Virus record (IMG/VR): IMGVR_UViG_2925939204_000001 | Strand: one strand, 5' to 3' | Source: a virus | Taxonomy: Duplodnaviria; Heunggongvirae; Uroviricota; Caudoviricetes | Length of the DNA stretch: 64,000 nucleotides | Shown: positions 1-64,000 of the stretch, piece by piece | Numbering within the stretch: position 1 is the stretch's first letter | Layout of the letters: every line of letters starts with the position of its first letter | Translations under genes and position numbers: made by a program | Notes under the pieces: model-generated | Databases searched by the model: none | The model's input: the letters and a program-made list of their open reading frames with translations, nothing else | What the model was told of the DNA's origin: nothing

Positions 1-191
1 TGGTTATAGCAGAAAAATTGGCTATGCCTAATGACCGGCACAAGGTCATAGCCAGCCTCGATCTGGTGACAAACAGATACTGGGAAACAGAGGAACTACA
101 TGAGGCGGGAGTAATTCGTGACCTGATGGAGAATTCCGTTCCCCGCCGCTATCGTGCAGGGAACGGCATCTCCGTGGTTAAAGGTGTTTAA
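1..191 (+). CDS. 3' end of a gene truncated by the window edge, unknown function
   Basis: Open frame from window start to TAA at 189-191 (..RYRAGNGISVVKGV*); no recognisable motif. Confidence 0.3.
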   Translation, partial: VIAEKLAMPNDRHKVIASLDLVTNRYWETEELHEAGVIRDLMENSVPRRYRAGNGISVVKGV

Positions 192-580
192 AGCTCACCT
201 GCGCGCTGTTTTTCAAGCACAGATTTAACATTTGGCGCTTTCCCTTTAAAAGAATGGAAAGTGCCACATTTTTCTGTTTTAACCTCGCGCAGAGCTTCGC
301 CATCGGCGTTCTGCCATTGATGGGATAATGTCATATCACCGCGAGAAGGAACATCCAGCGAGTACAGCGTGTAAGTTCCCCCCATCTCCGCATACTCCTG
401 GAACACATAGCTCATTACGTCAGATTCAGTTTTTCGGTGTGCGTTATCAACCTTATTCCCATTCAGAAATATGGCATCTGGATAGATTTTTATATCAAAC
501 CTACCGCACTTAACTTGTAAATTTCCGGCGCTCGCGATCAAAGGGAAAGACGCCAGTAAAGCAATAGCCAATCTTTTCAA
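188..580 (-). CDS. small secreted/periplasmic protein, unknown function
   Basis: ORF track; N-terminal signal-peptide-like MKRLAIALLASFPLIASA, two Cys in mature part. Confidence 0.5.
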   Translation of the reverse strand: MKRLAIALLASFPLIASAGNLQVKCGRFDIKIYPDAIFLNGNKVDNAHRKTESDVMSYVFQEYAEMGGTYTLYSLDVPSRGDMTLSHQWQNADGEALREVKTEKCGTFHSFKGKAPNVKSVLEKQRAGEL

Positions 581-600
581 TTCTGCCTCCGCTGCGTAAC

Positions 601-1224
601 TTATTGCCCGTATTTTTTACACCATTGCTCTGCCATTTGTTTGGCTAAAGGCCCGGCTACTGCACTGTATTCTGCTGTTTTACTTTGCACACATGAAGCA
701 GATGGTTTTTTATTTCGCTGCTCGGTTAGTTTGCGCTCATAAGCCATCATGCTATCGAACCCGGCAATATCACTTTGGCGAAGCATTCCCTTTTTAACCA
801 AAAATTGCTGCCCCTCGGGCACCAGCGCAAGCATAAAAAGTGGTTGTAATAACTCACCTAATCCTTGCTGGCGATACACTTCGAATTGCTGCCATCCCTG
901 ACTTAATCTGGAAAGAGTATCTTTGGTTGAATAACCTGTTTTTGTTATAGCTTTGTCCGTCAGATATGCTGTATATGCAAAAACGCAAAAGTCAGTTTTA
1001 CCAATAAACTGAGTTCCAACAGGCCGTAATGGAATGCCCTCTCTCTTGCAAAAGTCCATAATTGCCGCTTGTGAATGATCCCCACCAGCGTTATTCATAA
1101 CCTGCTGCCCTGCCCTGAATTGTGCAGGTAACGCAGTTGCATTGGCTGTATTAACAGATACGCATCCCAACATAGCCGCGAGCGCGGTCCCTAAAACCCT
1201 TAACTTCACTACACCGTCCTTCAT
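601..1224 (-). CDS. secreted/periplasmic protein, unknown function
   Basis: ORF track; hydrophobic signal-like N-terminus (LRVLGTALAAMLGCVSVNTANA); co-directional with 188..580. Confidence 0.5.
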   Translation of the reverse strand: MKDGVVKLRVLGTALAAMLGCVSVNTANATALPAQFRAGQQVMNNAGGDHSQAAIMDFCKREGIPLRPVGTQFIGKTDFCVFAYTAYLTDKAITKTGYSTKDTLSRLSQGWQQFEVYRQQGLGELLQPLFMLALVPEGQQFLVKKGMLRQSDIAGFDSMMAYERKLTEQRNKKPSASCVQSKTAEYSAVAGPLAKQMAEQWCKKYGQ

Positions 1225-1439
1225 GTAAACAAAATGAAGTTTTATGTTACAAAAACAATCAACTACATCAACATGATTTAGGCCAAATTTCGGTCAAAAA
1301 ATAAAATCCACAAAAAGTGGTTGACACTATTTTGGAAATCACAAACTGCACATAATCCATCGCGCTAACGGCTCCCGTTGAAGGTTCTTTTGACGATTAA
1401 CTTTCAGCCGAAGCGCGGTAGGGAGTCATAACGCCAAAG

Positions 1440-1466
1440 CAGGCCGCCATGTGCGGCCTTTTTTTG
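1440..1466 (+). terminator. rho-independent terminator hairpin (GGCCGC-CATGT-GCGGCC then T7) about 26 nt before the next start codon
   Basis: Perfect 6-bp GC stem plus TTTTTTT read directly at 1442-1465. Confidence 0.55.
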
Positions 1467-1492
1467 TATCCGTCATCCGTGGAGGAAGGACA

Positions 1493-2146
1493 ATGGAAAA
1501 GATCGCAATATTCAGCCTGACCACCAGCAAGCCTCAAATGCTCACTGCAATACTGAAAGACGGTGCTCTCATTATTAACGAAGTAAAACCCCTTCCCGCG
1601 TCAGCATTGGAGCAAAAGCAAAAAATTCCTCCAGCCATAGCAGCCCTGCGGAAAAGCAAATTTAAGGTACTGGTAGACGAAATTACGCCAACGATCTCCG
1701 CTGGCACCGGAGCAAGCCAGGTGACTCTCAAGACCCGTCATGCCGATGGCAGAGCAGCAATCATCGTCGGGATGGAAAGATACAGAGAGTTAAAACTCCA
1801 GAAGCTATTATCCCTGCCGCAAAATAACAAAGGTGCTTTCGAAATCCCCGACTCTATCGTTGATACCGAATACAACGGTAACGGAGAAGAAGTCTACAGG
1901 GTGAACTGGCAGGATATCAGGCCGGAGCATATTCTGATGATCCTGTGTTGCTACGCGACCGTATACCACAACGTTGCCAGTGCGGATTACGTAGAGCAGA
2001 TGACCGGTACAGTCGATAAAGAGCAAAAAACAGGCATACTCGCTTCGTTCCTTTCCATTATTGGGCATGAAAAAGTTAAAGCAGGCACCTCCCAGCCAAA
2101 GTCACTGGCTGGGAAAGAAGTTGATGAAGATACCGTGATACTTTGA
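1493..2146 (+). CDS. hypothetical protein (about 217 aa)
   Basis: ATG at 1493 preceded by GGAGGAAGG; the ORF track start at 1451 is a GTG inside the terminator and is rejected. Confidence 0.55.
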   Translation: MEKIAIFSLTTSKPQMLTAILKDGALIINEVKPLPASALEQKQKIPPAIAALRKSKFKVLVDEITPTISAGTGASQVTLKTRHADGRAAIIVGMERYRELKLQKLLSLPQNNKGAFEIPDSIVDTEYNGNGEEVYRVNWQDIRPEHILMILCCYATVYHNVASADYVEQMTGTVDKEQKTGILASFLSIIGHEKVKAGTSQPKSLAGKEVDEDTVIL

Positions 2147-2474
2147 TCACATTAGTAGCTTTGTTAACTCCCTCAATACCAGGTAGAAGAGTAACAAAAA
2201 TATTGACGCGAGTATTTGAGTGGTCAATGAAGCGTTCATAAACAGATCAATTAGCATTAATAATTCGAAGATAACATCCATGTCATTCACTCCGTTTAAT
2301 TTTTAATCTAATGCCAGCAAATGAAGCTGGCCCCCGCATAAAGATTAATGAAAGTCACTTGTCACCAGTGAGGGGATTTATGAACCACATCCCCCTGAAC
2401 TGGTGGCCTGTCTGTTTCTCGCATTTCACACCCTGCATACAGTTTCCCCCAGGTTATGACTGAGAGGCTTTGTT

Positions 2475-2804
2475 ATGGGCTATAGCAGACTCGACGATAG
2501 GTACATTGAAGACGATATTTTTCGTGCGCTGTTTCACCAGGAAATGATTAAGCGGGTATCGGAGTATCACTCTGATAATTTCCAGTACACGATAAAGATT
2601 GATGAAGTATATCGTTCAGACCTTGCAGCCTACAGGGCGTATGGCAATGCAGATTTGCGCTGGGTATTCCGGGTGCTGGTGGGCCATGAGTCAGAAATGG
2701 AAGAAATGCCCGCCGGGACCACGTTAACTCTTCCTGATGTGGCATGGCTGAGGAACAAGATCCGTGATTACGCGAGCGCGGAACCGGAGATAGAAAATGC
2801 CTGA
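2475..2804 (+). CDS. hypothetical protein, translationally coupled to the next gene
   Basis: ORF track; ATGCCTGA overlap with the 2797 start. Confidence 0.5.
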   Translation: MGYSRLDDRYIEDDIFRALFHQEMIKRVSEYHSDNFQYTIKIDEVYRSDLAAYRAYGNADLRWVFRVLVGHESEMEEMPAGTTLTLPDVAWLRNKIRDYASAEPEIENA

Positions 2805-3990
2805 TTTCCTGAAAAACCAGGACGGGCGCTATATCACTGACGGCCTGTCCTCTAAGGACTTCACGCGTTTATTCGAGCTTATCAGGAAAGAACAAACCCG
2901 TAAGCGCCGACAAGCTCACCGGACGCTGACGCCAGGTAGACTGAGGAACAAATCCGCCGAAGATATTCTCAAGTTAGGGAAGAAAAAAGGCGGCACGTTC
3001 TTCACGCGAGACGACCTGAAAGGTTTCGAAAAGCTACGGAGTAAAACGCGCGAAAAATATGACAGCAAGACGGCTGGCATCACATACGCCCAGCTGGTGG
3101 CATCCAGCCAGGCAATCGATATTAAGCGTGCAAATAACGCCGTGGATGACGGATCTGGTATCAAAAGAGCTACACCCGTATCTCTTCGCCACAACGTGAT
3201 TAATATCCGCGTAGAAGCATCGGATATATCCGTCCACCAGCACCATATCGTCCGGATACGCTTTGAAGAATGGGATCAGATGGTCGATAACATCGCAGAA
3301 GACGATAAATCAGCTCTGAAAATCACTAAATCACTGTGCGCCGGGCGGGTGTCTTTCGATTGTGACTGTGGTCGTCATCAATACTGGTATCGTTACATCG
3401 CTACTGCGGGTAACTTTGCCCTGGCCCCGCCAAAAGAATACGCCTATCCAAAAGTTCGCAACCCGAAGCTGCAAGGCGTCGCCTGTAAACACGTGATCCA
3501 CTCAATGACGCGGTTACAGTCCGCCAGTTGGCAAATGAGTATTGCTCGTGCGCTACAAAAGGCTGCAACGCAAATTGCATTTGGTGACGATCGCCGCCGT
3601 ACAACCAAACACTTCTCAAAAGAAGACGAGAAGGAGTTTAATCGCAATCGTAGCAGTAAAACGAACGTTGAAGCCGCCAAACGCGAATGGAGGCTCTATC
3701 AGAAGCGCCAGGCAGCTTTAAGTACAAAACTGGCAAAGGACAACGGCAAGATCGACAAACTACGTGACCAATTGACCAAGGCCAGAAAGTTGTCAGATGC
3801 ACAGAAAAAACGGGCGGCAGCAAAAGAAGCGGCCTTGCAACGTGAGAAACAGAAAAACAAGGAGCTTCAGCAACGCCTTGCCGATCAGTTCGCACTGAAG
3901 AAGCAGGCGTTCATTGATGCGCTTGTCATGGCTGGAACACCACCAGCACAAGCTGAAAAAATGTTCATGGAGTATGTAAAAAAAGCATAA
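2797..3990 (+). CDS. SWIM-type zinc-finger protein with a highly charged coiled-coil C-terminus
   Basis: CxCx(n)CxH pattern FDCDCGRHQYW...GVACKHVIH; K/R/E-rich C-terminal 120 aa. Confidence 0.5.
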   Translation: MPDFLKNQDGRYITDGLSSKDFTRLFELIRKEQTRKRRQAHRTLTPGRLRNKSAEDILKLGKKKGGTFFTRDDLKGFEKLRSKTREKYDSKTAGITYAQLVASSQAIDIKRANNAVDDGSGIKRATPVSLRHNVINIRVEASDISVHQHHIVRIRFEEWDQMVDNIAEDDKSALKITKSLCAGRVSFDCDCGRHQYWYRYIATAGNFALAPPKEYAYPKVRNPKLQGVACKHVIHSMTRLQSASWQMSIARALQKAATQIAFGDDRRRTTKHFSKEDEKEFNRNRSSKTNVEAAKREWRLYQKRQAALSTKLAKDNGKIDKLRDQLTKARKLSDAQKKRAAAKEAALQREKQKNKELQQRLADQFALKKQAFIDALVMAGTPPAQAEKMFMEYVKKA

Positions 3991-3997
3991 ACCACAC

Positions 3998-4034
3998 ATA
4001 GCCTAGCTGCCTAGGCTAGGCTTTCATCTTTTTG
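3998..4034. terminator. hairpin AGCCTAG-ctgc-CTAGGCT followed by a T-tract, between convergent genes
   Basis: Inverted repeat at 4000-4017 then ...tttcatctttttg. Confidence 0.45.
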
Positions 4035-4752
4035 AAAAATCAATTTCCGTTTTATCAAATAAATTTGAAATATCAGCAACCAATTTATTAAAATCATGAT
4101 CGCCATTATAAAGCGAAGTCTTCTTTATTGCCATTACAAAATCATATAACTTTTCTGGGGAGTCAATACCAACCCCTCTACTTTTAAAAAGCTCAATGAT
4201 AACTCCAACATCATCATATAATAACTTTATTGCCGCCATAATCTCTTTTTGCTGCCTAAGCAATCTCTCAAGTTCATTTTTATTTTCATCCATAATTCTT
4301 TTGTTGAATTGTGTATCATTAATACTTTTTATTATTTCAGCCTCTTTTATTTGCAACGCCTTTCTTTTATTTTGATCCATGTCAGCATCCAAATACCTTA
4401 TCTCTGTGTATATTTTACTTGTTAGCTTTGATACGCAAAGAGTGACAATCGGAGCTGCAATTGATGCAATAATTCCAAAAATAAATGGCAAGAAAAAATG
4501 ATAAAACCAAGGAGACAAAACGCCTTCATAAACTAGAGGAATCTTACCTCCAACAAATGTTACAGATAAAGTATATAGGATATCATCCTTTGACTTCATC
4601 AATATTAGTATATCTTTCCAATTAATAATTAGAAAAGAAATTAATATATATGCAAACACTTTATTAAAAAGCTTGTCTTTTATGGCATCTCCAAAAGATA
4701 CTTTGATTAGATCATTTTCAGTCAATTTTTCTGTTGATGAATCTGTATTCAT
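4024..4752 (-). CDS. AT-rich membrane protein (two predicted TM helices) with cytoplasmic coiled-coil; candidate abortive-infection/exclusion effector
   Basis: Strongly AT-rich coding region versus neighbours; hydrophobic segments VFAYILISFLIINW and WFYHFFLPFIFGIIASIAAPIVTLCV; K/E-rich heptad C-terminus. Confidence 0.5.
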   Translation of the reverse strand: MNTDSSTEKLTENDLIKVSFGDAIKDKLFNKVFAYILISFLIINWKDILILMKSKDDILYTLSVTFVGGKIPLVYEGVLSPWFYHFFLPFIFGIIASIAAPIVTLCVSKLTSKIYTEIRYLDADMDQNKRKALQIKEAEIIKSINDTQFNKRIMDENKNELERLLRQQKEIMAAIKLLYDDVGVIIELFKSRGVGIDSPEKLYDFVMAIKKTSLYNGDHDFNKLVADISNLFDKTEIDFSKR

Positions 4753-4814
4753 ATAAACTACCGTGATTTCTAATATCTATTTTATGAAAATAGCTGTCAT
4801 CCAGACCGCCAAAC

Positions 4815-5174
4815 TCAAATACCAACCAAGCTTTCAAGAGGAATGCCAAACTGGGAATGTAAACGGCGAATCATAGGTAACGTCAAATTTCGTGTCCCAT
4901 TTAGCACTTCGTAAACACGATTTGACTTACCAATCGCCGGCTCCAGATCCTTCACGGTCAGCCCTTGCTGTTCCATACGGAATTTAATGGCCTCAATAGG
5001 TGATGGTGGCTCAATTGGGTAATGTTTTTTCTCGTACTCCTCAATGAGAAGACTCATAACCTCAAAGAAATCACCTTCCGGAGTATTCATTTCCGGTTCG
5101 TTATCGAACATCGGTTCGACCGCACGCAGTGCGGCCTCATAATCTTGTTCTGTACGGATAGGTTTAATGTTCAT
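4815..5174 (-). CDS. HigA-like HTH regulator/antitoxin (N-terminal domain plus C-terminal HTH, YgjM/COG5499 architecture), no cognate toxin adjacent
   Basis: C-terminal segment GLTVKDLEPAIGKSNRVYEVLNGTRNLTLPMIRRLHSQFGIPLESL matches the HigA C-terminal HTH pattern. Confidence 0.55.
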   Translation of the reverse strand: MNIKPIRTEQDYEAALRAVEPMFDNEPEMNTPEGDFFEVMSLLIEEYEKKHYPIEPPSPIEAIKFRMEQQGLTVKDLEPAIGKSNRVYEVLNGTRNLTLPMIRRLHSQFGIPLESLVGI

Positions 5175-5186
5175 TAATTACAAAGG

Positions 5187-5220
5187 AAAGCCCACTTGCT
5201 AAGTGGGCTTTTTGTATGTG
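5187..5220. terminator. palindromic hairpin AAAGCCCACTT-gcta-AGTGGGCTTT separating higBA from the downstream HTH gene
   Basis: Perfect 10-bp inverted repeat flanked by U-rich sequence on both strands. Confidence 0.5.
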
Positions 5221-5230
5221 TTTTACTATA

Positions 5231-5569
5231 TCAGGCTGCTTTTTTATTCAGGTTCCGCTGAGAAATAAATTTTTCAGCAGTATTGATACGACTTAACTCT
5301 TCCTGGACGCGCATATCATTTTCGACTTCCCACAGATCTACTGCGGTCTGAAGATTAATCCAAAAATCTACAGAAGTATCGAATGCTTTTGCCAGGCGAT
5401 ATGCCATATCCATCGTTAGCTTACGATTGTTATTAACAAGAGCGCTTACGGTGTTACGATGAACATGAAGTATTTCTGCTAACTCGTTGATCTTCAGCTC
5501 TAACGGCTCCAGGTATTCGTACAGCAGGATATCACCTACGGTCGTCGGTTTTCTGGTTGCCTGTTTCAT
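5231..5569 (-). CDS. higA: HigA-family antitoxin (XRE HTH, COG3093-type)
   Basis: HTH region LAEILHVHRNTVSALVNNNRKLTMDMAYRLAKAFDTSVDFWINLQ; directly downstream of the HigB-like toxin. Confidence 0.75.
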   Translation of the reverse strand: MKQATRKPTTVGDILLYEYLEPLELKINELAEILHVHRNTVSALVNNNRKLTMDMAYRLAKAFDTSVDFWINLQTAVDLWEVENDMRVQEELSRINTAEKFISQRNLNKKAA

Positions 5570-5639
5570 TTTTTGCCCTTACTAGCGTGCGTATTAAGTG
5601 GACTCTGGTCAGAACCCGGTCCGTAACCGGGTATCTGTT

Positions 5640-5942
5640 TTAGTATTTGTGAGGGTCGAGATACAAGTCCTCGGCCTTTCCGTTAACCCACTTAAAAATT
5701 AACCTATATTGCTTATTCACCCTTACTGATGAATAGCCATTTAGCTTCCCTGACAGTTCCTCATACCGATTACCTGGTGGTGATCTTAAATCCTTACAGG
5801 TAGTTGCGGCATTGATAATGTCCAACTTCCGTGACAATGTCATATGAATATCAGGAGGTATCTTTCTATGTGGTGTTGAAAATTCAAAAAAATCATCAAG
5901 CCACGCATCCCTGAAATCCTTTATGTTAATTTTTTTGGTCAT
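5640..5942 (-). CDS. higB: HigB toxin (RelE/ParE fold, plasmid maintenance killer family)
   Basis: C-terminal pattern NRYEELSGKLNGYSSVRVNKQYRLIFKWVNGKAEDLYLDPHKY typical of HigB; toxin-upstream-of-antitoxin order. Confidence 0.8.
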   Translation of the reverse strand: MTKKINIKDFRDAWLDDFFEFSTPHRKIPPDIHMTLSRKLDIINAATTCKDLRSPPGNRYEELSGKLNGYSSVRVNKQYRLIFKWVNGKAEDLYLDPHKY

Positions 5943-6104
5943 TAGTCATTTGATCCTCCGTGATGATTACCGAATGCCATAACTATAGCGCACCGTTGCA
6001 CTGTGCGCAAGTGCATTTTATGAATTCCCCCTCCTTCATCCAAAATCACAATCTCCCGAAAATCTTCCTTTCGATACCTGACAGATCGACCTTTGAGGAT
6101 GCTT

Positions 6105-6896
6105 ATGGGCCGTTTTGACGAATGGTTTGCTGACGATGCAAACCTGGCAAGTAAGGAGTCAGAACATGACAGCACGCAGAGAGAAACGCCAGCGCCGATT
6201 GAAGCGAATGCAGGAGGCGCGCCGGAACATGGCAATACCGGTTCGGATTCATTCAGCATTCTGGAAGAGCAACCCGCCGCCAAAGCTGATAGCCATGATA
6301 ATTTTGCTGATAGCAACGGTGGCCTTACTCCGGATGCTGGCGAATCAGATATAGCCATACTTCCATCTTCCCTGGCTGGCAGAGAACCGACTCCACAGTT
6401 AAAAGCACGCTATAACGGGCATAAAGCCTTTAACGACCAAATCCGCGCAGACTGGATGCTGATTATTGAATCCAGCCCAGACGCGTTTCAGGCTCTCTTA
6501 TATCGACCAGATGTTGGCACATATGGGGTAGTCAGCGACGAAACAGGAGAAGAGTCATTCACTGAACTGGATAACAACCAACGCGAACTGACTTACCAGG
6601 AACCTGAAATCGTTTATGTGCTGGATAACCCTGACGGGCGTGACTCTTTCCATGCGATTGACGCAGACGGTGAGCAGGATGGCTTAACCGATGATGTTCT
6701 GATTCTGCGTATTGCAGCAAATAACGTCCCCGTCGGCTCAATTCTTGAATGGAATGAAGAGATGGTAAACGGCGTAGCGCGCCGCTGGTGGTACGTGCAC
6801 CGTATTTTTAGCTACGGCACACAGCATGTTGGTTCGCTTTACTACTGCATACCTGCCAGGAATTTTGATACGACTCAAAACGGAGTGATCGAATGA
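6105..6896 (+). CDS. phage protein with acidic low-complexity N-terminal half
   Basis: ORF track (6093); ATG at 6105 has better GAGG spacing. Confidence 0.5.
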   Translation: MGRFDEWFADDANLASKESEHDSTQRETPAPIEANAGGAPEHGNTGSDSFSILEEQPAAKADSHDNFADSNGGLTPDAGESDIAILPSSLAGREPTPQLKARYNGHKAFNDQIRADWMLIIESSPDAFQALLYRPDVGTYGVVSDETGEESFTELDNNQRELTYQEPEIVYVLDNPDGRDSFHAIDADGEQDGLTDDVLILRIAANNVPVGSILEWNEEMVNGVARRWWYVHRIFSYGTQHVGSLYYCIPARNFDTTQNGVIE

Positions 6897-7660
6897 CTTC
6901 AAATAAAACCCTCCTGGCGCGAACAGGTGAATGGCAAACCTCACGTACAGGAAAATTCCAGACCACGGGCTTTGAAAACGTGGATAACGCGTTTGCGACG
7001 CTAATCAGCAACATTTTTTCTGATATCTTACTGGTGGCCCCCGCGCCGGAAGAAAAACGCTTTGCGTCATTCCTGAATCGTCCACCAGCAGAGCGTGTCT
7101 ATGTGGCCCGTTTCGACAATGCGATCGAGTTTCTTAAAGCAGTTCGTCGCGCAAATGCCGGGCAAGGGAGAAAACCTGAAAACCAGAACATTAACCGGGA
7201 TGCTCTCCCCCTGGTCAATATCTCACGCACTATGGATATCAATTATATCAACGATGATCAGCAGATTGACCGCAAAAAAGTAGCCAGTTTTTGCGAACCG
7301 GATACCGGAATGCCTTTAGCAGAACTGGAATACACCCAGGCCATTCTGACGTATGACGTTACGTTAATGGCAACTGATAAAGCGACCATGAGTCTGATGT
7401 GTAATTCGCTGGGCGCACGGCTTCGCCTGATGACAGGTACACAATTTGAAGCAACCACTCACCTTGTTCGTGTCCCGGTCCCGCTGATTTGCTCGATACA
7501 GGATGCCAAAGAAGTCGGCTTTACGGATGTTTCAGCACCAATTGGAGAAGAGCGTATTTATGCCACACAAGCGCCGATAAGTGTGATTGCAGACGTGATC
7601 ACAGCATGGGAGTTGGACGCAAAACGTATTATTACCGAAACCTCGATATCTATGGGGTGA
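6893..7660 (+). CDS. phage structural protein (baseplate candidate)
   Basis: ORF track; overlapping-stop coupling within the 6105-9294 operon. Confidence 0.4.
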   Translation: MTSNKTLLARTGEWQTSRTGKFQTTGFENVDNAFATLISNIFSDILLVAPAPEEKRFASFLNRPPAERVYVARFDNAIEFLKAVRRANAGQGRKPENQNINRDALPLVNISRTMDINYINDDQQIDRKKVASFCEPDTGMPLAELEYTQAILTYDVTLMATDKATMSLMCNSLGARLRLMTGTQFEATTHLVRVPVPLICSIQDAKEVGFTDVSAPIGEERIYATQAPISVIADVITAWELDAKRIITETSISMG

Positions 7661-7663
7661 TAA

Positions 7664-8644
7664 GTGGCCCAGGAGTTACAACAATATTTTCTACAGTCAG
7701 TGCTCATTAACGATAACAAAGTGCCACGAGACTGGATTTTTACCGCAGTATATGTAGAAAAAACCAGCCTCAAAGCCCCTTTGCTAAAACTGGAAATTCA
7801 TGACGCTACCGGCACCGTAATTGATGACTGGAAAGCCAAATACGGTGCATCGCTGGTGGCTGAAATGGGCGATCCAAACGGTAATGCAGGCACTTTTAAA
7901 ACAGATTTCTTTGTTACGTCTGCAATGCTGGCTGGTGATGTTGTTACCGTTATTGCTGTCAGTGAAGACGTGCGCAGGTTTAAGATCCCCTCCCCGCGCA
8001 CAAATTTACATACCAACAAAACACCAGACGCTATATTCAAGGCATATTCCGGCAAACTTAAAATTACCAGCAGCGTGCTAAAACGCGCAGTTACATATCA
8101 TCTGAATGCCGGTGACAAACCGTCAAAAATGCTTTCGGAGATAGCGCGAGACAAAGGTGCATTGTGTTGGGTATGTCGGGGGGAATTTAACTTTTACACC
8201 CTGGCTGATCTGATGAAGCAAACGCCATCATTTACCTACGAGGGGAATAACCCTAAAGCAGAATACACTTTGTCCAAAATGCGCCTACTCCAACAGGAAC
8301 ATGCGACAACAGCAAAGAATCAATATCGTTTTGTTGGGTATTCCATGACCGATGGCTACGTCGAATATGGCGATAGCTCACTCCCAGTGCGTTATATATC
8401 CGACTCTGATATGGAAACTCTTCGCAATATGCAGCTGTCTCTCGTCCCCAAAATGGATATAGAAGTCGCAGGCAATCCTGATATAAAACCGGGGATGGTA
8501 ATAGAGATTATCGTATACCGCTATGACCAGGAAAACCGCATTGATGAATCAATGCCCCGTAAGCTGATAGTAAAAAATGTTGCGCACTTTGAGGACCGCG
8601 TAGGCTACACAACACGAATGATATTGGGAGTGCCTAACAAATGA
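7664..8644 (+). CDS. phage structural protein (baseplate candidate)
   Basis: ORF track; operon context. Confidence 0.4.
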   Translation: MAQELQQYFLQSVLINDNKVPRDWIFTAVYVEKTSLKAPLLKLEIHDATGTVIDDWKAKYGASLVAEMGDPNGNAGTFKTDFFVTSAMLAGDVVTVIAVSEDVRRFKIPSPRTNLHTNKTPDAIFKAYSGKLKITSSVLKRAVTYHLNAGDKPSKMLSEIARDKGALCWVCRGEFNFYTLADLMKQTPSFTYEGNNPKAEYTLSKMRLLQQEHATTAKNQYRFVGYSMTDGYVEYGDSSLPVRYISDSDMETLRNMQLSLVPKMDIEVAGNPDIKPGMVIEIIVYRYDQENRIDESMPRKLIVKNVAHFEDRVGYTTRMILGVPNK

Positions 8645-9294
8645 AGCGTAGAGCGCAAATTGTTGGAACTGTGCACCCGGCAGGGCTTATGCGTGCTCAA
8701 GTCCGTGTTTTACCTGACTGGAATGGCGTTCCTGATGACGATCTACCCTGGGCGGAATACCAGTTACCCATCGGGAACGCTTTTGTACCTACAGTCAAAG
8801 GTGACCTGGTCTGGGTAGAGTTTCCTTATTTAGATGTTAACGGTCGAATAGACACCAGACGCCCAATGATAGTTGGTGCCGCTCAGGATGCACCGGGAGG
8901 AATTCCAAACGTTGCACCAGAAGCATCTGGTAAAGGCAACGGCTGGACGCCGCCGGAAGTAGATGGAGCACCTCCCCGCCCCCAAATCTCAGCAACGAAA
9001 GACTTCGTTATTCACCGCAACAATATTCTTGAAGTACGAACTGCTGGTGGCGGCTATGAAATTGCCAATACGGCAGCAGGCTCAAGGATTGGCATGAATG
9101 AGTCCGGGCAGATATATATCATTGGTCCGGCTGATGTAATCGTGAATGCAGGAGGGAGTGTTAACGTCAAATCAGCCAACAACATCAATGTTAATGGGGA
9201 AAATATAGCTGTCACCGCTAACGGAGACATAGCTTTCAAGGCAGGAGGAACCTTTCAGGCCACTGCTGGCAACTTCGATTTCAAGAAAGGATAG
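8641..9294 (+). CDS. baseplate central spike protein (gpV-like)
   Basis: N-terminal OB-fold-like region and C-terminal repeated beta-helix motifs (NVNGENIAVTANGDIAFKAGGTFQATAGNFDF). Confidence 0.6.
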   Translation: MKRRAQIVGTVHPAGLMRAQVRVLPDWNGVPDDDLPWAEYQLPIGNAFVPTVKGDLVWVEFPYLDVNGRIDTRRPMIVGAAQDAPGGIPNVAPEASGKGNGWTPPEVDGAPPRPQISATKDFVIHRNNILEVRTAGGGYEIANTAAGSRIGMNESGQIYIIGPADVIVNAGGSVNVKSANNINVNGENIAVTANGDIAFKAGGTFQATAGNFDFKKG

Positions 9295-9303
9295 AAAATG
9301 CAC

Positions 9304-9347
9304 CCATTTGTGTTAGATAATTAATATGTATTTTCTAACACAAATGG
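9304..9347. promoter_or_regulatory. perfect 14-bp inverted repeat CCATTTGTGTTAGA-N16-TCTAACACAAATGG just upstream of the rdgC-like gene; member of a dispersed TGTGTTAGAAAA motif family
   Basis: Read directly; same core recurs at seven or more other intergenic sites. Confidence 0.5.
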
Positions 9348-9353
9348 TGAGAC

Positions 9354-10259
9354 ATGAGATCAGTCGCTTTCAAAAATATCTTCATCTATCGTCTTTCACG
9401 CGAAGTTAGCTGGGATACTGCAGAAGTAAATGCAGCCCTTAGCAAGTTTGTGTTTACCCCATGCGGTTCTCAGGATATGGCTAAAGCTGGTTGGACCTCC
9501 GTTCTTGGTGACAACCTCACCCATGAATACCAGGGTTTTCTTCTGATACAGCATAAACGAGAGGAAAAAATCCTACCTTCTCAAGTGCTCAAAGAAGAGT
9601 TACAGAAAAAAATCCTGACACTTGAAGAAGAGCAAGACAGAAAGCTGAAGAAGACCGAAAAAGATTCGCTGAAGGATGAAGTGCTTCACTCTCTTCTTCC
9701 TCGTGCTTTCACGAGAAAATCACTCGCCAAAATCCTGATCGACCGCAGCAACCATCTGGTATTCGTTGAGGCAAGCAGCGCCAAAAAGGCAGAGGACCAG
9801 CTGGCTTTATTGCGAAAATCGCTCGGCAGCCTGCCTGTCATTCCATTCACACCACGCGAACCGCTGGAAATTACAATGACCGAGTGGTTTAAAAACGGCT
9901 TCCCTGCCGGATTTACAGCAGGTGAAGACGCCACATTAAAGGGTCTGCTCGATAATGGTGGTGCCGTTCGCTGCAACAAAGTTGATCTACAGTCCGACGA
10001 GATTATGTCTCACATTGAGGCGGGGAAAGTAGCTACGACCGTTGCAATTAACTGGATGGACCGCGCGTCGTTCAGAGTCAACGATGATATGAGTATCAAA
10101 GCCCTGACATTCTGTGATGATCTCTATGACCAGAACGACGATATCGACCGGGAGGATGTAGCACAACGATTTGATGCTGATTTCGTGCTCTTTACGGGCG
10201 AATTATCTGCACTGTTTAACGCGCTGGTGGAGGCCATTGGCGGTGAAGCAGAACGTTAA
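9354..10259 (+). CDS. rdgC: recombination-associated protein RdgC homologue (P1 HrdC-like)
   Basis: Near colinear similarity to E. coli RdgC as recalled ([34 protein letters not shown], [15 protein letters not shown]). Confidence 0.85.
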
Positions 10260-12399
10260 CCTTCGATATGGTTCAGTTTGCAGTGGAATTGAAGCCGCGA
10301 GCATTGCCTGGGAACCGTTGGGTATGCGTCCGGCGTGGTTTGCTGAAATTGAGCCTTTTCCATCTGCCGTTCTTGCGCACCGCTGGCCTCATATCGCCAA
10401 CCTTGGCGATATGACAAAACTTGCCAAAAAAGTCCTGGCTGGGGAAATCGAATCCCCTGATGTGCTCGTCGGGGGAACACCTTGTCAGGCATTCAGTATC
10501 GCGGGATTACGTGGTGGGCTTGATGATGAGCGCGGCGCGCTAACTTTGAAGTATGTGGAGCTTGCAAATGCAATTGACGACAAACGGTCTGAGTCCTTCC
10601 TCAAACCGACAGTTATCGTCTGGGAAAATGTCCCAGGAGTCCTGTCATCGGCAGATAACGCCTTCGGATGTTTCCTTGCCGGATTGGCTGGAGAAGATGC
10701 ACCATTTGAACCAGGTGATCGACCTGAATCAGGAAAAAGTAACGCGTTCTGGCGGTGGGATGGCAAAACCGGTTGCCATGCTCCAAAGTGGCCGCAGTGT
10801 GGTTGTATTTATGGACCGCAGCGAAAGGTGGCCTGGAGAATACTTGATGCCCAATACTTCGGAGTGGCACAACGACGCCGACGCGTGTTTGTTGTCGCAA
10901 GTGCTCGAACAGACCTCGATCCCGCAACGGTACTTTTTGAGTTCGAAGGCGTGCGCCGGGATATTGCGCCGAGCAGAGGCGAGGGGAAGGAAGTTGCCGG
11001 AAATGTTGGAAATGGCATTAAAAGCGGGAGCCATTGGGATAACCCTGTAAATCCTCACCCGACACTTGCCCGATCGCACAATACCGGCGGGACGGGTGCA
11101 AGCAACCAGGAGATTTTTTCACAGCGCGGAAGTGGGCTTGTCGGTGCTTACCGGATGGTAGCATTTGGTGAGTATGCGGATGATGAGGCGGCTTCCACGG
11201 TCAAGGCCAGAGATTTTAAGGATGCAACCGACCTGGCTGTTTTTGACAGTGCGAACGTCGGAGTGGCAGTACGTCGCTTAACGCCTGTCGAGTGCGAACG
11301 CCTGCAGGGCTTTCCTGACGGGCACACGTTGATCCCTACGGAAAAGCGTAAAAAAGTTTCTTCAGATGAACTGGCATACCTTCGCAATCACTATCCAGAT
11401 TTAAGCGAAGAAGAGGCCGCGATGCTTGCAGCTGACGGACCGCGTTACAAAGCGATCGGCAACAGCATGGCAGTTCCTGTTATGCAATGGATAGGGTGTC
11501 GCATTCTTGCGACCGTAGCGGATAAACAGCAAAAAACAATAAATACCATTACCTACACAAGAAAACTCCGGACTCCGGATGAATATGAACGCCCAATATT
11601 CAAATGGGTAGGCGGTAAATTCTCAGAGTTGCCTACAGTGCTTGAGCATCTACCACACGGCAAGCGGTTAATAGAACCATTCGTTGGTGGCGGTTCCGTA
11701 TTTACGAATGCAGGATTTCGCCACAACCTGCTTAATGATATTAACGGTGACCTGATTAACTTCTATCAGACATTGCAGCGAGAGGGACATTCGCTCGTCA
11801 CGCTGGCATATAGTTTTTTCAAAAATTACAACAACGCTGACGCTTACCTCGAAGTGCGCGAGGCATTTAACAGAGGAAAGTATGACCAGCTACATCATGC
11901 TGCCGCCTTTTTGTACCTTAATCGGCACTGTTTTAATGGCGTAACGCGGTACAACCAAAATGGCGAGTTCAACGTGGGGTATGGCAAATACAAAGCGCCC
12001 TACTTCCCACATGCAGAGATGGAGGCATTTTTGGCTGATGACGTACTCAAAAACACGTCCTTTGTATCAGGTGACTTTGCTGGCGTCATCGAGGCGGCTG
12101 GTGAAGGCGATGTGATTTTTTGCGATCCGCCGTATGAACCGCTGCCGGATACAGAAGGGTTTACCAGTTATTCAGGAAATAGCTTCCGTTTCGACGAACA
12201 GAAACGGCTGGTATCTCTATTGGTGGAAGCCCACCAGCGCGGCGCTAAGGTAGTGATAACAAATAGTGGTGCGCCAAACATCCGTGAACTATATGAACGA
12301 AACGGGTTTAAAGTACATCATATGGCAGCCAGACGGTCGGTGTCCTGCAAGGCGTCAACACGTGTAGTTGCTAACGATATAATTGCAATAATGAAGTAA
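10243..12399 (+). CDS. bifunctional DNA methyltransferase: N-terminal C5-cytosine MTase fused to C-terminal Dam-type N6-adenine MTase (P1 Dmt-like)
   Basis: C5 motifs [30 protein letters not shown]; Dam motifs KWVGGK and DPPY; GTG at 10243 after GGAGG is the likely start (ORF opens at 10171). Confidence 0.85.
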
Positions 12400-12431
12400 A
12401 AAACGCCGCAGTAGCGGCGTTTACTTTTTTA
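12398..12431. terminator. bidirectional rho-independent terminator (ACGCCGC-agta-GCGGCGT flanked by A/T tracts) between dmt and glnS
   Basis: Read directly at 12403-12420 with T-tract 12421-12430 and A-tract upstream. Confidence 0.6.
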
Positions 12432-12447
12432 TGTGGCGAAATACCTA

Positions 12448-14109
12448 TTAACCTAACTTCGCCCAGGTATCACGCAGCCCAACGGTGCGGTTAAATACCG
12501 GTTTTTCCGCCGTAGAATGGCGGCTGTCGAGGCAGAAATAACCTTCACGCTCAAACTGGAATGCTTTACCCGCTACCGCTTCTTTCAGCGACGGTTCAGC
12601 AAAACCCTGTTTGATCACCAGCGATTCCGGGTTAATCACCGACAGGAAATCATCCGCAGCACCTGGGTTCGGCACGCTGAACAGACGATCGTACAGGCGG
12701 ATTTCAACCGGCAGCGCATGTGCCGCGCTCACCCAGTGAATAACGCCTTTCACTTTACGACCATCTGCCGGATCTTTGCTTAAGGTGTCGGCGTCATAAG
12801 TACAGAAGATGGTGGTGATATTGCCTTCGGCATCTTTCTCCACGCGTTCAGCCTTAATGACGTAAGCATTACGCAGACGCACTTCTTTACCCAGCACCAG
12901 ACGTTTGTACTGCTTGTTAGCTTCTTCGCGGAAATCGGCGCGGTCGATCCAAATCTCACCGCTAAACGGCACCTGACGGCTACCCATTTCCGGTTTGTTT
13001 GGATGGTTCGGCATGGTGACCATTTCGCCTTCGCCCTGGTAGTTTTCGATAACCAGTTTCACCGGATCGATAACCGCCATTGCGCGCGGCGCATTTTCGT
13101 TGAGATCTTCACGGATGCAGGATTCCAGCGACGCCATCTCAATGGTGTTGTCCTGCTTGGTCACGCCGATGCGTTTGCAGAACTCACGAATAGAAGCCGC
13201 AGTGTAACCACGACGACGCAGACCGGAAATGGTCGGCATACGCGGGTCATCCCAGCCTTCAACGTGCTTGTCGGTCACCAGCAGGTTCAGCTTACGCTTG
13301 GACATCACAGTGTATTCCAGATTCAGGCGCGAAAATTCGTACTGGCGCGGGTGAACAGGAATGGTGATGTTGTCCAGTACCCAGTCATACAGACGACGGT
13401 TGTCCTGGAACTCAAGCGTACACAGAGAGTGCGTAATACCTTCCAGCGCATCGCTGATGCAGTGGGTGAAGTCGTACATCGGGTAGATGCACCACTTGTT
13501 GCCAGTCTGGTGATGTTCAGCAAACTTAATGCGGTACAGCACCGGGTCGCGCATCACGATAAACGGCGAAGCCATGTCGATTTTCGCACGCAGGCAGGCT
13601 TTACCTTCTTCAAAACCACCGGCACGCATTTTTTCGAACAGCGCCAGGTTCTCTTCAACGCTGCGGTCGCGGTACGGGCTGTTTTTACCCGGCTGCGTCA
13701 GGGTGCCGCGGTATTCGCGGATCTGTTCCGGCGTCAGTTCGTCAACATACGCCAGGCCTTTGTTGATCAGTTCAACAGCATAGGCATGGAGTTTGTCAAA
13801 ATAATCGGAGGAGTAACGGATGTTGCCAGACCAGTGAAAACCTAACCATTCAACGTCGTTTTTAATCGACTCGACGTACTCGATATCTTCTTTTACCGGG
13901 TTAGTGTCGTCGAAACGCAGGTTGCACTGGCCTTTATAGTCCTGGGCGATCCCGAAGTTCAGGCAGATAGATTTCGCATGACCAATATGCAGATAGCCAT
14001 TCGGTTCCGGCGGGAAACGGGTATGTACTGTGGTGTGCTTACCACTGGCCAGATCTTCATCGATGATCTGACGAATAAAGTTAGTCGGGCGGGCTTCTGC
14101 CTCACTCAT
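12448..14109 (-). CDS. glnS: glutaminyl-tRNA synthetase
   Basis: Full-length 553-aa product nearly identical to enterobacterial GlnRS as recalled; HIGH motif ([12 protein letters not shown]) and KMSKS-like VMSKR. Confidence 0.95.
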
Positions 14110-14261
14110 TGTGGATTCCTCAAAGCGTAAACAACGTATAACAGCGTATGATCTTATAAGCCGAATAGGCTGACAACCACTAGTTGATTAGAAATTACTT
14201 TCTATCGTTATTTCAATAATGAGCTTTTTCATGAAGCCCACTTTTGCGCATAAGTAAATTA

Positions 14262-14340
14262 ATGACAAATGGTACACAATTGGAACCAAAAAGGATGTAA
14301 AGGTGCACCAAATTAGTGGTGTATTGGTGCACCTTTGGTT
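14262..14340. repeat. cluster of degenerate TGGTGCACCA-like palindromic half-sites including a perfect 13-bp inverted repeat; candidate centromere/operator
   Basis: aaaggtgcaccaa-N12-ttggtgcaccttt at 14299-14337; tggtacaca, ttggaacca, tggttcaag nearby. Confidence 0.4.
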
Positions 14341-14377
14341 CAAGACTTTTTAAGTTCTAAAACCAACCTGAAAGACT

Positions 14378-14665
14378 TTATTTTGCTTCCTCAGACTCCG
14401 CTAACATGAGGATAGCATGGCGGATCATATTCAATTTGCTGCGATTATGCTTTTTGCTCAACGCATCAAGTACCTGGTACTCGTATTCATTGAAACCAAC
14501 ACGAATAGATTTAAAATCACGTGGAGCGTCCTTATCGAGCACTTTGTTGTCTTCTGGTTGCTCACCCGGCACCAAATCAGCCTTACTTGCAAAATCCTCA
14601 ATTCGGCGTTCAAGATCGGGGTCTTTTACTTCGGGGGCTTTTACCGATTTACGAGGCTTAATCAC
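14378..14665 (-). CDS. ParG-like ribbon-helix-helix partition/centromere-binding protein
   Basis: Small protein directly downstream of and overlapping the ParA-like gene; C-terminal RHH-like SIRVGFNEYEYQVLDALSKKHNRSKLNMIRHAILML. Confidence 0.6.
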   Translation of the reverse strand: MIKPRKSVKAPEVKDPDLERRIEDFASKADLVPGEQPEDNKVLDKDAPRDFKSIRVGFNEYEYQVLDALSKKHNRSKLNMIRHAILMLAESEEAK

Positions 14666-15299
14666 TTAATAACTCCTTAACCAACATCTGGATTTCACCT
14701 TTAGCTTTCCCGTTGTCCATCTCAACAACGCCCTTCCCTTCAGCCATGCAATCGCGGTAAACCTTACGATCACGAATGATGGTTTTCAGCAACTTCAGTT
14801 GCGGATATTCAGCCAGGTACTCTTTGGCCTCATTGGTTTCATTCACAACCGGATTGGATGGGGCCATTGTTAAGACTGCGAACGCCTTAATGCTAGGATT
14901 AGGCATCAGGTCCAAAGCCTCTTCAAACACTTCAACAAAGTGTGCCAGCGTGTCTAAATCTGGTTGAGATGGTCTGAATGGGACCAACACAATATCTGCA
15001 GCGGTTATGCCTGTACGCATCTCTTTGCTATCGCGCCCGGCTGTATCAACAACAACAAATTCATAACGCTTATCCAGATCGAGAAGTGTTTCTCGAATAT
15101 TACCAAACTTCTGGACACAATGAATTACAGGAGAAACCTCTGCCGTGTTACGGTCAGCTGCCCAGCGGGCAGCTGTTCCTTGCTTGTCTGCATCTAGTAA
15201 CACTACATCCTTATTTGCGCGGGCAAGCTCCGCACAGATGTTTACGCTTGTGGTTGATTTTCCACAGCCACCTTTTTGGCTGACTACCAATATAATCAT
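14658..15299 (-). CDS. parA: ParA/ParF-type partition ATPase (small type Ib Walker ATPase)
   Basis: Deviant Walker A KGGCGKST; ATG at 15299 with GAGGAA RBS (ORF track opens at 15329). Confidence 0.85.
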   Translation of the reverse strand: MIILVVSQKGGCGKSTTSVNICAELARANKDVVLLDADKQGTAARWAADRNTAEVSPVIHCVQKFGNIRETLLDLDKRYEFVVVDTAGRDSKEMRTGITAADIVLVPFRPSQPDLDTLAHFVEVFEEALDLMPNPSIKAFAVLTMAPSNPVVNETNEAKEYLAEYPQLKLLKTIIRDRKVYRDCMAEGKGVVEMDNGKAKGEIQMLVKELLSD

Positions 15300-15460
15300 A
15301 TCCGTTCCTCGGTGTGATTTTGGTATCAAAACGGTTCCAGATAAGAGCCTTTTTGATGCGGGACAGGCTCTATAATGGAGTCATGAATGTTTGGCAAAGT
15401 ATAACATCAATCAGACCAAATACACCTTATATTGCATCCTATTTAACACGAAATCAGCCC

Positions 15461-15512
15461 TAAATTGGAACCAGATACAAAATTGCACCATAACAGCACC
15501 TAAATGGTGCCA
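15461..15512. repeat. three tandem AAATTGGAACCA-like repeats upstream of the ParA-like gene; candidate centromere/operator
   Basis: taaattggaacca, aaaattgcacca, taaatggtgcca at about 18-bp spacing. Confidence 0.4.
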
Positions 15513-15586
15513 GTTCAACACTAATTAGACACCATTAAGGCACAAAAAGGGCTGCAATTTGCAGCCTTAAACCAGCACATCTTCTG

Positions 15587-15931
15587 TCAATCAGGTAGAG
15601 AGTCAGCCAGATTGCGCGCCGACGCGCTTTTGGCAACAACTTGCTCCTTCACTGGCTCAATGGAGGCAGGGCGCTCCTCAACCGCAGCTGGTAGTTCCAG
15701 GAAGGATGCCAGCATTTTTCGGATCAGCTCCGGGTTATTGTCTTCGGTCAGCAGGGAAGCCAGTAATCCTGGAAGCCTGCTATCGACTTCTCCCAGCGCA
15801 AGCCCTGCCAACAATGCAGTTCTTGCCATATCGCTATGTTTTTTTATCTTCTCGCTCGCCGCCTTTTCATTGGCATAAGCCTCTGGGCGAAGATAAATCA
15901 TCACTTTCTTACGTTCCTGAGACATGGACAT
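15587..15931 (-). CDS. parR: ParR/StbB-like centromere-binding protein of a type II partition system
   Basis: Directly downstream of parM; ALLAGLAL motif region resembles R1 ParR. Confidence 0.7.
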   Translation of the reverse strand: MSMSQERKKVMIYLRPEAYANEKAASEKIKKHSDMARTALLAGLALGEVDSRLPGLLASLLTEDNNPELIRKMLASFLELPAAVEERPASIEPVKEQVVAKSASARNLADSLPD

Positions 15932-15937
15932 ACCTCG

Positions 15938-16894
15938 TTAACCGATTGCTTTCAGGCCATGAACAAGAGCAAGTTGCGGGTCATCCGCCACGAAGAAACG
16001 GTCATCACGAATATTAACTTGCTCGCGAATTGCATCTGCCACCAGCGGTGCGCCACCACCGATCACCATGACATGCGTATATCCTTTAAAGTCGCCAATC
16101 ACATCAAGAACGCGGGTACGCAGACGGTCAATGCTTGCGGCAATGGCCTTTTTCACATCACCAATCGCTGATGGGTCATTGATATTGTCGTTCAGATAAT
16201 CTTCATCGTGGCGGTTAATAATGAGCTGATCAACATTGTAATTTGACGTTTCGGTATTGGCTCTGGCAAGTGCTTGCCTTACTTCCCTGGTAACCAGAGA
16301 GACGCCAAGATTCGAATCGCCAAAAACACGGGAAACTGCCGTCATTTGCCCGGCGACCATTGAAACATCAAGGGTAGTTCCACCCAAATCGACGATAAGA
16401 ATAGAATGGGCAGGGTTCAGATTGTCGCACAGGCCAATTCCTGCCGGAATAGACTCCGGTCGTACCGTAACTTTCTTAATCGTGAACACATTGCCTTTAT
16501 TCAGCGTGACGGGGCGCATAAGGCTGGCTTTCTTGCGCTCGATGTTATCGAGATTGTATTGCGCGTCGTCGTCGTAAAACTCCGCCAGAGGCAGCGTGAC
16601 CACAATTTCTACTTCCTGCGGCTCAATGCCACTTGTCAGCAGGGCATGGTGAACAGCCAGGACGTTAAGCGGGCTGTATTGCCATTCCACGTTATTCGTC
16701 GGCAGAACATCTGGCGAGATCAAATCATACGAATACTTTTCGTCGTCAATGACATAGTTAAACGGCTTGCCAGCACCAAATGTTGCTGACCATCCGCGCT
16801 TAAAGCTGTTAGGGCTGATGTGAGTGCGAGTTTCCCCGTCGTGCTCCCACAGCATTTTGATATTGGTTGAACCATCATCGATAAAAATGCGCAT
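15938..16894 (-). CDS. parM: ParM/StbA actin-like partition ATPase
   Basis: Strong similarity to R1 StbA as recalled (FIDDGSTNIK, ISPNSFKR, VDLGGTTLD, HVMVIGGGA); start at MRIFIDDG. Confidence 0.9.
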   Translation of the reverse strand: MRIFIDDGSTNIKMLWEHDGETRTHISPNSFKRGWSATFGAGKPFNYVIDDEKYSYDLISPDVLPTNNVEWQYSPLNVLAVHHALLTSGIEPQEVEIVVTLPLAEFYDDDAQYNLDNIERKKASLMRPVTLNKGNVFTIKKVTVRPESIPAGIGLCDNLNPAHSILIVDLGGTTLDVSMVAGQMTAVSRVFGDSNLGVSLVTREVRQALARANTETSNYNVDQLIINRHDEDYLNDNINDPSAIGDVKKAIAASIDRLRTRVLDVIGDFKGYTHVMVIGGGAPLVADAIREQVNIRDDRFFVADDPQLALVHGLKAIG

Positions 16895-16920
16895 CTTCTT
16901 GCTCCACTTCTGAGACACAT

Positions 16921-17074
16921 TTGAGAATCAAAATGTAATTTTAAAAGAGAAGCACCCAAAAATCCACACCAAACGAGATAAAGAAGAGCGATTGTTGAGT
17001 TTATTTTGAGAATATCTTGATCACCCACCGAATGATGGTCTGACAGTGAGATTTATTTGAGAACGAATTGAGAA
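16921..17074. repeat. candidate parC-like centromere: five copies of TTGAG(A/T)(A/T) upstream of parM
   Basis: TTGAGAA at 16921, 17006, 17057, 17068 and TTGAGTT at 16994. Confidence 0.4.
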
Positions 17075-17160
17075 TGCAAAAATATTCCGAAATTTAACTC
17101 TCCGTTTGAATGACGAAATAACAAAGTGATGACAATAGGAGGATAACCAGGAGGTGAAGA

Positions 17161-17445
17161 ATGAGCGCAATAGCCACCAGCGACACCCTTTGTTCTGGTC
17201 ACGGAGGATTTCCGCCGCGACTGGTAGCTGAAACCGTTCCCTGGTTCACCGTTAACGGTAAGCCAGTTGTTGTAGATGGTGCCATGTTTCCCAGTCACAC
17301 TGACGGTAACAGTGCACATCCAGGGGCAGCTGTATCGACGCGAGTATGGTTTTCGATAGGTGGAAAGGGAGTTGTCTGTGTAGGCGATCCGCTTTCTTGT
17401 GGTTCTGTTATCGCCAACGGCGAGGATATTTTTCAGGTTGCATAA
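17161..17445 (+). CDS. PAAR-domain spike-tip protein
   Basis: About 94 aa with CSGHGGFP and INGKP-like repeats typical of PAAR; strong RBS AGGAGG. Confidence 0.6.
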   Translation: MSAIATSDTLCSGHGGFPPRLVAETVPWFTVNGKPVVVDGAMFPSHTDGNSAHPGAAVSTRVWFSIGGKGVVCVGDPLSCGSVIANGEDIFQVA

Positions 17446-18251
17446 TGCTTGATTCAATAGGTGAAGTTAAAGCCTTCAAAATTCTGTCAGATGCCGGTAT
17501 CTCTACACCAGAATCTATAACCATAAGCCGGGCAGCTTCTGTAAAAGCCTCATCGCTCGCCAGCGCCATACAGGGAATAGTTCACGCCGATAAAACCTAT
17601 CCTGATTCTGTTTCGGCCTGGACTACTCAATTGCTTGGCTTTTCTGAACAGCTCAATGAGGCCAGCAAAGCGTCTTCATCACTGGCTGATTCTCTTTCCC
17701 CATACACCAAGCCATCAGAGCTGTTACAGATGAAGATTGGCTGGGAATGCTACGCAAAAGGTAACGAGCTGACCCCCATACCTGCTTTCGCCCTTGTTGA
17801 GGGAATGGGGAATGTTTCCATTCCGCAATCTCTAACGGACGCATTGACGGCGCTAAAACTTGATGCTCTGAAAACCGCCATGAACGCCATTAACGCAAAA
17901 ATTGAAGCTGCCGGAAGTGCTGGTGGTGGTGATAGCAATGGTGGACAGGGTGGTGCTGGGGGCGCTCAGGCTCCAGTCATTACTCAGGATGAAATTGATG
18001 CTTTACGGGAAGCAGTGACAGCCGCCGAAGCTTTACTCTCCGAAATTAACTCAGCAAGTGAGAGTGTCGTAGCCCTTACAGGTCGCATTAAAACGTCAAC
18101 CACTCAGGCAACCAAAGGTTTAGAGAACGCTGTCGCCATCACGTTAACTGGTTCTCTACTGGATGATGCAGTAATGAGTCCGGCACTCAGTTTAATCATG
18201 CCACAAGGCGTTATCGATGCGCTCCAAAAGAACACCAAAAAGGAACCATAG
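17445..18251 (+). CDS. hypothetical protein with Gly-rich linker, coupled to the PAAR gene (TAATG overlap)
   Basis: ORF track; ATG at 17445. Confidence 0.45.
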   Translation: MLDSIGEVKAFKILSDAGISTPESITISRAASVKASSLASAIQGIVHADKTYPDSVSAWTTQLLGFSEQLNEASKASSSLADSLSPYTKPSELLQMKIGWECYAKGNELTPIPAFALVEGMGNVSIPQSLTDALTALKLDALKTAMNAINAKIEAAGSAGGGDSNGGQGGAGGAQAPVITQDEIDALREAVTAAEALLSEINSASESVVALTGRIKTSTTQATKGLENAVAITLTGSLLDDAVMSPALSLIMPQGVIDALQKNTKKEP

Positions 18252-18306
18252 CAACACCACTTAGGCACACAAAAGGATGTAAATTGGCACATGTTTAACA
18301 CCAAAA

Positions 18307-18780
18307 ATGAACCTGAAGAGGATGGTTTTGAAAAAGATAATTTTGATTGTAATTGCGCTTTTAGCCATTTCTGGAATTTACCGAACAACGACGGCAGTTA
18401 TCGAACACATCAGGTATGTCCGATCGCTTGAAGACTCAAAATCACAACTGGAAAGCACGAACAACACGCTTTCTGCCGCATTACAGTTAAGTGAGAACGC
18501 TCGCTCAGCCATGCTGACCGAAAACGAAAGAATTAAAGCACTGGAAAAGGAGTACCAGCGCAAAACAGCAGAACTGAATGCCAACCTAATCAAACAACGA
18601 GAGGAAAGCCAGAATGAAATCACTCGCCTTGAAAATGCGTTACGCCGTGCTGGGATTAACGATGTGCGTGTGCCTGATGACGTTATCAGGATGCAGCGGG
18701 AACGGGCAAAAGCCATCAACCAGCGTGCCAGTGAAAATTACCGTAGAAGCCACCAGCAAGCCGCAGGCAAATCTGATTGA
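18307..18780 (+). CDS. i-spanin-like protein (N-terminal TM plus periplasmic coiled-coil)
   Basis: TM segment IILIVIALLAISGIY followed by charged heptad region. Confidence 0.5.
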   Translation: MNLKRMVLKKIILIVIALLAISGIYRTTTAVIEHIRYVRSLEDSKSQLESTNNTLSAALQLSENARSAMLTENERIKALEKEYQRKTAELNANLIKQREESQNEITRLENALRRAGINDVRVPDDVIRMQRERAKAINQRASENYRRSHQQAAGKSD

Positions 18781-18940
18781 TTACTCCCCTTGTTTAGTGC
18801 CAGAGGACACGCCAGTGCTGTTAAACAAGTATCCGACATACGCTGAACAGTTATTCAGCACGATCGACGAATGCAACCAACGAAACGCACTGAATAACCA
18901 AAGAAACAGGGAGATTTGGGAAGGGAAGGGGCGGCAGTGA
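18614..18940 (+). CDS. o-spanin-like outer-membrane lipoprotein, overlapping the i-spanin in another frame
   Basis: Lipobox LTLSGC after a signal sequence; overlapped Rz/Rz1-type architecture. Confidence 0.45.
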   Translation: MKSLALKMRYAVLGLTMCVCLMTLSGCSGNGQKPSTSVPVKITVEATSKPQANLIDYSPCLVPEDTPVLLNKYPTYAEQLFSTIDECNQRNALNNQRNREIWEGKGRQ

Positions 18941-18966
18941 GCTTCACAAAATCTATATAGCTATTT

Positions 18967-19000
18967 TATGTTAGAAAAATAATTTGAATTTTCGAACATA
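18967..19000. promoter_or_regulatory. operator-like inverted repeat TATGTTAGAAAA-N10-TTTTCGAACATA upstream of the immunity module 1 promoter
   Basis: Read directly; member of the TGTGTTAGAAAA family. Confidence 0.45.
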
Positions 19001-19031
19001 AACAATAAAATAAATCATCAAAAATTTGATG

Positions 19032-19060
19032 TTGATCTTCCATGTTTTCAGGCTTATATT
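19032..19060 (+). promoter_or_regulatory. sigma70-type promoter of immunity module 1 (TTGATC, 17-bp spacer, TATATT)
   Basis: Hexamers and spacing read directly; identical promoter at 52682-52710. Confidence 0.55.
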
Positions 19061-19139
19061 CACGCCGTTGCAGCAAATTCTGCGACCGGGTTTAGCAGCC
19101 TGAATGTACATGCGGACAACCGCAGATATCCGATATTGC

Positions 19140-19258
19140 GGTATTTTTGTGTCCGTAAAACCATGTTACGCCCGAATTATGGTGGGGCGTGATGGGGAGG
19201 CTTCGGCCTGCTGGTTTCATGTACGCCAGTCTGCTAACCCCGTCACGTCCTGCCACCC
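19140..19258 (+). ncRNA. c4: c4-like antisense regulatory RNA of an immI-like operon (module 1)
   Basis: RNA elements b' (catgtac, 19218-19224) and a' (ctgctaac, 19231-19238) are complementary to a1/b1 (19090-19112) and to a2/b2 (19259-19296) overlapping the icd RBS, as in the P1 c4 system. Confidence 0.55.
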
Positions 19259-19307
19259 GTTTAGCAGCGGGTAGCAGGTTGTTAAACCTGTACATGAGGC
19301 CGTAACT

Positions 19308-19523
19308 ATGGTTAATGCCAATCCTTGCGCACGCCCGGAATTTATCTGGCGCTTTTATTCCTGCACAAAACACACCTACATCAGCGTAATGGCAGCTACT
19401 GAGGCTGAAGCGCGTTCATTTCTTCCTACAGATCCATGCATTTTTGCCGCTCGCTTTAAACTCGATGCTCTGGACGTTTTGACCTACTGGAACCGCCCAA
19501 TGAACTGCGTGGAGGTGCATTAA
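19308..19523 (+). CDS. icd: Icd-like small protein (host cell division inhibitor family)
   Basis: N-terminal RPEFIWRF motif; position between c4-like RNA and ant; RBS overlapped by the b2 antisense target. Confidence 0.6.
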   Translation: MVNANPCARPEFIWRFYSCTKHTYISVMAATEAEARSFLPTDPCIFAARFKLDALDVLTYWNRPMNCVEVH

Positions 19524-20521
19524 TGGACGCAGTAACTATCAATAACAAACCATTCCCGACTCTCGAATATAAAAATCAGCGTGTAGTGACCTTTGAGATG
19601 ATTGATGAGGTGCACGAACGTGTTGATGGGGCAGCCAGGGGAACATTTAAGCGAAACAGAAGTCGTTTCATTGAAGGGGTGGATACTTATGTTATTGATT
19701 ATTCTGAAAAGGGCTTTTTAAGCCCATTTGGAATTGATGTCCCCCCGCGCGGTTTGCGCGTGTTCACTGAGTCCGGCTATCTGATGATTGTTAAGTCATT
19801 CAATGACGATCTGGCCTGGCAAGTGCAACGTGAGCTGGTAAACAGCTATTTTCGTATTAAGCAATTAATACCGGAGCACTCACCGCTAAAATCAAAAGCC
19901 GAAATCCTGGCCGAAATGGCGCAAATGCATCTTGAGCATGAACGCCGGATCAACGCCGTAAATGCCCAGGTAGCCGAGGTATCAGCACAAGTATCGATGG
20001 TCGCTGAAACACTCGAGCAAATCAAGAAAGGCAATATTCCGGAAGGCTACATTGGCTACCGCCAGCTGGCGGCGAAATGTGGCCTGACTGAAGCAAAATG
20101 TCGCAACCTGGTCAACGCTTACCGGATTCCCACCGATACGCATGAGTTTTTAACTCCCGATGGTTTGCTTGCGCGACGCTCCATTGTGGCCCTGGCCCCC
20201 TTCCGGAAAGCCTTTAAGCAGGTGATGTCGGAGGCAGAACCACGCAATAAACGCTGGTATCATCCAAAGATGGGGATGTTTCAGGCAATCCACCATCCTG
20301 TGCCTGAAAGCCCAAAGGATAATCTGTCACTACATACCGTCAGAGAGAAGATCAGGACTGGATACGCAACAGTGTGTCGTCGTTCTTCCTGGCCTGAAGG
20401 TATATGGGTGTGGCCCGAAGGTGGATCACGAAAGCACTGGCGCACTATCCGGGACGGGAAAATCCATGCTATTGATTTAGCGCCAGAGGATATTGTTGCT
20501 ACGGACTGGATTGTTAGTTAA
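19523..20521 (+). CDS. ant: antirepressor Ant with C-terminal DUF2829 (Tad2-like) domain
   Basis: TAATG-coupled to icd; central region identical to the module 2 Ant (IKKGNIPEGYIGYRQLAAKCGLTEAKCRNLVNAYRIPTDTHEFLTP); last ~65 aa homologous to the free-standing ORF 53885..54085. Confidence 0.7.
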   Translation: MDAVTINNKPFPTLEYKNQRVVTFEMIDEVHERVDGAARGTFKRNRSRFIEGVDTYVIDYSEKGFLSPFGIDVPPRGLRVFTESGYLMIVKSFNDDLAWQVQRELVNSYFRIKQLIPEHSPLKSKAEILAEMAQMHLEHERRINAVNAQVAEVSAQVSMVAETLEQIKKGNIPEGYIGYRQLAAKCGLTEAKCRNLVNAYRIPTDTHEFLTPDGLLARRSIVALAPFRKAFKQVMSEAEPRNKRWYHPKMGMFQAIHHPVPESPKDNLSLHTVREKIRTGYATVCRRSSWPEGIWVWPEGGSRKHWRTIRDGKIHAIDLAPEDIVATDWIVS

Positions 20522-20529
20522 TTACTGTT

Positions 20530-20556
20530 GCCCCGGCCTGTCCGGGGCTTTCGTGA
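20530..20556 (+). terminator. rho-independent terminator GCCCCGGCC-tgt-CCGGGGC then T-rich
   Basis: Read directly after the ant stop; near-identical terminator at 54089-54116. Confidence 0.55.
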
Positions 20557-20961
20557 CTAAAAATCTGTTCGCTGTCGCCATGCGTTTTTTAACTCAGGAA
20601 TATCCGCCATTTCAATTAACTTGCGAAGTCCAGCACTGACTTTCCCATTGCCAACCATAGCAAGCCAATCTCTTACTGCTTTCGGCATGTAGAGCGTTGC
20701 AGTTACCGGCTCTTCAACCCTGGCAGGACATCCGCATACAGGCCATTTAACTGATTCCATAACTTCGGATGCCGGGGTGAGGGCGGGGACATTGAGTATA
20801 TCTCTACCAGAAAACTGGATAACGATCCGTTCAGCGAGCGAGAGTATCTCACTTTCGGCAAGAATTGATGCCAACTGCGCCTCAACAAGAAAGCGACTTG
20901 TTGTGTTCAGAGAGTGGCTCTTAGCGCCATTTTTATACGAAACAAAGATTCGATACGCCAT
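20557..20961 (-). CDS. hypothetical protein, possible regulator
   Basis: ORF track; operator-like motif TGTGTTAGAAAA (20975-20986) lies in its upstream region. Confidence 0.4.
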   Translation of the reverse strand: MAYRIFVSYKNGAKSHSLNTTSRFLVEAQLASILAESEILSLAERIVIQFSGRDILNVPALTPASEVMESVKWPVCGCPARVEEPVTATLYMPKAVRDWLAMVGNGKVSAGLRKLIEMADIPELKNAWRQRTDF

Positions 20962-21119
20962 AACTCTAATGATTTGTGTTAGAAAACTAAAATTAAATCA
21001 CATAACAACATGCGTGTTAATAGATTTTATTTTACTAAACCTATTGACTAAATCACAAAGTAGGTATTGTTAGCCCGTCAAAAGAACCTTCACGCCGCGC
21101 CCGAATTTAGGGCTTAACC

Positions 21120-22817
21120 GTGAATAAAAACATTCAGCCAGCTCGTGATCGCGAGCGCGAGATTATGAATCGGGCGGCAAGCGTCATGGCTATGACCGTC
21201 GATCCGACCACCGATGCAGCAGGCAACATGATTGCTGACCAGGCAGTAATGATGGAAAACCTGGATAAAGCAATCCAGAAAGTGCCTATGTTTGAAGGCG
21301 TAAATCCAGAGGTCGCTCGTCAGATCACTGGTGGGTGGGCTATGTCTCTGCATGAGTATAAACGTCAACATGGTCATTACCCGGCAAGTGACATCCTGGC
21401 GAACGCACACATGGCTCTTGAGCGCCTGATGACTGAATGTGCCAGTGATACCCATGAAGGCACGGGTAAGGCAATGTTTGAGTCTGTCGCGCAATCAATG
21501 CGTAGCTCTGACGGCGTAATGAAAGTTGCTCAATATGCTGCTCTAATTCTGCCTGCCTCTCTGGGCGCTGCTACCAGTGATGCCTGTACTTTTGTTCCTT
21601 GTGATCGTGACGAGTCAAATATTTATGAACTGGTCAACGTAGCAGGCACAAAATTCGGCACCTTCAAACAAGGTGACGAACTGAATATGCAGTCAGCTGG
21701 TGTTTATTCTCAAATGAAGCGCCTGTATACCCTTTCCACTAAAGGGGATGGCAGCACCAAAACCTTCCAGTTCGACATCCAAAATTTTGAGGGACAATCC
21801 TGCCCGCTTCGCGCTGGTTATAACAAACTGCTGATCAACCGCAAACCGTCCAAAGTTGACGACGGCGATGGCAACCTTTATTTCAATGCTAAAGACAGCA
21901 AAGGTAATGCTTTCTCAGCGACTGCCAAAGTTGCCTATGACACTGGTGTCATTGACATTACATTTACCCAGGCTCCGCCAGTAGGTACTGAAATTGCTGT
22001 TCAGGTCGAAATTAACATCGAGCGCAATCCAAGCCTGATTCCGGTGATCAACCAGGCTATGCGTAAGTACGAAGTTCGTCCGTCCCAGTACGTACTTGCT
22101 TCCGAACACACGGTAATGTCCGCATCCGATTTAAGCCGTGAGCACGGCCTTGAATTAGCGGCACTTCAGTTCTCCGCGATGCGTAACTGGATCTCCCATG
22201 AAACCGACATCATGCGTCTGCGCACCCTGGTATTCCATACCGTTTATGGTCGTGAATTTGATGTGGCTCTGCCGGAAGCTCAAAACTATGAGTCCTGGGT
22301 CGGCCTCCTGCGTCACGCAGTAAACGCTCTGTCTCAAGAAATGGCAAATCGTACCCTGACAACGGGTATTCGTGGCGGCTTTGCTGGTAGTGACGCCGCG
22401 AACTTCCTGCGCTCTCTGCCTCCACAGCACTTCCAGATCGCACCAGGTTACGTTCAGTCGCCGTATGTACAGTACATCGGCACCCTGTTTGGCACGATTC
22501 GTATTTACGAAGTGCCGCAACCTGTCTGTGAGCAATTCCTGGCACAGGGATATGACTTCGGGCTGGATGACATCTTCTTCTATGGGCGTGGCGAAGGCAT
22601 CGGTAAAGCCGGTCTGATTGCTGGTGATGCAGTCCCAGCAATCCCTTACGTTCACGAAACCAATCCGTCTCTCGTTAACCGTACCACTCTCTGGGGCAGT
22701 GCCATCAACGAAGTACATCCTCGCAACGGTGAAAACTACTTCACCCGCCTGCGTCTGACTCGTGCCAAAGAAGGTGCTATCGACATGCTGACAGGCAAGG
22801 TTAACGAAAAAAAGTGA
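21120..22817 (+). CDS. major virion structural protein (major capsid candidate)
   Basis: 565-aa ORF followed by an Ig-like (Big_2) domain gene; assignment by size and context only. Confidence 0.45.
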   Translation: MNKNIQPARDREREIMNRAASVMAMTVDPTTDAAGNMIADQAVMMENLDKAIQKVPMFEGVNPEVARQITGGWAMSLHEYKRQHGHYPASDILANAHMALERLMTECASDTHEGTGKAMFESVAQSMRSSDGVMKVAQYAALILPASLGAATSDACTFVPCDRDESNIYELVNVAGTKFGTFKQGDELNMQSAGVYSQMKRLYTLSTKGDGSTKTFQFDIQNFEGQSCPLRAGYNKLLINRKPSKVDDGDGNLYFNAKDSKGNAFSATAKVAYDTGVIDITFTQAPPVGTEIAVQVEINIERNPSLIPVINQAMRKYEVRPSQYVLASEHTVMSASDLSREHGLELAALQFSAMRNWISHETDIMRLRTLVFHTVYGREFDVALPEAQNYESWVGLLRHAVNALSQEMANRTLTTGIRGGFAGSDAANFLRSLPPQHFQIAPGYVQSPYVQYIGTLFGTIRIYEVPQPVCEQFLAQGYDFGLDDIFFYGRGEGIGKAGLIAGDAVPAIPYVHETNPSLVNRTTLWGSAINEVHPRNGENYFTRLRLTRAKEGAIDMLTGKVNEKK

Positions 22818-22964
22818 TGGTGGCGAACGTGTCGGTATCACCAACGTCACTTGACGTAGATGAAGGTGAAACTATCGCCGCGAACACTTCAAAGGCACAG
22901 AAAAAAACAAAGCAGAAGTAAGGCAAAAACACGCCCCTGATTAAGGGGCGGTAAGGAGAAAAAA

Positions 22965-23243
22965 ATGGCAAACATTCAAGTAACTATCACGCCACCTGAC
23001 GCAACAGACAAATCTTTCACTGTTGAGTCAGATCACCCTGATATTGTCCAGGTTGATGGCACTACATGTACCGCTCTTAAGGCCGGGCAGGCAGTGCTGA
23101 CAATCAAAACAAATGACGGCAATAAAACCGCACAGTGCACAGTCACTGTTAGGGAGGCACATAAAAGCGTAAGCACCGTCAGTGTTGAACCAACTACGAA
23201 AGAAGTAACTGTAGGCGATAACTTCACGGTAAGCGAATCCTGA
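22965..23243 (+). CDS. Ig-like (Big_2) domain protein, candidate capsid decoration protein
   Basis: Beta-rich pattern IQVTITPPDATDKSFTVESDHPDIVQVDGTTCTALKAGQAVLTIKTNDGNKTAQCTVTV; strong RBS TAAGGAG. Confidence 0.55.
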   Translation: MANIQVTITPPDATDKSFTVESDHPDIVQVDGTTCTALKAGQAVLTIKTNDGNKTAQCTVTVREAHKSVSTVSVEPTTKEVTVGDNFTVSES

Positions 23244-23310
23244 TCAGAGGCTGCCCATTAACCGTGGGCAGCCTTGCCTCGTTCTCTCGCTTTAGAGGAT
23301 AAGAACCAGC

Positions 23311-24969
23311 ATGAATAAGATTAGTTTTTCGGTAGGGCAGGCAGCTGGCGTTGCTGTAATGTCAGTAAATGCTGACGCTAACCTCACCAATACCAGCGGT
23401 GGCGCATCCGTCTTTGCTGGGCTTGTAATATCGCGTCGTGGCGCACCGGGTAAGGTACTGAAAGTTGACGATACGACTTATCAAAGCGTATTAGGTTCAC
23501 CGATTCACCCTCGCCTGGGCGCGGCATTTGAACCATATCGCCACGTGGAGCGTGCAGTAAAAGGCGGCTCTGGATATGTCGTTCGAGTTTGCGCTAAAGA
23601 CATGAAGGTGCCGGGTATTTCTGTTTCCGTTGTGGGCAAAGCAAAAGCGGCAAAGGCGAGCAAAGAACTTTCCGTTGAACCTACTGAAACCACAGCAAAT
23701 CTAGGTGACACATTAAGCGTTGGTGTTGCTCCAACTGCAACGACTCAATCAGTGACCTTCACACCCAAAGAGACGCCCCAGATTAAAGGTGGAGAGAAGG
23801 CATTATTCTTCATCAAAGATGGTGATGCATCTCAAAATCGCACGTTATCACTAACTCGCGATGATGAAGAAAGCAAACTCTTTACGCTGACGCTGAAAGA
23901 AAAACAAACCGATGGGTCCATTGAGGTGCTGGAAAGCCACCAAGTGTCTTTCAATCCAGAAGGCACCAACGACATGGGCCAACCAGCATGGATTCCGACA
24001 CTGCTTGAAAGCCAGTCCGCTCGCATTGGTGCCGTACTGGCAGATAATGCAGAAGCATCCGCTGCTCAACTCATTTTTGAGGATGTGGCTTTTGAAGGTG
24101 GTACTGATGGAAATCTGTCCGAAATTGCCGCTGCAGACTATCTGGAAGCATTAAAGGTTCTCGAAGCTTCAGAGGTTAATTACACCGCATTGCTGTCATT
24201 GGGTTGTTATGACGCATCCGCCTTAGCCGCAATCAAAAAGCTGGCTGAAGATGTTCGCGTAGACATGTTCTATGACCTGAAGGGCAACCAGACACCTGAA
24301 AACGCTATTTCAGAAGCGAAAAGCCATAGTTTTGGCGGCTCACATCAACCAAGCCGTTACTACTTCCCGCTCTCCTGCCGAGATACTTTCACTGGAATGA
24401 ATGTCGTCTATGGCATTAGCTGCGACGCATTCGTAGCGAAGGCAAAAGGAGTGGCGCTGGTACCGGATGTTGGTGGTTGGCATTACGCACCGGCAGGTAT
24501 ATCACGCGCGATTATTGATCGACAGAACATTGCCCGAATTCCAAATATCGGTGCAGTTGATCGTGAAGCGTTCGTTCTTGCGCGCATTAATCCAGTTTCA
24601 GTTGCTGCTGACGGGTCCGTTTACATTGACGACTCTTTAACAACTTACAGCAAAAACAACTATCTGCGATTCCAGCATGTGTCTTCCTTGATGAACGCCA
24701 TCGCCAGAGATTTCTATGAAGTAGCTCAGGCGATTAAGCACGAACCGGATGGCATTACCAAAGAAGCGCTAATGAAAGCAATGACTGAATTGCTTGACCG
24801 TTACGTTGCAGCCGGTGCGCTGGTTACTCCACGTGACAAGTCCCAGGGTGAAGATCCATATGTTGTTCAGGTTGTCCAAAAGGACATCGATCTGTGGGAA
24901 GTGCCCTGGTCTGTTTGTCCGACCGGTACAGCTCGCCGAATCGCCGGTAAGCCAATTCTGATGCGCTGA
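23311..24969 (+). CDS. phage structural protein (tail sheath candidate)
   Basis: 552 aa; C-terminal region loosely resembles sheath C-terminal domains; followed by a tube-sized gene. Confidence 0.4.
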   Translation: MNKISFSVGQAAGVAVMSVNADANLTNTSGGASVFAGLVISRRGAPGKVLKVDDTTYQSVLGSPIHPRLGAAFEPYRHVERAVKGGSGYVVRVCAKDMKVPGISVSVVGKAKAAKASKELSVEPTETTANLGDTLSVGVAPTATTQSVTFTPKETPQIKGGEKALFFIKDGDASQNRTLSLTRDDEESKLFTLTLKEKQTDGSIEVLESHQVSFNPEGTNDMGQPAWIPTLLESQSARIGAVLADNAEASAAQLIFEDVAFEGGTDGNLSEIAAADYLEALKVLEASEVNYTALLSLGCYDASALAAIKKLAEDVRVDMFYDLKGNQTPENAISEAKSHSFGGSHQPSRYYFPLSCRDTFTGMNVVYGISCDAFVAKAKGVALVPDVGGWHYAPAGISRAIIDRQNIARIPNIGAVDREAFVLARINPVSVAADGSVYIDDSLTTYSKNNYLRFQHVSSLMNAIARDFYEVAQAIKHEPDGITKEALMKAMTELLDRYVAAGALVTPRDKSQGEDPYVVQVVQKDIDLWEVPWSVCPTGTARRIAGKPILMR

Positions 24970-25012
24970 TTTATAACCCCCGCTAAATGATGCGGGGGAG
25001 AGAGGTTTGAAT

Positions 25013-25747
25013 ATGAAAAATTATACTGCTGATCCGTTTATGCGTGCGATTTTCGGTTCTGGCTGCTTTGAAAGCGGTGATAAATCCACTCAGGACAATA
25101 ATGATAACGCCATGCTGGAAAGCGCAGGACAGAAAGGAAAGGACACTCAACCAAAGCCCAAAGACGACATTGAAACCGCGATGATGGAAGCGGTTGAATC
25201 CCGTGCACAAGGTGATATGCGCAGCCTGGCAGCGTCCATGCTTGCTGGTTGGGTTGAAGATGGTGATCCGGAGGCTGACTCATTTGATGCATTAGCAATC
25301 ACTATGGCTGGCCTGGCTGATATCGATGAAGGCACCGATTTCACCGATGAACAAATCGATGCTTATAACGATGCTCTCGCAGCTCTTGCTGATGCAGCTG
25401 TTGCGCTTGGCGCTGATCAGGACGATGTAACCGAAATGATCGACGATGAAGATGACTCAGCTGCCGAACGTGTTTATGACGCTCTTTCCGAAAGCGACAC
25501 CGACATGATGGAAACAGCTATTGCCATTTACACCGTTGCTGGTGGTGATAGCGCAATGCTGGAAGCGGTACGTAAAAAAGTGGTTCGTGATGGCAAGGTT
25601 ACCATCATCCGTAAACGCCCGCGTCCTCGCCGCATGACGTCATTGCAAAAACAGGCGCTGAAAAAAGCACGCCGCAAAGCACATACATCCGTAGCGAATA
25701 TCAACCGCAAAAAATCAATGCGCATTCGCAAAAAACGCGGTTTGTAA
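25013..25747 (+). CDS. acidic protein with basic C-terminal tail (scaffold/internal protein candidate)
   Basis: ATG at 25013 after GGGGGAGAGAGG; D/E-rich body, KR-rich C-terminus. Confidence 0.45.
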   Translation: MKNYTADPFMRAIFGSGCFESGDKSTQDNNDNAMLESAGQKGKDTQPKPKDDIETAMMEAVESRAQGDMRSLAASMLAGWVEDGDPEADSFDALAITMAGLADIDEGTDFTDEQIDAYNDALAALADAAVALGADQDDVTEMIDDEDDSAAERVYDALSESDTDMMETAIAIYTVAGGDSAMLEAVRKKVVRDGKVTIIRKRPRPRRMTSLQKQALKKARRKAHTSVANINRKKSMRIRKKRGL

Positions 25748-25795
25748 GTGACATAGGCCGCCTGCAAAGGTGGCCTCTACCTGGGAGAAATAGCT

Positions 25796-26392
25796 GTGTA
25801 TTGCGGAGCAAGTTTAGCTGATGGCATAAGCCCTTTTTTAAAGGTTTATATTATAAACGAGTCCAATACAGATATGGTGGTCGGCTATATTGGAGAAGGT
25901 TCGTCGGCGGAATTAGCATCACTATGGCAATCCCCATTTGAAGATAAAGCTATGGGAAGTTTGTTAGGCTCAATTAGTGAAGCAGCGTCATCATTTGCCA
26001 GCATAGTTCAAAATTTAAGTGGACTGACAAGCAAAAGCCGATTCAATTCCACGTTAATCTGGGAAGGACAACAGCCACCAGAGTTCAATCTTGTGCTGGA
26101 TTTCTTAGCAACATCCAATGCAAAAATTGAAGTTAATGACGCAATTACAACCTTATTGAAAATGGCCTCTCCAGAGTTAAATGACGTTGCGCCAATGGGA
26201 AGGATTCCTGAAACAGTCACAATTAATATTGGCAGAAACGTCCTGCTAACTGGCGTTGTTATCAAAAGCGTGAGTTACCAACTGGACGCCCCGCGCACAC
26301 CAGAAGGCTATTTCACTCATAACACGGTAACCCTGCAATGCAGCGGTAATACATCGATCAACCGTAGCAATATCTCATCTGTTTTTGTGTAG
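25796..26392 (+). CDS. hypothetical phage structural protein
   Basis: ORF track; start codon uncertain. Confidence 0.4.
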   Translation: MYCGASLADGISPFLKVYIINESNTDMVVGYIGEGSSAELASLWQSPFEDKAMGSLLGSISEAASSFASIVQNLSGLTSKSRFNSTLIWEGQQPPEFNLVLDFLATSNAKIEVNDAITTLLKMASPELNDVAPMGRIPETVTINIGRNVLLTGVVIKSVSYQLDAPRTPEGYFTHNTVTLQCSGNTSINRSNISSVFV

Positions 26393-26400
26393 GAGTATTT

Positions 26401-26892
26401 ATGTCCGGTTTTGCAAATACAAAAGCCGATATGGCCTTTCTAAAATCCCGGTTTAATAAAAACCTGGCTGCAGGCGAAAAACTTATTGGTTCTGAATATT
26501 GGATGACCATTAAGGGTTACGAACATCTGTCTGTACTTGTTCGTTCCACTCAGTTACCAGAAATGACACGCGAAGATGTGGAGGATTACGCCCCTGGCGG
26601 CATGAAATTCAACCAGCACGGACCATTACGCAACTCTGGTGAATTTCAGGTCACATGCGCGGAAACTATCGAAGGCGCAGTTCTCGCCGCTGTAAAACAG
26701 ATGGTATACGGAAAAGAATATCTGGAAATTACCTTACAGGCGGCGGCTGAATCGAATAGCGGTAACCATAAAGGTCTGATCCGCACATATTCTCATTGCA
26801 AAGTGTATTCCGACGCCGTGGACTTCTCATCCGAAGACGTAACGGCGGTCGTTAAACCTTCCCTGCGCATTGTTTACAACTGGGCGGAATAA
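26401..26892 (+). CDS. phage tail tube candidate
   Basis: 163 aa, position after sheath candidate; no decisive motif. Confidence 0.35.
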   Translation: MSGFANTKADMAFLKSRFNKNLAAGEKLIGSEYWMTIKGYEHLSVLVRSTQLPEMTREDVEDYAPGGMKFNQHGPLRNSGEFQVTCAETIEGAVLAAVKQMVYGKEYLEITLQAAAESNSGNHKGLIRTYSHCKVYSDAVDFSSEDVTAVVKPSLRIVYNWAE

Positions 26893-26946
26893 TCCCTATC
26901 CCGCCCTTGTGGCGGGAACATCCTTGTTATTGAGTTGTAGGCAACA

Positions 26947-27498
26947 ATGACACCAATTGAATTATTAGAAAGCGTTAAAGAGCGATTTAATCCGCTGCTT
27001 GTGCGTGAAGAAGAAACGTTGAAAGCATTCCTGATCAAAGCTCTGACCACGTATCAGGACAGGGCAGGGGTAGTGAAAACGTTAAAACTTGAAAAAGCTG
27101 GTGGTACTGCAATCCCGTTGCCAGAAGATTATCTCTCTTTGGTTCATGTTACCGACAACAACGGCTTGTTGGTCTATTCGGATGAATTATCCGGATTTAT
27201 TGAATTAGAACTAACAGGTTCAGAACGCTGGCCTTTTCGAATGCTGTATCTGGTTAATCTACGCGACAGAGAGCTGGATGAATGGCAAGTGCCTCCTGCA
27301 ATCATTGGAATGCTGGAGGAATATCTGGAGGCGCTTATCAATGTAAGAAATGTCGCCCGGCAGCGTAGAGCGTCCATCGACGGGAAATTTGACTACTCCG
27401 ATCTGCCCGATGAAGCCACGCTATATGCCCGCGTGCAGGAGATTGAGGAAAAAATGTCCTCAAACCGGGCCATTATTCCGGGGGCTACCATTTTTTAA
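26947..27498 (+). CDS. hypothetical phage protein
   Basis: ORF track. Confidence 0.45.
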   Translation: MTPIELLESVKERFNPLLVREEETLKAFLIKALTTYQDRAGVVKTLKLEKAGGTAIPLPEDYLSLVHVTDNNGLLVYSDELSGFIELELTGSERWPFRMLYLVNLRDRELDEWQVPPAIIGMLEEYLEALINVRNVARQRRASIDGKFDYSDLPDEATLYARVQEIEEKMSSNRAIIPGATIF

Positions 27499-27513
27499 CG
27501 CTGGAGGCGCAGA

Positions 27514-28221
27514 GTGAGTATTTTCAGCAGCGTTGGTAGAACGTTGACCACCGCATTGTCATTTAACACGAAATCATTCACCAGCAACCTCATTAGCGAC
27601 ATTCTTGATAAAGCCATATCAGGCGGCGGGGTAAGCGGGAATTACAGTAGCGATATTGCCTACGGGAAAAATATTGTTGCTGCCGCTATGCGTATCCGTT
27701 ACGCCCAGGGGTGGCAGTGGACCGTTGAAGTGGATGGTCTGAACGGCTTCGATATGTTCGTGAAGGATATCACCTACAGCAGTGGGAACATCGAGACAGA
27801 AAGCAAGGTGATCGGCAGCGTAGAATTCAGCAAGCCAACCTATGTTAGCGCCGGACCGGTCACTATGACCGTGAGGGATACCGAAGATGGCAAGATCATG
27901 GACTGGTTCAAAGAGCGTCGTTCTCGTGTAACAAATCCTGATGGAACAATAAACCTTCCTCCGGAATATCTGATGAAAATCCGTGTCTACCGGGTAACTC
28001 AGGACGGCGGAAAAGAACTGGAAGAAGAAATGCGCGTATTTCCTACTCAACTTGGGGAAATCACCCGCTCACGTGATCAGGTGTCAGAGTTCTTGTCATA
28101 CCCAATCACTTTCCAGAAATACACATCCGCAGGCTCAGGTGTTTCTGCTTTGGTCAACGGTGCCGCTGGCATGGCTACAAGTGCGTTAAAGGGGGCTGTG
28201 AGTGGAGTGATCAAATTCTGA
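27514..28221 (+). CDS. hypothetical phage protein
   Basis: GTG start after GGAGG; ORF track. Confidence 0.45.
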   Translation: MSIFSSVGRTLTTALSFNTKSFTSNLISDILDKAISGGGVSGNYSSDIAYGKNIVAAAMRIRYAQGWQWTVEVDGLNGFDMFVKDITYSSGNIETESKVIGSVEFSKPTYVSAGPVTMTVRDTEDGKIMDWFKERRSRVTNPDGTINLPPEYLMKIRVYRVTQDGGKELEEEMRVFPTQLGEITRSRDQVSEFLSYPITFQKYTSAGSGVSALVNGAAGMATSALKGAVSGVIKF

Positions 28222-28310
28222 ATAGCTTTAATTATGTGTGCTGGAGGGTTGCTCATTTCCCGTCAGCACCCACGACCTCAACGATAGCGGGTAGGGAAGG
28301 TAGCGCAATG

Positions 28311-28607
28311 TTGAGGGCATTTTTTACATCATCAATCCATCAGCAATGAAGGCATTCTTTACATATTTCAATAATATCAATCAGTTAACACAGTGAATGA
28401 TAATAAAAAAGCGCAATAAGAATGCACGATACGCACGATATTGGTTGAGGGCGATTTTTACATAATCCTTACATATCAATATGTTATATAAAAACACAAC
28501 TTGCTAATAACGAGATACATGCAATTAAGATGTAAAAATTGCCCTCAATTGCCGATCGTTAAGGGCAAATTCTACACCTTGAGAGGGGTGTAAAAATTGC
28601 CCTTAAG
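28311..28607. repeat. iteron cluster downstream of repA (copy-control locus candidate): five or more copies of the ~19-bp TGAGGGCAA-T-TTACA(CC) iteron in both orientations
   Basis: Copies at about 28311, 28445, 28529 (inverted), 28558, 28588 (inverted). Confidence 0.6.
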
Positions 28608-29391
28608 ACTGCTGATAGGTAAATTTTATCCTGGTAACTTTGCCGCCTTCCGTCACCTCTGAGAAGACTATTTTCATTTTTGTATTTTTTTCAATCTCTG
28701 CTACAGCCTTCGTTAAAAAACTTCTCTTAAATTCGGCATACCGCTGATAGCTTTTTGGTAACCCATAACGCTCCCGCATCCATTCGACGCCAAGTATGGC
28801 AAAGCCGCTTCCATCATCCTTCCTGTACTGGCATAAGGACTCATAAAGCCGCATAGAATAAGGATTTGTAAGGCGAGATACTTCGGTAAAATTCAGCCTT
28901 GTGAATCTCTTATCAAGCAGAGTAAAAAACGGCATGAGATATGGATTAAGATGAATAATGTAAGTCCCGCGCCGTGGTGAATAGGCATCCTTAATCATCC
29001 AGGGATAAGACTCATAACTGTCTTCTGATTCGGTCGATTCATCAGGGTTATATATCGTAACTTTCTTCTCGCTAAGACCTGAAATGGCCTTACGAATATC
29101 CTTGCTGGCTTCAGCAGAGGGCAAATTATACATCTCTGCATATTCGTTGACCGTCAACTCACAGGCACCTGAACCAAGAACGCCATCCTTAGAAGCATAG
29201 CGAAGTCTTCCCACCACAATAAACAACAGTCGCTTTTGGTCGCGAGTCAGGTGATAAGCAGCCTCCGTGATCTCATTGGCTTGTGCCAGACTACGACTAA
29301 TAGGTGTCGCTGACTCAATCAGGCTGACGGCTTTTGCTGTTAATTCCGCTCTGTTCATAACCCTGTGTGATCCTTCAAATGGTGAGGGCAA
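28603..29391 (-). CDS. repA: plasmid replication initiator, Rep_3 family (F RepE-like)
   Basis: Similarity to F RepE as recalled (EAAYxLxRDQKR, SAEASKDIR, YESxPW, NPYxMRLYESLCQYRK, DGSG, LPxSYQR); probable true start is the internal ATG at 29358. Confidence 0.85.
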   Translation of the reverse strand: MPSPFEGSHRVMNRAELTAKAVSLIESATPISRSLAQANEITEAAYHLTRDQKRLLFIVVGRLRYASKDGVLGSGACELTVNEYAEMYNLPSAEASKDIRKAISGLSEKKVTIYNPDESTESEDSYESYPWMIKDAYSPRRGTYIIHLNPYLMPFFTLLDKRFTRLNFTEVSRLTNPYSMRLYESLCQYRKDDGSGFAILGVEWMRERYGLPKSYQRYAEFKRSFLTKAVAEIEKNTKMKIVFSEVTEGGKVTRIKFTYQQS

Positions 29392-29500
29392 TTTTTACAC
29401 CACTTTGAGGGCAATTACTACACCTTTTGAGGGCAAATCTTACACCTTCTGAGGGCAAATCTTACACCGATCGTATTTAATTGAGGGCAAATCTTACACC
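29383..29500. repeat. five direct 19-bp iterons TGAGGGCAA(A/T)T(C/T)TTACACC at 22-24 bp spacing upstream of repA (origin)
   Basis: Copies at 29383, 29406, 29428, 29450, 29482; inverted copy at 29623. Confidence 0.75.
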
Positions 29501-29660
29501 AGCCTCCTCTACAGCCCGCGCCACTACTGGCCCCAGCGACGCCTAAAAAGGATCTAAAAAGGATTAAAAATGGAAAAAGGTTTATAAAAATACTCTGTGG
29601 ATATGTGAGTAGCGTCACTTAAGGTGTAAAAATCACCCTCAATAATCGCTTCTCGACCGG
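29500..29660. other. AT-rich origin-like region with A-tract heptamer repeats, GATC sites and a DnaA-box-like TGTGGATAT
   Basis: aaaaaggatctaaaaaggattaaaaatggaaaaagg at 29545-29580; tgtggatat at 29596-29604. Confidence 0.45.
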
Positions 29661-29746
29661 CAAAGATCTTCATTCAATCCCCATCGCAAATCACACACTC
29701 CCTATCCTCTGGAAAATGAACAGATACCTGCTTTTCGGAGGAATAA

Positions 29747-30568
29747 TTGAACATTCCAAAATTCCCATTGCCTTCCCGTCCTGAGACAGAAATTCAGTTC
29801 CACGCCCCTACCGTGAAGGATGCGCTGAAATATTCTGACCTGAACCCGGCAGAAGATGAGGCAACGACTACAGAGTACCTTAACTCTATGCAGGATGGTG
29901 AAATTAACGACAGTGCTAACTGGACAGTTCAGGACCGCAGAACTGCTCTTTGGTGGATATTTGTTAATTCGCGCCCCGATGCAGTAATGACCTACTCCTA
30001 TGAGTGCAGTCACTGCGGTAATACGCATCATGCAGATATTAACCTGAGCGACCTGGCCCAAACAGTAGAAATACTCACTGTACCTCCTTACGTGAAAACC
30101 AACGTACCAGTAAATGGAGTACCAACTGACTGGATACTTAAACCATTAACCGGGAAAGGCGCGGAACTCCTTGAACGAATGCGAGCGTCACTTCCTGATA
30201 TGAAAACTCCCGAATACAGTGCTGGCGTAGCACGGATGCGAATTGCTGAACTCGCTTTATGCACGGCGCTTGAAGACGATCCGGAGGACTTCACGCAGGC
30301 CGCTAACCGACGCTTTGACATCATTGAAAGCATGGCGCTTGAAACCGAATTTACCCCGCTTGTGGCTCGCATACAGCTTATGCAAAAAGACCTACGCCAC
30401 GGCCTGAAAATGTCTATTGAGAGAGGCTCAAGCCGACTGATCCTGCCTCCGCAACATTGCAAAAACGCTAAGGAGGGTGCAGATGTGACAACCACACTGT
30501 ACGTCCCCTTTCTCAATAGAGAGTTTATCCCATCAATTAGATCTGAATGGATGGCTAACCATTATTAA
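29747..30568 (+). CDS. hypothetical protein
   Basis: ORF track. Confidence 0.45.
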   Translation: MNIPKFPLPSRPETEIQFHAPTVKDALKYSDLNPAEDEATTTEYLNSMQDGEINDSANWTVQDRRTALWWIFVNSRPDAVMTYSYECSHCGNTHHADINLSDLAQTVEILTVPPYVKTNVPVNGVPTDWILKPLTGKGAELLERMRASLPDMKTPEYSAGVARMRIAELALCTALEDDPEDFTQAANRRFDIIESMALETEFTPLVARIQLMQKDLRHGLKMSIERGSSRLILPPQHCKNAKEGADVTTTLYVPFLNREFIPSIRSEWMANHY

Positions 30569-30622
30569 CAACCTGACTCTGTATGGATATCAGCCCGTTA
30601 GTGACGTTGAACAATTGCCACA

Positions 30623-33600
30623 ATGGCGAGCACTCCATATGTCAAAAGCCCTGGAAGAAAAATACAAAGCTCAAGCCGGGAAACGTTGATCGCCGCTGGC
30701 AAAAGAGAGGTTATTTTGAAAGAGAATAAAGACCGTATCGCAATAATTGACGCTATTCAGGGGGCGAGCACAAACGAACTTAACGCTCTTGCTGAGATCA
30801 AAGACGCCATTCTCTCTGGTAGAGGGTCTATAACTCAACTTGGTGAAAATCAAGGTAATGTAAGTCAAAGACTATCCCGTAGACTCATAGCAAGCGAACC
30901 CTATGTCTCTGATGATGCCAAGAATACCCAAGCTAACCCATATATAAAACGCCTTCCGATGAAAAAAGGGAGGACGCAGATCAACAACGGAGAAGAACGT
31001 CTCATTGTTGCAACCAACACATCAGAGCGCGTTCATTTTGCGTCATCACGCCAGTCAGCCCAAAAGTTGAAAGGTTCTGTGCCAGTAGCCGCTAATTCTG
31101 CTCCTCTTGAACCACAATCCCCCCAAAGCCAAAAAGGACCGCTTCGGGATAGTAACGGACGCTTTGTATCCCAGAAAAACAACGAAGATATAGCCAGAAA
31201 AAAAGAATGGCAGAAAGCACGTAAGGCTGACGCCAAACTACAAGAAGGCTTCCTCCGAAAATTAGGCTCCATTATAGGGGTAGATGGCAATCAGTCTTCC
31301 AGTGAAGAGTCTTTAACAGATGCCGCAGGTGTTGGCGCTGGTGGTCCGTTGTGGATGGCTGCTCGCGGCATGTACGACATTACTAAAGAGATCACAGGTA
31401 AAGCAGAATCTCTTAAAGAATGGGTAGAAAAGGGGAAAGGTGAGGCTTCACCTTCGAAAGCGACATCTCCAGCTATCACTTATCCGGCGGTGGTGAACAC
31501 TCAAAAAGCAACCTCTGCAACAGCATTTAATACTGCTGTTGAGACAAAATCAGCACAAGCAGTAGAAGAGCAAACAAAAATTCTTCAGACCAATGACAAC
31601 AAAATCATTGATGGTCTGGAAAATGTCTCCGACGAAGTAGTTAAGCTACGCAAATCAGTATCTTCTGGGGATAAGTTCGGCTTAAGTGATCTCTGGAAAA
31701 ATCGAGCAAGCAGAAGAAATAAAATCAATATTGGCGATCAGGCTGGTAAAAATAAACGGAACAAACCGAAAAGGAAAGGTCGCAATCTGGGGAAAAAAGC
31801 CCTTTCTGTTGGTGAAAAAGCCGCTGCCGGAACCGCTGCTGCTGGAGCTGGTGCCGGAGCTGCAAAGGCTGTTAAAACAAAGGTTAGTAAAGCCAAAGAC
31901 ATCAGCACCACAAGCGACGCATCTAAGGGTATTGCTAAAGAAACAAAAAACACAACAAAGGCAGTTAAGCCAGCAGGTGTTGTTGCCGAAGAGGCCACAA
32001 TTAAAACAGGTGAAACTGTTGCAAAGAAAAAAACCGAATCCTTAGCCCTCAAAAGTGCTGCAAAAATAGGTGTTAAATCAGCTGCTTCTACAGCTGCAAG
32101 AGCTATCCCGATCATCGGCTCGGTGGCTATGGCGGGATATGACGCTATAGATGGTTACACTGATACAGATGCGCAAAAGGCAGCCTTTGGATTAAGTGAC
32201 GATGATGCTGTATCCGAACAGCAAAAAACGGCTTACGCAACAGCTAATGTGCTCGATATGGGGGGCTTGGTGTCGGGCGCAACTAACTTGATAGGGAAAG
32301 GAATTTCTGCGCTAGGATTTGAAAGAGCAGGTGAAAAACTTCAGGATTTTGATACCGGAGATATTGCTCGTGGTGTTAACGGCGCGGTAGATATCACCAA
32401 ATCTGTTTTTGGTAGCCTTAAGGATACATTTTTATCCACTGACGAAAACACGAAACAAGTAAAAAAAGCTGTTGAAGACGGCACCAAAAAAACTGTCGAT
32501 GCGATTCATTCTCTAGGTGAACAATTACAAGGTGGGCGTAATGGCGAGGATGGAGTTGGTGAGCACGGGTATACTTCTCCAACTGAATTTAGTGCACCTG
32601 CCAACAACACCATTGCAGCGGATCTGAATATTGGTGGCAGCAACGCTAAAAACCGCAATTACCGAAATAATAATCTCGGCAATCTTGTTTTTGCCAACCA
32701 GGAAGGGGCGATACTGGAATCGCCAAATGCAAAAGGTGAACAACGTTTTGCGCGATTTAACACACCTGAAGAAGGGATCAGGGCACTGGCAAACCAGGTT
32801 TCCAGCTATTACAACGGCACCAGTGCCGCAGCGGGATATCAGAAGTTGCAGACGGTATCCAGCATCATTTCAAAATGGGCACCGCCAAATGAGAACAATA
32901 CTAACCAATACATTGATAACGTCAGTAAATATCTTGGTGTATCGCCTAATGAAAAAATAGATGTCAGCAAACCAGAGGTTATGACGCAATTAGTTCGTGC
33001 AATTGCGACGAAAGAAGGCGGAAATCCGGCAGTTAATAATGAGTTCATTAAGAACGCACTTGGAGCATTTAACACAAACACTGGTCGATGGGAGGGACAA
33101 TTCTCTGACGAAACATTGGCGCGGATTAATAAAATTCAGAAAGAAAATGGTGGTCAGCTAATTGCCCGCGATTCGCAATATAGTGTTGGTCGTAAGGTAA
33201 AATATGCTAATGGAAAATCTCCAGCTCAACCAGTTTTGAATGCCGTTCCGACAGCAACACAACAGCCAATTGAGGTTGCACAACATGCCCAGGCAGTCAA
33301 AAAGCCACAAAAAACAGGCAACCAACCACAACCGATTAATCCAGAGAGCGCTGATGTTAATACCGGCTCTCCATCGAGTTTGCTTGAGCGGTTAATCGCA
33401 ATAAATGAAAGCGGAATCAGTGGTGCAAGTAATTTATTTGGCGGCGCGGCTACCAGCCTTGCTGGAACAAGTCTGGACCTGGTAAAGGATTTTGCGTTGG
33501 CTACTTCGTTTGGTTCTATATCTTCGCTTTCCGAAAAAGCGAAAGGAATGGATCAGGCTCTTACTGAAAAGATATCCGGCTTAACCGGTAAATCTTTTGG

Positions 33601-34828
33601 ATTTAAAAAAGCTTCTCAAGTGGCTGATATCGCAACAGCCATACAACAAAAACGCACTGTTAATCACGATACAGAAATCATTGATCTACTTCCGGGAGAT
33701 CAAGTATCCCCTTTTACTCCGAAAACCCCACAGCAGGAGCAGGCTCTAGCAATCAGCCAGGCTATGGAGGGCTTTTCGTCTGCAGCGCCAGCACCGAAAA
33801 CCCCACAGCAGGAGCAGGCTCTAGCAATCAGCCAGGCTATGGAGGGCTTTTCATCTGCAGCGCCAGCACCGAAAACCCCACAGCAGGAGCAGGCTCTAGC
33901 AATCAGCCAGGCTATGGCGGGCTTTTCATCTGCAGCACCAGCACCGAAAACCCCACAGCAGGAGCAGGCTCTAGCAATCAACCAGGCTATGGCGGGCTTT
34001 TCGTCTGCAGCGCCAGCACCGAAAACCCCACAGCAGGAGCAGGCTCTAGCAATCAGCCAGGCTATGGCGGGCTTTTCATCTGCAGCACCAGCACCGAAAA
34101 CCCCACAGCAGGAGCAGGCTCTAGCAATCAACCAGGCTATGGCGGGAGCTGCGCCAGTAGTTACCTCTGGAAAACGAACTGTCACGGCACCAAGTGATGT
34201 GCAGATTTATGACAACGGCTACAAGGTGGTTACAGGTGAGGATAAGAGCTTCTTTGGTTCGCTATTTGATTCCACGGTGTCAGGGCTTAAACAGGCAGGG
34301 ACCGCAGTAATTCCTGCCGTTGGCGATAACCTTTCACGACTTGTTGGGGGGATTGATAGTACAGGGATATTGAACGATCTTGTAATGCAGTCTACTGGGC
34401 AGAATAGTGCGATTGCGCGAGCTATTAGCCCATTAACAAGAAATGTTGGAGACTGGCTGAATGGAGGGATTCAACAAACCGCTAATAGCATTAGGGGAAT
34501 AGCAACTGGTGCCAATAACGCCATATTTGGCTCTGCTTCAGCTGTGCAAGAACCTTTTCTTGCTATGCCGCCACAACTCCCTACTGTAACCGATCTCGCA
34601 CGAAGCGGAATAAGACAACCATTAACTACTGACACTATAAATAACGATCCTGCTATGTTGAAGGCGCTGGATAACATCTGCTCTATCCTGAACGATCTGC
34701 TGAATGTGAACAAGAACAATACAAAAGGCGATCCGGATAATGTTGTCAAAACATCGCAGCCGCAGCCGCGACCACGTGCGAGCACAACTATTAATGACCA
34801 GTCGCTGGATGCTCTGCTTGAGGATTAA
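30623..34828 (+). CDS. tape-measure-like protein with internal tandem repeats
   Basis: 1401 aa; Ala/Lys-rich segments; six 25-aa tandem repeats; position upstream of baseplate/tail-fibre genes. Confidence 0.55.
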   Translation: MASTPYVKSPGRKIQSSSRETLIAAGKREVILKENKDRIAIIDAIQGASTNELNALAEIKDAILSGRGSITQLGENQGNVSQRLSRRLIASEPYVSDDAKNTQANPYIKRLPMKKGRTQINNGEERLIVATNTSERVHFASSRQSAQKLKGSVPVAANSAPLEPQSPQSQKGPLRDSNGRFVSQKNNEDIARKKEWQKARKADAKLQEGFLRKLGSIIGVDGNQSSSEESLTDAAGVGAGGPLWMAARGMYDITKEITGKAESLKEWVEKGKGEASPSKATSPAITYPAVVNTQKATSATAFNTAVETKSAQAVEEQTKILQTNDNKIIDGLENVSDEVVKLRKSVSSGDKFGLSDLWKNRASRRNKINIGDQAGKNKRNKPKRKGRNLGKKALSVGEKAAAGTAAAGAGAGAAKAVKTKVSKAKDISTTSDASKGIAKETKNTTKAVKPAGVVAEEATIKTGETVAKKKTESLALKSAAKIGVKSAASTAARAIPIIGSVAMAGYDAIDGYTDTDAQKAAFGLSDDDAVSEQQKTAYATANVLDMGGLVSGATNLIGKGISALGFERAGEKLQDFDTGDIARGVNGAVDITKSVFGSLKDTFLSTDENTKQVKKAVEDGTKKTVDAIHSLGEQLQGGRNGEDGVGEHGYTSPTEFSAPANNTIAADLNIGGSNAKNRNYRNNNLGNLVFANQEGAILESPNAKGEQRFARFNTPEEGIRALANQVSSYYNGTSAAAGYQKLQTVSSIISKWAPPNENNTNQYIDNVSKYLGVSPNEKIDVSKPEVMTQLVRAIATKEGGNPAVNNEFIKNALGAFNTNTGRWEGQFSDETLARINKIQKENGGQLIARDSQYSVGRKVKYANGKSPAQPVLNAVPTATQQPIEVAQHAQAVKKPQKTGNQPQPINPESADVNTGSPSSLLERLIAINESGISGASNLFGGAATSLAGTSLDLVKDFALATSFGSISSLSEKAKGMDQALTEKISGLTGKSFGFKKASQVADIATAIQQKRTVNHDTEIIDLLPGDQVSPFTPKTPQQEQALAISQAMEGFSSAAPAPKTPQQEQALAISQAMEGFSSAAPAPKTPQQEQALAISQAMAGFSSAAPAPKTPQQEQALAINQAMAGFSSAAPAPKTPQQEQALAISQAMAGFSSAAPAPKTPQQEQALAINQAMAGAAPVVTSGKRTVTAPSDVQIYDNGYKVVTGEDKSFFGSLFDSTVSGLKQAGTAVIPAVGDNLSRLVGGIDSTGILNDLVMQSTGQNSAIARAISPLTRNVGDWLNGGIQQTANSIRGIATGANNAIFGSASAVQEPFLAMPPQLPTVTDLARSGIRQPLTTDTINNDPAMLKALDNICSILNDLLNVNKNNTKGDPDNVVKTSQPQPRPRASTTINDQSLDALLED
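33719..34143 (+). repeat. 5.7 tandem copies of a 75-bp coding repeat (PKTPQQEQALAI(S/N)QAM(E/A)GFSSAAPA) inside the tape-measure-like gene
   Basis: Exact 75-bp periodicity with a few substitutions. Confidence 0.9.
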
Positions 34829-34833
34829 TACTG

Positions 34834-35208
34834 ATGCTTTACGAAATAGACGCAAGACTTCAAACGAATGAGAGCGGTGTCATTATTGCAGAAGGAAGTA
34901 CCGCAGCATGGATGGCCCGACTTGACGAGTGGCTACGAACCCCTGAAGGGAGTGTTTATGGTTTACCCTCTTGGGGGAGTCCAATGGAAGAATTTAAGCA
35001 CGAACCATTCGGTTCTGAAACTTCGCATATAGTTGAAGTGGCTATCGAAGGGAGAATGATGACAAAACTACGACAAGACCTACCCGGTTTAGATGTTCAG
35101 GGGATTCGCTGTACATCCATTTCTGAAGATTCTTTATTAATCAGTTTTTATGCGAAAGGTGGGAGCATGGATATTGTTATGCAGAAATCAAGCGAGGTGG
35201 GTGCGTGA
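34834..35208 (+). CDS. baseplate protein candidate (gpW/gp25-like size)
   Basis: ORF track; operon position. Confidence 0.35.
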   Translation: MLYEIDARLQTNESGVIIAEGSTAAWMARLDEWLRTPEGSVYGLPSWGSPMEEFKHEPFGSETSHIVEVAIEGRMMTKLRQDLPGLDVQGIRCTSISEDSLLISFYAKGGSMDIVMQKSSEVGA

Positions 35209-36635
35209 CGATTACCGAATTACTCGACAAATTTAATACCAAGCTGAATGAAAATCCCTGGTGGTCACGGTTTGTAAACAGTCAGTTTGTACAGATGCAG
35301 GCGGTGTTCGGTGCGCAGGTGATTTATATTGCACGCACATTTGCAAGTCGTGCTCTGACCGAGGGATTTATTTCAACTGCCACACGGAGAGCAAGCATTT
35401 TAGCGGGAGCTGAAGACCGCAGTTACGTCGGGAGATTTGTGAGTGCTTCATACGGCACAACTTCGATAACGAATAAAACAGATCGGGATATAACGTTGCC
35501 TGCGGGAGCTGAGTTGCTTGCCAGCGACCAAACGCCACTTGCAATTATTAACAGTGTTGTTGTTCCAGCCGGGGGGGCTGTACACGGTGTCGAAACCAAA
35601 CAGCATGAAGCTGTGAGCGTGACATTTGATGTTGAAAAAGAAACCCCCTTTCTTACGCTGTTGCTTTCCAGGGAACTGACAAAAGAAGTGTCCAGCCTCG
35701 ATGTTACTGTGATTATTAATGGTGCAGAAGAGAAATGGACCTACAACCCATTATTTCGAATGTCAAGGGACAAGAGCAAACACTATGTATTGGCATATAA
35801 GCCAACGGAACAACTTGGCGTTAAATTTGGCGATGGTTCTATGGGTATGATGCCGCCAGCTGGGTGCCAGGTGCGAATTGATGTAATGGCAAGCCTCGGT
35901 GACTACACTTTGGCTGAAGGTCAAAAGTTAGAACCTGCTGGAAATATTGCGCAATATGTGGAGTCACTGGAATTTAAAACCGATTCGATTATTACCGGAG
36001 GCGGTGGAATGGAAACCACAGAAGAAACCCGAAACCGTGCACAGTATTATGTTGCCTACGATGAACAAGTCGTATGGGGAGGTGATTATCGTCAATTCAT
36101 TCAGAACGCGGTACACGGTACGTCATGGCTTAACGTTTGGGGTGAAGCGTTACAAGAAAAAATAACCGGATTTGATGTGCGCAACATCAATAAGATTTTC
36201 TTTTGTGGGCATAAGCCGGGCGTAAGCCAGGAACAATTAAAGTCAGAAATACTTAAATCCCTGGAGAATGTGCCAAATGAATTGAACAAGCGGTTCGAAT
36301 ATGTGGACACAAATGAACAGCCATTTACTATAAATTTCACAGGTATTGCACGTAAAAACGTTCTGATAGATGACGCCAAAAACGCCATTAAAAAGGCGTT
36401 AGAGGATAATTTTGGTCGTGATTCATCTTCATTTAGTTTGTTGTTACAGAGTGATGATGATTCCCAGCAATGCTATGCGCAGGTAAAAGTTAAAGATATT
36501 TGGCGTGTTATAGAATCACTGGATATGTTTCTCTCTTACGATATTACAACACAGAATATGAAGGATGCTGTTTACTTCAATGACTTTATTTATCTTGACG
36601 TAAATTCATCTGCATTCAATATTTCCTATCCGTAA
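35205..36635 (+). CDS. baseplate protein candidate (gpJ-like size)
   Basis: ORF track; overlapping-stop coupling. Confidence 0.35.
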   Translation: MTITELLDKFNTKLNENPWWSRFVNSQFVQMQAVFGAQVIYIARTFASRALTEGFISTATRRASILAGAEDRSYVGRFVSASYGTTSITNKTDRDITLPAGAELLASDQTPLAIINSVVVPAGGAVHGVETKQHEAVSVTFDVEKETPFLTLLLSRELTKEVSSLDVTVIINGAEEKWTYNPLFRMSRDKSKHYVLAYKPTEQLGVKFGDGSMGMMPPAGCQVRIDVMASLGDYTLAEGQKLEPAGNIAQYVESLEFKTDSIITGGGGMETTEETRNRAQYYVAYDEQVVWGGDYRQFIQNAVHGTSWLNVWGEALQEKITGFDVRNINKIFFCGHKPGVSQEQLKSEILKSLENVPNELNKRFEYVDTNEQPFTINFTGIARKNVLIDDAKNAIKKALEDNFGRDSSSFSLLLQSDDDSQQCYAQVKVKDIWRVIESLDMFLSYDITTQNMKDAVYFNDFIYLDVNSSAFNISYP

Positions 36636-36645
36636 TGAGGCTGAA

Positions 36646-37491
36646 ATGAAAGAGAATTGGTTTAAGGAGCGGTTAACTAAAGCAAAACAGGATTCTAAGC
36701 TCTGGAGCGCCTTTATAGGCGCTTTACATGAAGTCTGGGATGAAGCTGTAGAACCAATATTAACAAGAATAAGTAACAGAAAATCCTTCTTCACTATGGA
36801 CAGTGAGGATATGGATGCCCGCATTGCTGAATACGGGCGTTTTTTCGTTATCACTGAAAAAGATAAGGCCCGTAGGCCAATGCTTCTGGCACAACGTTTA
36901 GATGAAGTGCACTTTAAAGGCACTATCCTGCCTATTGAGCAGACATTCTGGCGTGAATTCGGTTGTATTCCTGTAAGTTGGGAACCGCTGTATGCTCCTG
37001 TAAATATAGAAAAACACCCCTATGGTTCATATTTTGCGACCGAAATAGAGATACCAACTGCACAGTCTCAATTCGGTGAGTTCTTCCTGACATCAAGGGG
37101 GCTGGTCGTTGTTGATCAGAACAAGCTATATCGCTCATATGGAGAGCAGGATCGAGAAGCTGCTGTGCAGAAATTGTTATCTGACTTCGAAACAGTAATA
37201 GCCCCATTGTTGCCATTGCATATTATTTTTGATGGCGTCTCGTTTCGGCTTAGTGCAGTATTCCCTGAAGTGGCAGAAATACTAAATTGCTTGTCTACGG
37301 ATATTTCGGTAATTGAAGGTGTTTATGTTACTGAGAGTATGGCTGATATGCTATCCCATAGTGATACCTCCTGCCAGGCAGACAATATTTCTCTTAACGC
37401 CATACCGAACCGAACGGCAGAAAAGCAATTACATCTTGATGTAACCCCACTCGATGCGTGGCCTTTGGATTACCACCTTCAACCTGTTTAA
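36646..37491 (+). CDS. baseplate/tail protein candidate
   Basis: ORF track. Confidence 0.35.
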   Translation: MKENWFKERLTKAKQDSKLWSAFIGALHEVWDEAVEPILTRISNRKSFFTMDSEDMDARIAEYGRFFVITEKDKARRPMLLAQRLDEVHFKGTILPIEQTFWREFGCIPVSWEPLYAPVNIEKHPYGSYFATEIEIPTAQSQFGEFFLTSRGLVVVDQNKLYRSYGEQDREAAVQKLLSDFETVIAPLLPLHIIFDGVSFRLSAVFPEVAEILNCLSTDISVIEGVYVTESMADMLSHSDTSCQADNISLNAIPNRTAEKQLHLDVTPLDAWPLDYHLQPV

Positions 37492-37582
37492 TAATTCTTC
37501 CCCCGCATTTGGGGGAACAACGGAAATCACAAACTGAGCATACTCTCCTTTGGTTCATTGCTTATGAAGGGGCTATGTTCGT

Positions 37583-38029
37583 ATGGCTGAAAATTTAAAG
37601 GCAAGAGATGGTAACCGCCTGTATAAGGCGCAATTGCTTTCCTACTATTATTCACGCCGCGCTGAGTCGGCGATCGGCAAAGGTGCGCGTTTTGTTATCT
37701 CTAAGGCGTATTGGTGCAAATCTAGTCTGGTAACTGCTAATGGTGCAGGAGGCTGGAATATAGCGGACATTCCACTCGATTTTAAATTGAGTAAAGCTCA
37801 ACAGTTTGCTGTGTCCGATCTGATATTGTCCAGTGTGGATGGGATTATCACTATCAATGCAGCCTTCCCTCAAGAAAGAATGCCGGATAACACGCCTTAC
37901 GACTTTAACACGCTTGTGCTTGTTGATGCTGAGGAACAGGCTTTTGCTGTGCTTTGCACCCAGCAAGACACCCTCTATAAAGGTAAACGTTACAGTATTC
38001 TCATGACAATCGAGCAAGTTGAGGGTTGA
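37583..38029 (+). CDS. hypothetical tail protein
   Basis: ORF track; stop overlaps the tail-fibre start. Confidence 0.35.
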   Translation: MAENLKARDGNRLYKAQLLSYYYSRRAESAIGKGARFVISKAYWCKSSLVTANGAGGWNIADIPLDFKLSKAQQFAVSDLILSSVDGIITINAAFPQERMPDNTPYDFNTLVLVDAEEQAFAVLCTQQDTLYKGKRYSILMTIEQVEG

Positions 38030-41016
38030 TTATGAATGCTGATAAAACGAACAACATAATGACACTATCCTCTGGTGTCTCACAGCCGTTGCTTGCTGAT
38101 GTTCAATATTTCGAACTCTATAGTAGTCTGGCTCTTAACAGAAAACTAAAAAATATTGTTTTGCCTGGCTTTTACTGTGGATTTGAACCGGTTCCCGGCA
38201 CAGGGTTGAGTGTCCGTATAACTTCTGAAAACTCAGAAGGTAAAGGGGCTGCTTCAGTAGATGTAAATAATGTTCAGATATCCGTTCAGCAAATAGAAGA
38301 TGTGACTGTCTCGGTAAAGGCAGGGGCTACCAACATTATTGTGCTGGAAGCCAATTTTGAACATGGTGTAAAAACGACACAGGTAGATAGCGCATCTTTT
38401 GTCAGTGCTGCAAGAATTTACGCGCGTACGGACAATACTATTGGGCAGAATCAAATTGAATTATGTCGAGTTATCGTGCCTAGCGGCGCAACGGCTGTGA
38501 CTAAAGAAATGATTGTGCTTAAATACCGGGTTAACCGTGCTGTTGGTGTCGAATTCTCTAATGAAATAAGCAGTACAGAAGAAAGAAAAGCGGCTACACC
38601 TCTGGCTGTCAAAACTCTCCATGATTTGGTTGATACAAAAGCCCCGATCAACAGCCCGAATCTGACAGGAACGCCAACAACACCAACAGCGACACAGGGG
38701 ACTAATAATACCCAGATCGCAAGCACGGCTTTCGTTATGGCCGCGATTGCCGCACTTGTAGATTCGTCACCTGATGCACTTAACACTCTGAACGAACTGG
38801 CCGCCGCGCTTGGTAATGATCCGAACTTTTCCGCGACAGTGACTCGCCTGATTGGGGAAAAAGTTGCCAAAGATGGCGACACCATGGAAGGTAAACTTAA
38901 TCTGCCGCAGACCTCTGCATTCGGCATCAATACCGACAACAGACTGGGGGGGAACTCTCTGACGCTGGGCGATCACGATACCGGAATTAAACAGGAAGGA
39001 GACGGCGTATTGTCCGTGTTCGCCAACGGCCAGCGTGTGTTCCTTTTCACGGAAAGAAGTATTACCTCATTAAAAGAGCTTCTGATAGGTGATGCACGTT
39101 ATAGCACCGGTGGTGATGTGTATGGCAGTCAGTGGGGAGACGGTTGGTTGAGTTCCTGGTTAAGTGCCCGCTTTGCAGAGTGTGCCAACGCCAGCCATAA
39201 CCACCCTTGGAGCCAGATTACCGACGTACCAGCAGCCAGCCTCACTCAGAGCGGCATTGTACAACTTAGTAGTGCCACCAACAGCACTTCTGAAACATTA
39301 GCTGCAACGCCAAAAGCGGTTAAAGCTGCATACGATCTAGCAGCCGGAAAGGCACCATCCAGTCATACACATCCCTGGAATCAGATCACCGGTGTGCCAA
39401 CAGCTTCATTGACAGCGAAAGGCATCACTCAGCTCAGTAGTGCCACTAACAGCACGTCCGAAGTGCTGGCCGCCACACCGAAAGCTGTCAAGGCCGCATA
39501 TGACCTGGCTAACGGGAAGTATACGGCCCAGGATGCAACCACGACACAAAAAGGGATAGTTCAGCTCAGTAGCGACACCAACAGCACTTCTGAAACATTA
39601 GCTGCAACGCCAAAAGCGGTTAAAGCTGCATACGATCTAGCAGCCGGAAAGGCACCATCCAGTCATACACATCCCTGGAATCAGATCACCGGTGTGCCAA
39701 CAGCTTCATTGACAGCGAAAGGCATCACTCAGCTCAGTAGTGCCACTAACAGCACGTCCGAAGTGCTGGCCGCCACACCGAAAGCTGTCAAGGCCGCATA
39801 TGACCTGGCTAACGGGAAGTATACGGCCCAGGATGCAACCACGACACAAAAAGGGATAGTTCAGCTCAGTAGCGACACCAACAGCACTTCTGAAACATTA
39901 GCTGCAACGCCAAAAGCGGTTAAAGCTGCATACGATCTAGCAGCCGGAAAGGCACCATCCAGTCATACACATCCCTGGAATCAGATCACTAGTGTGCCAA
40001 CAGCTTCATTGACAGCGAAAGGCATCACTCAGCTCAGTAGCGACACCAACAGCACGTCCGAAGTGCTGGCCGCCACACCGAAAGCTGTCAAGGCCGCATA
40101 TGACCTGGCTAACGGGAAGTATACGGCCCAGGATGCAACCACGACACAAAAAGGGATAGTTCAGCTCAGTAGCGACACCAACAGCACTTCTGAAACATTA
40201 GCTGCAACGCCAAAAGCGGTTAAAGCTGCATACGATCTAGCAGCCGGAAAGGCACCATCCAGTCATACACATCCCTGGAATCAGATCACTAGTGTGCCAA
40301 CAGCTTCATTGACAGCGAAAGGCATCACTCAGCTCAGTAGCGACACCAACAGCACGTCCGAAGTGCTGGCCGCCACACCGAAAGCTGTCAAGGCTGCATA
40401 TGATTTGGCTAATGGAAAGCAAGCGGCAGACACTACGCTCACTGCTCTAGCGGCACTAGCTACAGCAGCAGATAAACTCCCTTATTTCACAGGGGTTGAT
40501 CGTGCCGCGTTAACTGCATTGACAAGTGTTGGACGCGCCATTCTTGGTAAGACCAGTATTCAGAGCGTTCTTGATTACCTTCAATTGGGAGAAGCGGCAA
40601 AAAGGGGCGTGGGCACCGGTAGCAATCAACTCCCTGACATGTCCGCATTTGGTATGTCGCGAAACGGACAAACTGCCTGGGATATTCTCCCAAATGGTAT
40701 GATTCGACAGGCTGGCACTGTGACACTGACACCAGTTGGTAACTTCAACGCGCAGGTGCTTGGTGGGGTGACGTACTACACCCATTACTACAGGATTAAT
40801 TTCCCCAGACAATTCCCAAATGCACAAATAGCAACGCTGGCTACACTAGCGAGTTACGCCTATTCGAACCAGGCAACAATGGCTGGAAAATCACTGGCAA
40901 CGCATCGCGATACTGATTCTGGCACTGACGTATCAAGAACGCGATTCACTGTGGCGTATACGACACCCAATCTCGGCGAAATACCGACAGTGCATTTTGA
41001 ATCAATAGGGTACTAA
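38026..41016 (+). CDS. tail fibre protein with tandem tail-fibre repeats
   Basis: 996 aa; repeated ATPKAVKAAYDLA and HTHPW motifs typical of enterobacterial phage tail-fibre repeats. Confidence 0.8.
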   Translation: MIMNADKTNNIMTLSSGVSQPLLADVQYFELYSSLALNRKLKNIVLPGFYCGFEPVPGTGLSVRITSENSEGKGAASVDVNNVQISVQQIEDVTVSVKAGATNIIVLEANFEHGVKTTQVDSASFVSAARIYARTDNTIGQNQIELCRVIVPSGATAVTKEMIVLKYRVNRAVGVEFSNEISSTEERKAATPLAVKTLHDLVDTKAPINSPNLTGTPTTPTATQGTNNTQIASTAFVMAAIAALVDSSPDALNTLNELAAALGNDPNFSATVTRLIGEKVAKDGDTMEGKLNLPQTSAFGINTDNRLGGNSLTLGDHDTGIKQEGDGVLSVFANGQRVFLFTERSITSLKELLIGDARYSTGGDVYGSQWGDGWLSSWLSARFAECANASHNHPWSQITDVPAASLTQSGIVQLSSATNSTSETLAATPKAVKAAYDLAAGKAPSSHTHPWNQITGVPTASLTAKGITQLSSATNSTSEVLAATPKAVKAAYDLANGKYTAQDATTTQKGIVQLSSDTNSTSETLAATPKAVKAAYDLAAGKAPSSHTHPWNQITGVPTASLTAKGITQLSSATNSTSEVLAATPKAVKAAYDLANGKYTAQDATTTQKGIVQLSSDTNSTSETLAATPKAVKAAYDLAAGKAPSSHTHPWNQITSVPTASLTAKGITQLSSDTNSTSEVLAATPKAVKAAYDLANGKYTAQDATTTQKGIVQLSSDTNSTSETLAATPKAVKAAYDLAAGKAPSSHTHPWNQITSVPTASLTAKGITQLSSDTNSTSEVLAATPKAVKAAYDLANGKQAADTTLTALAALATAADKLPYFTGVDRAALTALTSVGRAILGKTSIQSVLDYLQLGEAAKRGVGTGSNQLPDMSAFGMSRNGQTAWDILPNGMIRQAGTVTLTPVGNFNAQVLGGVTYYTHYYRINFPRQFPNAQIATLATLASYAYSNQATMAGKSLATHRDTDSGTDVSRTRFTVAYTTPNLGEIPTVHFESIGY
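39250..40430 (+). repeat. about four near-identical tandem 300-bp repeats within the tail-fibre gene
   Basis: Identical 60-nt lines recur at 39541, 39841 and 40141. Confidence 0.9.
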
Positions 41017-41018
41017 AT

Positions 41019-41252
41019 ATGGAGAATATCTATTTCAGCCCAACGACCGTTGGTTTTTATGTTTCTGAACAAGAGCGACCTGATGATGCGGTTGAAGTCT
41101 CGCCAGAGGTGGAGGCATTTTTGAGGGAGTGTGTTATCTGGGGAGCGGATACATTTAACGTAGAGCGAGATGCAGCAACGGTGACATATCCAACAGAACT
41201 GCTTGAATATGTCACCACCTACAACGCCCCCGTTAAATATCCTGCGGATTGA
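41019..41252 (+). CDS. short ORF with tail-fibre-assembly-like N-terminus ([14 protein letters not shown]...PDDAVEV) lacking the conserved Tfa C-terminal domain
   Basis: N-terminal motif resembles Tfa chaperones; ends 77 aa in, overlapping the convergent Tfa pseudogene. Confidence 0.4.
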
Positions 41253-41643
41253 CAGGCCATACGGGTTTTGCTGTATCAACGCGCATCAGCAAGACCCGGT
41301 ATTTTTTCCATTCAGATAACGCGGCGGTTTCTTCTGCCGTCGCGATTTCCGCATCAAAAGCATCCTGTCTCTAGGCTATTTCCTTATCAGCCATAGAACG
41401 CAATACCGTTCTTTTCTGTTCAGCCTGAATAATCTGTTGTTCAGCGGAGAGTGGCGGGATATCAATCCACGCAGGATTACCATTTTTATCAGCCCCCAGC
41501 GTTTTGCCTTGTGGCGCTACGCCTGTGTAAATTGCCATTGTTTCATCATCAACATCAACGCCATTTTCAGGCCATGAACCGGCGCTGATATATACCTCTT
41601 TTAGTGCTTTCGGATAGAAAGAGCCTTTATAAAATTTATTCAT
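41233..41643 (-). pseudogene. tail fibre assembly (Tfa) gene interrupted by an in-frame TAG (41371-41373)
   Basis: N-terminal 90 codons then TAG then 45 codons in the same frame ending with the conserved Tfa C-terminus [36 protein letters not shown]. Confidence 0.55.
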
Positions 41644-41835
41644 TCTTAATACCCCAGCGCGATAAAACAACAATCTTTGGTGCCCTCTCCGGATGGCGAC
41701 CAGTTCTGAATACTGATATGCGTTCTGCTGGCAATACGCACATTCATCGCGGCATTGTAGCCAGATGTTCCACGGTTTCCGGTCGCAAATAAGCCTGCAT
41801 AGGGAAAAGCAAATGGTAAGCCGCTCTAACTGCTA

Positions 41836-42012
41836 TACGACCAAGGCTTCATCTCTGGAAAACATACGCAGAACCTTTTTTAACCCTTGGCGTTTAGCCT
41901 TTTTGCCACTCGCTTTGCCCTCAAAAATTAGCTCACATCCTGCGCTTTCAAGGGGGCGTTGCAAAGCGGTGTTTTGGTCATTTGTTGATATGCGAATGTA
42001 TCTAATAAGCAT
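41836..42012 (-). pseudogene. N-terminal fragment of a Cin/Gin/Hin-type serine DNA invertase, stopped by TAG where Trp is expected and degenerate thereafter
   Basis: MLIRYIRISTNDQNTALQRPLESAGCELIFEGKASGKKAKRQGLKKVLRMFSRDEALVV* aligns with invertase N-termini including the catalytic Ser; next codons QLERL match the expected W-KLDRL. Confidence 0.6.
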
Positions 42013-42117
42013 ATGTCTCCCCTTGTATGTTAAGGAAGGAGATTTTAGAAGATGTCCTGTAAGGAAATAACAAACTGACTAAGGTAGTGGCGCATTAGAT
42101 GTTATTTCTGGAGGGGT

Positions 42118-42444
42118 ATGTTTGCAGATTATGAAAATCTGGCTGTAGTAGTCATAACATCCCTACTAAGTGGAACCGGCGTATTCCTTCTCGGAGTTAG
42201 AGACGGGCGCATTTCTGCGTCCCTGCTCAATCTTGCGAGTGAATTGTTTACTGCGGTAACAGCCGGGCTTGCGGGGTATGGGGTGGCGGTTAGCCAAGAA
42301 TGGCCTGAAGGTATCATTTTCTGCGTTGTTCTGATTGCCAGTAACAACGGTAGTGAAATTTTACAGGGCTTGAAGTCCAGAGCTAGTAACGTCTTGAATC
42401 TCTTAAGCGTAATAGCGAATGGGGGAAAAGGTGGAGAGAAATAA
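42118..42444 (+). CDS. holin-like small membrane protein (three predicted TM segments)
   Basis: 108 aa with three hydrophobic stretches and charged C-terminus. Confidence 0.4.
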   Translation: MFADYENLAVVVITSLLSGTGVFLLGVRDGRISASLLNLASELFTAVTAGLAGYGVAVSQEWPEGIIFCVVLIASNNGSEILQGLKSRASNVLNLLSVIANGGKGGEK

Positions 42445-42890
42445 TGGGTAACTTTGGAAATTATTTCATTTTTATCATGGCATTTGTTGCCATCATTGAC
42501 CGTTTCATTTTTCGTCGCAAGAGTGTTGAGATTTTGAGTATTGGTGACGCTGTAGTGAAAGAATCCGCTATAGCATTTCCTGTTTCGCTACGTGTTAAGC
42601 GAAGCTGGTTCAGCAATGCTCAAATCGAATATTGGTTGCAAGACCTGAAAAATCCATCTGTGGTTATTTCAGGGAAAACGCGACCAGTTGACGCTTCAAA
42701 ACGCGGTGAGAGAGAAGAGTATTTGCTCATCGATACGAAATATCTTGAGCCAACGAAGTGGGATCTGAAAGTCACATTGACTAACGGTAACTGCCGACTG
42801 AATCCGCTTTATCGCATTTTCCCTATCAATGACTGCATAGAGCGCCAGTTTACGATCGAAAAGCGTGAAGGAGACTGGGATGTCAAATAA
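42444..42890 (+). CDS. membrane-anchored protein (antiholin/lysis-associated candidate)
   Basis: N-terminal TM FIFIMAFVAIIDRFIF; coupled start (TAATG). Confidence 0.3.
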   Translation: MGNFGNYFIFIMAFVAIIDRFIFRRKSVEILSIGDAVVKESAIAFPVSLRVKRSWFSNAQIEYWLQDLKNPSVVISGKTRPVDASKRGEREEYLLIDTKYLEPTKWDLKVTLTNGNCRLNPLYRIFPINDCIERQFTIEKREGDWDVK

Positions 42891-43500
42891 GAATAATTAT
42901 GTTCTTCTTAATTATGATGAGTTAAACGAAAAGGGGCTGGCAAAACTCGTCAAAGAAATCAGCAAAGGTGGTTACAAGATAGCGAGGGTGATCCCTGCAA
43001 GTAATGGCAGGAAGAAAGATGGGATCATGACGCGCACGTTTACCCTTATTGGTATTGATGAACAGACAATGGAAGTTCAGGTTAACGATACCGGTGATAT
43101 ATCTGGGATCAAACTGAATGGTAAAACAGTACCGTTCAAGCCAGTAAAAACAATGTCGTCTTTGGGGCAATCTCTTGCGGCTTTATTTAATCGTGGAGCA
43201 ACTTCTTTCCAGAAGTCATTAGCTCGAAAACTTGCTCGTGCAGCAAAAAATATTGACGACGGAAATAAGAAGCGGCAGGGAGTTAAATCTAGCGCTCAGA
43301 AATTAGCTGAAGCGAAAGAATCACGTGATGCACTCCGTGAAGATATCGCTAATGCTAACGACAAACTGTCTAAACTCCAGAGCAAGTCAGACAAAGTAAT
43401 GCAAGATACGGGTAATGTTAAAGCTGCCTTGTCTCAGGAAGTAGCTAAGACACGTGCTCTTAAAGAAGAAATCGCGCGCCTGGAGGATGAGCATGATTAA
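42880..43500 (+). CDS. coiled-coil protein, candidate Hdf-like component of a Dar-type anti-restriction operon
   Basis: ATG at 42880 after GGAG; size and order relative to the following large gene. Confidence 0.3.
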   Translation: MSNKNNYVLLNYDELNEKGLAKLVKEISKGGYKIARVIPASNGRKKDGIMTRTFTLIGIDEQTMEVQVNDTGDISGIKLNGKTVPFKPVKTMSSLGQSLAALFNRGATSFQKSLARKLARAAKNIDDGNKKRQGVKSSAQKLAEAKESRDALREDIANANDKLSKLQSKSDKVMQDTGNVKAALSQEVAKTRALKEEIARLEDEHD

Positions 43501-45430
43501 CAATCCTTTACGAATTAATATTCAGTCTACTTTTGCTGATACGATCCCCGGCTATATGCCAAGTCGCTGGTCTTCAGAAGAATTAAGCGAAGATGACCTG
43601 ATTTTTGAGGCGGCGACCTTAGAAGATATTGAGCTTGCCTATATGGGCAATGAAATTCTGGTTGTGTCTGACGAAGCTATGTTTGAGTCCATAACTACAA
43701 CCAGAATTCGGTTAGCTCAAACAATGCGAGCTTTCGTCCGTGCGCTGAATCGTGGCCTGAATGGTACGAATATTATGGCAGGGACTGATGAAGCTGGGAC
43801 CGATGAAAATGGACGTAATTGTATTGGTGGTGCGATTATCGGTCGTGTACGTCGGGTAGCTAATATCCCTGTTTTGACCGCGCAGATACCGCTTACTGAC
43901 GGGCAGAGTACAAGCATAATTTTCCACTCTCCAACAGCTGACGGGGCAAAAATAAAGAGTAACGACGAGCTTGTTGCATTTCAGTTTTTACTTAATAAGC
44001 GTAACGTAACTCACGTTGTCGCCCCGATTGGTGGGAGAGATGTTTCTTTAAGCCAGGTATGCCAGGCGCTATCTAATTTGATTGAGCGTAACAGCGAAAA
44101 ATTTAAGAAAGCAAAAGAGCGCCAGGATAAAATGAAGGCAGATATTGAGAGTTATCTCAATGAAGCAGATAAACTGGCAGAAGAACGGTCAATAATGATT
44201 GATCAGGTGGACGTTGCGCAACGTGGGCTGACTGAAAAGCGTGCTGCTCTTACGGAGATGCAAAAAAAACTTGATGCCCAGAAAGCCATCAACGAGGAAT
44301 TACAAGAAAAACGCGATAAATTGTTGTCTGCTAAAGGTGAAAAAACGAAGGAACGAGCGTTTAGTGACCAGCTGCGACATGTAAAACATAATCTTGCCAT
44401 TGACGGAAAAACAGTGCTGGATAATGGCGCTGAAGTTAATTATATCACGTCCGGCAGTGACAATTTCGTTACGATAATAGCACCTGAAGGTAAATTCAGT
44501 ATTGATGCCAGTGCTGTCAAAGGAGGCAGTTTGGCAGATGCTGCAACCAAATTACTTAAAGCCTACCGAGAGCATAACGCAGATAAATATAAAGTTGATG
44601 TGTTACCAGGCCAGCAGGAAGACCCCGAACCACCACAGACAGACCCCGAGACGAACCCAGTATCACAACCAGAGAGCCAGGATGTAGGTAAATACCACTA
44701 TGCACTTCAATCTCGCCCGGCTGGTGTTGGTGCTGTGCCGGATGGAAATAAAGCCGTGCTTGATCGTCCTGACCAGGCTGATCAGTATTACGAATATGCT
44801 CGTCACGGTATCATTACGTATGACCGTAAACTGACAGATGAAGAAGTCAGCCAGTACGAGTTGCTCTATCTTCCTGATGAAGATGAGCTGAAAGATTTTG
44901 CAGACCAATTGGTTGCGTCCAGCATGTCGAAACATATTGATGGCTATGTGGACCTGTTTGGCAGTGACCTGAAAACATTCAAGGCGCAAGTGAAAATTCT
45001 TTTCCGCAAAGAGTTTCCGAACGTGGCTTATCCGCTTGGTGATGGGGAGAACCTTTTCATTATGGACGTATATAACGCCCTTCAAAATCATTCAAACGAA
45101 GCAACGCCAGAGCCTGAATTAGCACCTGTAGTTGAGCCAGAATCCCACCCACAAACAGAACCAGAGCAACAGCCAACGCCGGAAGACGCTGGAGAAGCGG
45201 CAACTGAAGCAGATCAGGAAGCAGATAAAGCGTTGGAGTACCTTAAATCCGTCCCGGTGCAGTTTACATCCCGCGATCTGACGGTAATCAGTGCCGAACT
45301 TGACCATGTGCAGGAAGCTGCAAACGCTCTTATCAGTGCTGGTCGATACGACGAGAACGAATCAACGGTTGGCGCAGCAGTTGACTACCTGATCAACATC
45401 CTGGCTGAAATTCAGCAGGGAGGTGCTTAA
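43493..45430 (+). CDS. large acidic coiled-coil protein, candidate DarA-like packaged anti-restriction protein
   Basis: About 646 aa; operon order after lysis-like genes as in the P1 dar operon; no sequence-level confirmation. Confidence 0.3.
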   Translation: MINNPLRINIQSTFADTIPGYMPSRWSSEELSEDDLIFEAATLEDIELAYMGNEILVVSDEAMFESITTTRIRLAQTMRAFVRALNRGLNGTNIMAGTDEAGTDENGRNCIGGAIIGRVRRVANIPVLTAQIPLTDGQSTSIIFHSPTADGAKIKSNDELVAFQFLLNKRNVTHVVAPIGGRDVSLSQVCQALSNLIERNSEKFKKAKERQDKMKADIESYLNEADKLAEERSIMIDQVDVAQRGLTEKRAALTEMQKKLDAQKAINEELQEKRDKLLSAKGEKTKERAFSDQLRHVKHNLAIDGKTVLDNGAEVNYITSGSDNFVTIIAPEGKFSIDASAVKGGSLADAATKLLKAYREHNADKYKVDVLPGQQEDPEPPQTDPETNPVSQPESQDVGKYHYALQSRPAGVGAVPDGNKAVLDRPDQADQYYEYARHGIITYDRKLTDEEVSQYELLYLPDEDELKDFADQLVASSMSKHIDGYVDLFGSDLKTFKAQVKILFRKEFPNVAYPLGDGENLFIMDVYNALQNHSNEATPEPELAPVVEPESHPQTEPEQQPTPEDAGEAATEADQEADKALEYLKSVPVQFTSRDLTVISAELDHVQEAANALISAGRYDENESTVGAAVDYLINILAEIQQGGA

Positions 45431-45804
45431 TGACTATCTCTGTTTTAGACCGTCTGAAATTGGGTAAAGAGCTATCAGATTTAATGCAGGCGCAGAAAAC
45501 CGCGCCAGTATTACAACGCGTCGCAATTGGTAAGCAGATTGTTGATCTGATGCTTAAGCTGGGGCTGGGTGCTGCCGCTCAACCGATATCGGAACCGCAA
45601 CCGCACCCACAGTCTGATCCTGTTGCAGATGAAGTTCCTAAGATAGTGACTGACTTCCTGGGCGGTGTGTTCACAAAGTCCACACAAATGGAATTTATTG
45701 ATGCGCTGCGTGGGATCTCAAACTATGTTGGCGAGTTCCTTACGTTGGAGCAGGCTAAAGAGCAGACCATCGGTTGGGTTAAAGCCAACGGATATGCCGG
45801 ATAA
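45430..45804 (+). CDS. hypothetical protein (DdrA-like by position)
   Basis: ORF track; TAATG coupling with the upstream gene. Confidence 0.35.
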   Translation: MTISVLDRLKLGKELSDLMQAQKTAPVLQRVAIGKQIVDLMLKLGLGAAAQPISEPQPHPQSDPVADEVPKIVTDFLGGVFTKSTQMEFIDALRGISNYVGEFLTLEQAKEQTIGWVKANGYAG

Positions 45805-45834
45805 TCCAAAGGGGCTGAAATACCCCTTTCACTT

Positions 45835-47225
45835 ATCCAGTGCGCCATAAAACCCCGTCCTTCAGGGCGGGGATATAAGGCGCGGTTTTCCACCTAAATT
45901 TTTTTGTTTAAAATAGCGGGATGAAACGACTACAGGCATTTAAATTCCGGTTAAGACCAGATGGTCAACAGGAGCGAGAAATGAGGCGCTTCGCGGGAGC
46001 TTGTCGTTTCGTTTTCAATCGTGCTCTGGCGCTTCAGAATGAGAATCATGAAGCCGGGAACAAATATATTCCTTACACAAAAATGGCTTCCTGGCTGATT
46101 GAGTGGAAAAATGCCTCTGAAACGCAATGGCTTAAAGATTCTCCCTCACAGCCATTGCAGCAATCACTGAAAGACCTTGAGCGGGCCTACAAAAATTTCT
46201 TCCAGAAGCGTGCGGCTTTCCCCCGATTCAAAAAGCGGGGACAGAATGATGCATTCCGCTACCCGCAGGGCGTTAAGCTCGATCAGGAAAACAGCCGTAT
46301 TTTTCTGCCGAAACTGGGCTGGATGCGCTACCGGAACAGCCGTCAGGTCACGGGTGTTGTGAAAAATGTCACTGTCAGCCAGTCCTGCGGTAAGTGGTAC
46401 ATCAGTATTCAGACAGAAAGTGAAGTATCAACTCCGGTTCACCCTTCAGCATCAATGGTCGGGCTGGATGCTGGCGTGGCTAAACTCGCCACGCTGTCAG
46501 ATGGCACAGTCTTTGAGCCTGTAAACAGTTTTCAGAAAAACCAGAAGAAGCTGGCGAGACTTCAGCGACAGTTAAGCCGCAAGGTCAAATTCAGCAACAA
46601 CTGGCAGAAGCAGAAACGCAAAATACAGCGACTGCATTCCTGTATCGCAAATATCCGCAGGGACTACCTTCACAAAGTCACAACGACCGTCAGCAAAAAC
46701 CACGCAATGATAGTCATTGAGGATTTGAAGGTCAGCAACATGTCAAAGTCAGCAGCGGGTACGGTCAGCCAGCCGGGGCGCAATGTCCGGGCAAAATCAG
46801 GTTTAAACCGTTCGATACTGGATCAGGGCTGGTATGAAATGCGCCGCCAGCTTGAGTACAAGCAGCTCTGGCGTGGCGGTCAGGTGCTTGCTGTTCCGCC
46901 AGCGTACACAAGCCAGCGTTGCGCGTACTGTGGTCATACAGCGAAAGAAAATCGCCTGTCACAAAGTAAATTCGAGTGCCGGGCATGTGGATATACAGCG
47001 AACGCCGATATAAACGGCGCTCGTAACATTTTAGCGGCGGGACACGCCGTTCTTGCCTGTGGAGGGATGGTGCAGTCAGGCCGCCCGTTGAAGCAGGAAC
47101 CCACCGAAATGATTCAGGCAACAGCCTGAGCGTAGCAGGAATCCATGTTCTTGAGGGCGTGGAGGATGTCAACTGTTCTCACATAAATCACACACTTTTT
47201 ACACTTCCAGCTTTCTCTATAGGGG
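45835..47225 (+). mobile_element. IS200/IS605-family element carrying only tnpB, with subterminal hairpins; boundaries approximate
   Basis: TnpB ORF flanked by imperfect hairpins (AACCCCGTCC-ttca-GGGCGGGG at 45851-45874) and no TnpA gene. Confidence 0.55.
45921..47129 (+). CDS. tnpB: TnpB (OrfB) RNA-guided endonuclease, apparently intact
   Basis: RuvC-like residues in GLDAGV, IVIEDLK and [10 protein letters not shown]; C-terminal zinc finger CAYCGH...CRACG. Confidence 0.85.
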
Positions 47226-47235
47226 GGAGTGTATT

Positions 47236-48621
47236 TTGAACAAGTCAGTTACTTCTGCGCTTTCCGAGGCCGCAGATATTAACAGCGTCATTGCTCTGGT
47301 TTCTTCATTAGAGAGGAAAGAAACACGCCTTGGGCGAAGTAGCTACGTAGTCACCAGCAAAGGTGCAGAGGTAAAGACGGCTTTTAAGGTCGTTGATGCC
47401 AGCAGTCTGATCATTTCGAACAACCTTGACGGTACGATTAACCTGGCCTTCCCGGAAGAACTCCAACCACGAGATCGTACCCGGCTATCCAGCAAACTCC
47501 AGGTTAACCGTATTGCCTCCAATTTACGCCCGGCACAATTAACGGATTCCGGTATGAGCAGCCACGGAGCGCCGATAGTTGGTCCGGACAACGTTGTAGA
47601 ATCCGGCAACGGAAGGAGTATGGGTATCTGGCGTGCCTATGAGCAAGGACAGGCGGATGAGTATCGCCAGTACCTGATCGACCATGCGAAAGAGTTTGGT
47701 CTGAATCCTGACGAAATTTCGCAAATGTCTATGCCCGTACTGGTGCGAGAAAGACTCACAGATGTAGACCGCGCTCAATTTGCCCGCGATTCAAACATTA
47801 GCGATCTGCAAGAGATGGCAGCAAGTGAAAAAGCGTATGCGGATGCGCAATTTCTCACTGAGAGCGTCATGGCGCTATTTAATCCTTCAGATGATGGAAA
47901 TCTGCTGGCGCGGTCCAATGATGCGTTTATTCGTGCGTTTTTGCGCGAAATTGGCGATACAGCGACGGCAGGCTTGCTTACTGCCGATGGGCGTCCCACG
48001 AAACAGCTTATCGATCGCATCCAGAATGCAATTTTTGCCAAAGCGTACAAGGATGAAAGGCTTGTTCGGCTGGTGTCGGAAGAGCCAGATCCGGAAATGC
48101 GTAATATCCTGACCGCATTAAATACGGCAGCCAGCGATTTTGCGCAAATGCAGTCGCTGTCTGGCGACGCTCACCATGACGCAGTAACAGGCTTAGTGGA
48201 CGGTATAGAGCAGGTTAATGGCCTGGATACACAGGCGATAGCAGCACTCCAGGAAGCAATTAATCTTGTACGTGAAGCCAAAGACAACGGTCAGGCCGTT
48301 GAAGAAGTGATCGCCCAAAGGGGGTTATTCGGCGACAGTACACCGGAAGCTGAGGCATTGGCGCTATTCATCGTAGCAAATAATCGCAGTGCGAAGCGTA
48401 TGGGGGCCGCATTCAAAAAAATGGCGCAAAAAATCAACGACGAGCTGACTCATAAACAACAGGCATTGGGCGATATGTTCGGCGGTGGCGATGTTGATCT
48501 GCGTCGTATTTTGTCTGCTGTATCTGATGAAATTGAGGGTGAATTTGGCGAAGGGAAAGGTCTGAACTTTGCTATGCTTGAAAATTCTACAGATCTAAAT
48601 AATTGCAGTATGGAAAACTAA
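47236..48621 (+). CDS. hypothetical phage protein (DdrB-like by position)
   Basis: TTG start after GGGGGGAG; ORF track. Confidence 0.4.
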   Translation: MNKSVTSALSEAADINSVIALVSSLERKETRLGRSSYVVTSKGAEVKTAFKVVDASSLIISNNLDGTINLAFPEELQPRDRTRLSSKLQVNRIASNLRPAQLTDSGMSSHGAPIVGPDNVVESGNGRSMGIWRAYEQGQADEYRQYLIDHAKEFGLNPDEISQMSMPVLVRERLTDVDRAQFARDSNISDLQEMAASEKAYADAQFLTESVMALFNPSDDGNLLARSNDAFIRAFLREIGDTATAGLLTADGRPTKQLIDRIQNAIFAKAYKDERLVRLVSEEPDPEMRNILTALNTAASDFAQMQSLSGDAHHDAVTGLVDGIEQVNGLDTQAIAALQEAINLVREAKDNGQAVEEVIAQRGLFGDSTPEAEALALFIVANNRSAKRMGAAFKKMAQKINDELTHKQQALGDMFGGGDVDLRRILSAVSDEIEGEFGEGKGLNFAMLENSTDLNNCSMEN

Positions 48622-48685
48622 ACCAACCGCTGAAATCACATACTGATTATGCTGCCGCAAAACTGGAAACAATTTGCGGTGATTC

Positions 48686-50368
48686 ATGGCAACGAAAGAC
48701 AAAAACAAAGGCTTTCTGTCAGCATTGAAGAAAGCCTTCAACGGTGGTGATGTTACGCCCGCCGATCCGGTCGTTTTTACGAGCGGGCATAGTGTCGTTG
48801 CTCGTTCCGGCCTGTCTGCTTTACGTCCAGGTATACTGGGGAGCAACAGCGATGGCATGACGAGTGCAGCAGATTCAATTTCTTTATCCGCTGAACTGCC
48901 CGGCGAGCGCCTGCAAAAGTACAACATCCTGGAAACGATGGCTAAAAGCCCGACTATCTCGACGGCTTTAAACATTCACATTGCACATGCGCTTGCGCCT
49001 TCAAAAAAAACCGGACAAGCATTCATCCTTTCGCCAAAGGATGGTTCCGATGCCGAGGCAGTAAGTAGATGTGAAGAGTTAACCGCTGATTTGGGGGCGA
49101 TGATTAATGACGGACTTCCTTCATGGGCCATGATTATGGCTATCTTTGGGGTGTCTTATGTCCGACCTTATGCTGAACAGGGCAGGGGGATAACAGGCAT
49201 TGAGTCCAGTTATTACACTCTGCCACACTTCGTCCAGGAGTTTTATCGTGGTAGCCAGCTGGTAGGTTTCAGTGGTGATTACATTCTGGATACGCATAGT
49301 TTGCGCAGAGTAATAACCGAACCGTGGAATCTGGTTTCCATGAAAAATCCCTATTGGACGCCACAGCATAAAGTTATTCCGGTTAGCTACGGCACAAAAG
49401 GGTACTCACTGTTAAGTGATCAGGCTGATAAGCCGTTAATGGAGACGCAGAATTACGGAACTTCATTCCTGGAATACAGCTATGAACCTTACCTTAATTT
49501 ATGTGCTTCGCTCGCCGCGCTGAAATCAACGCGAAATAATGCAGCCAAAATTGACCGCCTGATTGCTCTTACGACGAACACACTGGACCCGGTTAATGCG
49601 GCGAACTATACGCGTGGCGTCAGCCAGGCATTGAAGCGTCATAGTGACCTGGTGGCGCAAAGGTCGATTAATGCCAACGCTATTCCGACTGTGCTTAACC
49701 ATCTGATACCTGTTATGGGAGACGGGAAGAACGGCATCACCATTGATACGCAATCCATACCCGCAGATATCAGTGGTATCGAAGACGTTATGTTTCACCT
49801 CCGGCAGCTTGCTGCAAGCCTCGGCATTGACGCAACAATGCTTGGCTGGGCTGATCAGATGAGCGGAGGGCTTGGAGAAGGCGGCTGGCAGCAAACTGCT
49901 ATCCAGGCTGCATTGCGTGCGAACTGGATCAGACAGGCCGCCCAGCGAACTATTTATCGGCTTCTGGACATTCACCTCGCTTATAAATACGGCAAGGTTT
50001 ACACCGAAACAAACCGCCCTTATGACGTGCAATTCAACTCAATGAACACTGCTATCCAGGAAGAGGAAAACCGAGAACTGGATGCACGCGCCAACTTTGT
50101 TGCTGTCATCTCCCAAATTATGGACCAGATCCAGAACAACCCGAAACTGGCTGGTAGTGACGCGTTTATGCGTTATCTGTTCACCGAGCAGTTGCACATC
50201 GACGATGACACTCTCAACACCATGATCAAAGAGTTTAAGGCGAATGAATCAGAGCAAAACAGCGAGCATGGTATGTACGAATCCGCGCCGTTGTCGTCCG
50301 GTGACGATCCGGAAAACTGGACGCCAGAACAGTTAATAAACTTTGCAAAATTTGTGATGAGCAATTAA
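48686..50368 (+). CDS. phage morphogenesis protein (portal candidate)
   Basis: 560 aa; followed by a 332-aa gene; assignment by size and order only. Confidence 0.35.
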   Translation: MATKDKNKGFLSALKKAFNGGDVTPADPVVFTSGHSVVARSGLSALRPGILGSNSDGMTSAADSISLSAELPGERLQKYNILETMAKSPTISTALNIHIAHALAPSKKTGQAFILSPKDGSDAEAVSRCEELTADLGAMINDGLPSWAMIMAIFGVSYVRPYAEQGRGITGIESSYYTLPHFVQEFYRGSQLVGFSGDYILDTHSLRRVITEPWNLVSMKNPYWTPQHKVIPVSYGTKGYSLLSDQADKPLMETQNYGTSFLEYSYEPYLNLCASLAALKSTRNNAAKIDRLIALTTNTLDPVNAANYTRGVSQALKRHSDLVAQRSINANAIPTVLNHLIPVMGDGKNGITIDTQSIPADISGIEDVMFHLRQLAASLGIDATMLGWADQMSGGLGEGGWQQTAIQAALRANWIRQAAQRTIYRLLDIHLAYKYGKVYTETNRPYDVQFNSMNTAIQEEENRELDARANFVAVISQIMDQIQNNPKLAGSDAFMRYLFTEQLHIDDDTLNTMIKEFKANESEQNSEHGMYESAPLSSGDDPENWTPEQLINFAKFVMSN

Positions 50369-50381
50369 CCGGAGGGAAATA

Positions 50382-51380
50382 ATGCAATCACTGAATACTG
50401 TTACGGATCGCTTCTCCCTGGTAGAGAAAATCCGCAAACACACACCGCAGAACAACCGAAATTACGTCATTCAGTCGGTACGAGACACATTCAACTCGCC
50501 AGAAACAAAAGAGCGTATCGCGCTGGGTGAGATGTATGGTTATTACGGTCATGGTCGCCGGGCGATGCACTATAACAAAACGAAAAGCCTGAACTTGCCG
50601 GAAGTCTCTGTTGTGATGGTAGATGGGAAGCCTGTTGTATTGGAGAACGTGCCGTCAAACAGGACTATCAACATTTCGATTGACGACAACGGCATTGTTA
50701 CTCATACGCAGGAAATACTGGATACAGACACCGGGCGTATTGTTCAGGGCATGATTAATTCTGGTGCTGGTGGTTGGTCGTGGGCTACATCTGGCCCAGA
50801 TTCATCGGTATCCCTGGTAAAGTCTTTCCACGGCTTTGATTACGTAACTGTGCCTAACTATATCAGCCTCGACAAGAAAAGCCTGATGCTTGAATCAGCA
50901 GAAGAGCGCGATGCGGCTATTCATGCAGCACTTATCGAACAAGGTTTTACCGATAACGCTGCTACGGATCTGGTTCACCACTTTTCAGCAATGAAAAATC
51001 AGCAAGCCATGCTCGAATCTGCACATCGTGAAGCCCTGGAATCAGAATTGATGCTCCTTGAAGTGGAAAACATACAGCTTCGAGATAAGCTGCGCGCTCA
51101 AACAGCGATGATGGAAAGCCAGGGGGAAAATGCAAAGCAATGCCGCCGGATTTTGCGTGACGCTATCCAGGAAATGCCTGTTTTTATCAGCGCAGAACAG
51201 CGCCGGGCGCTCTGCCGTATGCAGTCTGAAGATGATGCCCGCATAGTGGCTGCGATGCTTGAATCTCTTGGGGCAAATGCTACTTATGGCTTACCGGTAT
51301 CAGGCAAGAAAGAACCAGAGTTATCACCGAAGGAGAACAAAAACACCACCCCGTTACTCTTCGTTTCCAGAAGGGGGTGA
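50382..51380 (+). CDS. phage morphogenesis protein (head protease/scaffold candidate)
   Basis: ORF track. Confidence 0.3.
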   Translation: MQSLNTVTDRFSLVEKIRKHTPQNNRNYVIQSVRDTFNSPETKERIALGEMYGYYGHGRRAMHYNKTKSLNLPEVSVVMVDGKPVVLENVPSNRTINISIDDNGIVTHTQEILDTDTGRIVQGMINSGAGGWSWATSGPDSSVSLVKSFHGFDYVTVPNYISLDKKSLMLESAEERDAAIHAALIEQGFTDNAATDLVHHFSAMKNQQAMLESAHREALESELMLLEVENIQLRDKLRAQTAMMESQGENAKQCRRILRDAIQEMPVFISAEQRRALCRMQSEDDARIVAAMLESLGANATYGLPVSGKKEPELSPKENKNTTPLLFVSRRG

Positions 51381-51486
51381 TCGCCTCGTTAAGTTAAATT
51401 TCTAACATAGTGTATTTATATACACTGTTGATCCTGGTGGATGGGATCGAGTAGGATCGCGGTCACTGCTCCGGTAGCGACTGCCA

Positions 51487-51521
51487 AAAAAGCAAAAGCC
51501 GCTGAGAAGCGGCTTTTTGGG
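51487..51521 (+). terminator. rho-independent terminator AAGCCGCT-gaga-AGCGGCTT then TTTTGGG
   Basis: Read directly. Confidence 0.55.
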
Positions 51522-51580
51522 TGTATAAATCCACTGCCATAGATTTATACGGTAGATAGATTTTTTCACGGAACTATCTG

Positions 51581-52543
51581 GTGAGTATTTTAAATTCAGT
51601 TTCAGTAACTTTCAACACTTCTGAGTATAAAAACAACACTGAATACCACAAAAAAATCAAAGGTCATCAGTTGAGTTTTTTTGCTCGTCATAGCGGTCTT
51701 CTTTCCCCTTCACATAGCGCCATTATTGCCGAGTTCGCCAACCTGGCAGGGGCTACCGATGAATACATGATCCGTCGCTCATATGCTGATATGTCCGAGA
51801 TTACAGGACGCAGTATTTCTACTGTGCGCCGGGCATTTGCTGAAGCGACGAAGTGCGGAATGCTTGTTAAGCAACATCAGGTAGCGAATAACAATGCCCA
51901 GGTGTGTAACGTATATCGGTTTACGACACAATTTCTCCACTTCATTCATGTAGCAATGGAGATAGGGGGTAAGCAGGGCATCAAATTTGCCAACGCCACA
52001 AAACTGGTTAAGCAGTTGATTTCAAAGGTTCGTTATTTTTTTGAAACTGGGAACCCCCTGTTCAAATTGAACAAGTCCCCCCATGTTCAAAATGAACAGC
52101 CAATAGAAAATAAGAGTCACTCTATAGCCAAAAGAAGAGAAAGATCATGCGCGGTTCAGCCAAAGGCTTCACCAGCAGATAGTTCTCAAGCGGATAATGG
52201 GGGACTGGATAAAAAACCAGTAATCAGGGAAGAACATACCAACCACTGCCTGGCGGCGGCAAAAGCGAGAGCTGCAAAGCGTCGTTCAGACGAGGGTCAC
52301 GCAAAACGGCAGGCTCTGTATCGTACCGCTGAAAAGCTGGCAAAAAAATTTGCATGGATACGTAGTGCAGCTACCGCAGTGAATAAGCCTAAACAATCCA
52401 GTGCCCTGGATTTCTCAATGGATTATTCTGGCTCCCAGGGGTGTGCAACCATTGGTGAAGCCTTTGACCTGATGAAACAGCGTGGCTATCGGTCTGAATT
52501 TGACCGTGAGGATTGGTCAATCCCGGCTGGCTTTAGGGGATGA
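51581..52543 (+). CDS. HTH-containing protein, candidate replication/regulatory protein (RepL-like by position upstream of immunity module 2)
   Basis: HTH-like ITGRSISTVRRAFAEATKCGMLV; start codon uncertain; inverted repeats GTATAAATC/GATTTATAC upstream. Confidence 0.35.
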   Translation: MSILNSVSVTFNTSEYKNNTEYHKKIKGHQLSFFARHSGLLSPSHSAIIAEFANLAGATDEYMIRRSYADMSEITGRSISTVRRAFAEATKCGMLVKQHQVANNNAQVCNVYRFTTQFLHFIHVAMEIGGKQGIKFANATKLVKQLISKVRYFFETGNPLFKLNKSPHVQNEQPIENKSHSIAKRRERSCAVQPKASPADSSQADNGGLDKKPVIREEHTNHCLAAAKARAAKRRSDEGHAKRQALYRTAEKLAKKFAWIRSAATAVNKPKQSSALDFSMDYSGSQGCATIGEAFDLMKQRGYRSEFDREDWSIPAGFRG

Positions 52544-52595
52544 CCTGTGCGTCTACAAAACATCCCAATGATCGGAAAATGCTCGCTCGATAATT

Positions 52596-52630
52596 TGTGT
52601 TAGAAAATTAATTTGCTGTTTCTAAATCGG
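52596..52630. promoter_or_regulatory. operator-like site TGTGTTAGAAAA-N-TTTCTAA upstream of the immunity module 2 promoter
   Basis: Read directly. Confidence 0.45.
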
Positions 52631-52681
52631 AATGTATGATCTGCATCATCGACTGAAGTCATCCATTGCTGAAATTTTTAG

Positions 52682-52710
52682 TTGATCTTCCATGTTTTCA
52701 GGCTTATATT
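52682..52710 (+). promoter_or_regulatory. sigma70-type promoter of immunity module 2 (TTGATC, 17-bp spacer, TATATT)
   Basis: Identical to the module 1 promoter. Confidence 0.55.
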
Positions 52711-52789
52711 CATGCCGTCGTAGCAAATTCTGCGACCAGGTTTGACAGCCTGAATGTTAGTGCGGACAACCGCAGATTTCCGATATTGC

Positions 52790-52907
52790 GGTATTTTTGT
52801 GTCCGTAAACCGCGTTACGCCCGAATTATGGTGGGGCGTGATGGGGAGGCTTCGGCCTGCTGGTTTCACTAACGCCAGTCTGTCAACCCTGTCACGTCCT
52901 GCCACCT
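52790..52907 (+). ncRNA. c4: c4-like antisense regulatory RNA, module 2, with altered specificity
   Basis: b' cactaac (52867-52873) and a' ctgtcaac (52880-52887) complementary to a1/b1 (52740-52762) and a2/b2 (52908-52945); compensatory changes relative to module 1. Confidence 0.55.
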
Positions 52908-52956
52908 GTTTGACAGCGGGTAGCAGGTTGTTAAACCTGTTAGTGAGGCCGTAACT

Positions 52957-53181
52957 ATGGTTAATGCCAATCCTTGCTCACGTCCAGAATTCATCTGGCG
53001 TTTCCACTCCCTGCAAAAACACTGCGATCACTTCGCAATTGCCGCAACCGAAAAAGAAGCCCGTTCTCTGATCCCTGATCAGTATGGTGTTCTTACTGGT
53101 CGTTTCTCTACTTCCCCACAACCAAACACTAATCCCTGGTATCGCAATATTACCAATCCCGGAATTGCGGAGGCACACTGA
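52957..53181 (+). CDS. icd: Icd-like small protein, module 2
   Basis: MVNANPCSRPEFIWRF N-terminus; paralogue of 19308..19523. Confidence 0.6.
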   Translation: MVNANPCSRPEFIWRFHSLQKHCDHFAIAATEKEARSLIPDQYGVLTGRFSTSPQPNTNPWYRNITNPGIAEAH

Positions 53182-53888
53182 TGGAAATCTGCATTCTTGA
53201 AAAGCCATCAATGACCAGCATTGAGATCGCTGAGCTGGTGGGAAGTCGCCCTGATAACGTTAAACGCACTATTGAACGCTTGAGTAAATCAGGTGTTATT
53301 CCACTTCCTCCAATGGAGGTTTCCGAAAATATCAATAACTTAGGATTTAAAGTTAAAAATTCACACTACGTCTTCGAAGGCGAGCAAGGCAAGCGTGACA
53401 GTATCATTGTCGTTGCGCAGCTTTCTCCCGAATTTACCGCCCGGCTGGTGGACCGCTGGCGCGAACTGGAAGAACAAGCACGCCAGCCGTTGACCGAAAT
53501 AGAGATGATCGCCGCAATGGCTGCAAATGCAGTTCAGCAGCAAAAGCGGCTTCATGTTGTTGAGTCAAAGGTTAGCCAGGTGGTAGAAACCGTTGAGCAA
53601 ATCAAGAAAGGCAATATGCCGGAAGGCTACATTGGCTACCGCCAGCTGGCGGCGAAATGTGGCCTGACTGAAGCCAAATGCCGTAACCTTGTCAACGCTT
53701 ACCGGATTCCCACCGATACGCATGAGTTTTTAACTCCAGAGGGGGTATTGTCGCGTCGTTCCATCGTGGCCTTATCTCCCTTCATGAATGCTTTTAACCG
53801 GATGATGTCGGAGGCTGAACACCGAGGAAAACGCTGGTATCACCCCAAAATGGGGCAATTCCAGGTGATCGGTTGGGGAGGTGAGTGA
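53181..53888 (+). CDS. ant: antirepressor Ant with Rha-like N-terminal domain and shared Ant core
   Basis: N-terminal SIEIAELVGSRPDNVKRTIERL (Rha-like HTH); central region identical to module 1 Ant. Confidence 0.7.
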   Translation: MEICILEKPSMTSIEIAELVGSRPDNVKRTIERLSKSGVIPLPPMEVSENINNLGFKVKNSHYVFEGEQGKRDSIIVVAQLSPEFTARLVDRWRELEEQARQPLTEIEMIAAMAANAVQQQKRLHVVESKVSQVVETVEQIKKGNMPEGYIGYRQLAAKCGLTEAKCRNLVNAYRIPTDTHEFLTPEGVLSRRSIVALSPFMNAFNRMMSEAEHRGKRWYHPKMGQFQVIGWGGE

Positions 53889-54085
53889 TGGACATCATGC
53901 AGGCGGTAAAAAAAATCAGGGAAGGACAGGCTGAAGTGTGCCGCCGTAAAGCATGGAGTATTGATGTATGGGCCTGGCCTGATAATTACTCTACTACCGG
54001 ATGGTTTTGTATTAATGGACTCAAGATCCGGGAAGTTTATTTATCGACGGCTGATATAGTCGGTAATGATTGGATCGTGACTTGA
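53885..54085 (+). CDS. DUF2829-like small protein (candidate Tad2-type anti-defence sponge), coupled to ant
   Basis: 66 aa with N-terminal AxxKIReGxxVCRRKAW and C-terminal ADIVGNDWIV pattern; homologous to the C-terminal 65 aa of the module 1 Ant. Confidence 0.45.
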   Translation: MMDIMQAVKKIREGQAEVCRRKAWSIDVWAWPDNYSTTGWFCINGLKIREVYLSTADIVGNDWIVT

Positions 54086-54088
54086 AGC

Positions 54089-54116
54089 GTGATGCCCCGG
54101 CCTGGCCGGGGCTTTT
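54089..54116 (+). terminator. rho-independent terminator GCCCCGGCC-tgg-CCGGGGC then TTTTTTC
   Basis: Read directly. Confidence 0.6.
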
Positions 54117-54117
54117 T

Positions 54118-54603
54118 TCATGCCTCATTAGTTGAGGTTGCTGCGTCTCCGACTGGTAACAGAGCGGTATTGCGTGGTTCGCCAGCAGGCCAGCGATAGC
54201 CAGACACTCTTGATGTTGGGAATGCGCGAATATTAACCGCATCCCCCTGGTTCCCACCCAGGACAAGCAGATCGCCATTGGCGCGGCGTCCGACAACGAA
54301 GCCTACGTGCCCACCGCCTACGCGGGTAAATACAACGATACATCCGTATGCCGGTGTATCTAATTTCTCGCCCCAATCCAGATAGGATTTTGCCGACTCA
54401 AATCTTGTTGAGCGGATGCCTACACGTTCCAGCATTGCACCGACAAATGCTGCGCACCACGGCGTTTCATCGTCTTTAATTCCGCCGCGCTTGATGTCGC
54501 GCCAGAACTGAACGATTTCAGGGTTGTGTTTAGCGCCTTTTATTTCAGTCAGGCCAATGTGCTTACGGGCTTCAATTAGCCAGCGAGGTTCAATGTTTGC
54601 CAT
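54118..54603 (-). CDS. putative cell-wall peptidase (NlpC/P60-CHAP-like phage protein)
   Basis: Candidate catalytic Cys in TPWCAAFVGAM; strong RBS; family assignment from memory. Confidence 0.45.
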   Translation of the reverse strand: MANIEPRWLIEARKHIGLTEIKGAKHNPEIVQFWRDIKRGGIKDDETPWCAAFVGAMLERVGIRSTRFESAKSYLDWGEKLDTPAYGCIVVFTRVGGGHVGFVVGRRANGDLLVLGGNQGDAVNIRAFPTSRVSGYRWPAGEPRNTALLPVGDAATSTNEA

Positions 54604-54678
54604 ATTTTTCTCCCGGTCATGGGTTAATAAGTAGGCAAACTATGGGGAGTATGTGATTTTGACGGTAGTATCGTCCCC

Positions 54679-57600
54679 GTGAAAATAACATTCTCCATAC
54701 CCTCTCAACCGTACCGCATAGCGGAATTTTTACGGTTTAGAGGGGGAAATCCTTTGGACAAACTACTTCATTCAATCAGTGAAGCCTCCAGCTTAGGCGA
54801 ACTGATTGAAATTGTTAGTCGGTTGCATAAATTACGAGCTGTTGCGACCTTTGGCGTCAGGAAAGCCGATGGCGTCAGTATTCAGAAAACACGCCGGGCA
54901 GCAAACAATGCCGCAGTAAATCTTCTTAATTCCCTTCCGCCCGGCTTCGATGGGGCGAAATTAACTGACGAACAACGTCAGATTCTTGCCGGGTATACCG
55001 GTGAAGGCGGCCTGACAGATGGTGAGGGCAGCCAATACGAATACTACACGCCACAGTTTATGGCTGAAGGTATATGGGATCTGTTTGCTGACTACGGTAT
55101 TGATGGCGGGCACGTACTGGAACCATCAGCGGGCACAGGTATTTTCCAGGAGACAAAACGACAGGGCATGATAATGACCAGCGCCGAACTGTCTCCGATT
55201 TCCGGTCGAATAAACCAGCTTTTGCACCCGGAAGACGATGTGAATATCGGGGCGTTTGAGGCGCTGGCGGCGAAAGACGCAATGTATGATCACGCTGTTG
55301 GTAACGTACCGTTTGGTGAAGGGCGTTCCGGTGTCGCCGGGCTTGATCCGGCATATGCAAACGAGAAGAACGTTGGCAATTACTTTGTGCTGCGCACGAT
55401 CGACAAGGTTAAGCCTGGTGGGCTTATCGTATTGGTGGTGCCGAATGGCATGACCGATGGTGCGAAATATAAAAAATTGCGCGATAAAGTCAGCCGTAAA
55501 GCGGAATTTTTGGGCGCGCATCGTATGCCTTCCGGTACGTTCAGTGAATCAGGTACAGATACCGTGGTGGACGTATGGGTATTGCGTAAACACCCGGAAG
55601 CCTTCCTGGAGATGATCCCCGATACGGATGATTCGACGCTCAAATCGGCAAACGTCCTTTGGGATACCTTCCTCAAAGGAAAATGGTTTACAACCGAAGG
55701 GAAGCGATTTGTTTACGGCGACATGGAACGTACCAGCTTCCGCAATACCCTGGTGGTGAAAAAAGACGGTCGTGTATCCAATGAGTCGATGAAAACCGCG
55801 CTATCTCGTCGCTTTGATAGTCGCATCAATTGGGATTTGCTCGGCGTAACTACTCAGGCATGGCAGGGCGCGAAAGTGGGCGATAAACGCCTTGTAGGCG
55901 GTATCTGGCATGAGTTTGATGGTCTGAAATGGGTTAAGGACACGACAACCAAATCCTCCGCGCTTGATGTAAGTCGATATGGTGTTTCGACGTTTGGCGA
56001 TCTGCAGATCGCGTTTCAGTCAACAAATGGCATTCTGGCTTTGTCATGGGACCAGATATCGGCGATCGCGTCTGACTACCCATCGGTTGTCAGTGATGAA
56101 GTGGCAGCAATGATTCGCTTTGCTGGCAAGCAGCGAGAAAAAGACAGGGAGCGCGTTATGCGCGGTGCACTGATAGGTCAGTTGATCAACAAGGCACTTG
56201 ATTTGCGTAACCTGGGGGTGAACGTTGATGACAAACTGGCAGATGCATCCCGCCTGGCGGCAGCAGAAGTTGCGAAGTATGGACCACCGCACGCGATTAA
56301 GCTGAATGGGCTTGCTGAAGCTGGCGCTAAAAACTGGATGACGTTCACTGGCAATGTGAAACAGGATGGTTCCACTTCTGACCTTCTGGCAGGGCGACTT
56401 GATGTAACGGATGGTGCTGCCGGTATTGACTTTACGCGTCCTGAACAAGTGATAGCACATCTTTTTAGTGATGTAGCCCTTAATCCTATAACGCTTGGCG
56501 ACTTTCGTGAGGCGTTTGCTGGTGAACTGCCAGAGGACGACGACGCGGCCCTTGAATACCTGGCGAAATTTGATGATATCGCTATTGATGGGTATGGCTG
56601 TCTGCTGCCGATGGACCGCGCCACCAGCGGCGATGTTGCAACCAAAACAGCACTGCTGGTGGGCTGGCGTGATGCGTCAACAGGTGAGCAGAAAGCGAAC
56701 TTTGAGCGTCAGTTGGCGAAAATCGAAGAGAAACGCATTTTCACGCCACTAAATAAAGTCACCGTTAATCTGAATGCCCGCTGGCTGGATCGCCGCTTGA
56801 TAAAAGAGTTCCTGGCAGAGCAGGGCTATGACGAGTTTAAGTACACTGAACCTGATCTGAAGGTCGTCGATGGCATTCTGGTATCTCCGGACGATTACGA
56901 AGGTAAGGACGGTGTATTTACCGGCTACCAGCTACGAACCGTAAACGGCAAAAACGGGAATGAGTTCAAGAAGGCCAACAATAAAGACGGCTTCCTGAAC
57001 CAGTTAGAAAACTACCTGAACGGTGTTAAACCGCGTGGGCAGAATGCTAACGAGTACCTGGATAAAATTGCTCAACTGGAAGTTAGCTTTAACGACTGGT
57101 TACGCACCCACCCGCAGGCGGATCAGATAGCCCGTGACTATAACGACGCATTCAATGGTTTCATTCCGTTCACACATTCTGACGCACCGCTAGGCCTGGA
57201 AGGGATTAGTGGAAAGCGCATTCCTCTGACTTATCAGAATGAAGAAGTTCGCCGCTTGTCAGAAGATGGGCGTGGCATCATGGGATTTGGTACCGGGCTG
57301 GGTAAAACCACGACCGCGCTTGCGCTTGAGGCGTATAACTTCGAAACAGGTCGCACTAAACGCACGTGTATTGTTGTTCCGAAGGCGGTTTATCAGAACT
57401 GGTATCACGAGGCACAGAGTTTCTACAGTGCTGATGCCTTCGCCAATATGATGTTTATCGGTTTGGATGAAGTTCGTGATGACGGCGGAAATATTCTTAC
57501 CGCGCCAGTGCTTGATGAAAATGGCGAACCACGCCTCGACAGTAACGGGCAGCCTCTTACCAGAAATGTTGTGAAAGAGTCCGCCAGCGCCGTTATCGTT

Positions 57601-60600
57601 CAGCGCATGAACATGATCCCGTCGTCAAATTGGCGAACGGTCATCATGACAAAAGAACAATTCGCGTCTATCCCGCTACGAGAAAAAACCATCGAGGAGA
57701 ACTCACAGCAAGCTGTCTTTAATGCTGTGGAAATGGGGCGTCTTGACCTGGCCTCCGGTAAACACCGTGATGCGCAGAAGAAGAACAAGATTAAGGATCA
57801 GGCCGCGAATACCGGTACAACGAAGAAGCAGAATATCCCGTACTTTGAGGATATGAACTTCGATAGCGTGATTGCCGACGAGGGGCATAACTACCGCAAC
57901 TCCTTTAATGCCGGGCGTGAAGCGGGACAACTGGCATATTTGCCTAACCCGGCAGTATCCAAGATGGCCCGCGACATGGCTGTAAAAGCTGCGTACATGA
58001 TGAAACGCAACAACGGGCGTGGTGTAGTCATGCTGACGGCAACTCCGCTGGTGAACAGTCCGATTGATGCCTTCAACATGCTGTCTACTGTCATTCCGCA
58101 GGAAGAGTGGATGCGCATGGGTATTGTTACGCCGGATGATTTCGTTCGCGTGTTCGGCAAAACAGCCACAGTTCAGGTTCAGAAAATTTCCGGTGAGGTG
58201 GAAGAGAAGCAGGGGCTGGTGGGCTTCCAGAACCTTGATGGTCTGCGTGGTATTTTCCACCGTTGGACCACTCTGAAGACTGCCGCAGATGTCGGAGCGA
58301 CGGTTAAAATTCCCGATATCATCGAGAACACCTTGCAGATCCCGATGACAGGGGAGCAGGAGGCTGCTTATGAAGAGCTTCGTAAGCGTGCTCAGGAGTT
58401 AAGTCGCAATGATGAGCTGACAGTCGATGAAAACGGGCATATCACTAACGACAAACCGGATGATTTCATCTTCTCCATCATCCGCGACATGGATAAGGTT
58501 GCTATAGATCCGGATCTGTATGCCAGTGCGATTACATTCCAGTTCCCCGTTGAGCTTGCAGACAAGGTAAAAGCTATTGCTGATGCCCTGCCAAAAGTCG
58601 CAGGCGGTAAAGTGGCAGATGATGCAGACGAGGCCGAAGAAGACGGCGCTGGTGGACTGGTCAGTACGCGTACCAGCAAGGTAGTGAAGACCACCTTTAG
58701 TGCACATCCGGCGCATGTTGAAATACGCGCCAGCATTGAACTGGAAGCTGAAATACTGAAGGCCATTGCTGCCGCCGGGATTGATCTGCAGCAGGTATCA
58801 CACCCCATCCCACCGAAGTATGCCGCGCTGATCGAAAACCTTCGTGAAGGTCTGAAGAACGGTAAACAAATTGTCTTCATTGATGAAAAAGCCCAGCACC
58901 AGAAGCTGCGCCGTATTATCGCCAGTGCACTGCAAATGCCGGAGCAGGAGATAGGCATTATCAATGCGACGACCGTTAGCCAAGCTGGCGGCATCAAGCT
59001 GAAGAAGGTGAATAAACCGACTGAACCTACTCCGAATAAAAACGGTGAATACAAAGAAGGGGCATGGGAAACCTACTACAGCAAACTTGCCCAATATGAG
59101 GATTATCTCTCAGCTAAAAATGATGCTGGCCTTGAGGGCATGGAAGGTATTGCCGCCGACTATAACGAAGGTCGCACGCGCATCATAATCTGTAACAAGA
59201 AGGCTGAAGTAGGTATTAACCTGCACATCGGGACAACCGATATCCACCACCTGACACTACCCTGGACACCAGCCAGTATCGACCAACGAAATGGTCGCGG
59301 TGCGCGCGTAGGGTCACCGCAAGAGAAGGTCAATGTTCACTACTATTGTGGCAAAGGCACATTCGATGACTTCCGTCTGGATACGCTTAAACGTAAGAAA
59401 GACTGGATCAAGATGGTGATGACCTCCGACATGTCAGAGATCGCCAATGGTGATGCGGATGATGCTGATGAACGCGCCATTATGCTGGCGGCAAACCCGG
59501 AAGAACGCCGCGCAATCATGGCTCGCCAGGCGCAAGAGCGTGAAGAACGTCTGAAACTGAAAGCACAGCGCGAGGCCAACAATGCTCTCGATATCTACCT
59601 GAAAGCGGCAAACGCCGCCGGAAAAGATATCGGCATGATGGAGACAGAACTGAAAAGCGCGATGGAACAGATAGAGTATTACCAGCGAAATCTTGACGAC
59701 CTGATAAAAGCGGGTACGAACAGGAATGGGCAAAAATACGCACTTGAGCAGTTGAGTAGCTACAGAAAACGTGCGCGGGTGCTGCGGTTTGCGATCACCA
59801 GGGCAAAAGACGCGGATACCATAATGAAACGCTCTCGTGGTGATGTGGAGCGCGCTATTAAGTCTGGTGTGCTGGATATCAGTATCGATGTTATTCAGAA
59901 CCCACAGGAGTATATGCGCACTGACAAGAATATCCTGTTGCATAAAGGTAGTTATTACCGTGCAGTCATTGATGATCGCGAAACAACAGCGATTGTCCGG
60001 GTGGAAAAAATTGACGGTGAAAAAGCACAATACCTCTGCCGTATCGCCTGGCTGGATAGAGCAAGTCGTTACGCTCGAGCACCGGGGTCAATCGTTACAT
60101 TGCCGTTTGACTCTGTGATTGAAGCGGTAACTTTTGAAGAGGGGGTAGCTGAATCGCGCGCAACGGCTGCGCGAGGTGTTCAGTGCCACCAGCTATCAAC
60201 AATACTTACTCGCGATCAGTTCTATGATGCTATTCGCAATGGGGTAATGAATGTTATTGCTGGTAAACCTGGTAATGCATGGGGCGGTGGGTCAGCTATT
60301 AAATACTGGGCATATCGCACAGATGATGGTCAGATCGCGCTGTCATCGGCCTATGATGGCGTGATAGGCCAAAAAATCGGGCGAGCATCGGATATAGCAC
60401 CTGAGCGATGGATATATCCTGATGGCAACGACGAGGCGCTGAAGCGTGAAGTAGCAAAAATACAAGCCAGTGATAACCCGCTGAATATCGTGGACGGCGA
60501 GGGATTCCTCCAGGCATTGTATGGGTATGATTACATCCAGGGAATGCAGGCATGGGGCGCACAGGCAACGATGGATGATGTTGCCCAGGAGTTCGAAAAC

Positions 60601-61590
60601 TGGATGGCTGGGCGTGGTCTGTCAGGTCGTTCGCTTAATAAAGTCACTTCTGAAGATATTCTTAGCTTGTTCCGCAAACCGTCCGGAGAAGGTCTGGAAT
60701 CATTCTGGAGGACCGTGCTGGCATACCGTTTATTCCAGGGCAGGATGAAAGCCTTTAGCAATATCGATGATATTGAACGGATGTTTAATCAGGTCAAGAT
60801 CGCGAAAATTAAGGCGAAGATCGAAAAAACACGTTCTGCGCTGGTGGCCTGGCGCGATGCATTGTTTGAGCAATATAAATCACTCAGTGATGCAGATGGA
60901 TGGGCGGCATTGGAACAGCTGGCGAATAATGGGGTAGATGGAGCTAAACTCGCCATTGTTCAGGCTGATAACCCCCTGGAATCACCGGCAGCACAGTGGA
61001 TTAAGGTGGGGGCTGTCATCAATGCATTTGATGAAAAACACATTAGTAAGGACGATTTTGCTGATGCTGTTTCTGTTAATCGCCTGGTAGAAATGGCTAC
61101 CCGCCGCGCCCGTGAGTTGAAAGACGGCGACTATGTGAATGAGTTGCCGGATACGCTCAAATCGGCAACGTGGCAGGACTATGTATCGCTGAAAAACGGC
61201 GGGGCCACTGAATCAGAGATCGCGGAAAGGCTTGAGCAGGCTGAAAGCAAAAGAGAAGAGCAGGCGGCAGTGGCTGAAGCCAGAGCTGATGAAGCGGCGA
61301 ATGATGACTATATCATTGTGGTTAATGATAAGCCGATTCGCGCTAAGGCGCGTGTTCGCGGGCGCTGGTGGAGCGTCAGCGAGGACGTTGGCGCGGTTTA
61401 TCTCATTGCCGACCAACCAGGTTCCTCGACAATACGGAACGCCAAAGACGCGATTAAGAAGATTGGCGGGCGTTTCTGGAATTTTGAAGCAAACCCGGTT
61501 GCTGATGTGAACTTTGACCGTCCTGCATGGATGGTATCTACGCGTTACTCGGTAGATGAACTGCGTAAAATAATCGCCGATGCGGCCTAA
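54679..61590 (+). CDS. darB: giant DarB-like methyltransferase-helicase (candidate packaged anti-restriction protein)
   Basis: N-terminal MTase motifs VLEPSAGTGIF and GNVPFG; helicase motifs GFGTGLGKTT, DEGHNYRN, LTATPLVNSP, QRNGRGAR; start may be the TTG at about 54754 after AGAGGGGGA. Confidence 0.7.
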   Translation: MKITFSIPSQPYRIAEFLRFRGGNPLDKLLHSISEASSLGELIEIVSRLHKLRAVATFGVRKADGVSIQKTRRAANNAAVNLLNSLPPGFDGAKLTDEQRQILAGYTGEGGLTDGEGSQYEYYTPQFMAEGIWDLFADYGIDGGHVLEPSAGTGIFQETKRQGMIMTSAELSPISGRINQLLHPEDDVNIGAFEALAAKDAMYDHAVGNVPFGEGRSGVAGLDPAYANEKNVGNYFVLRTIDKVKPGGLIVLVVPNGMTDGAKYKKLRDKVSRKAEFLGAHRMPSGTFSESGTDTVVDVWVLRKHPEAFLEMIPDTDDSTLKSANVLWDTFLKGKWFTTEGKRFVYGDMERTSFRNTLVVKKDGRVSNESMKTALSRRFDSRINWDLLGVTTQAWQGAKVGDKRLVGGIWHEFDGLKWVKDTTTKSSALDVSRYGVSTFGDLQIAFQSTNGILALSWDQISAIASDYPSVVSDEVAAMIRFAGKQREKDRERVMRGALIGQLINKALDLRNLGVNVDDKLADASRLAAAEVAKYGPPHAIKLNGLAEAGAKNWMTFTGNVKQDGSTSDLLAGRLDVTDGAAGIDFTRPEQVIAHLFSDVALNPITLGDFREAFAGELPEDDDAALEYLAKFDDIAIDGYGCLLPMDRATSGDVATKTALLVGWRDASTGEQKANFERQLAKIEEKRIFTPLNKVTVNLNARWLDRRLIKEFLAEQGYDEFKYTEPDLKVVDGILVSPDDYEGKDGVFTGYQLRTVNGKNGNEFKKANNKDGFLNQLENYLNGVKPRGQNANEYLDKIAQLEVSFNDWLRTHPQADQIARDYNDAFNGFIPFTHSDAPLGLEGISGKRIPLTYQNEEVRRLSEDGRGIMGFGTGLGKTTTALALEAYNFETGRTKRTCIVVPKAVYQNWYHEAQSFYSADAFANMMFIGLDEVRDDGGNILTAPVLDENGEPRLDSNGQPLTRNVVKESASAVIVQRMNMIPSSNWRTVIMTKEQFASIPLREKTIEENSQQAVFNAVEMGRLDLASGKHRDAQKKNKIKDQAANTGTTKKQNIPYFEDMNFDSVIADEGHNYRNSFNAGREAGQLAYLPNPAVSKMARDMAVKAAYMMKRNNGRGVVMLTATPLVNSPIDAFNMLSTVIPQEEWMRMGIVTPDDFVRVFGKTATVQVQKISGEVEEKQGLVGFQNLDGLRGIFHRWTTLKTAADVGATVKIPDIIENTLQIPMTGEQEAAYEELRKRAQELSRNDELTVDENGHITNDKPDDFIFSIIRDMDKVAIDPDLYASAITFQFPVELADKVKAIADALPKVAGGKVADDADEAEEDGAGGLVSTRTSKVVKTTFSAHPAHVEIRASIELEAEILKAIAAAGIDLQQVSHPIPPKYAALIENLREGLKNGKQIVFIDEKAQHQKLRRIIASALQMPEQEIGIINATTVSQAGGIKLKKVNKPTEPTPNKNGEYKEGAWETYYSKLAQYEDYLSAKNDAGLEGMEGIAADYNEGRTRIIICNKKAEVGINLHIGTTDIHHLTLPWTPASIDQRNGRGARVGSPQEKVNVHYYCGKGTFDDFRLDTLKRKKDWIKMVMTSDMSEIANGDADDADERAIMLAANPEERRAIMARQAQEREERLKLKAQREANNALDIYLKAANAAGKDIGMMETELKSAMEQIEYYQRNLDDLIKAGTNRNGQKYALEQLSSYRKRARVLRFAITRAKDADTIMKRSRGDVERAIKSGVLDISIDVIQNPQEYMRTDKNILLHKGSYYRAVIDDRETTAIVRVEKIDGEKAQYLCRIAWLDRASRYARAPGSIVTLPFDSVIEAVTFEEGVAESRATAARGVQCHQLSTILTRDQFYDAIRNGVMNVIAGKPGNAWGGGSAIKYWAYRTDDGQIALSSAYDGVIGQKIGRASDIAPERWIYPDGNDEALKREVAKIQASDNPLNIVDGEGFLQALYGYDYIQGMQAWGAQATMDDVAQEFENWMAGRGLSGRSLNKVTSEDILSLFRKPSGEGLESFWRTVLAYRLFQGRMKAFSNIDDIERMFNQVKIAKIKAKIEKTRSALVAWRDALFEQYKSLSDADGWAALEQLANNGVDGAKLAIVQADNPLESPAAQWIKVGAVINAFDEKHISKDDFADAVSVNRLVEMATRRARELKDGDYVNELPDTLKSATWQDYVSLKNGGATESEIAERLEQAESKREEQAAVAEARADEAANDDYIIVVNDKPIRAKARVRGRWWSVSEDVGAVYLIADQPGSSTIRNAKDAIKKIGGRFWNFEANPVADVNFDRPAWMVSTRYSVDELRKIIADAA

Positions 61591-61626
61591 CAGATAAGGA
61601 GCGGCCCCAACTGGGGCCGAATTTGA

Positions 61627-62061
61627 ATGACGACATTAATTGACACTGTAAAACAGACGGAATCCTACCTTGAGGACATTTTGCCGCAGGCGCTCAATGG
61701 CAGGAGTGAAGAGGCGTTTCTGGATGCATATCTGAAAGGCATGGTGGAAAGGCTGAAACGAGATCCACAGCTTTATCACCTTTATGGGCCGTGGTGGCCT
61801 GCGCTTAAAACGTTATTGCTGGAGCGCGGCGACATATCATTTGGACAAGTTGTAGATAGTGATGTGGCAGAGATCTACAAAATGAGTCGCCCGGCGCTTA
61901 CGGTTTTGGCTGGGCATCTGTATTCGAGCGATCGCCTGGAAAATGACGCGGTATACAATCCTGTTCATGCTCTGGAAGTCGCACCTTATGCCGATGATAC
62001 AGAGCCATACGTGTACACAAGTTACGACGAGTCTATAGAGAAATATCGAATTATGGGGTAG
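61627..62061 (+). CDS. hypothetical protein
   Basis: ORF track. Confidence 0.45.
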   Translation: MTTLIDTVKQTESYLEDILPQALNGRSEEAFLDAYLKGMVERLKRDPQLYHLYGPWWPALKTLLLERGDISFGQVVDSDVAEIYKMSRPALTVLAGHLYSSDRLENDAVYNPVHALEVAPYADDTEPYVYTSYDESIEKYRIMG

Positions 62062-62063
62062 CC

Positions 62064-62324
62064 ATGCGAAAGAATCGTAGGTTTACGGTCGAAGACCTAA
62101 AGGAATATTCCATATCGAAGGGGTATATCCTTGAGTTCCACCGATACAAGAAGGTTTTTACGCTGCGAAAAGCAGAAAACCCTGCGAACTGGAGCTGGAT
62201 ATACTTTCCTCACACCGATGATAAGTTGGTAGAACTTGTTGATGATTTAACCTATGAAGGTTGGTTGATCGCAATCGACAAGACAATCAAAGAATTATCC
62301 GAACAGGATAAAATAACCCTTTAA
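62064..62324 (+). CDS. hypothetical protein
   Basis: ORF track. Confidence 0.45.
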   Translation: MRKNRRFTVEDLKEYSISKGYILEFHRYKKVFTLRKAENPANWSWIYFPHTDDKLVELVDDLTYEGWLIAIDKTIKELSEQDKITL

Positions 62325-62327
62325 AAA

Positions 62328-62367
62328 TAACAGGTTGGGTAAATGCCATGCGATTTACCCAACCTGT
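62328..62367. terminator. perfect 16-bp-stem hairpin AACAGGTTGGGTAAAT-N8-ATTTACCCAACCTGTT
   Basis: Read directly; U-rich flank on the minus strand. Confidence 0.4.
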
Positions 62368-62460
62368 TGATTAAGGTCACTCTTTACTCTAAAAGCAAAT
62401 CCGACCTGTTGCATATAGACCATCCTTGAGTAGTATCTCTCTTGTTTTACAAATCTAACG

Positions 62461-62955
62461 TTGTTGTTATTATTTCGCATATTTACTATCAATGTGTGTG
62501 TTAGAAAAATAGCGCGAAAGAGAAGGCGTCGCAGTGAATATTCTGAAACATCCCCACATGCCGCAGCTCTTAGAGAACTGGAGAAAAACCCAGATCTAAT
62601 CAAAAGGAACCATGAGCATTACGAGCAGGTTCGCGTCCTGGACTGGATGTATCGCAATATGCGTTATGTGTATGAGCATACTCACGCCACTCCAAACGGT
62701 GGCCTGCGAGGCATAAGGACGGCAATAAAAATGGTGGCAGAGGGCCAAAAGAAGGGATATCCCGATCTTTCTATAGACCTTGCTTGTGGGGGATACCACG
62801 GAATGCGCATTGAGATGAAACATGGGAGAAATCGCCTGACTCCCGAACAACTCGTCTGGATGACTCGCCTCACAGAAGCCGGTTACTACTGCTTTGAGGC
62901 GCGCAGTGCCGCTGAAGCCATAAAAGCTATCACGGAGTATGTTTGTCTTGATTAA
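62461..62955 (+). CDS. VRR-NUC domain nuclease (PD-(D/E)xK); true start likely internal
   Basis: GYPDLSIDL...GMRIEMKHG motif pattern; operator-like TGTGTTAGAAAA at 62497-62508 upstream. Confidence 0.5.
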   Translation: MLLLFRIFTINVCVRKIARKRRRRSEYSETSPHAAALRELEKNPDLIKRNHEHYEQVRVLDWMYRNMRYVYEHTHATPNGGLRGIRTAIKMVAEGQKKGYPDLSIDLACGGYHGMRIEMKHGRNRLTPEQLVWMTRLTEAGYYCFEARSAAEAIKAITEYVCLD

Positions 62956-62969
62956 ACGGAGAAATCGTT

Positions 62970-63170
62970 TTGCGTTTACTTAACGTGGCAGAACTTATCC
63001 CTGCAGGAACTAATGCTATCGCTCGTCGTCGCTCATGGCAGCAGGCTCTATGTATTGAGATCTCGAAACGTATCAATGGAAGTTTTGAAGCTCGCAATAT
63101 TGTTACTGGCGATAAGGTTCACATAACCCCGGAAAGTGCAAGCGCTGATGATTGGGAGTTTGTACATTGA
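62970..63170 (+). CDS. hypothetical small protein
   Basis: ORF track. Confidence 0.4.
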   Translation: MRLLNVAELIPAGTNAIARRRSWQQALCIEISKRINGSFEARNIVTGDKVHITPESASADDWEFVH

Positions 63171-63466
63171 GCAAAAAATATTATGTGAGTCTGGCGTTCG
63201 CTGACGATGCGGGGAGGACGCGGAGTATCACGTTGAGCACACCGGTTAAGGCTGTGACAGCACCGTTAATCCGTGAAGCTCTCAGAGAGCTGGAATTGGG
63301 GGAAAACTCGGCACTGTTGTCGGTTAGTTGGTTCGGGAAAATGTCAGAGAAACAATACGTGGATGGAGTTACCCCAATAACAGTAATGAGGCTACTTTCA
63401 TTGCTGCAATGGGCCATCGTACCTGTATTTATCGCGTATCTTATTTATCAGGCTGCAACACAGTAA
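63152..63466 (+). CDS. small protein with C-terminal TM segment; start codon uncertain
   Basis: ORF track; hydrophobic C-terminus LLSLLQWAIVPVFIAYLIY. Confidence 0.35.
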   Translation: MGVCTLSKKYYVSLAFADDAGRTRSITLSTPVKAVTAPLIREALRELELGENSALLSVSWFGKMSEKQYVDGVTPITVMRLLSLLQWAIVPVFIAYLIYQAATQ

Positions 63467-63471
63467 TTGCA

Positions 63472-63500
63472 TAAAAACCCGCCAATTAGCGGGTTTTTTG
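63472..63500 (+). terminator. rho-independent terminator AAACCCGC-caatta-GCGGGTTT then TTTTG
   Basis: Read directly. Confidence 0.6.
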
Positions 63501-63579
63501 TTTATTGCATCTTCCGATACTGTCATCAAACTAATAAAATATGTTAGAAAACTAATTTAACAAAGTAACGGGAATAGCA

Positions 63580-64000
63580 ATGAGTCAACACACTGATACT
63601 TCTAATCTGGAAATTATCTCGACAGCAATTGAAACGCTGCGCACACAAATCGCTCTTATACAGAAACGGAATCCGGGTGATGACCTGTCAAAGCGACTGC
63701 ACGAGAGTGTCATTGCCACTACAGATAACCTGGTGGCGGAAATCAACAAGCTGCTTGATGATGGGGCAGTTGATTACAATAAGCTGGTGGATCAGTTTGA
63801 GGAATACCAACAAGCCGTTAATGATGGCTTGATCCGTTTTTCACAAGTCACAGGCGTATCAGCGACAGTTGAAAGCCTGGGTGATGCAGTTAATCAATTT
63901 GCCGCGAATATGCGTAATGAGATCGGCAATCTGGAAGCGCGTCTTGAACAGGCAAATACACTGCGTAAATCTGCCGAAGCCGATTTGAACCGTTACAAAA
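63580..64000 (+). CDS. coiled-coil protein, 5' part (runs off the window end)
   Basis: ATG at 63580, open to the window end; not in the ORF track because no stop is reached; preceded by an ATGTTAGAAAA motif. Confidence 0.45.
   Translation, partial: MSQHTDTSNLEIISTAIETLRTQIALIQKRNPGDDLSKRLHESVIATTDNLVAEINKLLDDGAVDYNKLVDQFEEYQQAVNDGLIRFSQVTGVSATVESLGDAVNQFAANMRNEIGNLEARLEQANTLRKSAEADLNRYK

Follow-up and report, generated by a model that had tools for sequence, protein, structure and literature searches.

The window analyzed here is a 64,000-nucleotide stretch of DNA in which a complete glnS coding sequence occupies positions 12448–14109 on the minus strand (553 amino acids with an ATG start, from the open reading frame call and profile matches to glutaminyl-tRNA synthetase, GlnRS), flanked on one side by a DNA methyltransferase gene and on the other by two partition modules. 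The methyltransferase gene (10171–12399, plus strand) is convergent with glnS and encodes a dmt-like bifunctional enzyme of the C5-cytosine and N6-adenine D12 classes (PF00145 and PF02086); it forms a single fused 742-residue reading frame in the window and two reading frames, orf64 and orf63, in phage D6, with the annotation “similar to P1 dmt”. Upstream of glnS lies a partition module at 14378–15329 on the minus strand, comprising a gene for a ParA-like ATPase (14658–15329) and a 95-codon reading frame (14378–14665), which correspond to orf60/orf61 of D6 and are followed by a StbB/ParM module. The ATPase scores 162 bits against the ParA_partition profile NF041546, short of the cutoff of 180, and also matches the Pfam CbiA and AAA_31 families, while the 95-residue product has no family match in Pfam and NCBIfam profile searches.

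The plasmid-borne protein matches the GlnRS equivalog profile TIGR00440 over the full length of the profile (residues 28–551 cover profile positions 1–524 of 524) and scores 1067 bits where the cutoff is 425.8, which bears out the description of this gene, in a prior sequence-only reading, as full-length cargo between dmt and the partition genes. It contains the three GlnRS/GluRS domains PF00749, PF03950, and PF20974, that is, a class I Rossmann catalytic domain followed by two C-terminal anticodon-binding barrels, and residues 1–553 align to solved E. coli GlnRS chains in the PDB. The signature motifs HIGH (41–44) and VMSKR (268–272) are present, and I130 and D236 are unchanged. The gene differs from K-12 glnS at 59 of 1650 nucleotides, and the two proteins are 99.3% identical, with four substitutions (V97I, Q106K, I112V, and D510E) in 550 residues and a C-terminus that reads KLG* rather than KVGE*. 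The plasmid glnS is thus a complete and apparently working GlnRS gene, and its product would be expected to charge tRNA-Gln with glutamine, considering both this identity to a characterized enzyme and a dN/dS of 0.02.

The gene did not travel as a bare coding sequence. The captured chromosomal cassette spans 12400–14196 (minus strand) and includes an 87-nucleotide 5′ region with the promoter, the coding sequence, the 3′ untranslated region, and a terminator. The BLASTN search for capture junctions, as proposed in the sequence-only reading, returned K-12 homology across 12452–14196, promoter included, and the matches to Kluyvera, Enterobacter, and Atlantibacter run on through the terminator to position 12398. 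The proposed comparison of composition with the flanks likewise sets the cassette apart, with a GC3 of 0.61 as compared to 0.46 in the other reading frames of the window. A promoter scan places the native σ70 promoter at 14148–14176 on the minus strand (−35 TTGTCA, a 17-nucleotide spacer, and −10 GATCAT, which contains the Dam site GATC); it can be aligned to the promoter region of K-12 glnS, with which it has both hexamers in common. A passage in PMC12369378, citing Plumbridge & Soll 1987, describes repression of glnS by Dam. The bidirectional terminator that had been noticed beside glnS is indeed there: the hairpin at 12401–12422, AAACGCCGC-TACT-GCGGCGTTT between A- and T-runs, scores as an intrinsic terminator on both strands. 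In Citrobacter, Salmonella, Kluyvera, and Enterobacter, among others, glnS is followed 20–40 nucleotides past its stop codon by a hairpin of the form AAACGCCGC-loop-GCGGCGTTTTTT, whereas in K-12 the terminator hairpin is situated beyond two REP elements, of which the plasmid gene has none between its stop codon and the terminator. Judged by this comparison, the element at 12401–12422 is the native enterobacterial glnS terminator, which came with the gene and would now also end dmt.

With its native promoter and terminator, glnS would be independent of the phage operons. Allowing up to three mismatches, we found the consensus operator of P1 C1 nowhere in the window, and no operator-like motif recurs at the glnS promoter, where the sequence directly upstream of the −35 hexamer occurs only once; control of glnS by a phage repressor was therefore rejected. 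An AT-rich filler of about 80 nucleotides (14197–14275) separates the cassette from the repeats on the par side. It has no homologue in the sampled chromosomal glnS upstream regions (K-12 and loci from about 80 species), in two relatives that lack glnS, or in the P1 region searched along with them, and is matched only in another D6-like contig. Beyond it, just downstream of the 95-codon reading frame, is a perfect 13-nucleotide inverted repeat at 14299–14336 (AAAGGTGCACCAA / TTGGTGCACCTTT), whose arms (14299–14311 and 14324–14336) are 12 nucleotides apart and each contain GGTGCACC. All other inverted repeats upstream of glnS are weak, and the earlier impression of a palindrome-rich upstream region thus holds for this one repeat, at a site that lies below the par module. 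In relatives without glnS, this site beneath the 95-codon frame is occupied by other repeats, which are specific to the lineage. We consider the repeat to be probably a site of the par module (a putative centromere/operator or operon terminator) and not part of the glnS capture.

The window belongs to a D6-type phage-plasmid, a relative of P1 that is kept as a low-copy plasmid prophage. Across the glnS region, it is 100% identical to the E. coli plasmid p95_MLI121, and it shares 98.7% DNA identity over 3.1 kb with phage D6, in which glnS is annotated as orf62 and the GlnRS protein is 99.6% identical. The genes shared in order with the D6 annotation are those for tail and baseplate, then hrdC, dmt, glnS, a parA-like module, stbAB, and upfCB, and the order recurs in 10 further assemblies. 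The survey of related phage-plasmids that had been suggested found the glnS arrangement of the window in phage D6 and 97 PLSDB plasmid records, along with about 20 relatives without the gene, and the glnS junctions are identical in ten further independent assemblies. A GlnRS protein of at least 95% identity is present in 104 PLSDB records, and among the matches listed, 26 of 28 are on D6-sized plasmids of 85–96 kb. Members of the D6 family are present in approximately 1.8% of the complete genomes of E. coli; the par region of this type is found on plasmids in 100 genomes and on no chromosome, for which reason we rejected chromosomal integration via glnS homology. The presence of glnS on D6-like elements is already known and has been published as characteristic of the phage D6 family; a 2019 paper discusses the gene for the D6-like genomes under study there (PMC6799933).

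The site of insertion is defined by a sister lineage of about 20 related plasmids (86–88% identity), in which dmt directly adjoins the par module and glnS is absent. From these sequences, the ancestral state of the site is read as dmt-terminator-par, without tRNA genes, and glnS is, by the same comparison, dispensable for the element. Both this absence from relatives at the same site and the distinct composition of the cassette are features of a “moron”. The comparison also bears on the suggestion that an aminoacyl-tRNA synthetase (aaRS) gene here takes the place of the tRNA genes that follow dmt in P1-like elements: P1 does carry trnA and trnT, then trnI, after dmt, but given the D6-type gene order and the abutment of dmt and par in relatives lacking glnS, the gene does not stand “instead of” tRNAs. 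No tRNA genes lie within the window; the five tRNA genes of the plasmid (Ile, Ser, Thr, Tyr, and Arg, none of them tRNA-Gln) lie shortly beyond its edge, some 42 kb away from glnS, and adjoin a Tad2 anti-Thoeris gene.

The window allele falls inside the Escherichia clade, in line with the enterobacterial origin that had been read from the sequence, but none of the chromosomal copies in about 5400 complete E. coli genomes matches it (95.8–97.2% identity). The recent host capture previously envisaged does not fit with a single capture of an allele that is 3–4% diverged from all of these chromosomal copies. In the donor search, the exact window protein was found solely in D6-like contexts, and in the donor comparison, which left out E. 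albertii, E. fergusonii, and E. marmotae, no one branching among the window allele, E. coli, and E. ruysiae is clearly favored, with 6, 3, and 4 informative sites. Relative to K-12 glnS, dS is 0.17 and dN/dS is 0.019, and among 11 plasmid or viral alleles, all with intact reading frames, 84 polymorphic codons are synonymous and 8 non-synonymous. By these measures, the plasmid glnS is under strong purifying selection. Part of this signal could, however, date from the gene's time on the donor chromosome, or have arrived with converted tracts, instead of reflecting selection on the plasmid copy. The promoter is identical in these 11 alleles and the terminator is likewise invariant; as the promoter and both junctions are the same in the 11 alleles and 10 further loci, a single capture is indicated.

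Several plasmid alleles are mosaics, with contiguous K-12-type tracts in D6, L009, and L005–L007 (in D6 at nucleotides ~1110–1572, with 20 of 22 sites of the K-12 type), showing that gene conversion from the host chromosomal gene continues to patch the plasmid glnS. Flow of alleles from plasmid to chromosome was rejected, because the plasmid-type tract at nucleotides 262–362 occurs in 70 plasmids and on no chromosome. Carriers essentially keep their chromosomal glnS, since 5424 of 5426 complete E. coli genomes contain a match to at least 80% of the cassette, at 5427 chromosomal places. As a side observation, one viral contig, L010, holds an 85%-identical glnS beside fimbrial chaperone and subunit genes; on account of these neighbors, it is probably host DNA rather than an independent viral capture of an aaRS gene. 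Further viral contigs hold GlnRS copies of 48–75% identity.

Taking these observations together, the explanation that we favor, with moderate confidence, is that of a single capture, after which the plasmid glnS serves as a constitutively expressed second GlnRS, a “moron” that may bring a modest benefit. An ancestor of the D6 lineage would have acquired, once, a piece of about 1.8 kb of an Escherichia-lineage chromosome containing glnS with its own σ70 promoter and terminator, and this piece would have come to lie between the stop codon of dmt and the par genes, displacing the terminator present in relatives without glnS. In the lysogen, the gene would be transcribed from its housekeeping, Dam-damped promoter, independently of phage regulation, and, as the element encodes no tRNA-Gln, an active product would charge the host tRNA-Gln, thus supplying an enzyme essential for translation in additional or reserve dosage. 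A special glutamine demand was considered and rejected: glutamine accounts for 4.25% of codons in the reading frames of the window, which is near the usual E. coli value and thus unremarkable, with no special need for Gln-tRNA to be expected. The gene is presumably not needed in the phage life cycle and may be retained for a modest gain to the lysogen or the element.

It is also conceivable that glnS is carried along with little or no effect on fitness, as a harmless gene that was captured once through illegitimate recombination and is continually repaired by conversion from the chromosome. The frequent E. coli-type conversion tracts and the success of relatives without glnS are compatible with this, as are a 1-nucleotide deletion in the glnS of one plasmid record (a true frameshift or a sequencing error) and a study of Salmonella ST213, in which isolates with and without a D6-like plasmid showed no phenotypic difference. 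However, the tracts cover only part of glnS, and the approximately 55 plasmid-type sites outside them are almost all synonymous; neutrality predicts mostly non-synonymous changes, in contrast to the excess of synonymous polymorphic codons noted above. Nonsense mutations, large deletions, and IS insertions were absent from 21 inspected alleles from independent assemblies, approximately 100 PLSDB records retain a protein of at least 95% identity, and the promoter and terminator do not vary. We consequently regard neutral carriage as unlikely.

Another possibility is that glnS acts as a plasmid-retention device via an essential gene, in the manner of cysS on plasmid pBT1, with the plasmid copy supplying most or all of the effective GlnRS and plasmid loss becoming disadvantageous. 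The pBT1 cysS is a precedent, being essential while the chromosomal cysS is down-regulated, and the same idea was raised for glnS in the 2019 paper on D6-like genomes (PMC6799933). The plasmid gene comes with a constitutive promoter, and several other maintenance systems are combined on the element, namely two partition modules beside glnS, Phd/Doc, and, in D6, HigA/RelE. Set against this, addiction to a plasmid gene would entail loss, inactivation, or down-regulation of the chromosomal copy in carriers, and no such loss is seen in the DNA (the match persists in 5424 of 5426 genomes), the shared −35 and −10 hexamers of the plasmid and chromosomal promoters leave no obvious route to selective silencing, and the sister lineage persists without glnS. 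We judge such a role distinctly unlikely, and very unlikely the associated claim that GlnRS in the lysogen comes mainly from the plasmid gene, as for pBT1 cysS, which would amount to an essential-gene “hostage” form of maintenance in a temperate phage. Were this so, the takeover together with 1.7 kb of chromosomal homology, across which gene conversion already takes place, would tie host viability and the evolution of host glnS to the phage-plasmid.

The counter to tRNA-directed defences proposed in the sequence-only reading gained no supporting finding. More generally, an extra GlnRS might shield translation from a defence, toxin, or inhibitor that hits GlnRS or Gln-tRNA-Gln, a role for which the tRNA clusters of phages and resistant aaRS paralogues such as mupA provide the comparison. 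The conservation of glnS and, circumstantially, the five tRNA genes beside an anti-Thoeris gene on the same plasmid are compatible with this, but glnS lies about 42 kb from that cluster, the nearby genes encode no GlnRS-directed toxin, and our literature search found no link among GlnRS, toxins, and phage defence. Rather than the altered active site of a paralogue of the mupA/ileS2 type, the protein has four conservative substitutions outside the catalytic motifs and a changed tail, and is thus not a resistant variant. We consider this role highly improbable. Finally, there is next to no chance that a chromosomal glnS was mis-joined to plasmid sequence during assembly, as had been put forward as a refutation: nothing was found in favor of it beyond the closeness of glnS to the chromosomal copy, the junctions recur in D6, in 97 PLSDB plasmids, and in 10 more among many independent assemblies, the nagE/chiP flanks are absent, and the allele matches no E. 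coli chromosome examined.

As aaRS genes are uncommon on plasmids and phages, the D6 family is of interest as a case in which a temperate phage-plasmid has long retained a housekeeping GlnRS in near-native form. Our analysis adds the limits of the cassette, the sister lineage without glnS, the presence of this allele on no E. coli chromosome, and the ongoing conversion from chromosome to plasmid. These details make the glnS of D6 cleanly testable, while the basic picture is unchanged and no new kind of element is described.

The closest known counterparts are D6 orf62 and the glnS of the D6-like plasmid prophage pYU39_89, which occupy the same place, with dmt on one side and orf61/parA-like and then stbB/stbA on the other; the D6 gene differs in the K-12-type conversion tract of about 450 nucleotides in its 3′ third, which the window allele lacks. 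Chromosomal E. coli glnS (b0680) is similar in its promoter hexamers with the Dam site, ribosome-binding region, terminator type, and enzyme, whereas the plasmid allele diverges by 3–4% in nucleotide sequence and lacks the nagE/chiP context and the REP elements. Phage P1 has a homologous hrdC-dmt region followed by tRNA cargo (trnA, trnT, tciABC, trnI, and ban), while in D6-type elements convergent par modules follow dmt and the tRNA cluster lies elsewhere on the plasmid. Among the cultured phages of the searched collection, D6 alone has a full-length GlnRS match; the GlnRS homologues of the huge or uncultured phages LR745206 and LR756502, with genomes of about 635–640 kb, are about 50–54% identical and are not recent host copies. 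The cysS of the Salmonella Typhimurium ST313 plasmid pBT1 likewise encodes a complete class I aaRS that duplicates a housekeeping enzyme; its carrier is a large plasmid of enterobacteria, and the chromosomal copy is intact. There, dominance of the plasmid copy and altered enzymology were shown by experiment, whereas the D6 glnS is known from its sequence, is nearly identical to the host enzyme, and is carried by a phage-plasmid.

The minus-strand reading frame at 12448–14109 encodes 553 amino acids, and its product is a full-length match to the NCBIfam glnS equivalog TIGR00440 (1067 bits against a cutoff of 425.8), contains all three class I Glu/Gln-tRNA synthetase domains of Pfam and is matched by solved E. 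coli GlnRS chains across residues 1–553, so that by homology we assign it to the GlnRS family. Over the first 1650 nt compared, it differs from K-12 glnS (b0680) at 59 nucleotides, with 53 codons changed synonymously and 4 non-synonymously (V97I, Q106K, I112V and D510E), and the protein ends in KLG* as compared to KVGE* in K-12. With only these four substitutions and the altered C-terminal tail, the sequence-only reading of a complete gene nearly identical to enterobacterial GlnRS is borne out. The HIGH (41–44) and VMSKR (268–272) motifs are intact, and I130 and D236 (counting Met1), two positions known from mischarging mutants, are the same as in K-12.

The gene is carried as a cassette (~12400–14196) that includes its own regulatory signals, and whose third-position GC content (GC3 0.61, versus 0.46 in the remaining ORFs of the window) sets it apart from its flanks, in the codon and GC comparison that the sequence-only reading had proposed. 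Homology to the K-12 chromosome extends from 14196 to 12452, that is, from 87 nt 5′ of the ATG to just short of the stop codon. Upstream lies the housekeeping glnS promoter (–35 TTGTCA, 17-nt spacer, –10 GATCAT), with hexamers identical to those of K-12, three substitutions in the spacer and the GATC within the –10 element retained. According to PMC12369378, glnS is among the documented Dam-repressed promoters (Plumbridge and Soll, 1987), and the 2025 confirmation gives a change of +1.08 log2 upon dam deletion. Downstream, a hairpin at 12401–12422 (AAACGCCGC-TACT-GCGGCGTTTTTT) is scored as an intrinsic terminator in either orientation, as the earlier description of a bidirectional terminator implied. 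The same hairpin is found 20–40 nt after glnS in Citrobacter, Salmonella, Kluyvera, Enterobacter, Trabulsiella and Atlantibacter, and is thus glnS's own terminator, which now also serves the convergent dmt gene; in K-12 the glnS terminator is placed beyond two inserted REP elements, and in E. ruysiae a REP-type sequence immediately follows the stop codon.

As originally proposed, the cassette lies between a methyltransferase gene, the dmt-like C5+N6 DNA methyltransferase at 10171–12399 (plus strand), and the partition genes, comprising a ParA-like ATPase and its 95-aa partner ORF (14378–15329, minus strand), followed by StbB/ParM. Escherichia phage D6 (MF356679) matches the region 11800–14900 at 98.7% identity and has, with the same neighbors, orf62, annotated "glutaminyl-tRNA synthetase, similar to E. 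coli GlnS"; the match to the E. coli plasmid p95_MLI121 (NZ_CP117014.1) is at 100% identity. Among PLSDB plasmids, 97 cover at least 80% of the region, from hosts that include Escherichia, Salmonella and Shigella; 133 of the 136 PLSDB records matching it are typed as non-mobilizable, with sizes of ~90 kb among the matches listed. Judged by these matches, the element belongs to the D6-like phage-plasmids.

We also note several features of this neighborhood. The segment 14378–16918 (minus strand) holds two unlike partition systems back to back, the small ParA-like protein with the 95-aa ORF and then the actin-type ParM/StbA with StbB. The ParA-like ATPase scores 162 bits on NF041546, under the cutoff of 180, and a family search with the adjacent 95-aa ORF matched no family. 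The window dmt is one fused 742-aa ORF with both C5-cytosine and N6-adenine methylase domains (its TTG start comes from a mechanical ORF call); it is split or shortened into 226-aa and 301-aa ORFs in D6 and many relatives, and present as 718–757-aa versions in others. The ORF at 17161–17445, oriented divergently to the ParM operon, corresponds to upfC of P1, whose product carries a PAAR-domain annotation in P1 and in related plasmids. In D6, a HigA/RelE-family toxin–antitoxin pair adjoins the tail genes (10–721 of the D6 locus), and Phd/Doc is also present on the plasmid matching the window, such that the D6 family stacks several maintenance systems.

Besides the glnS-bearing D6 and D6-like plasmids, there are 20 related plasmids that do not carry the gene. 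The latter were found using a query in which the dmt 3′ end was fused directly to the par side, with at least 80% required in one place, and match at 86–88% identity; the two halves are therefore contiguous in these plasmids, and glnS is dispensable for such elements. The dmt stop and the 95-aa ORF are just 95 bp apart in NZ_CP091837.1, and this spacer, which that of NZ_CP104667.1 resembles, has another bidirectional terminator (AAAAAGCCCCGATCGGGGCTTTTTT) along with short repeats specific to the lineage, from which it follows that the glnS insertion replaced an ancestral terminator. As these relatives have repeats of their own, the palindrome-rich region below the 95-aa ORF, which in the window includes a perfect 13-nt inverted repeat (14299–14336), is an intergenic feature of the lineage rather than dependent on glnS, and is probably part of the par module, as a putative centromere/operator or operon terminator. 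The repeats 3′ of the 95-aa ORF vary by plasmid lineage, with GGTGCACC arms in the window (14275–14345), CCAATTCGG-type repeats in NZ_CP091837.1 and GGTAC-type repeats in NZ_CP104667.1 (5025–5100 and 4860–4960 in the glnS-less loci L107 and L108), which would fit a centromere/operator co-varying with its small partner protein. Between the cassette and these repeats lies ~80 nt of AT-rich filler (14197–14275), for which no homologue was found in the sampled chromosomal glnS upstream regions (K-12 and ~80 species' loci) or in the glnS-less relatives; it holds an imperfect hairpin (TGAGCTT/AAGCCCA).

Among species representatives, the window glnS groups with Escherichia: its divergence is 4.0% from K-12 and 4.9% from E. 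ruysiae, but 12% or more from all others, Citrobacter, Kluyvera and Salmonella among them, although the branching of the window, E. coli and E. ruysiae alleles depends on only 6, 3 and 4 informative sites. Its synonymous distance is 0.166 to K-12 and 0.212 to E. ruysiae (0.257 between the latter two), with a dN/dS of 0.02. The cassette finds a match in 5424 of 5426 complete E. coli genomes, where the sampled chromosomal copies are 95.8–97.2% identical and, among the matches listed, all alignments end before the terminator part. A 101-nt plasmid-type tract (glnS nt 262–362, encoding I97, K106 and V112) is carried by 70 plasmids and by no chromosome, and the exact protein is found in 2047 blocks of the public collection, with D6 context in all ten places listed. 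The earlier suggestion of recent host capture is thus disfavored, and this pattern points instead to a capture that is old, or from an unsampled Escherichia lineage without the REP insertion.

None of the 11 full-length plasmid or viral alleles examined is disrupted, and promoter, terminator stem and junctions do not vary among them; the junctions recur at ten further glnS loci. Polymorphic codons in the 11 alleles comprise 84 synonymous and 8 non-synonymous cases. At the 59 sites separating the window allele from K-12, contiguous K-12-type runs occur in D6 (nt ~1110–1572, 20 of 22 sites), in allele L009 (nt 234–363) and in alleles L005–L007 (nt 285–324), a mosaicism characteristic of repeated gene conversion, with host chromosomal glnS as donor and the plasmid copy as recipient. 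Flow in the opposite direction was not seen, the plasmid-type tract being found on none of the E. coli chromosomes, and in 100 complete E. coli genomes the par region was found on plasmids every time and never on a chromosome. One D6-type glnS region (GCA_900449905.1, contig UASF01000009.1, 614172–623833 of 699,698 bp) lies on a 700-kb contig, which might reflect cointegration, integration of the element or a join made in assembly. Just one disrupted copy was seen, in the D6-related 36.5-kb linear (incomplete) record NZ_CP027382.1; it has a 1-nt deletion at glnS nt 1376, which is either a genuine frameshift or an error in sequencing.

The element, a low-copy phage-plasmid, carries an intact, selectively constrained GlnRS gene with housekeeping promoter and terminator, while its hosts retain a glnS of their own. 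By definition the gene qualifies as a moron, and we lean towards a functional one of modest dosage or backup benefit. Expression would be constitutive in lysogens, rise with copy number in lytic replication and be damped about two-fold by Dam/Dmt methylation of the –10 GATC, and the enzyme would charge host tRNA-Gln as extra or backup GlnRS. That glnS is instead a neutral hitchhiker appears unlikely, given the synonymous excess in polymorphism and the absence of disrupted copies other than the single deletion. Essential-gene addiction, as with cysS on the Salmonella plasmid pBT1, is somewhat less likely still, since chromosomal glnS copies persist, and at the DNA level glnS does not qualify as such a gene. 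We regard a role in counter-defense or toxin resistance as improbable: the window GlnRS is no variant enzyme and does not qualify as an inhibitor-resistant paralogue, the gene is unlinked to the tRNA/anti-defense cluster, and the literature search gave no GlnRS-directed toxin. A chimeric assembly, which the sequence-only reading had named as its own refutation, is excluded for practical purposes by identical junctions in many independent records and ten further assemblies. Translation support through special glutamine demand is not indicated (4.25% Gln in the window ORFs), and a search for a phage-repressor operator at the glnS promoter found none.

The presence of glnS on D6-like elements is already known, from the D6 orf62 annotation and from a 2019 paper (PMC6799933) that terms it a moron, suggests, from the analogous cysS of pBT1, that it may serve host fitness or plasmid maintenance, and cites Gilcrease and Casjens (2018) for D6. 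What is added here is incremental: the extent of the cassette, a glnS-less sister lineage, an allele absent from the E. coli chromosomes examined and one-way gene conversion. Most of the other GlnRS genes in plasmid records reside on megaplasmids, chromids or mislabelled chromosomes, and one IMG/VR contig has a copy, 85% identical, that adjoins fimbrial genes and is probably host DNA.

A tRNA gene search of the 64-kb window found none. The matching plasmid NZ_CP117014.1 carries five (Ile, Ser, Thr, Tyr and Arg, none for Gln) ~42 kb from glnS, at 55251–57573, ~2.5 kb past the end of the window; a Thoeris anti-defense Tad2 family gene directly adjoins them, and pYU39_89 is reported to have a different set of four (Asn, Thr, Ser and Met; PMC6799933). 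The earlier statement that tRNA genes follow dmt is right for P1, where dmt is followed by trnA, trnT, tciABC, trnI and ban, but does not extend to D6-type elements, in which the gene order differs. Among the cultured phages in the collection searched, only D6 has a full-length GlnRS match, whereas the copies in huge uncultured phages are ~50–54% identical.

Follow-up and report, generated by a model that had tools for sequence, protein, structure and literature searches.

Known partition systems and phage-plasmid D6

The classic example of a studied double partition locus is that of the E. coli virulence plasmid pB171, in which par1 encodes ParM and ParR, par2 encodes ParA and ParB, and parC1 and parC2 complete the locus. 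Its operons are reportedly divergent, share parC1 and show regulatory cross-talk. The parC region of plasmid R1 is built from two blocks of five units, and phage D6 is known as a plasmid prophage. Among plasmids in which a partition system is recognisable, about 19% have two or more, and the combination of a type I system with a ribbon-helix-helix (RHH) ParB and a type II system, there termed previously reported, was found in 971 PLSDB accessions (PMC13245405). For pESBL, EMSA revealed binding of ParB to arrays of the GATAACAA octamer, and the locus stabilised mini-F (PMC7602700).

In the D6 record (MF356679), orf58 is annotated as StbA, orf59 as StbB, orf60 as 'possible ParA' and orf61 as hypothetical; the record has no annotation of repeats or centromeres, and the D6 genome has no further annotated partition genes. 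Later on, D6 was listed in a table only with 'ParA-Ib-type ATPase; RHH domain-containing protein' (PMC8026635), and elsewhere cop, parA, stbB and parM were taken together as a single partition system (PMC6799933). D6-like phage-plasmids occur widely, though at low frequency, among clinical E. coli, Shigella and Salmonella, and standard plasmid-typing tools overlook them (bioRxiv 10.1101/2025.09.12.675607). No experimental work on either D6 partition system was found in the literature covered, to which the original D6 genome paper did not belong.

A tandem partition locus in a D6-like phage-plasmid

The stretch of DNA analysed here (the window, 64 kb in length) was identified as a D6-like phage-plasmid and is matched by an E. 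coli plasmid at 100% identity; phage D6 carries the same locus as orf58 to orf61, with 98.2% identity. Annotation and domain matches place a type II and a type Ib system next to each other on this single replicon, and on the minus strand the order is parC iterons, parM, parR, terminator, upstream iteron array, parA, the gene for a 95-aa RHH protein and downstream iteron array. Most probably (about 0.85), the locus is the plasmid-maintenance region of a D6-like phage-plasmid prophage and is made up of two segregation cassettes, each complete and independent of the other, in a head-to-tail arrangement. A first-pass annotation of the window had proposed a type Ib ParA plus RHH pair beside a co-oriented ParM/ParR pair, now assigned to the R1/pB171 type, each with repeats of its own, and domain, structure and repeat evidence bear this out. 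The present analysis established what the genes are, their fold, their intactness and the selection on them, together with the architecture of the repeats and the distribution of the locus, as described below. Rfam and tRNA scans gave no matches within the locus.

The type II cassette

The type II cassette comprises the following features, each given with its basis.

15938..16894, minus strand: parM (stbA), actin-like segregation ATPase, 318 aa (Pfam, R1 ParM match, dN/dS)
15587..15925, minus strand: parR (stbB), predicted centromere-binding adaptor, 112 aa (Pfam, pB171 ParR match)
16904..17075, minus strand: parC-like putative centromere and promoter region (TTGAGAA copies, lag-11 autocorrelation, allele conservation)
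17064-17075, 17052-17063, 17041-17051, 16999-17012, 16988-16998, 16969-16980, 16916-16927 and 16904-16915, minus strand: TCTCA-core direct iterons, 11-bp phased (unit mapping)
15541..15566, minus strand: intrinsic terminator ending the parMR operon, GGCTGCAAATTGCAGCC then CTTTTTGTG (terminator scan)

ParM was matched by the Pfam families StbA_N (1.8e-69) and ParM_N (3.7e-55) and aligned over its full length, from residue 1, with the R1 ParM structures in the PDB (4a62 and 1mwk) at about 1e-111, with the nucleotide-binding segments FIDDGSTNIK, DLGGTTLD and VIGGGA kept between the two proteins. The start codon of parM is the ATG at 16894 and not the GTG upstream at 16918, and the gene has a dN/dS of 0.02–0.04. 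ParR was recognised by Pfam Plasmid_stab_B (3.5e-11), and its residues 4–76 matched the N-terminal domain of pB171 ParR (2jd3) at 1.1e-6; the gene starts 13 nt past the parM stop codon.

The TTGAGAA repeats that had been proposed for positions 16921–17074 were recovered as four exact copies at 16921, 17006, 17057 and 17068, all on the plus strand, and degenerate copies at 16910, 16995 and 17046 lie 11 bp from exact ones in a common 11-bp register. Of 12 copies in the whole window, four fall within this 154-bp array, with about 0.03 expected by a Poisson estimate; the count over the whole window is not above chance, and the excess lies in the clustering alone. Read as iterons with a TCTCA core, about eight units are recognisable on both sides of the putative parM promoter, and the autocorrelation of the array at lag 11 is 0.43. 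The units are kept in divergent alleles, one of which (L008) has one additional 11-bp unit. The putative promoter, which was read by eye, lies inside the iterons and consists of TGGATT (16961–16966), a 17-nt spacer and TAAAAT (16938–16943); a consensus promoter scan called neither this promoter nor the one proposed for parA. The terminator behind parR is kept in every allele read.

In such an arrangement, ParR dimers would coat the TCTCA iterons of parC and, because these iterons also surround the parM promoter, would auto-repress it. Filaments of ParM, capped by ParR/parC complexes, would then drive sister copies apart. The two operons are separated by a terminator. Protein–DNA binding and auto-regulation are thus inferred here, and likewise for the second cassette.

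The type I cassette and its small partner protein

The two genes of the type I cassette are as follows.

14658..15299, minus strand: parA, small Walker-type (type Ib) partition ATPase, 213 aa (NCBIfam, ParF match, dN/dS)
14378..14665, minus strand: gene for a small putative centromere-binding protein (ParG/ParB-like), 95 aa (homologue families, AlphaFold, Foldseek)

ParA belongs to the size class of about 200–220 aa that is devoid of an N-terminal DNA-binding domain, and it carries the deviant Walker A motif KGGCGKST at residues 9–16. It was matched by NCBIfam ParA_partition at 1e-47 with 162 bits, short of the curated threshold of 180 bits, and its residues 3–211 aligned with full-length TP228 ParF (4dzz) at 1e-18. 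The dN/dS of parA is 0.03–0.05.

The 95-aa gene has a GTG start that overlaps the end of parA and stands 7 nt after an AAGGAG site. Searches of Pfam, NCBIfam and PDB sequences with its product gave no direct match, and a word-indexed homologue search returned close relatives only; a HMMER search identified 101 distant homologues. Homologues are carried by plasmids from Enterobacterales, Aeromonas, Moraxella and Acinetobacter, and most of these are annotated as hypothetical. In the homologue alignment, N59 is invariant and R5, F25, A29, E62, L66, R75 and R82 are nearly so, with Arg5 kept in at least 90% of 55 homologues. Family matches among these 55 were to NikA-like proteins (22/55) and RHH_1 (15/55), and the profile of the protein aligned weakly with CopG-family chains (E 0.2–0.9). 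An AlphaFold model (pLDDT 87.5) has an unstructured N-terminal tail, and this basic tail, which contains the conserved Arg5, is followed by a single helix, then a linker and, at the C-terminus, the RHH domain. The best Foldseek matches of the model were CopG (TM 0.82, rmsd 1.2 A), Arc, TacA and ParG, with probabilities of up to 0.99 and E-values that are weak (0.4 or above) because the RHH domain is short. By its predicted fold and its protein family, and not by direct sequence match, the partner is an RHH protein.

The RHH protein would bind GGTGC-type iterons cooperatively on both sides of the operon, and the upstream array may double as the operator of the parA promoter. The conserved Arg5 in a tail modelled as unstructured suggests a candidate for arginine-finger-like stimulation of the ParA ATPase; the basic tail would stimulate nucleoid-bound ParA-ATP, and this stimulation would space plasmid copies over the nucleoid.

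Repeat arrays of the type I cassette

Type I arrays flank the parA operon on both sides.

15398-15539, minus strand: upstream putative centromere/operator array of type I, about 12 units phased 11 bp (unit mapping, autocorrelation, weight matrix)
14261-14373, minus strand: downstream putative centromere array of type I, about 10 units phased 11 bp (inverted repeat, units, autocorrelation, weight matrix)

The first-pass annotation had placed GGTGCACC-like palindromes at 14262–14340 and 15461–15512. The former region indeed holds the only two exact copies of GGTGCACC in 64 kb (at 14302 and 14326), while the latter has just GCACC/GGTGC-type half sites; both arrays are real but longer than had been claimed. 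With one mismatch allowed, the count of GGTGCACC over the whole window is not above chance and again only the clustering exceeds it. The repeats of the locus are best regarded as iterons with 11-bp phasing that form three arrays; the core is TCTCA in the type II array and GGTGC-like in the two of type I.

Upstream units combine an A/T-rich part with a GGTGC-like part, such as ATTTAGGTGCT and GTTATGGTGCA, and at the end of the array stands an extended -10 box, TGTTATACT (15398–15406, read by eye). The autocorrelation at lag 11 is 0.42 upstream and 0.43 downstream; all three arrays of the locus peak there at 0.40–0.43, compared with 0.26–0.28 in shuffles, and have a second peak at lag 22. An initial weight matrix, for which a single relative supplied ten units, recovered the upstream array and detected the downstream array weakly. 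A broader matrix, built from relatives only, recovered both: the two densest 150-nt segments of the 64 kb are those at 15388, with 9 hits, and at 14262, with 5, against a window-wide mean of 0.57 (sd 0.87); the type I units are degenerate, and one enrichment pattern was defined after inspection of the arrays. A type I unit near the parM promoter was considered as a sign of pB171-like cross-talk and rejected, as it is a single GGTGC-type unit and not above chance.

The two exact GGTGCACC copies form the arms of a perfect 13-nt inverted pair (14299–14311 and 14324–14336), which is probably a single inverted iteron pair and may instead, or besides, act as a terminator hairpin. It is possible, though the odds are against it, that the segment 14299–14336 is not a centromere element but just an intrinsic terminator, which ends the parA operon and insulates glnS, and that the upstream array alone is the type I centromere. 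As RNA, the segment folds at -24.8 kcal/mol (z-score -3.8), a level that none of 200 shuffles reached, and the T-rich tract ACATCCTTTTT follows the stem; however, a loop of 12 nt and a main T run that lies 6 nt past the stem are atypical for a terminator, and a terminator scan of the minus strand did not call it. The stem is kept in one relative (L006) by three two-sided compensatory changes and one G-U pair in an alignment read by eye, but the arms are iteron-like in both alleles (TTGGTGCACC and TTGAYGCC) and inverted binding sites would therefore show like co-variation. Furthermore, in relatives without glnS the hairpin is absent and the end is formed by the dmt terminator, yet these relatives keep 9–10 downstream units, and in the window the hairpin is embedded in an 11-bp-phased array that reaches about 40 nt beyond it on each side. 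The downstream arrays of the glnS-less relatives are unalignable with that of the window, with the unit type unchanged. A putative type I centromere with arrays on both flanks is the preferred reading.

In the relatives compared, the type of binding protein and the type of repeat go together. Serratia pELP1.10 has a small protein of the same family and 11-bp-phased GCACC/GCATC units on both sides; in Agarilytica pSU3, whose ParA is 66% identical, the small protein is a different one and each flank carries TTACTCA units. At the level of alleles, one relative (L007) carries a small-protein allele like that of the window beside a downstream array like that of L005, which has the divergent allele; over the 200 nt read, the two arrays are identical except for one base outside the units. 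As these arrays are alike despite different protein alleles, array–protein specificity is not deducible from these alleles.

Intactness, distribution and exchange of the cassettes

In the window, parM, parR, parA and the 95-aa gene are all intact. The first-pass annotation had named inactivating mutations in one of the operons as what would speak against two active systems; they were sought in both and none was present. All four genes have a dN/dS of 0.02–0.26 at a synonymous divergence of up to saturation, indicating strong purifying selection, and they occur together in about 117 D6-like plasmids (ParA with at least 80% identity in 117, ParM in 118 and the small protein with at least 60% identity in 117).

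Mosaic assembly had been suggested before and is supported by the discordant divergence of relatives. Relative L008 is close to the window in parMR (dS 0.09) and divergent in parA and its partner (dS 1.17), and L010 has the reverse pattern, with a dS of 2.0 for parM and 0.36 for parA. In the nearest relatives outside the D6 group, each cassette occurs singly. A recombination breakpoint among the relatives was located at about 15525, so that the upstream type I array moves with parA. From these comparisons, the cassettes would have been joined in the D6 lineage and later exchanged independently between relatives. A further-reaching and tentative proposal, rather doubtful as a whole, is that the 95-aa protein represents an undescribed RHH family of centromere-binding proteins, for which neither Pfam nor NCBIfam has a model and which reads 11-bp-phased GGTGC-type units on both flanks, and that the tandem locus evolves by independent cassette swapping, which would let prophages evade mutual partition incompatibility with one system always working.

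It is unlikely that one cassette alone partitions the element and the other is a dispensable passenger or has a different use, such as host-range flexibility, evasion of partition incompatibility with co-resident plasmids or the exclusion of competitors. There are parallels for this, as SCP1 has two apparently functional systems of which only one mattered for stability in the laboratory (PMC13245405), and pESBL remained stable after deletion of par (PMC7602700). However, purifying selection is equally strong on both cassettes, and practically every one of the about 117 relatives carries the two together. Frameshifts were found in parM of L005 and in parA of L011; they are single-base changes in short runs, with several indels across both genes in L011, and may be assembly errors, and they were set aside as evidence of dispensability. 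A contribution of both systems to stability is what we infer.

It is very unlikely that one of the cassettes serves the lytic cycle, for example by positioning replicating phage DNA, and not plasmid inheritance. The double locus is surrounded by virion genes, and by analogy only, another role was suggested for partition-like genes in phages without a known plasmid state (PMC7969092). However, each cassette is laid out entirely as in plasmids, including a putative self-regulated promoter embedded in iterons, and their nearest relatives are found on ordinary plasmids; D6 itself is a plasmid prophage.

For D6-like phage-plasmids, the tandem of type II and type Ib systems is the sole recognisable partition equipment. 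The arrays, as defined putative centromeres, can be targeted directly in experiments on stability, incompatibility and curing, and the cassette-swapped alleles form a natural series for studies of partition specificity.

Comparison with known partition systems

The type II cassette resembles ParMRC of R1 in the full-length ParM alignment, in the order parC, parM, parR and in a putative promoter flanked on either side by direct iterons with 11-bp phasing. It differs in its parC, where the recognisable units lie in three clusters, and in its ParR, which among solved structures is nearest to the pB171 type.

The type I cassette compares with ParF/ParG of TP228 and with the IncI systems (pESBL, R805a). 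Its ParA is likewise small, matches ParF over the full length and is 45% identical to that of the IncI plasmid R805a, and as in these type Ib systems the partner is small, translationally coupled and equipped with a flexible N-terminal tail and an RHH domain. ParG of TP228 resembles the 95-aa protein at the level of the fold only, and a profile comparison with IncI ParB was negative (hhalign probability 0.2), so that the 95-aa protein and IncI ParB are not one sequence family. Repeat arrays on both flanks of the type I operon are shared with pESBL, and R805a has parA-parB flanked on either side by tandem octamers of TTGTTATC, which is the complement of GATAACAA; in contrast to these tandem IncI octamers, the window has 11-bp-phased units with GGTGC-like cores.

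The double locus of pB171 has the same two system types side by side and, as in the window, repeat arrays up- and downstream of the type I operon (PMC7602700; PMC4270457), and its solved ParR domain is matched by the window ParR. The operons of the window differ in being tandem and co-oriented: both are encoded by the minus strand, a terminator stands between them, and they have no shared central parC1. The first-pass annotation had called two systems on one replicon unusual; with the exact combination in 971 PLSDB accessions, the precedent of pB171 and D6 genes that had been annotated before, this impression of rarity had to be corrected, and no new mechanism is revealed by the locus. The double locus is real and conserved, but the arrangement is common and has been described before.

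The partition locus and its carriers

The stretch between 14100 and 17200 of the window is matched over its full length by phage D6 (MF356679, 56834-59934; 98.2% identity), a P1-related plasmid prophage of Escherichia, and by the E. coli plasmid NZ_CP020051 at 100% identity. Matching plasmid records number 131, nearly all of them ~90-kb non-mobilizable replicons of Escherichia, Salmonella and Shigella, and high-identity matches to ParA, to ParM and to the small partner protein occur in about 117 plasmids for each. In the D6 record, the depositors labelled orf58 StbA type and orf59 StbB type; orf60 is noted as "possible ParA partitioning function", and orf61 was left hypothetical. Across the D6 genome, no further partition genes are annotated, and ~11 kb separate the partition locus from orf42, the putative plasmid replication gene, which is surrounded by tail genes. 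The following features were delineated:

16894..15938, minus strand: parM, 318 aa, both Pfam ParM domains
15925..15587, minus strand: parR, matching Plasmid_stab_B and the pB171 ParR N-terminal domain of solved structure
15566..15541, minus strand: intrinsic terminator 3' of parR
15539..15398, minus strand: upstream type I array, with an extended -10 box TGTTATACT at its end
15299..14658, minus strand: parA, 213 aa, carrying KGGCGKST
14665..14378, minus strand: gene of the 95-aa partner, GTG start 7 nt after AAGGAG, overlapping the end of parA
14373..14261, minus strand: downstream type I array, units phased at 11 bp
12448-14109, minus strand: glutaminyl-tRNA synthetase gene (glnS), full-length (TIGR00440, 1067 bits)

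The type II cassette

R1 ParM aligns end to end with the ParM of the window (~1e-111), with the nucleotide-binding segments kept, and the start of parM was therefore set at the ATG at 16894. The TTGAGAA repeats that the first-pass annotation had seen at 16921-17074 were recovered as four exact copies (16921, 17006, 17057 and 17068, all on the plus strand), one third of the 12 copies in the 64 kb, together with degenerate copies at 16910, 16995 and 17046, which lie 11 bp off exact ones in a common 11-bp register. Read in the direction of parM, the units are direct with a TCTCA core, sit upstream of, beside and downstream of the putative promoter TGGATT-17-TAAAAT, and are retained in divergent alleles. 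In the relative L008 (NZ_LT906557), the parC region from parM to the PAAR gene measures 277 nt versus 266 nt, and the extra length is one duplicated 11-bp unit TCTCAAATGTG beside the parM start, so that the iteron count differs by exactly one. The gene at the far end of this region (17161-17445, plus strand) encodes a PAAR-motif protein homologous to P1 upfC; as it is divergent from parM, its promoter must also sit in the 266-bp parC region.

The type I cassette and its repeat arrays

The best match of the parA product is the NCBIfam ParA partition model, at 162 bits under the 180-bit cut-off; TP228 ParF aligns with it over the full length, and ParA of the IncI plasmid R805a is 45% identical. 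Family and PDB sequence searches gave no direct match for the 95-aa partner, and an exhaustive HMMER search collected 101 distant homologues. Their alignment displays a basic N-terminal tail, in which Arg5 is kept in at least 90% of homologues, and an IExFAxxAD helix, then a linker that varies and a C-terminal block that is conserved; family matches among them were NikA-like (22/55) or RHH_1 (15/55). In the AlphaFold model (pLDDT 87.5), two helices come after an extended segment, and the top structural matches are TacA, CopG, Arc and ParG (CopG: TM 0.82, rmsd 1.2 A). Homologues, alignment, model and structural matches together place the partner in a predicted ribbon-helix-helix fold. Thus, family, ParF, R1 ParM, pB171 ParR and fold matches bear out the labels of type Ib ParA with a ribbon-helix-helix partner and of R1-type ParM/ParR.

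In the reading direction of parA, each type I flank holds about 10-12 A/T-rich plus GGTGC-like units in 11-bp phase, and autocorrelation of all three arrays, type II and both type I, peaks sharply at lag 11 and again at lag 22. When the 64 kb were scanned with a weight matrix derived solely from relatives (32 units), the two densest 150-nt segments were at 15388 (nine hits) and 14262 (five hits), at a mean of 0.57 and an sd of 0.87. Exact GGTGCACC has just two occurrences in the window, spaced by 24 bp, which together make up a perfect 13-nt inverted repeat. Of the palindromes proposed earlier, those within 14262-14340 stand as this one inverted pair, and 15461-15512 holds half sites only.

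Folded as RNA, the inverted pair (14299-14336) gives a hairpin of -24.8 kcal/mol (z-score -3.8), and the relative L006 preserves the stem by three two-sided changes plus one G-U pair in an alignment read by eye. Both points would suit a terminator. The arms are iteron-like in the window and L006 alleles alike, so the pair may be a terminator hairpin, inverted binding sites, or both; a role as terminator only, and not as centromere, is rather unlikely.

Related arrays were compared in other plasmids. Serratia plasmid pELP1.10, with ParA and a small protein of the partner's family, carries GCACC/GCATC units spaced by 11 bp on either flank; Agarilytica plasmid pSU3, whose ParA is 66% identical to that of the window and whose small protein is different, carries TTACTCA units on both flanks; and R805a has tandem octamers on both flanks. 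These equal the GATAACAA octamers of the IncI plasmid pESBL, for which ParB binding was shown and whose locus stabilised mini-F (PMC7602700). Across these plasmids, it is thus the binding protein and not the ATPase that the repeat type follows. These comparisons, together with the downstream arrays of relatives that lack glnS, support an assignment of the flanking arrays to the type I system. In the relatives L007 (NZ_AP027678) and L005 (NZ_CP115379), the downstream arrays are identical along the 200 nt that were read except for one base, which lies outside the units, and their small binding proteins are clearly different alleles (78% identity, counted from the two translations); the downstream array is therefore exchangeable apart from the protein.

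Intactness and mosaicism

No stop codon, frameshift or motif loss was found in the four partition genes of the window, and hence none of the inactivating mutations that the first-pass annotation had named as an argument against two working systems. Comparing the window with four divergent relatives wherever dS was measurable, dN/dS was 0.02-0.04 for parM, 0.07-0.26 for parR, 0.03-0.05 for parA and 0.07-0.13 for the small protein, with synonymous divergence saturating in some window-relative pairs. Single-base deletions in short runs break parM in L005, and parA and the start of parM in L011 (NZ_CP031917); these frameshifts may be errors of assembly or a true decay of one cassette.

The proposed mosaic assembly gained support. 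L008 has window-like parM/parR (dS 0.09) and a divergent parA (dS 1.17), and the relative L010 shows the opposite (parM dS 2.0, parA dS 0.36). Megablast matches of one class of relatives start at about 15525, with the terminator on one side and the upstream array on the other, and the closest non-D6 relatives carry either cassette alone.

Neighbouring genes

Directly after the downstream array follows glnS, present in the window, D6, L006 and L008 and absent from L005, L007, L009 and L010, where the array adjoins the methylase terminator. Megablast cannot align the downstream arrays of relatives without glnS to that of the window; these still hold nine to ten units of the type I kind in 11-bp phase. 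Over the first ~10 bases of glnS and the ~90 bases before its start, identity to chromosomal enterobacterial glnS is 88-95%, suggesting that the gene was captured from the chromosome of a host.

A single ORF of 742 aa (10171-12399, plus strand) combines C5 cytosine and D12 adenine methylase domains; in D6, the annotation splits this region into two ORFs, orf64 and orf63. P1-type C4 antisense RNA with an a1/b1 target element (Rfam RF01695, RF03163) occurs in two separate copies (19054-19260 and 52704-52909, plus strand), a sign of two immunity (icd/antirepressor) modules, in agreement with how D6 is annotated.

Comparison with known double systems

Plasmid pB171 is the studied example of a type I system with ribbon-helix-helix ParB paired with a type II system. 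Its operons are reportedly divergent with parC1 common to both, whereas those of the window are in tandem with a terminator between them, and a scan with the relatives-only matrix gave no significant sign of sites common to both. One GGTGC-type unit TTTTGGGTGCT (16951-16961, minus strand, matrix score 8.2) lies in the spacer beside the predicted -35 hexamer TGGATT of parM; it is not above chance, but could hint that the type I binding protein exerts cross-regulation of the pB171 kind.

The first-pass annotation had called two systems on one replicon unusual, which is incorrect: in a 2026 survey, ~19% of plasmids with any partition system had more than one, and type I with ribbon-helix-helix ParB plus type II was found in 971 accessions and termed previously reported (PMC13245405). 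Literature on D6-like elements mentions the genes and not the arrays, and describes one system or just the type Ib pair (PMC6799933; PMC8026635). The locus is an uncharacterised member of a well-known double-partition kind, and the original observation of two adjacent systems is confirmed and refined.

What the first reader, a model, noticed from the sequence alone, without database searches (positions are those of the whole stretch)
19030..20521. Two heterospecific c4-like antisense-RNA immunity modules in one replicon (module 1)
The same ~300-bp architecture occurs at 19031-19310 and 52681-52960: identical promoter, then target elements a1/b1, then RNA elements b'/a', then targets a2/b2 overlapping the RBS of an icd-like gene coupled to ant. 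This is the P1/P7 immI (c4 RNA) layout. Between copies the recognition elements changed in concert. Module 1 has a = GTTTAGCAGC (19090, 19259), a' = CTGCTAAC (19231), b = TGTACATG (19105, 19289), b' = CATGTAC (19218). Module 2 has a = GTTTGACAGC, a' = CTGTCAAC, b = TGTTAGTG, b' = CACTAAC. Every substitution in the RNA is matched at both targets, so each RNA should regulate only its own operon, as in P1 versus P7 heteroimmunity but carried together. The two Ant proteins also have different N-terminal domains on a shared core.
Basis: partly seen in the sequence, partly recalled or inferred. Interest (0 to 1): 0.85.

Follow-up and report, generated by a model that had tools for sequence, protein, structure and literature searches.

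The report
Stacked orthogonal c4 antisense immunity cassettes
This E. coli phage-plasmid (a relative of phage D6) carries two complete copies of the phage P1-type "c4 antisense RNA, icd, antirepressor" immunity operon whose RNA recognition sequences differ in a matched way, so each RNA should silence only its own operon; the parts are of a known kind, and carrying several such copies turns out to be common in this phage group.

Summary
Rfam finds a C4 antisense RNA and a c4-a1b1 target motif at both sites. The two 300-bp leaders are 94% identical, and their differences sit in the six recognition elements.

In 35 distinct modules from phages and viral contigs, every c4/target pair is complementary in every module. 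Compensatory changes occur at 8 positions. Two "a" alleles and six "b" alleles reassort freely. Heterospecificity is therefore well supported by sequence, though untested experimentally.

The finding is not new in kind. The window is a D6-like phage-plasmid.
- Module 2 is D6's own repL-side immI operon, and its 77-nt c4 is identical to phage P1's.
- Module 1 is a 1.6-kb cassette that replaces D6 orf53. It pairs the P7 a allele with a non-P1/P7 b allele. Nine of 5426 complete E. coli genomes carry it.
- D6 itself has two c4-icd-ant modules. The closest plasmid has a third just outside the window. Other replicons carry up to four.
- The Ant proteins are not homologues of P1 Ant.

Verdict: a new member of a known kind, of moderate interest.

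The parts
18932..20572 (+). Module 1 cassette as a whole: 1641 bp that replace D6 positions 54622-55102 (orf53), between the orf55-like gene and the orf52-like/capsid genes.
   Evidence: Local blastn of the window against D6. Collinear blocks end at window 18931 and resume at 20573. The full cassette is present in 9 of 5426 complete E. coli genomes.
18969..18986 (+). Operator-like motif TGTTAGAAAAATAATTTG, a candidate D6-type C1 operator upstream of module 1.
   Evidence: The motif TGTTAGAAAANTAATTTG with up to 3 mismatches gives 6 sites in the window against 0.29 expected, and 0 of 100 shuffles reach 6. Its 3' end overlaps a promoter-like TTGAAT-16-TAAAAT at 18984-19011, as Op51/P51a do in P1. 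Function is inferred.
19032..19060 (+). Module 1 main promoter-like site, TTGATC-17-TATATT. It occupies the position of P1 P1c4 (former P51b).
   Evidence: The sequence is identical in module 2 and aligns with the annotated P1 promoter.
19054..19106 (+). Module 1 leader with upstream targets: a1 (TTAGCAG, 19092-19098, in a hairpin loop) and b1 (TGTACATG, 19105-19112).
   Evidence: Rfam RF03163 c4-a1b1, 53.5 bits against a cut-off of 46.7. a1/b1 pair with a'/b' in 100% of 525 cells across 35 modules.
19175..19260 (+). Module 1 c4 antisense RNA. The mature-like 77 nt is about 19181-19257 by alignment to the annotated P1 c4. b' is CATGTAC at 19218-19224 and a' is CTGCTAA at 19231-19237.
   Evidence: Rfam RF01695, 71.7 bits against 45. 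Fold -45.3 kcal/mol, z -5.5, with b' in a loop and a' in a junction.
19261..19299 (+). Module 1 downstream targets: a2 (TTAGCAG, 19261-19267) and b2 plus Shine-Dalgarno (GTACATGAGG, 19290-19299), 8 nt before the icd ATG.
   Evidence: Sequence. Duplexfold gives 11 bp at -15.2 kcal/mol for b and -9.3 for a. Covariation is 100% of 595 cells, with 8 compensatory pairs.
19308..19523 (+). icd1, an Icd-like protein of 71 aa. It is mosaic: a P1-type N-terminus and a C-terminal two thirds like the ref-side icd of NZ_CP020051.1.
   Evidence: NCBIfam NF033153, 46.5 bits against 25. Translations.
19523..20521 (+). ant1, 332 aa. It has an ORF6N N-terminal domain, a shared core (aa ~122-256) and a C-terminal 58-aa domain. 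Its start overlaps the icd1 stop (TAATG).
   Evidence: Pfam ORF6N, 5e-12. PHROG anti-repressor families phrog_1726 and phrog_63. 67% identity to the Ant2 core. 96% identity to the ref-side Ant over aa 122-332. No similarity to P1 Ant1.
20530..20548 (+). GC-rich hairpin GCCCCGG-CCTGT-CCGGGGC after ant1, with a weak T tract. It is a likely terminator and a homologue of the module 2 terminator.
   Evidence: Sequence. The same hairpin with a T6 run at 54094-54112 is called a terminator in module 2. It was not called by the scan in module 1.
52598..52615 (+). Operator-like motif TGTTAGAAAATTAATTTG upstream of module 2.
   Evidence: Exact match to the enriched motif.
52682..52710 (+). Module 2 promoter-like site, TTGATC-17-TATATT.
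   Evidence: Identical to module 1.
52704..52756 (+). Module 2 leader with a1 (TTGACAG) and b1 (TGTTAGTG).
   Evidence: Rfam RF03163, 54.4 bits.
52824..52909 (+). Module 2 c4 antisense RNA. The mature-like 77 nt is about 52830-52906. b' is CACTAAC at 52867-52873 and a' is CTGTCAA at 52880-52886. It is identical to the P1 c4 RNA.
   Evidence: Rfam RF01695, 68.8 bits. Sequence identity with the annotated P1 c4. Fold -42.4 kcal/mol, z -5.55.
52910..52948 (+). Module 2 downstream targets: a2 (TTGACAG, 52910-52916) and b2 plus Shine-Dalgarno (GTTAGTGAGG, 52939-52948).
   Evidence: Sequence. The target region is identical to P1's.
52957..53181 (+). icd2, an Icd-like protein of 74 aa.
   Evidence: NCBIfam NF033153, 40 bits against 25. 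The module is 97.5% identical to the D6 orf19 region.
53181..53888 (+). ant2, 235 aa. It has a winged-helix/Rha-type N-terminus and the shared core. Its start overlaps the icd2 stop (TGATG).
   Evidence: Pfam HTH_24, 2.7e-7, and Phage_pRha below its cut-off. phrog_63 'anti-repressor Ant', 1.4e-47. Corresponds to D6 orf18.
53885..54085 (+). Small ORF of 66 aa (D6 orf17 equivalent). It is homologous to the C-terminal 58 aa of Ant1, so the same domain is fused in module 1 and separate in module 2.
   Evidence: BLASTP, 45% identity, E 8e-17. Both match phrog_7385.
54094..54112 (+). Intrinsic terminator of module 2.
   Evidence: 8 GC pairs followed by TTTTTT.

Best explanation
**What it is.** The window is part of a D6-like phage-plasmid of E. 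coli. It holds two complete, independently regulated P1-immI-type operons.

**How each operon is built and should work.**
- Each operon is transcribed from a shared-type promoter. A candidate C1 operator lies upstream.
- The leader carries decoy or partner sites a1/b1. A roughly 77-nt c4 RNA follows, presumably cut out by RNase P as in P1.
- Sites a2/b2 come next. b2 runs into the Shine-Dalgarno sequence of icd.
- c4 pairs through its junction (a') and its hairpin loop (b') with a2/b2. This blocks icd translation and, through the overlapping stop/start, the downstream antirepressor gene.

**What sets specificity.** Specificity lies in a 2-nt core of a and a 6-nt core of b.
- Module 2 carries the P1 alleles. 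Its c4 is identical to P1 c4.
- Module 1 carries the P7 a allele with a b allele (TACATG) that is neither P1 nor P7.
- Each RNA should therefore silence only its own operon.

**How module 1 arose.** It is a mosaic cassette: a D6-type leader, an ORF6N N-terminus, and the core of the ref-side Ant. It was inserted in place of D6 orf53.

**Shown versus inferred.** Shown here: sequence anatomy, family membership of the RNAs and Icd, folds, perfect covariation, and the cassette boundaries. Inferred: RNA processing, repression, orthogonality in vivo, antirepressor activity against the D6-type C1, and the selective reason for carrying several modules.

**Proposed reason for stacking.** A lysogen that makes several c4 species silences the Ant operons of more kinds of incoming relatives. 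A phage that carries several Ant operons escapes any resident that lacks one of the matching c4 RNAs.
For: - **RNA family hits.** Rfam C4 and c4-a1b1 hits lie above gathering score at both loci. Folds with z about -5.5 expose a' and b'.
- **Complementarity in the window.** All six elements are complementary within each module and differ between modules.
- **Survey.** 113 modules (53 distinct) were found with a 40-nt c4 core. They show 2 a alleles x 6 b alleles, with 11 of 12 combinations seen and no discordant module.
- **Formal counts.** 100% pairing, 8 compensatory pairs and 116 compensatory cells, with 0 of 500 shuffles as good and slid controls at 24-48%.
- **Duplex energies.** Cognate about -24 kcal/mol, cross -9.5 to -18.3. 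This is the same range as the P1/P7 cross pairs.
- **Proteins and coupling.** Icd family cut-offs are passed. Both Ants match PHROG anti-repressor families. Stop/start overlaps are TAATG and TGATG.
- **P1 and P7 record annotation.** It describes a1, b1, a2 and b2, the c4 misc_RNA, and repression of icd and ant translation.
- **D6 context.** The window is collinear with D6, and module 1 is a substitution. D6 has two C4 hits. NZ_CP020051.1 has a third module. pGF60-C has four. IMG/VR contigs hold 2-4, never with the same a+b combination.
- **Conservation.** The cassette is 97.6-100% conserved in plasmids from human, poultry, pig and fish-meat isolates.
Against: - No expression, processing or repression data exist for either locus.
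- The Ant proteins show no BLASTP similarity to P1 Ant1. Antirepressor activity against the D6-type C1 therefore rests on family annotation and gene position.
- The operator assignment rests only on motif enrichment. The motif's distance to the promoter differs between modules (63 versus 84 bp).
- The absence of same-specificity pairs within replicons is not statistically significant (P about 0.13).
- Some co-resident modules share a, and some share b. Partial cross-talk is therefore possible if one element suffices.
- Duplexfold also finds an off-register -9 kcal/mol pairing of the AGCA-type a' with P1-type targets.
Confidence: 0.8

Rival explanations
1. The modules act mainly as RNA-controlled addiction or stability cassettes rather than as immunity determinants. 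c4 would be the antidote and Icd, a cell-division inhibitor, the poison. Stacking would then reflect selfish spread of the cassettes.
For: - Icd-like proteins are present in every module.
- The cassettes sit at different backbone sites in related plasmids. The ORF6N module lies near the capsid gene here but between tub and repB in pGF60-C.
- In pGF60-C one module keeps c4 and icd although its ant is truncated.
- 740 of 749 related places are on plasmids.
- These plasmids already carry several toxin-antitoxin pairs.
Against: - c4 is a highly structured, tRNA-like, presumably stable RNA, co-transcribed with its target. That is the opposite of the labile antidote that post-segregational killing needs.
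- ant is conserved and translationally coupled in most modules.
- The candidate C1 operator ties the operon to the lysis-lysogeny circuit.
- By established P1 genetics (own knowledge), immI mutants change immunity, not plasmid stability.
Confidence: 0.12
2. The two c4 RNAs are not truly orthogonal. One matched element is enough, or the conserved GUUUC/GAGG pairing over the ribosome-binding site is enough. The modules would then be partly redundant duplicates.
For: - 4 of the 10 b'-b2 pairs counted (5 of the 11 bp that duplexfold predicts) are invariant and cover the Shine-Dalgarno sequence.
- The cross-pair energy of module 1 c4 on module 2 targets is still -18.3 kcal/mol in the simple model.
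- Co-resident modules that share b but differ in a exist.
Against: - Every variable position covaries at all three sites in 35 distinct modules, with no one-sided change. That is hard to explain unless mismatches matter.
- P1 and P7 differ by no more than this and are reported as heteroimmune.
- The cognate b duplex is 6-10 kcal/mol stronger than the cross b duplexes.
Confidence: 0.07
3. Module 1 is an inert by-product of recombination between the repL-side and ref-side modules. It would be carried passively and not expressed.
For: - It is visibly mosaic: a D6-type leader, an icd with a P1-type N-terminus and a ref-side-type C-terminus, and an Ant core 96% identical to the ref-side Ant.
- It is rare, in 9 of 5426 genomes.
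Against: - The promoter, operator-like site, a1/b1, c4 fold, a2/b2, Shine-Dalgarno sequence, both ORFs and the stop/start overlap are all intact.
- Its a and b alleles are mutually consistent at all six sites.
- The cassette is 97.6-100% conserved in plasmids from unrelated sources.
- The same allele pair occurs in other viral contigs.
Confidence: 0.04

Closest known systems
Phage P1 / P7 immI operon (c4 antisense RNA - icd - ant1/ant2)
   Same: - Same order of elements: operator, two promoters, a1/b1, a processed c4, a2/b2 over the icd ribosome-binding site, and icd coupled to ant.
- The leaders are 87-93% identical in DNA.
- Module 2's c4 and its targets are identical to P1's. Module 1's a allele is P7's.
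- Icd is homologous.
   Different: - The antirepressor genes are unrelated in sequence to P1 Ant1/Ant2, and no internal Ant2 start is evident.
- The b allele of module 1 (TACATG / CAUGUA) is neither P1 nor P7.
- The candidate operator differs from the P1 C1 consensus.
- The flanking genes differ: there is no sim or kilA next to module 1.
- There are two, probably three, modules per replicon instead of one.
Phage D6 and D6-like plasmid prophages (e.g. pYU39_89): repL-side and ref-side c4-icd-ant regions
   Same: - The window is collinear with D6 at 95-99% identity.
- Module 2 is the D6 orf19/orf18/orf17 region at 97.5% identity.
- D6 also has two C4 hits, and a second c4/icd region is noted for pYU39_89 in PMC6799933.
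   Different: - D6 has no module at the capsid-proximal site. It has orf53 there.
- D6's repL-side b allele is CTTACG, not the P1 allele.
- D6's second module has a divergent isrK-type leader, whereas module 1 has the P1/D6 repL-type leader.
- Module 1's Ant has an ORF6N N-terminus, not the Rha-type N-terminus of D6 orf82.
Gifsy-1 isrK - orf45 - anrP locus (Salmonella) and phage P4 CI RNA / seqA-seqC immunity
   Same: - A leader element, a processed small RNA and a downstream complementary site control a small upstream ORF coupled to an antirepressor.
- The ref-side modules of D6, NZ_CP020051.1 and pGF60-C match Rfam isrK directly upstream of their C4.
- The short IsrK RNA acts in trans to activate translation (PMC4825925). 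This offers a role model for a1/b1.
   Different: - The two modules in the window match c4-a1b1, not isrK.
- No AntQ-type antiterminator is linked.
- Whether a short a1/b1 transcript is made here is unknown.

Membership tests
P1/P7-type immI operon (c4 - icd - ant) | c4 antisense RNA gene matching the curated covariance model | tested here: met
   RF01695 at 71.7 and 68.8 bits against a gathering score of 45, with full-length matches.
P1/P7-type immI operon (c4 - icd - ant) | c4 fold: a long closing stem and two hairpins, with b' unpaired in the second loop and a' unpaired in the junction | tested here: met
   The minimum-free-energy fold equals the centroid fold for both RNAs and is the same shape as P1 and P7 c4. 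z is -5.5. The Rfam structure line agrees.
P1/P7-type immI operon (c4 - icd - ant) | Upstream target pair a1/b1 in the leader | tested here: met
   RF03163 at 53.5 and 54.4 bits against 46.7. 100% pairing with a'/b' over 35 modules.
P1/P7-type immI operon (c4 - icd - ant) | Downstream target pair a2/b2, with b2 overlapping the icd ribosome-binding site | tested here: met
   b2 plus GAGG lies at 19290-19299 and 52939-52948, 8 nt before the ATG. Predicted duplexes are 11 bp. 100% pairing with 8 compensatory pairs.
P1/P7-type immI operon (c4 - icd - ant) | Icd-like small protein as the first ORF | tested here: met
   NCBIfam NF033153 at 46.5 and 40 bits against a cut-off of 25.
P1/P7-type immI operon (c4 - icd - ant) | ant translationally coupled to icd (overlapping stop and start) | tested here: met
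   TAATG at 19521-19525 and TGATG at 53179-53183. P1 has a 4-nt overlap. Coupling itself was not measured.
P1/P7-type immI operon (c4 - icd - ant) | Antirepressor homologous to P1 Ant1/Ant2 | tested here: not met
   BLASTP of Ant1 and Ant2 against P1 Ant1 gives a best E of 0.96 and 0.38. They belong to other anti-repressor families (ORF6N or Rha N-termini; phrog_1726 and phrog_63). The locus therefore works like immI, but its effector is a different protein.
P1/P7-type immI operon (c4 - icd - ant) | C1 operator controlling the upstream promoter | tested here: inconclusive
   An 18-bp motif is enriched (6 sites against 0.29 expected) and lies upstream of both modules and of repL. It matches the P1 operator consensus only in part, by my own comparison, and binding is untested.
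P1/P7-type immI operon (c4 - icd - ant) | c4 released as a ~77-nt RNA by processing, and repression of icd/ant in trans | not testable with these tools
   This needs northern blots or RNA-seq and reporter assays. Only module 2's sequence identity to the mature P1 c4 supports it.
P1/P7-type immI operon (c4 - icd - ant) | Immunity specificity set by the c4 allele (heteroimmunity) | not testable with these tools
   Indirect support only: allele differences at least as large as P1 versus P7, energies and covariation.
D6-like plasmid prophage | Genome collinear with phage D6, including the repL, portal, capsid, tail, parM and glnS regions | tested here: met
   blastn blocks at 90.6-99.3% identity (most at 95-99%) cover most of the window in D6 order. 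The window matches 91-kb E. coli plasmids at 100% identity.
isrK-type leader module (Gifsy-1 IsrK / D6 ref-side type) | Rfam isrK match directly upstream of C4 | tested here: not met
   There is no isrK hit in the window. isrK hits occur only in the ref-side modules of D6, NZ_CP020051.1 and pGF60-C.

The most novel reading that the evidence does not exclude
P1- and D6-like phage-plasmids would maintain a population-wide combinatorial library of orthogonal c4 specificities and stack up to four mutually orthogonal c4-icd-ant cassettes per replicon.
- The library has at least 2 a alleles x 6 b alleles on the P1-type leader, plus a parallel reassorting set on the isrK-type leader.
- The a and b contacts would work as an AND gate. 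Modules that share only one element could then coexist without cross-talk.
- Stacking would be driven by an immunity versus anti-immunity arms race. More c4 species would mean broader protection of the lysogen. More Ant operons would mean a broader ability to break a resident's immunity.

The allele library and the stacking are shown here. The AND-gate logic and the selective driver are not.
Probability: 0.35. Interest if true: 0.6.

Novelty: new member of a known kind. Interest (0 to 1): 0.4.

Why it matters
**What is ordinary.** The c4 antisense RNA, its targets and the P1/P7 heteroimmunity principle have been known since about 1990. D6-like plasmids are already annotated with more than one icd-ant pair.

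**What the check adds.**
- Module 1 is a mobile, mosaic cassette with an a/b allele combination that neither P1 nor P7 has.
- c4 specificity is built from two independently reassorting elements, with perfect three-site covariation. This includes the "putative" a1/b1 sites, which argues that those are functional.
- Replicons with 2-4 differently addressed modules are common.

**Why that matters if confirmed experimentally.**
- It gives a ready-made natural set of a dozen or so orthogonal antisense regulator/target pairs.
- It gives a testable model for how superinfection immunity diversifies among phage-plasmids. These elements are widespread in E. coli and Salmonella, including multidrug-resistant strains.

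Tried and rejected
- **Primary literature not held.** The D6 genome paper (Gilcrease and Casjens 2018) was requested by DOI and by PMC id and is not held. The primary P1 c4 papers are not held either. What those authors said about the two D6 immI regions could not be checked. I relied on the D6, P1 and P7 record annotations and on papers that cite them.
- **Literature search.** Searches for a published survey of c4 specificity alleles found none. This is weak evidence of absence.
- **Ant function.** BLASTP against P1 Ant1 and a sequence search of PDB chains gave nothing. No structure prediction was run, because it would not bear on the RNA question.
- **Avoidance of same-specificity pairs.** No clash was seen among co-resident modules, but chance alone gives this 13% of the time. 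It is not claimed as evidence.
- **Window coordinates on NZ_CP020051.1.** I first assumed the window was strictly colinear with this plasmid and would contain the 3' end of the third ant gene. The sequence shows that the window starts inside the next (pmgF-like) gene and diverges there. The third module is therefore reported only for the relative, not for the window.
- **Off-register pairing.** Duplexfold predicts an off-register a' pairing (-9 kcal/mol). It was not interpreted, because it appears equally for P7 on P1.
Full report
**1. The observation**

The two leaders align at 94% identity. They share an identical promoter stretch (TTGATC-17-TATATT at 19032-19060 and 52682-52710), and the mismatches cluster in six short elements.

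A scan of the whole window against Rfam at gathering thresholds returns exactly four hits:
- C4 antisense RNA (RF01695) at 19175-19260 (71.7 bits) and 52824-52909 (68.8 bits).
- The c4-a1b1 target motif (RF03163) at 19054-19106 and 52704-52756.

The 77-nt segments that correspond to the annotated mature P1 c4 fold at -45.3 and -42.4 kcal/mol (z about -5.5). Their shape is the same as P1 and P7 c4: b' sits in a 9-nt loop and a' in a 7-nt junction.

Each leader is followed by an Icd-like ORF that passes the NCBIfam cut-off. A larger ORF follows whose start overlaps the icd stop (TAATG, TGATG).

The two large proteins share a core that is 67% identical. Their N-termini differ: ORF6N in one, winged-helix/Rha in the other. 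Both match PHROG anti-repressor families.

**2. What the replicon is**

- Module 2 with its flanks is 97.5% identical to the repL-side icd/ant/orf17 region of Escherichia phage D6.
- The whole window is collinear with D6 at 95-99% identity over most of its length.
- The window is 100% identical over 5 kb to 91-kb E. coli plasmids such as NZ_CP020051.1.
- Against D6, window 18932-20572 (module 1) replaces D6 54622-55102, which holds orf53.
- Hundreds of D6-like plasmids match the flanks at 99% but lack the cassette. The full cassette is found in only 9 of 5426 complete E. coli genomes. There it is 97.6-100% identical, in isolates from humans, poultry, pigs and fish meat.

Module 1 is mosaic.
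- Its promoter and leader are of the D6 repL-side type.
- Its icd has a P1-type N-terminus and a C-terminal two thirds like the ref-side icd.
- Ant1 residues 122-332 are 96% identical to the ref-side Ant of NZ_CP020051.1.
- The last 58 residues of Ant1 are homologous to the separate small ORF that follows ant2.

**3. More than two modules**

- D6 itself has two C4 hits. The second lies next to ref and is preceded by an Rfam isrK match instead of c4-a1b1.
- NZ_CP020051.1 has the same ref-side module: isrK, C4 at 77.1 bits, an icd of 71 aa and an ant of 313 aa. It ends about 60 bp before the gene in which the window begins.
- The replicon type that the window represents therefore carries three modules. 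Only two of them are inside the window.
- The third module's elements are again self-consistent and distinct: a is TTGGAAC against GUUCCAA, and b is GTCAAAGG against CCUUUGAC.
- Plasmid pGF60-C has four C4 hits and four icd genes at four backbone sites. These include an ORF6N-type module between tub and repB.
- IMG/VR contigs carry two, three or four P1-leader modules.

**4. Is the concerted change meaningful?**

Aligning the leaders of P1, P7, D6 and the window shows three things:
- Module 2 has exactly the P1 alleles, and its c4 and a2/b2 region are identical to P1's.
- Module 1 has the P7 a allele and a b allele (TACATG) found in neither P1 nor P7.
- D6 has the P1 a allele and yet another b allele.

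An exact search for a 40-nt conserved c4 core in IMG/VR gave 114 stretches.
- From these, 113 modules (53 distinct sequences) were extracted.
- There are two a alleles and six b alleles. Eleven of the twelve combinations occur.
- In every module a1 = a2 = the complement of a', and b1 = b2 = the complement of b'.

The formal count was made on 35 distinct modules.
- For c4 against a2/b2, 17 pairs gave 595 of 595 cells paired. Eight pairs showed changes on both sides (116 cells), and no change was one-sided. None of 500 shuffles did as well, and register-shifted controls paired at 33-48%.
- For c4 against a1/b1, 15 pairs gave 525 of 525 cells paired.

The constant part of the b' loop (UUUC, plus the adjacent stem G in the energy model) pairs with the Shine-Dalgarno region GAGG(C). 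The variable part pairs with the 6 nt before it.

Simple duplex energies are about -24 kcal/mol for cognate pairs. The window's cross pairs come to -9.5 and -18.3, which brackets the P1/P7 cross values of -13.2 and -17.5. PMC6906374 describes P1 and P7 as heteroimmune through minor immI differences.

**5. Mechanism**

The P1 record annotates the following:
- operator Op51 and promoters P51a/P51b;
- the putative a1/b1 sites;
- a 77-nt c4 RNA;
- a2/b2 as the sites through which c4 represses icd and ant translation;
- icd as apparently required for ant expression.

PMC8546580 summarises Ant1/Ant2 as an antirepressor of C1 and c4 as the repressor of Ant synthesis.

By homology of every RNA element and of Icd, I infer the same mechanism for both window modules, each addressed by its own a/b code.

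An 18-bp motif, TGTTAGAAAANTAATTTG, occurs six times in the window against 0.29 expected. It lies upstream of both modules and of repL. In module 1 it overlaps a second promoter-like site, just as Op51 overlaps P51a. It is a candidate D6-type C1 operator, unproven.

The perfect covariation of a1/b1 argues that these "putative" sites are functional. The Gifsy-1 IsrK work shows that a short leader RNA can activate translation of a small ORF coupled to an antirepressor, in trans. That is a possible model, untested here.

**6. Limits on membership**

The antirepressors are not homologues of P1 Ant1/Ant2, and no solved structure is related by sequence. The loci work like immI and contain true c4 and Icd family members, but the effector belongs to different protein families.

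RNA processing, repression, orthogonality and C1 antagonism were not testable.

**7. Why stack modules?**

My inference is as follows. A lysogen with several c4 species silences the Ant operons of more kinds of incoming relatives. A phage with several Ant operons needs only one that the resident cannot silence.

No two co-resident modules share both a and b. Chance alone gives that result 13% of the time, so it is not evidence.

Some co-resident modules share a, and some share b. This suggests, but does not show, that both contacts are required.

An addiction-cassette reading (c4 as antidote, Icd as poison) is a minority alternative.

**8. Novelty**

- The c4 and c4-a1b1 motifs are curated families (PMC2864571).
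- P1/P7 heteroimmunity is classical.
- ImmI is a known variable hot spot, and extra icd-ant copies have been noted in P1-like plasmids.
- A second c4/icd region has been noted in a D6-like plasmid.
- I found no paper that tabulates the a x b allele system or the stacking. The key D6 paper could not be read.

I file the finding as a new member of a known kind. It has a moderately interesting family-level pattern behind it. Interest 0.4.

Noticed in passing
Outside the window, just left of position 1. NZ_CP020051.1 record 53654-55075 (locus L122 655-2076, minus strand): The closest plasmid carries a third c4-icd-ant module with an isrK-type leader and its own a/b code (a TTGGAAC, b GTCAAAGG). 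The window begins in the pmgF-like gene that follows it, and the window sequence diverges from that plasmid there.
   Followed up: partly
window 9311-9328, 18969-18986, 20977-20994, 51390-51407 (-), 52598-52615, 63542-63559: An 18-bp motif, TGTTAGAAAANTAATTTG, is enriched: 6 sites against 0.29 expected. It is possibly the operator of the D6-type C1 repressor. Sites lie upstream of both immI modules, repL and the capsid operon.
   Followed up: partly
window 20339-20518 (Ant1 aa 273-332) and 53885-54085: The same ~60-aa domain (phrog_7385, ending in DWIV) is fused to the C-terminus of Ant1 and of the ref-side Ant. In module 2 and in D6 (orf17) it is a separate ORF overlapping the ant stop. This is a gene fusion or fission, and the domain's function is unknown.
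   Followed up: partly
Loci L123/L124 (NZ_CP172188.1 pGF60-C) and IMG/VR contig 2703718869_000013 (L113-L116): Related replicons carry four C4 RNAs each. In both, two co-resident modules share the b allele (TACAT) but differ in a. This bears on whether a and b are both required for specificity.
   Followed up: partly
L001 2214-2424, L122 1866-2076 and L123 38167-38377: The isrK-type ref-side modules also reassort a and b. D6 has a TTGAGAC with b GCAAAAGG. NZ_CP020051.1 has a TTGGAAC with b GTCAAAGG. pGF60-C has a TTGGAAC with b GCAAAAGG.
   Followed up: partly
window about 12448-14109 (-): A glutaminyl-tRNA synthetase gene (glnS) is carried on the phage-plasmid, as in D6 orf62. The tRNA genes of the same plasmid type lie outside the window.
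   Followed up: no
window 1-1172, 10260-11568, 38723-41817 and 45838-47172: These stretches have no D6 match of 150 bp or more in the blastn comparison. They are further mosaic replacements relative to D6 and include the simB-side region at the left end.
   Followed up: no
window 19113-19150 and 52763-52800: After b1, the leader has hairpins (GCGGACAACCGC, and CCGCAGAT..ATTGCGG) followed by TATTTTTGTG. This could end a short a1/b1 transcript, by analogy with IsrK. The terminator scan did not call it, because the loop is longer than 8 nt.
   Followed up: no
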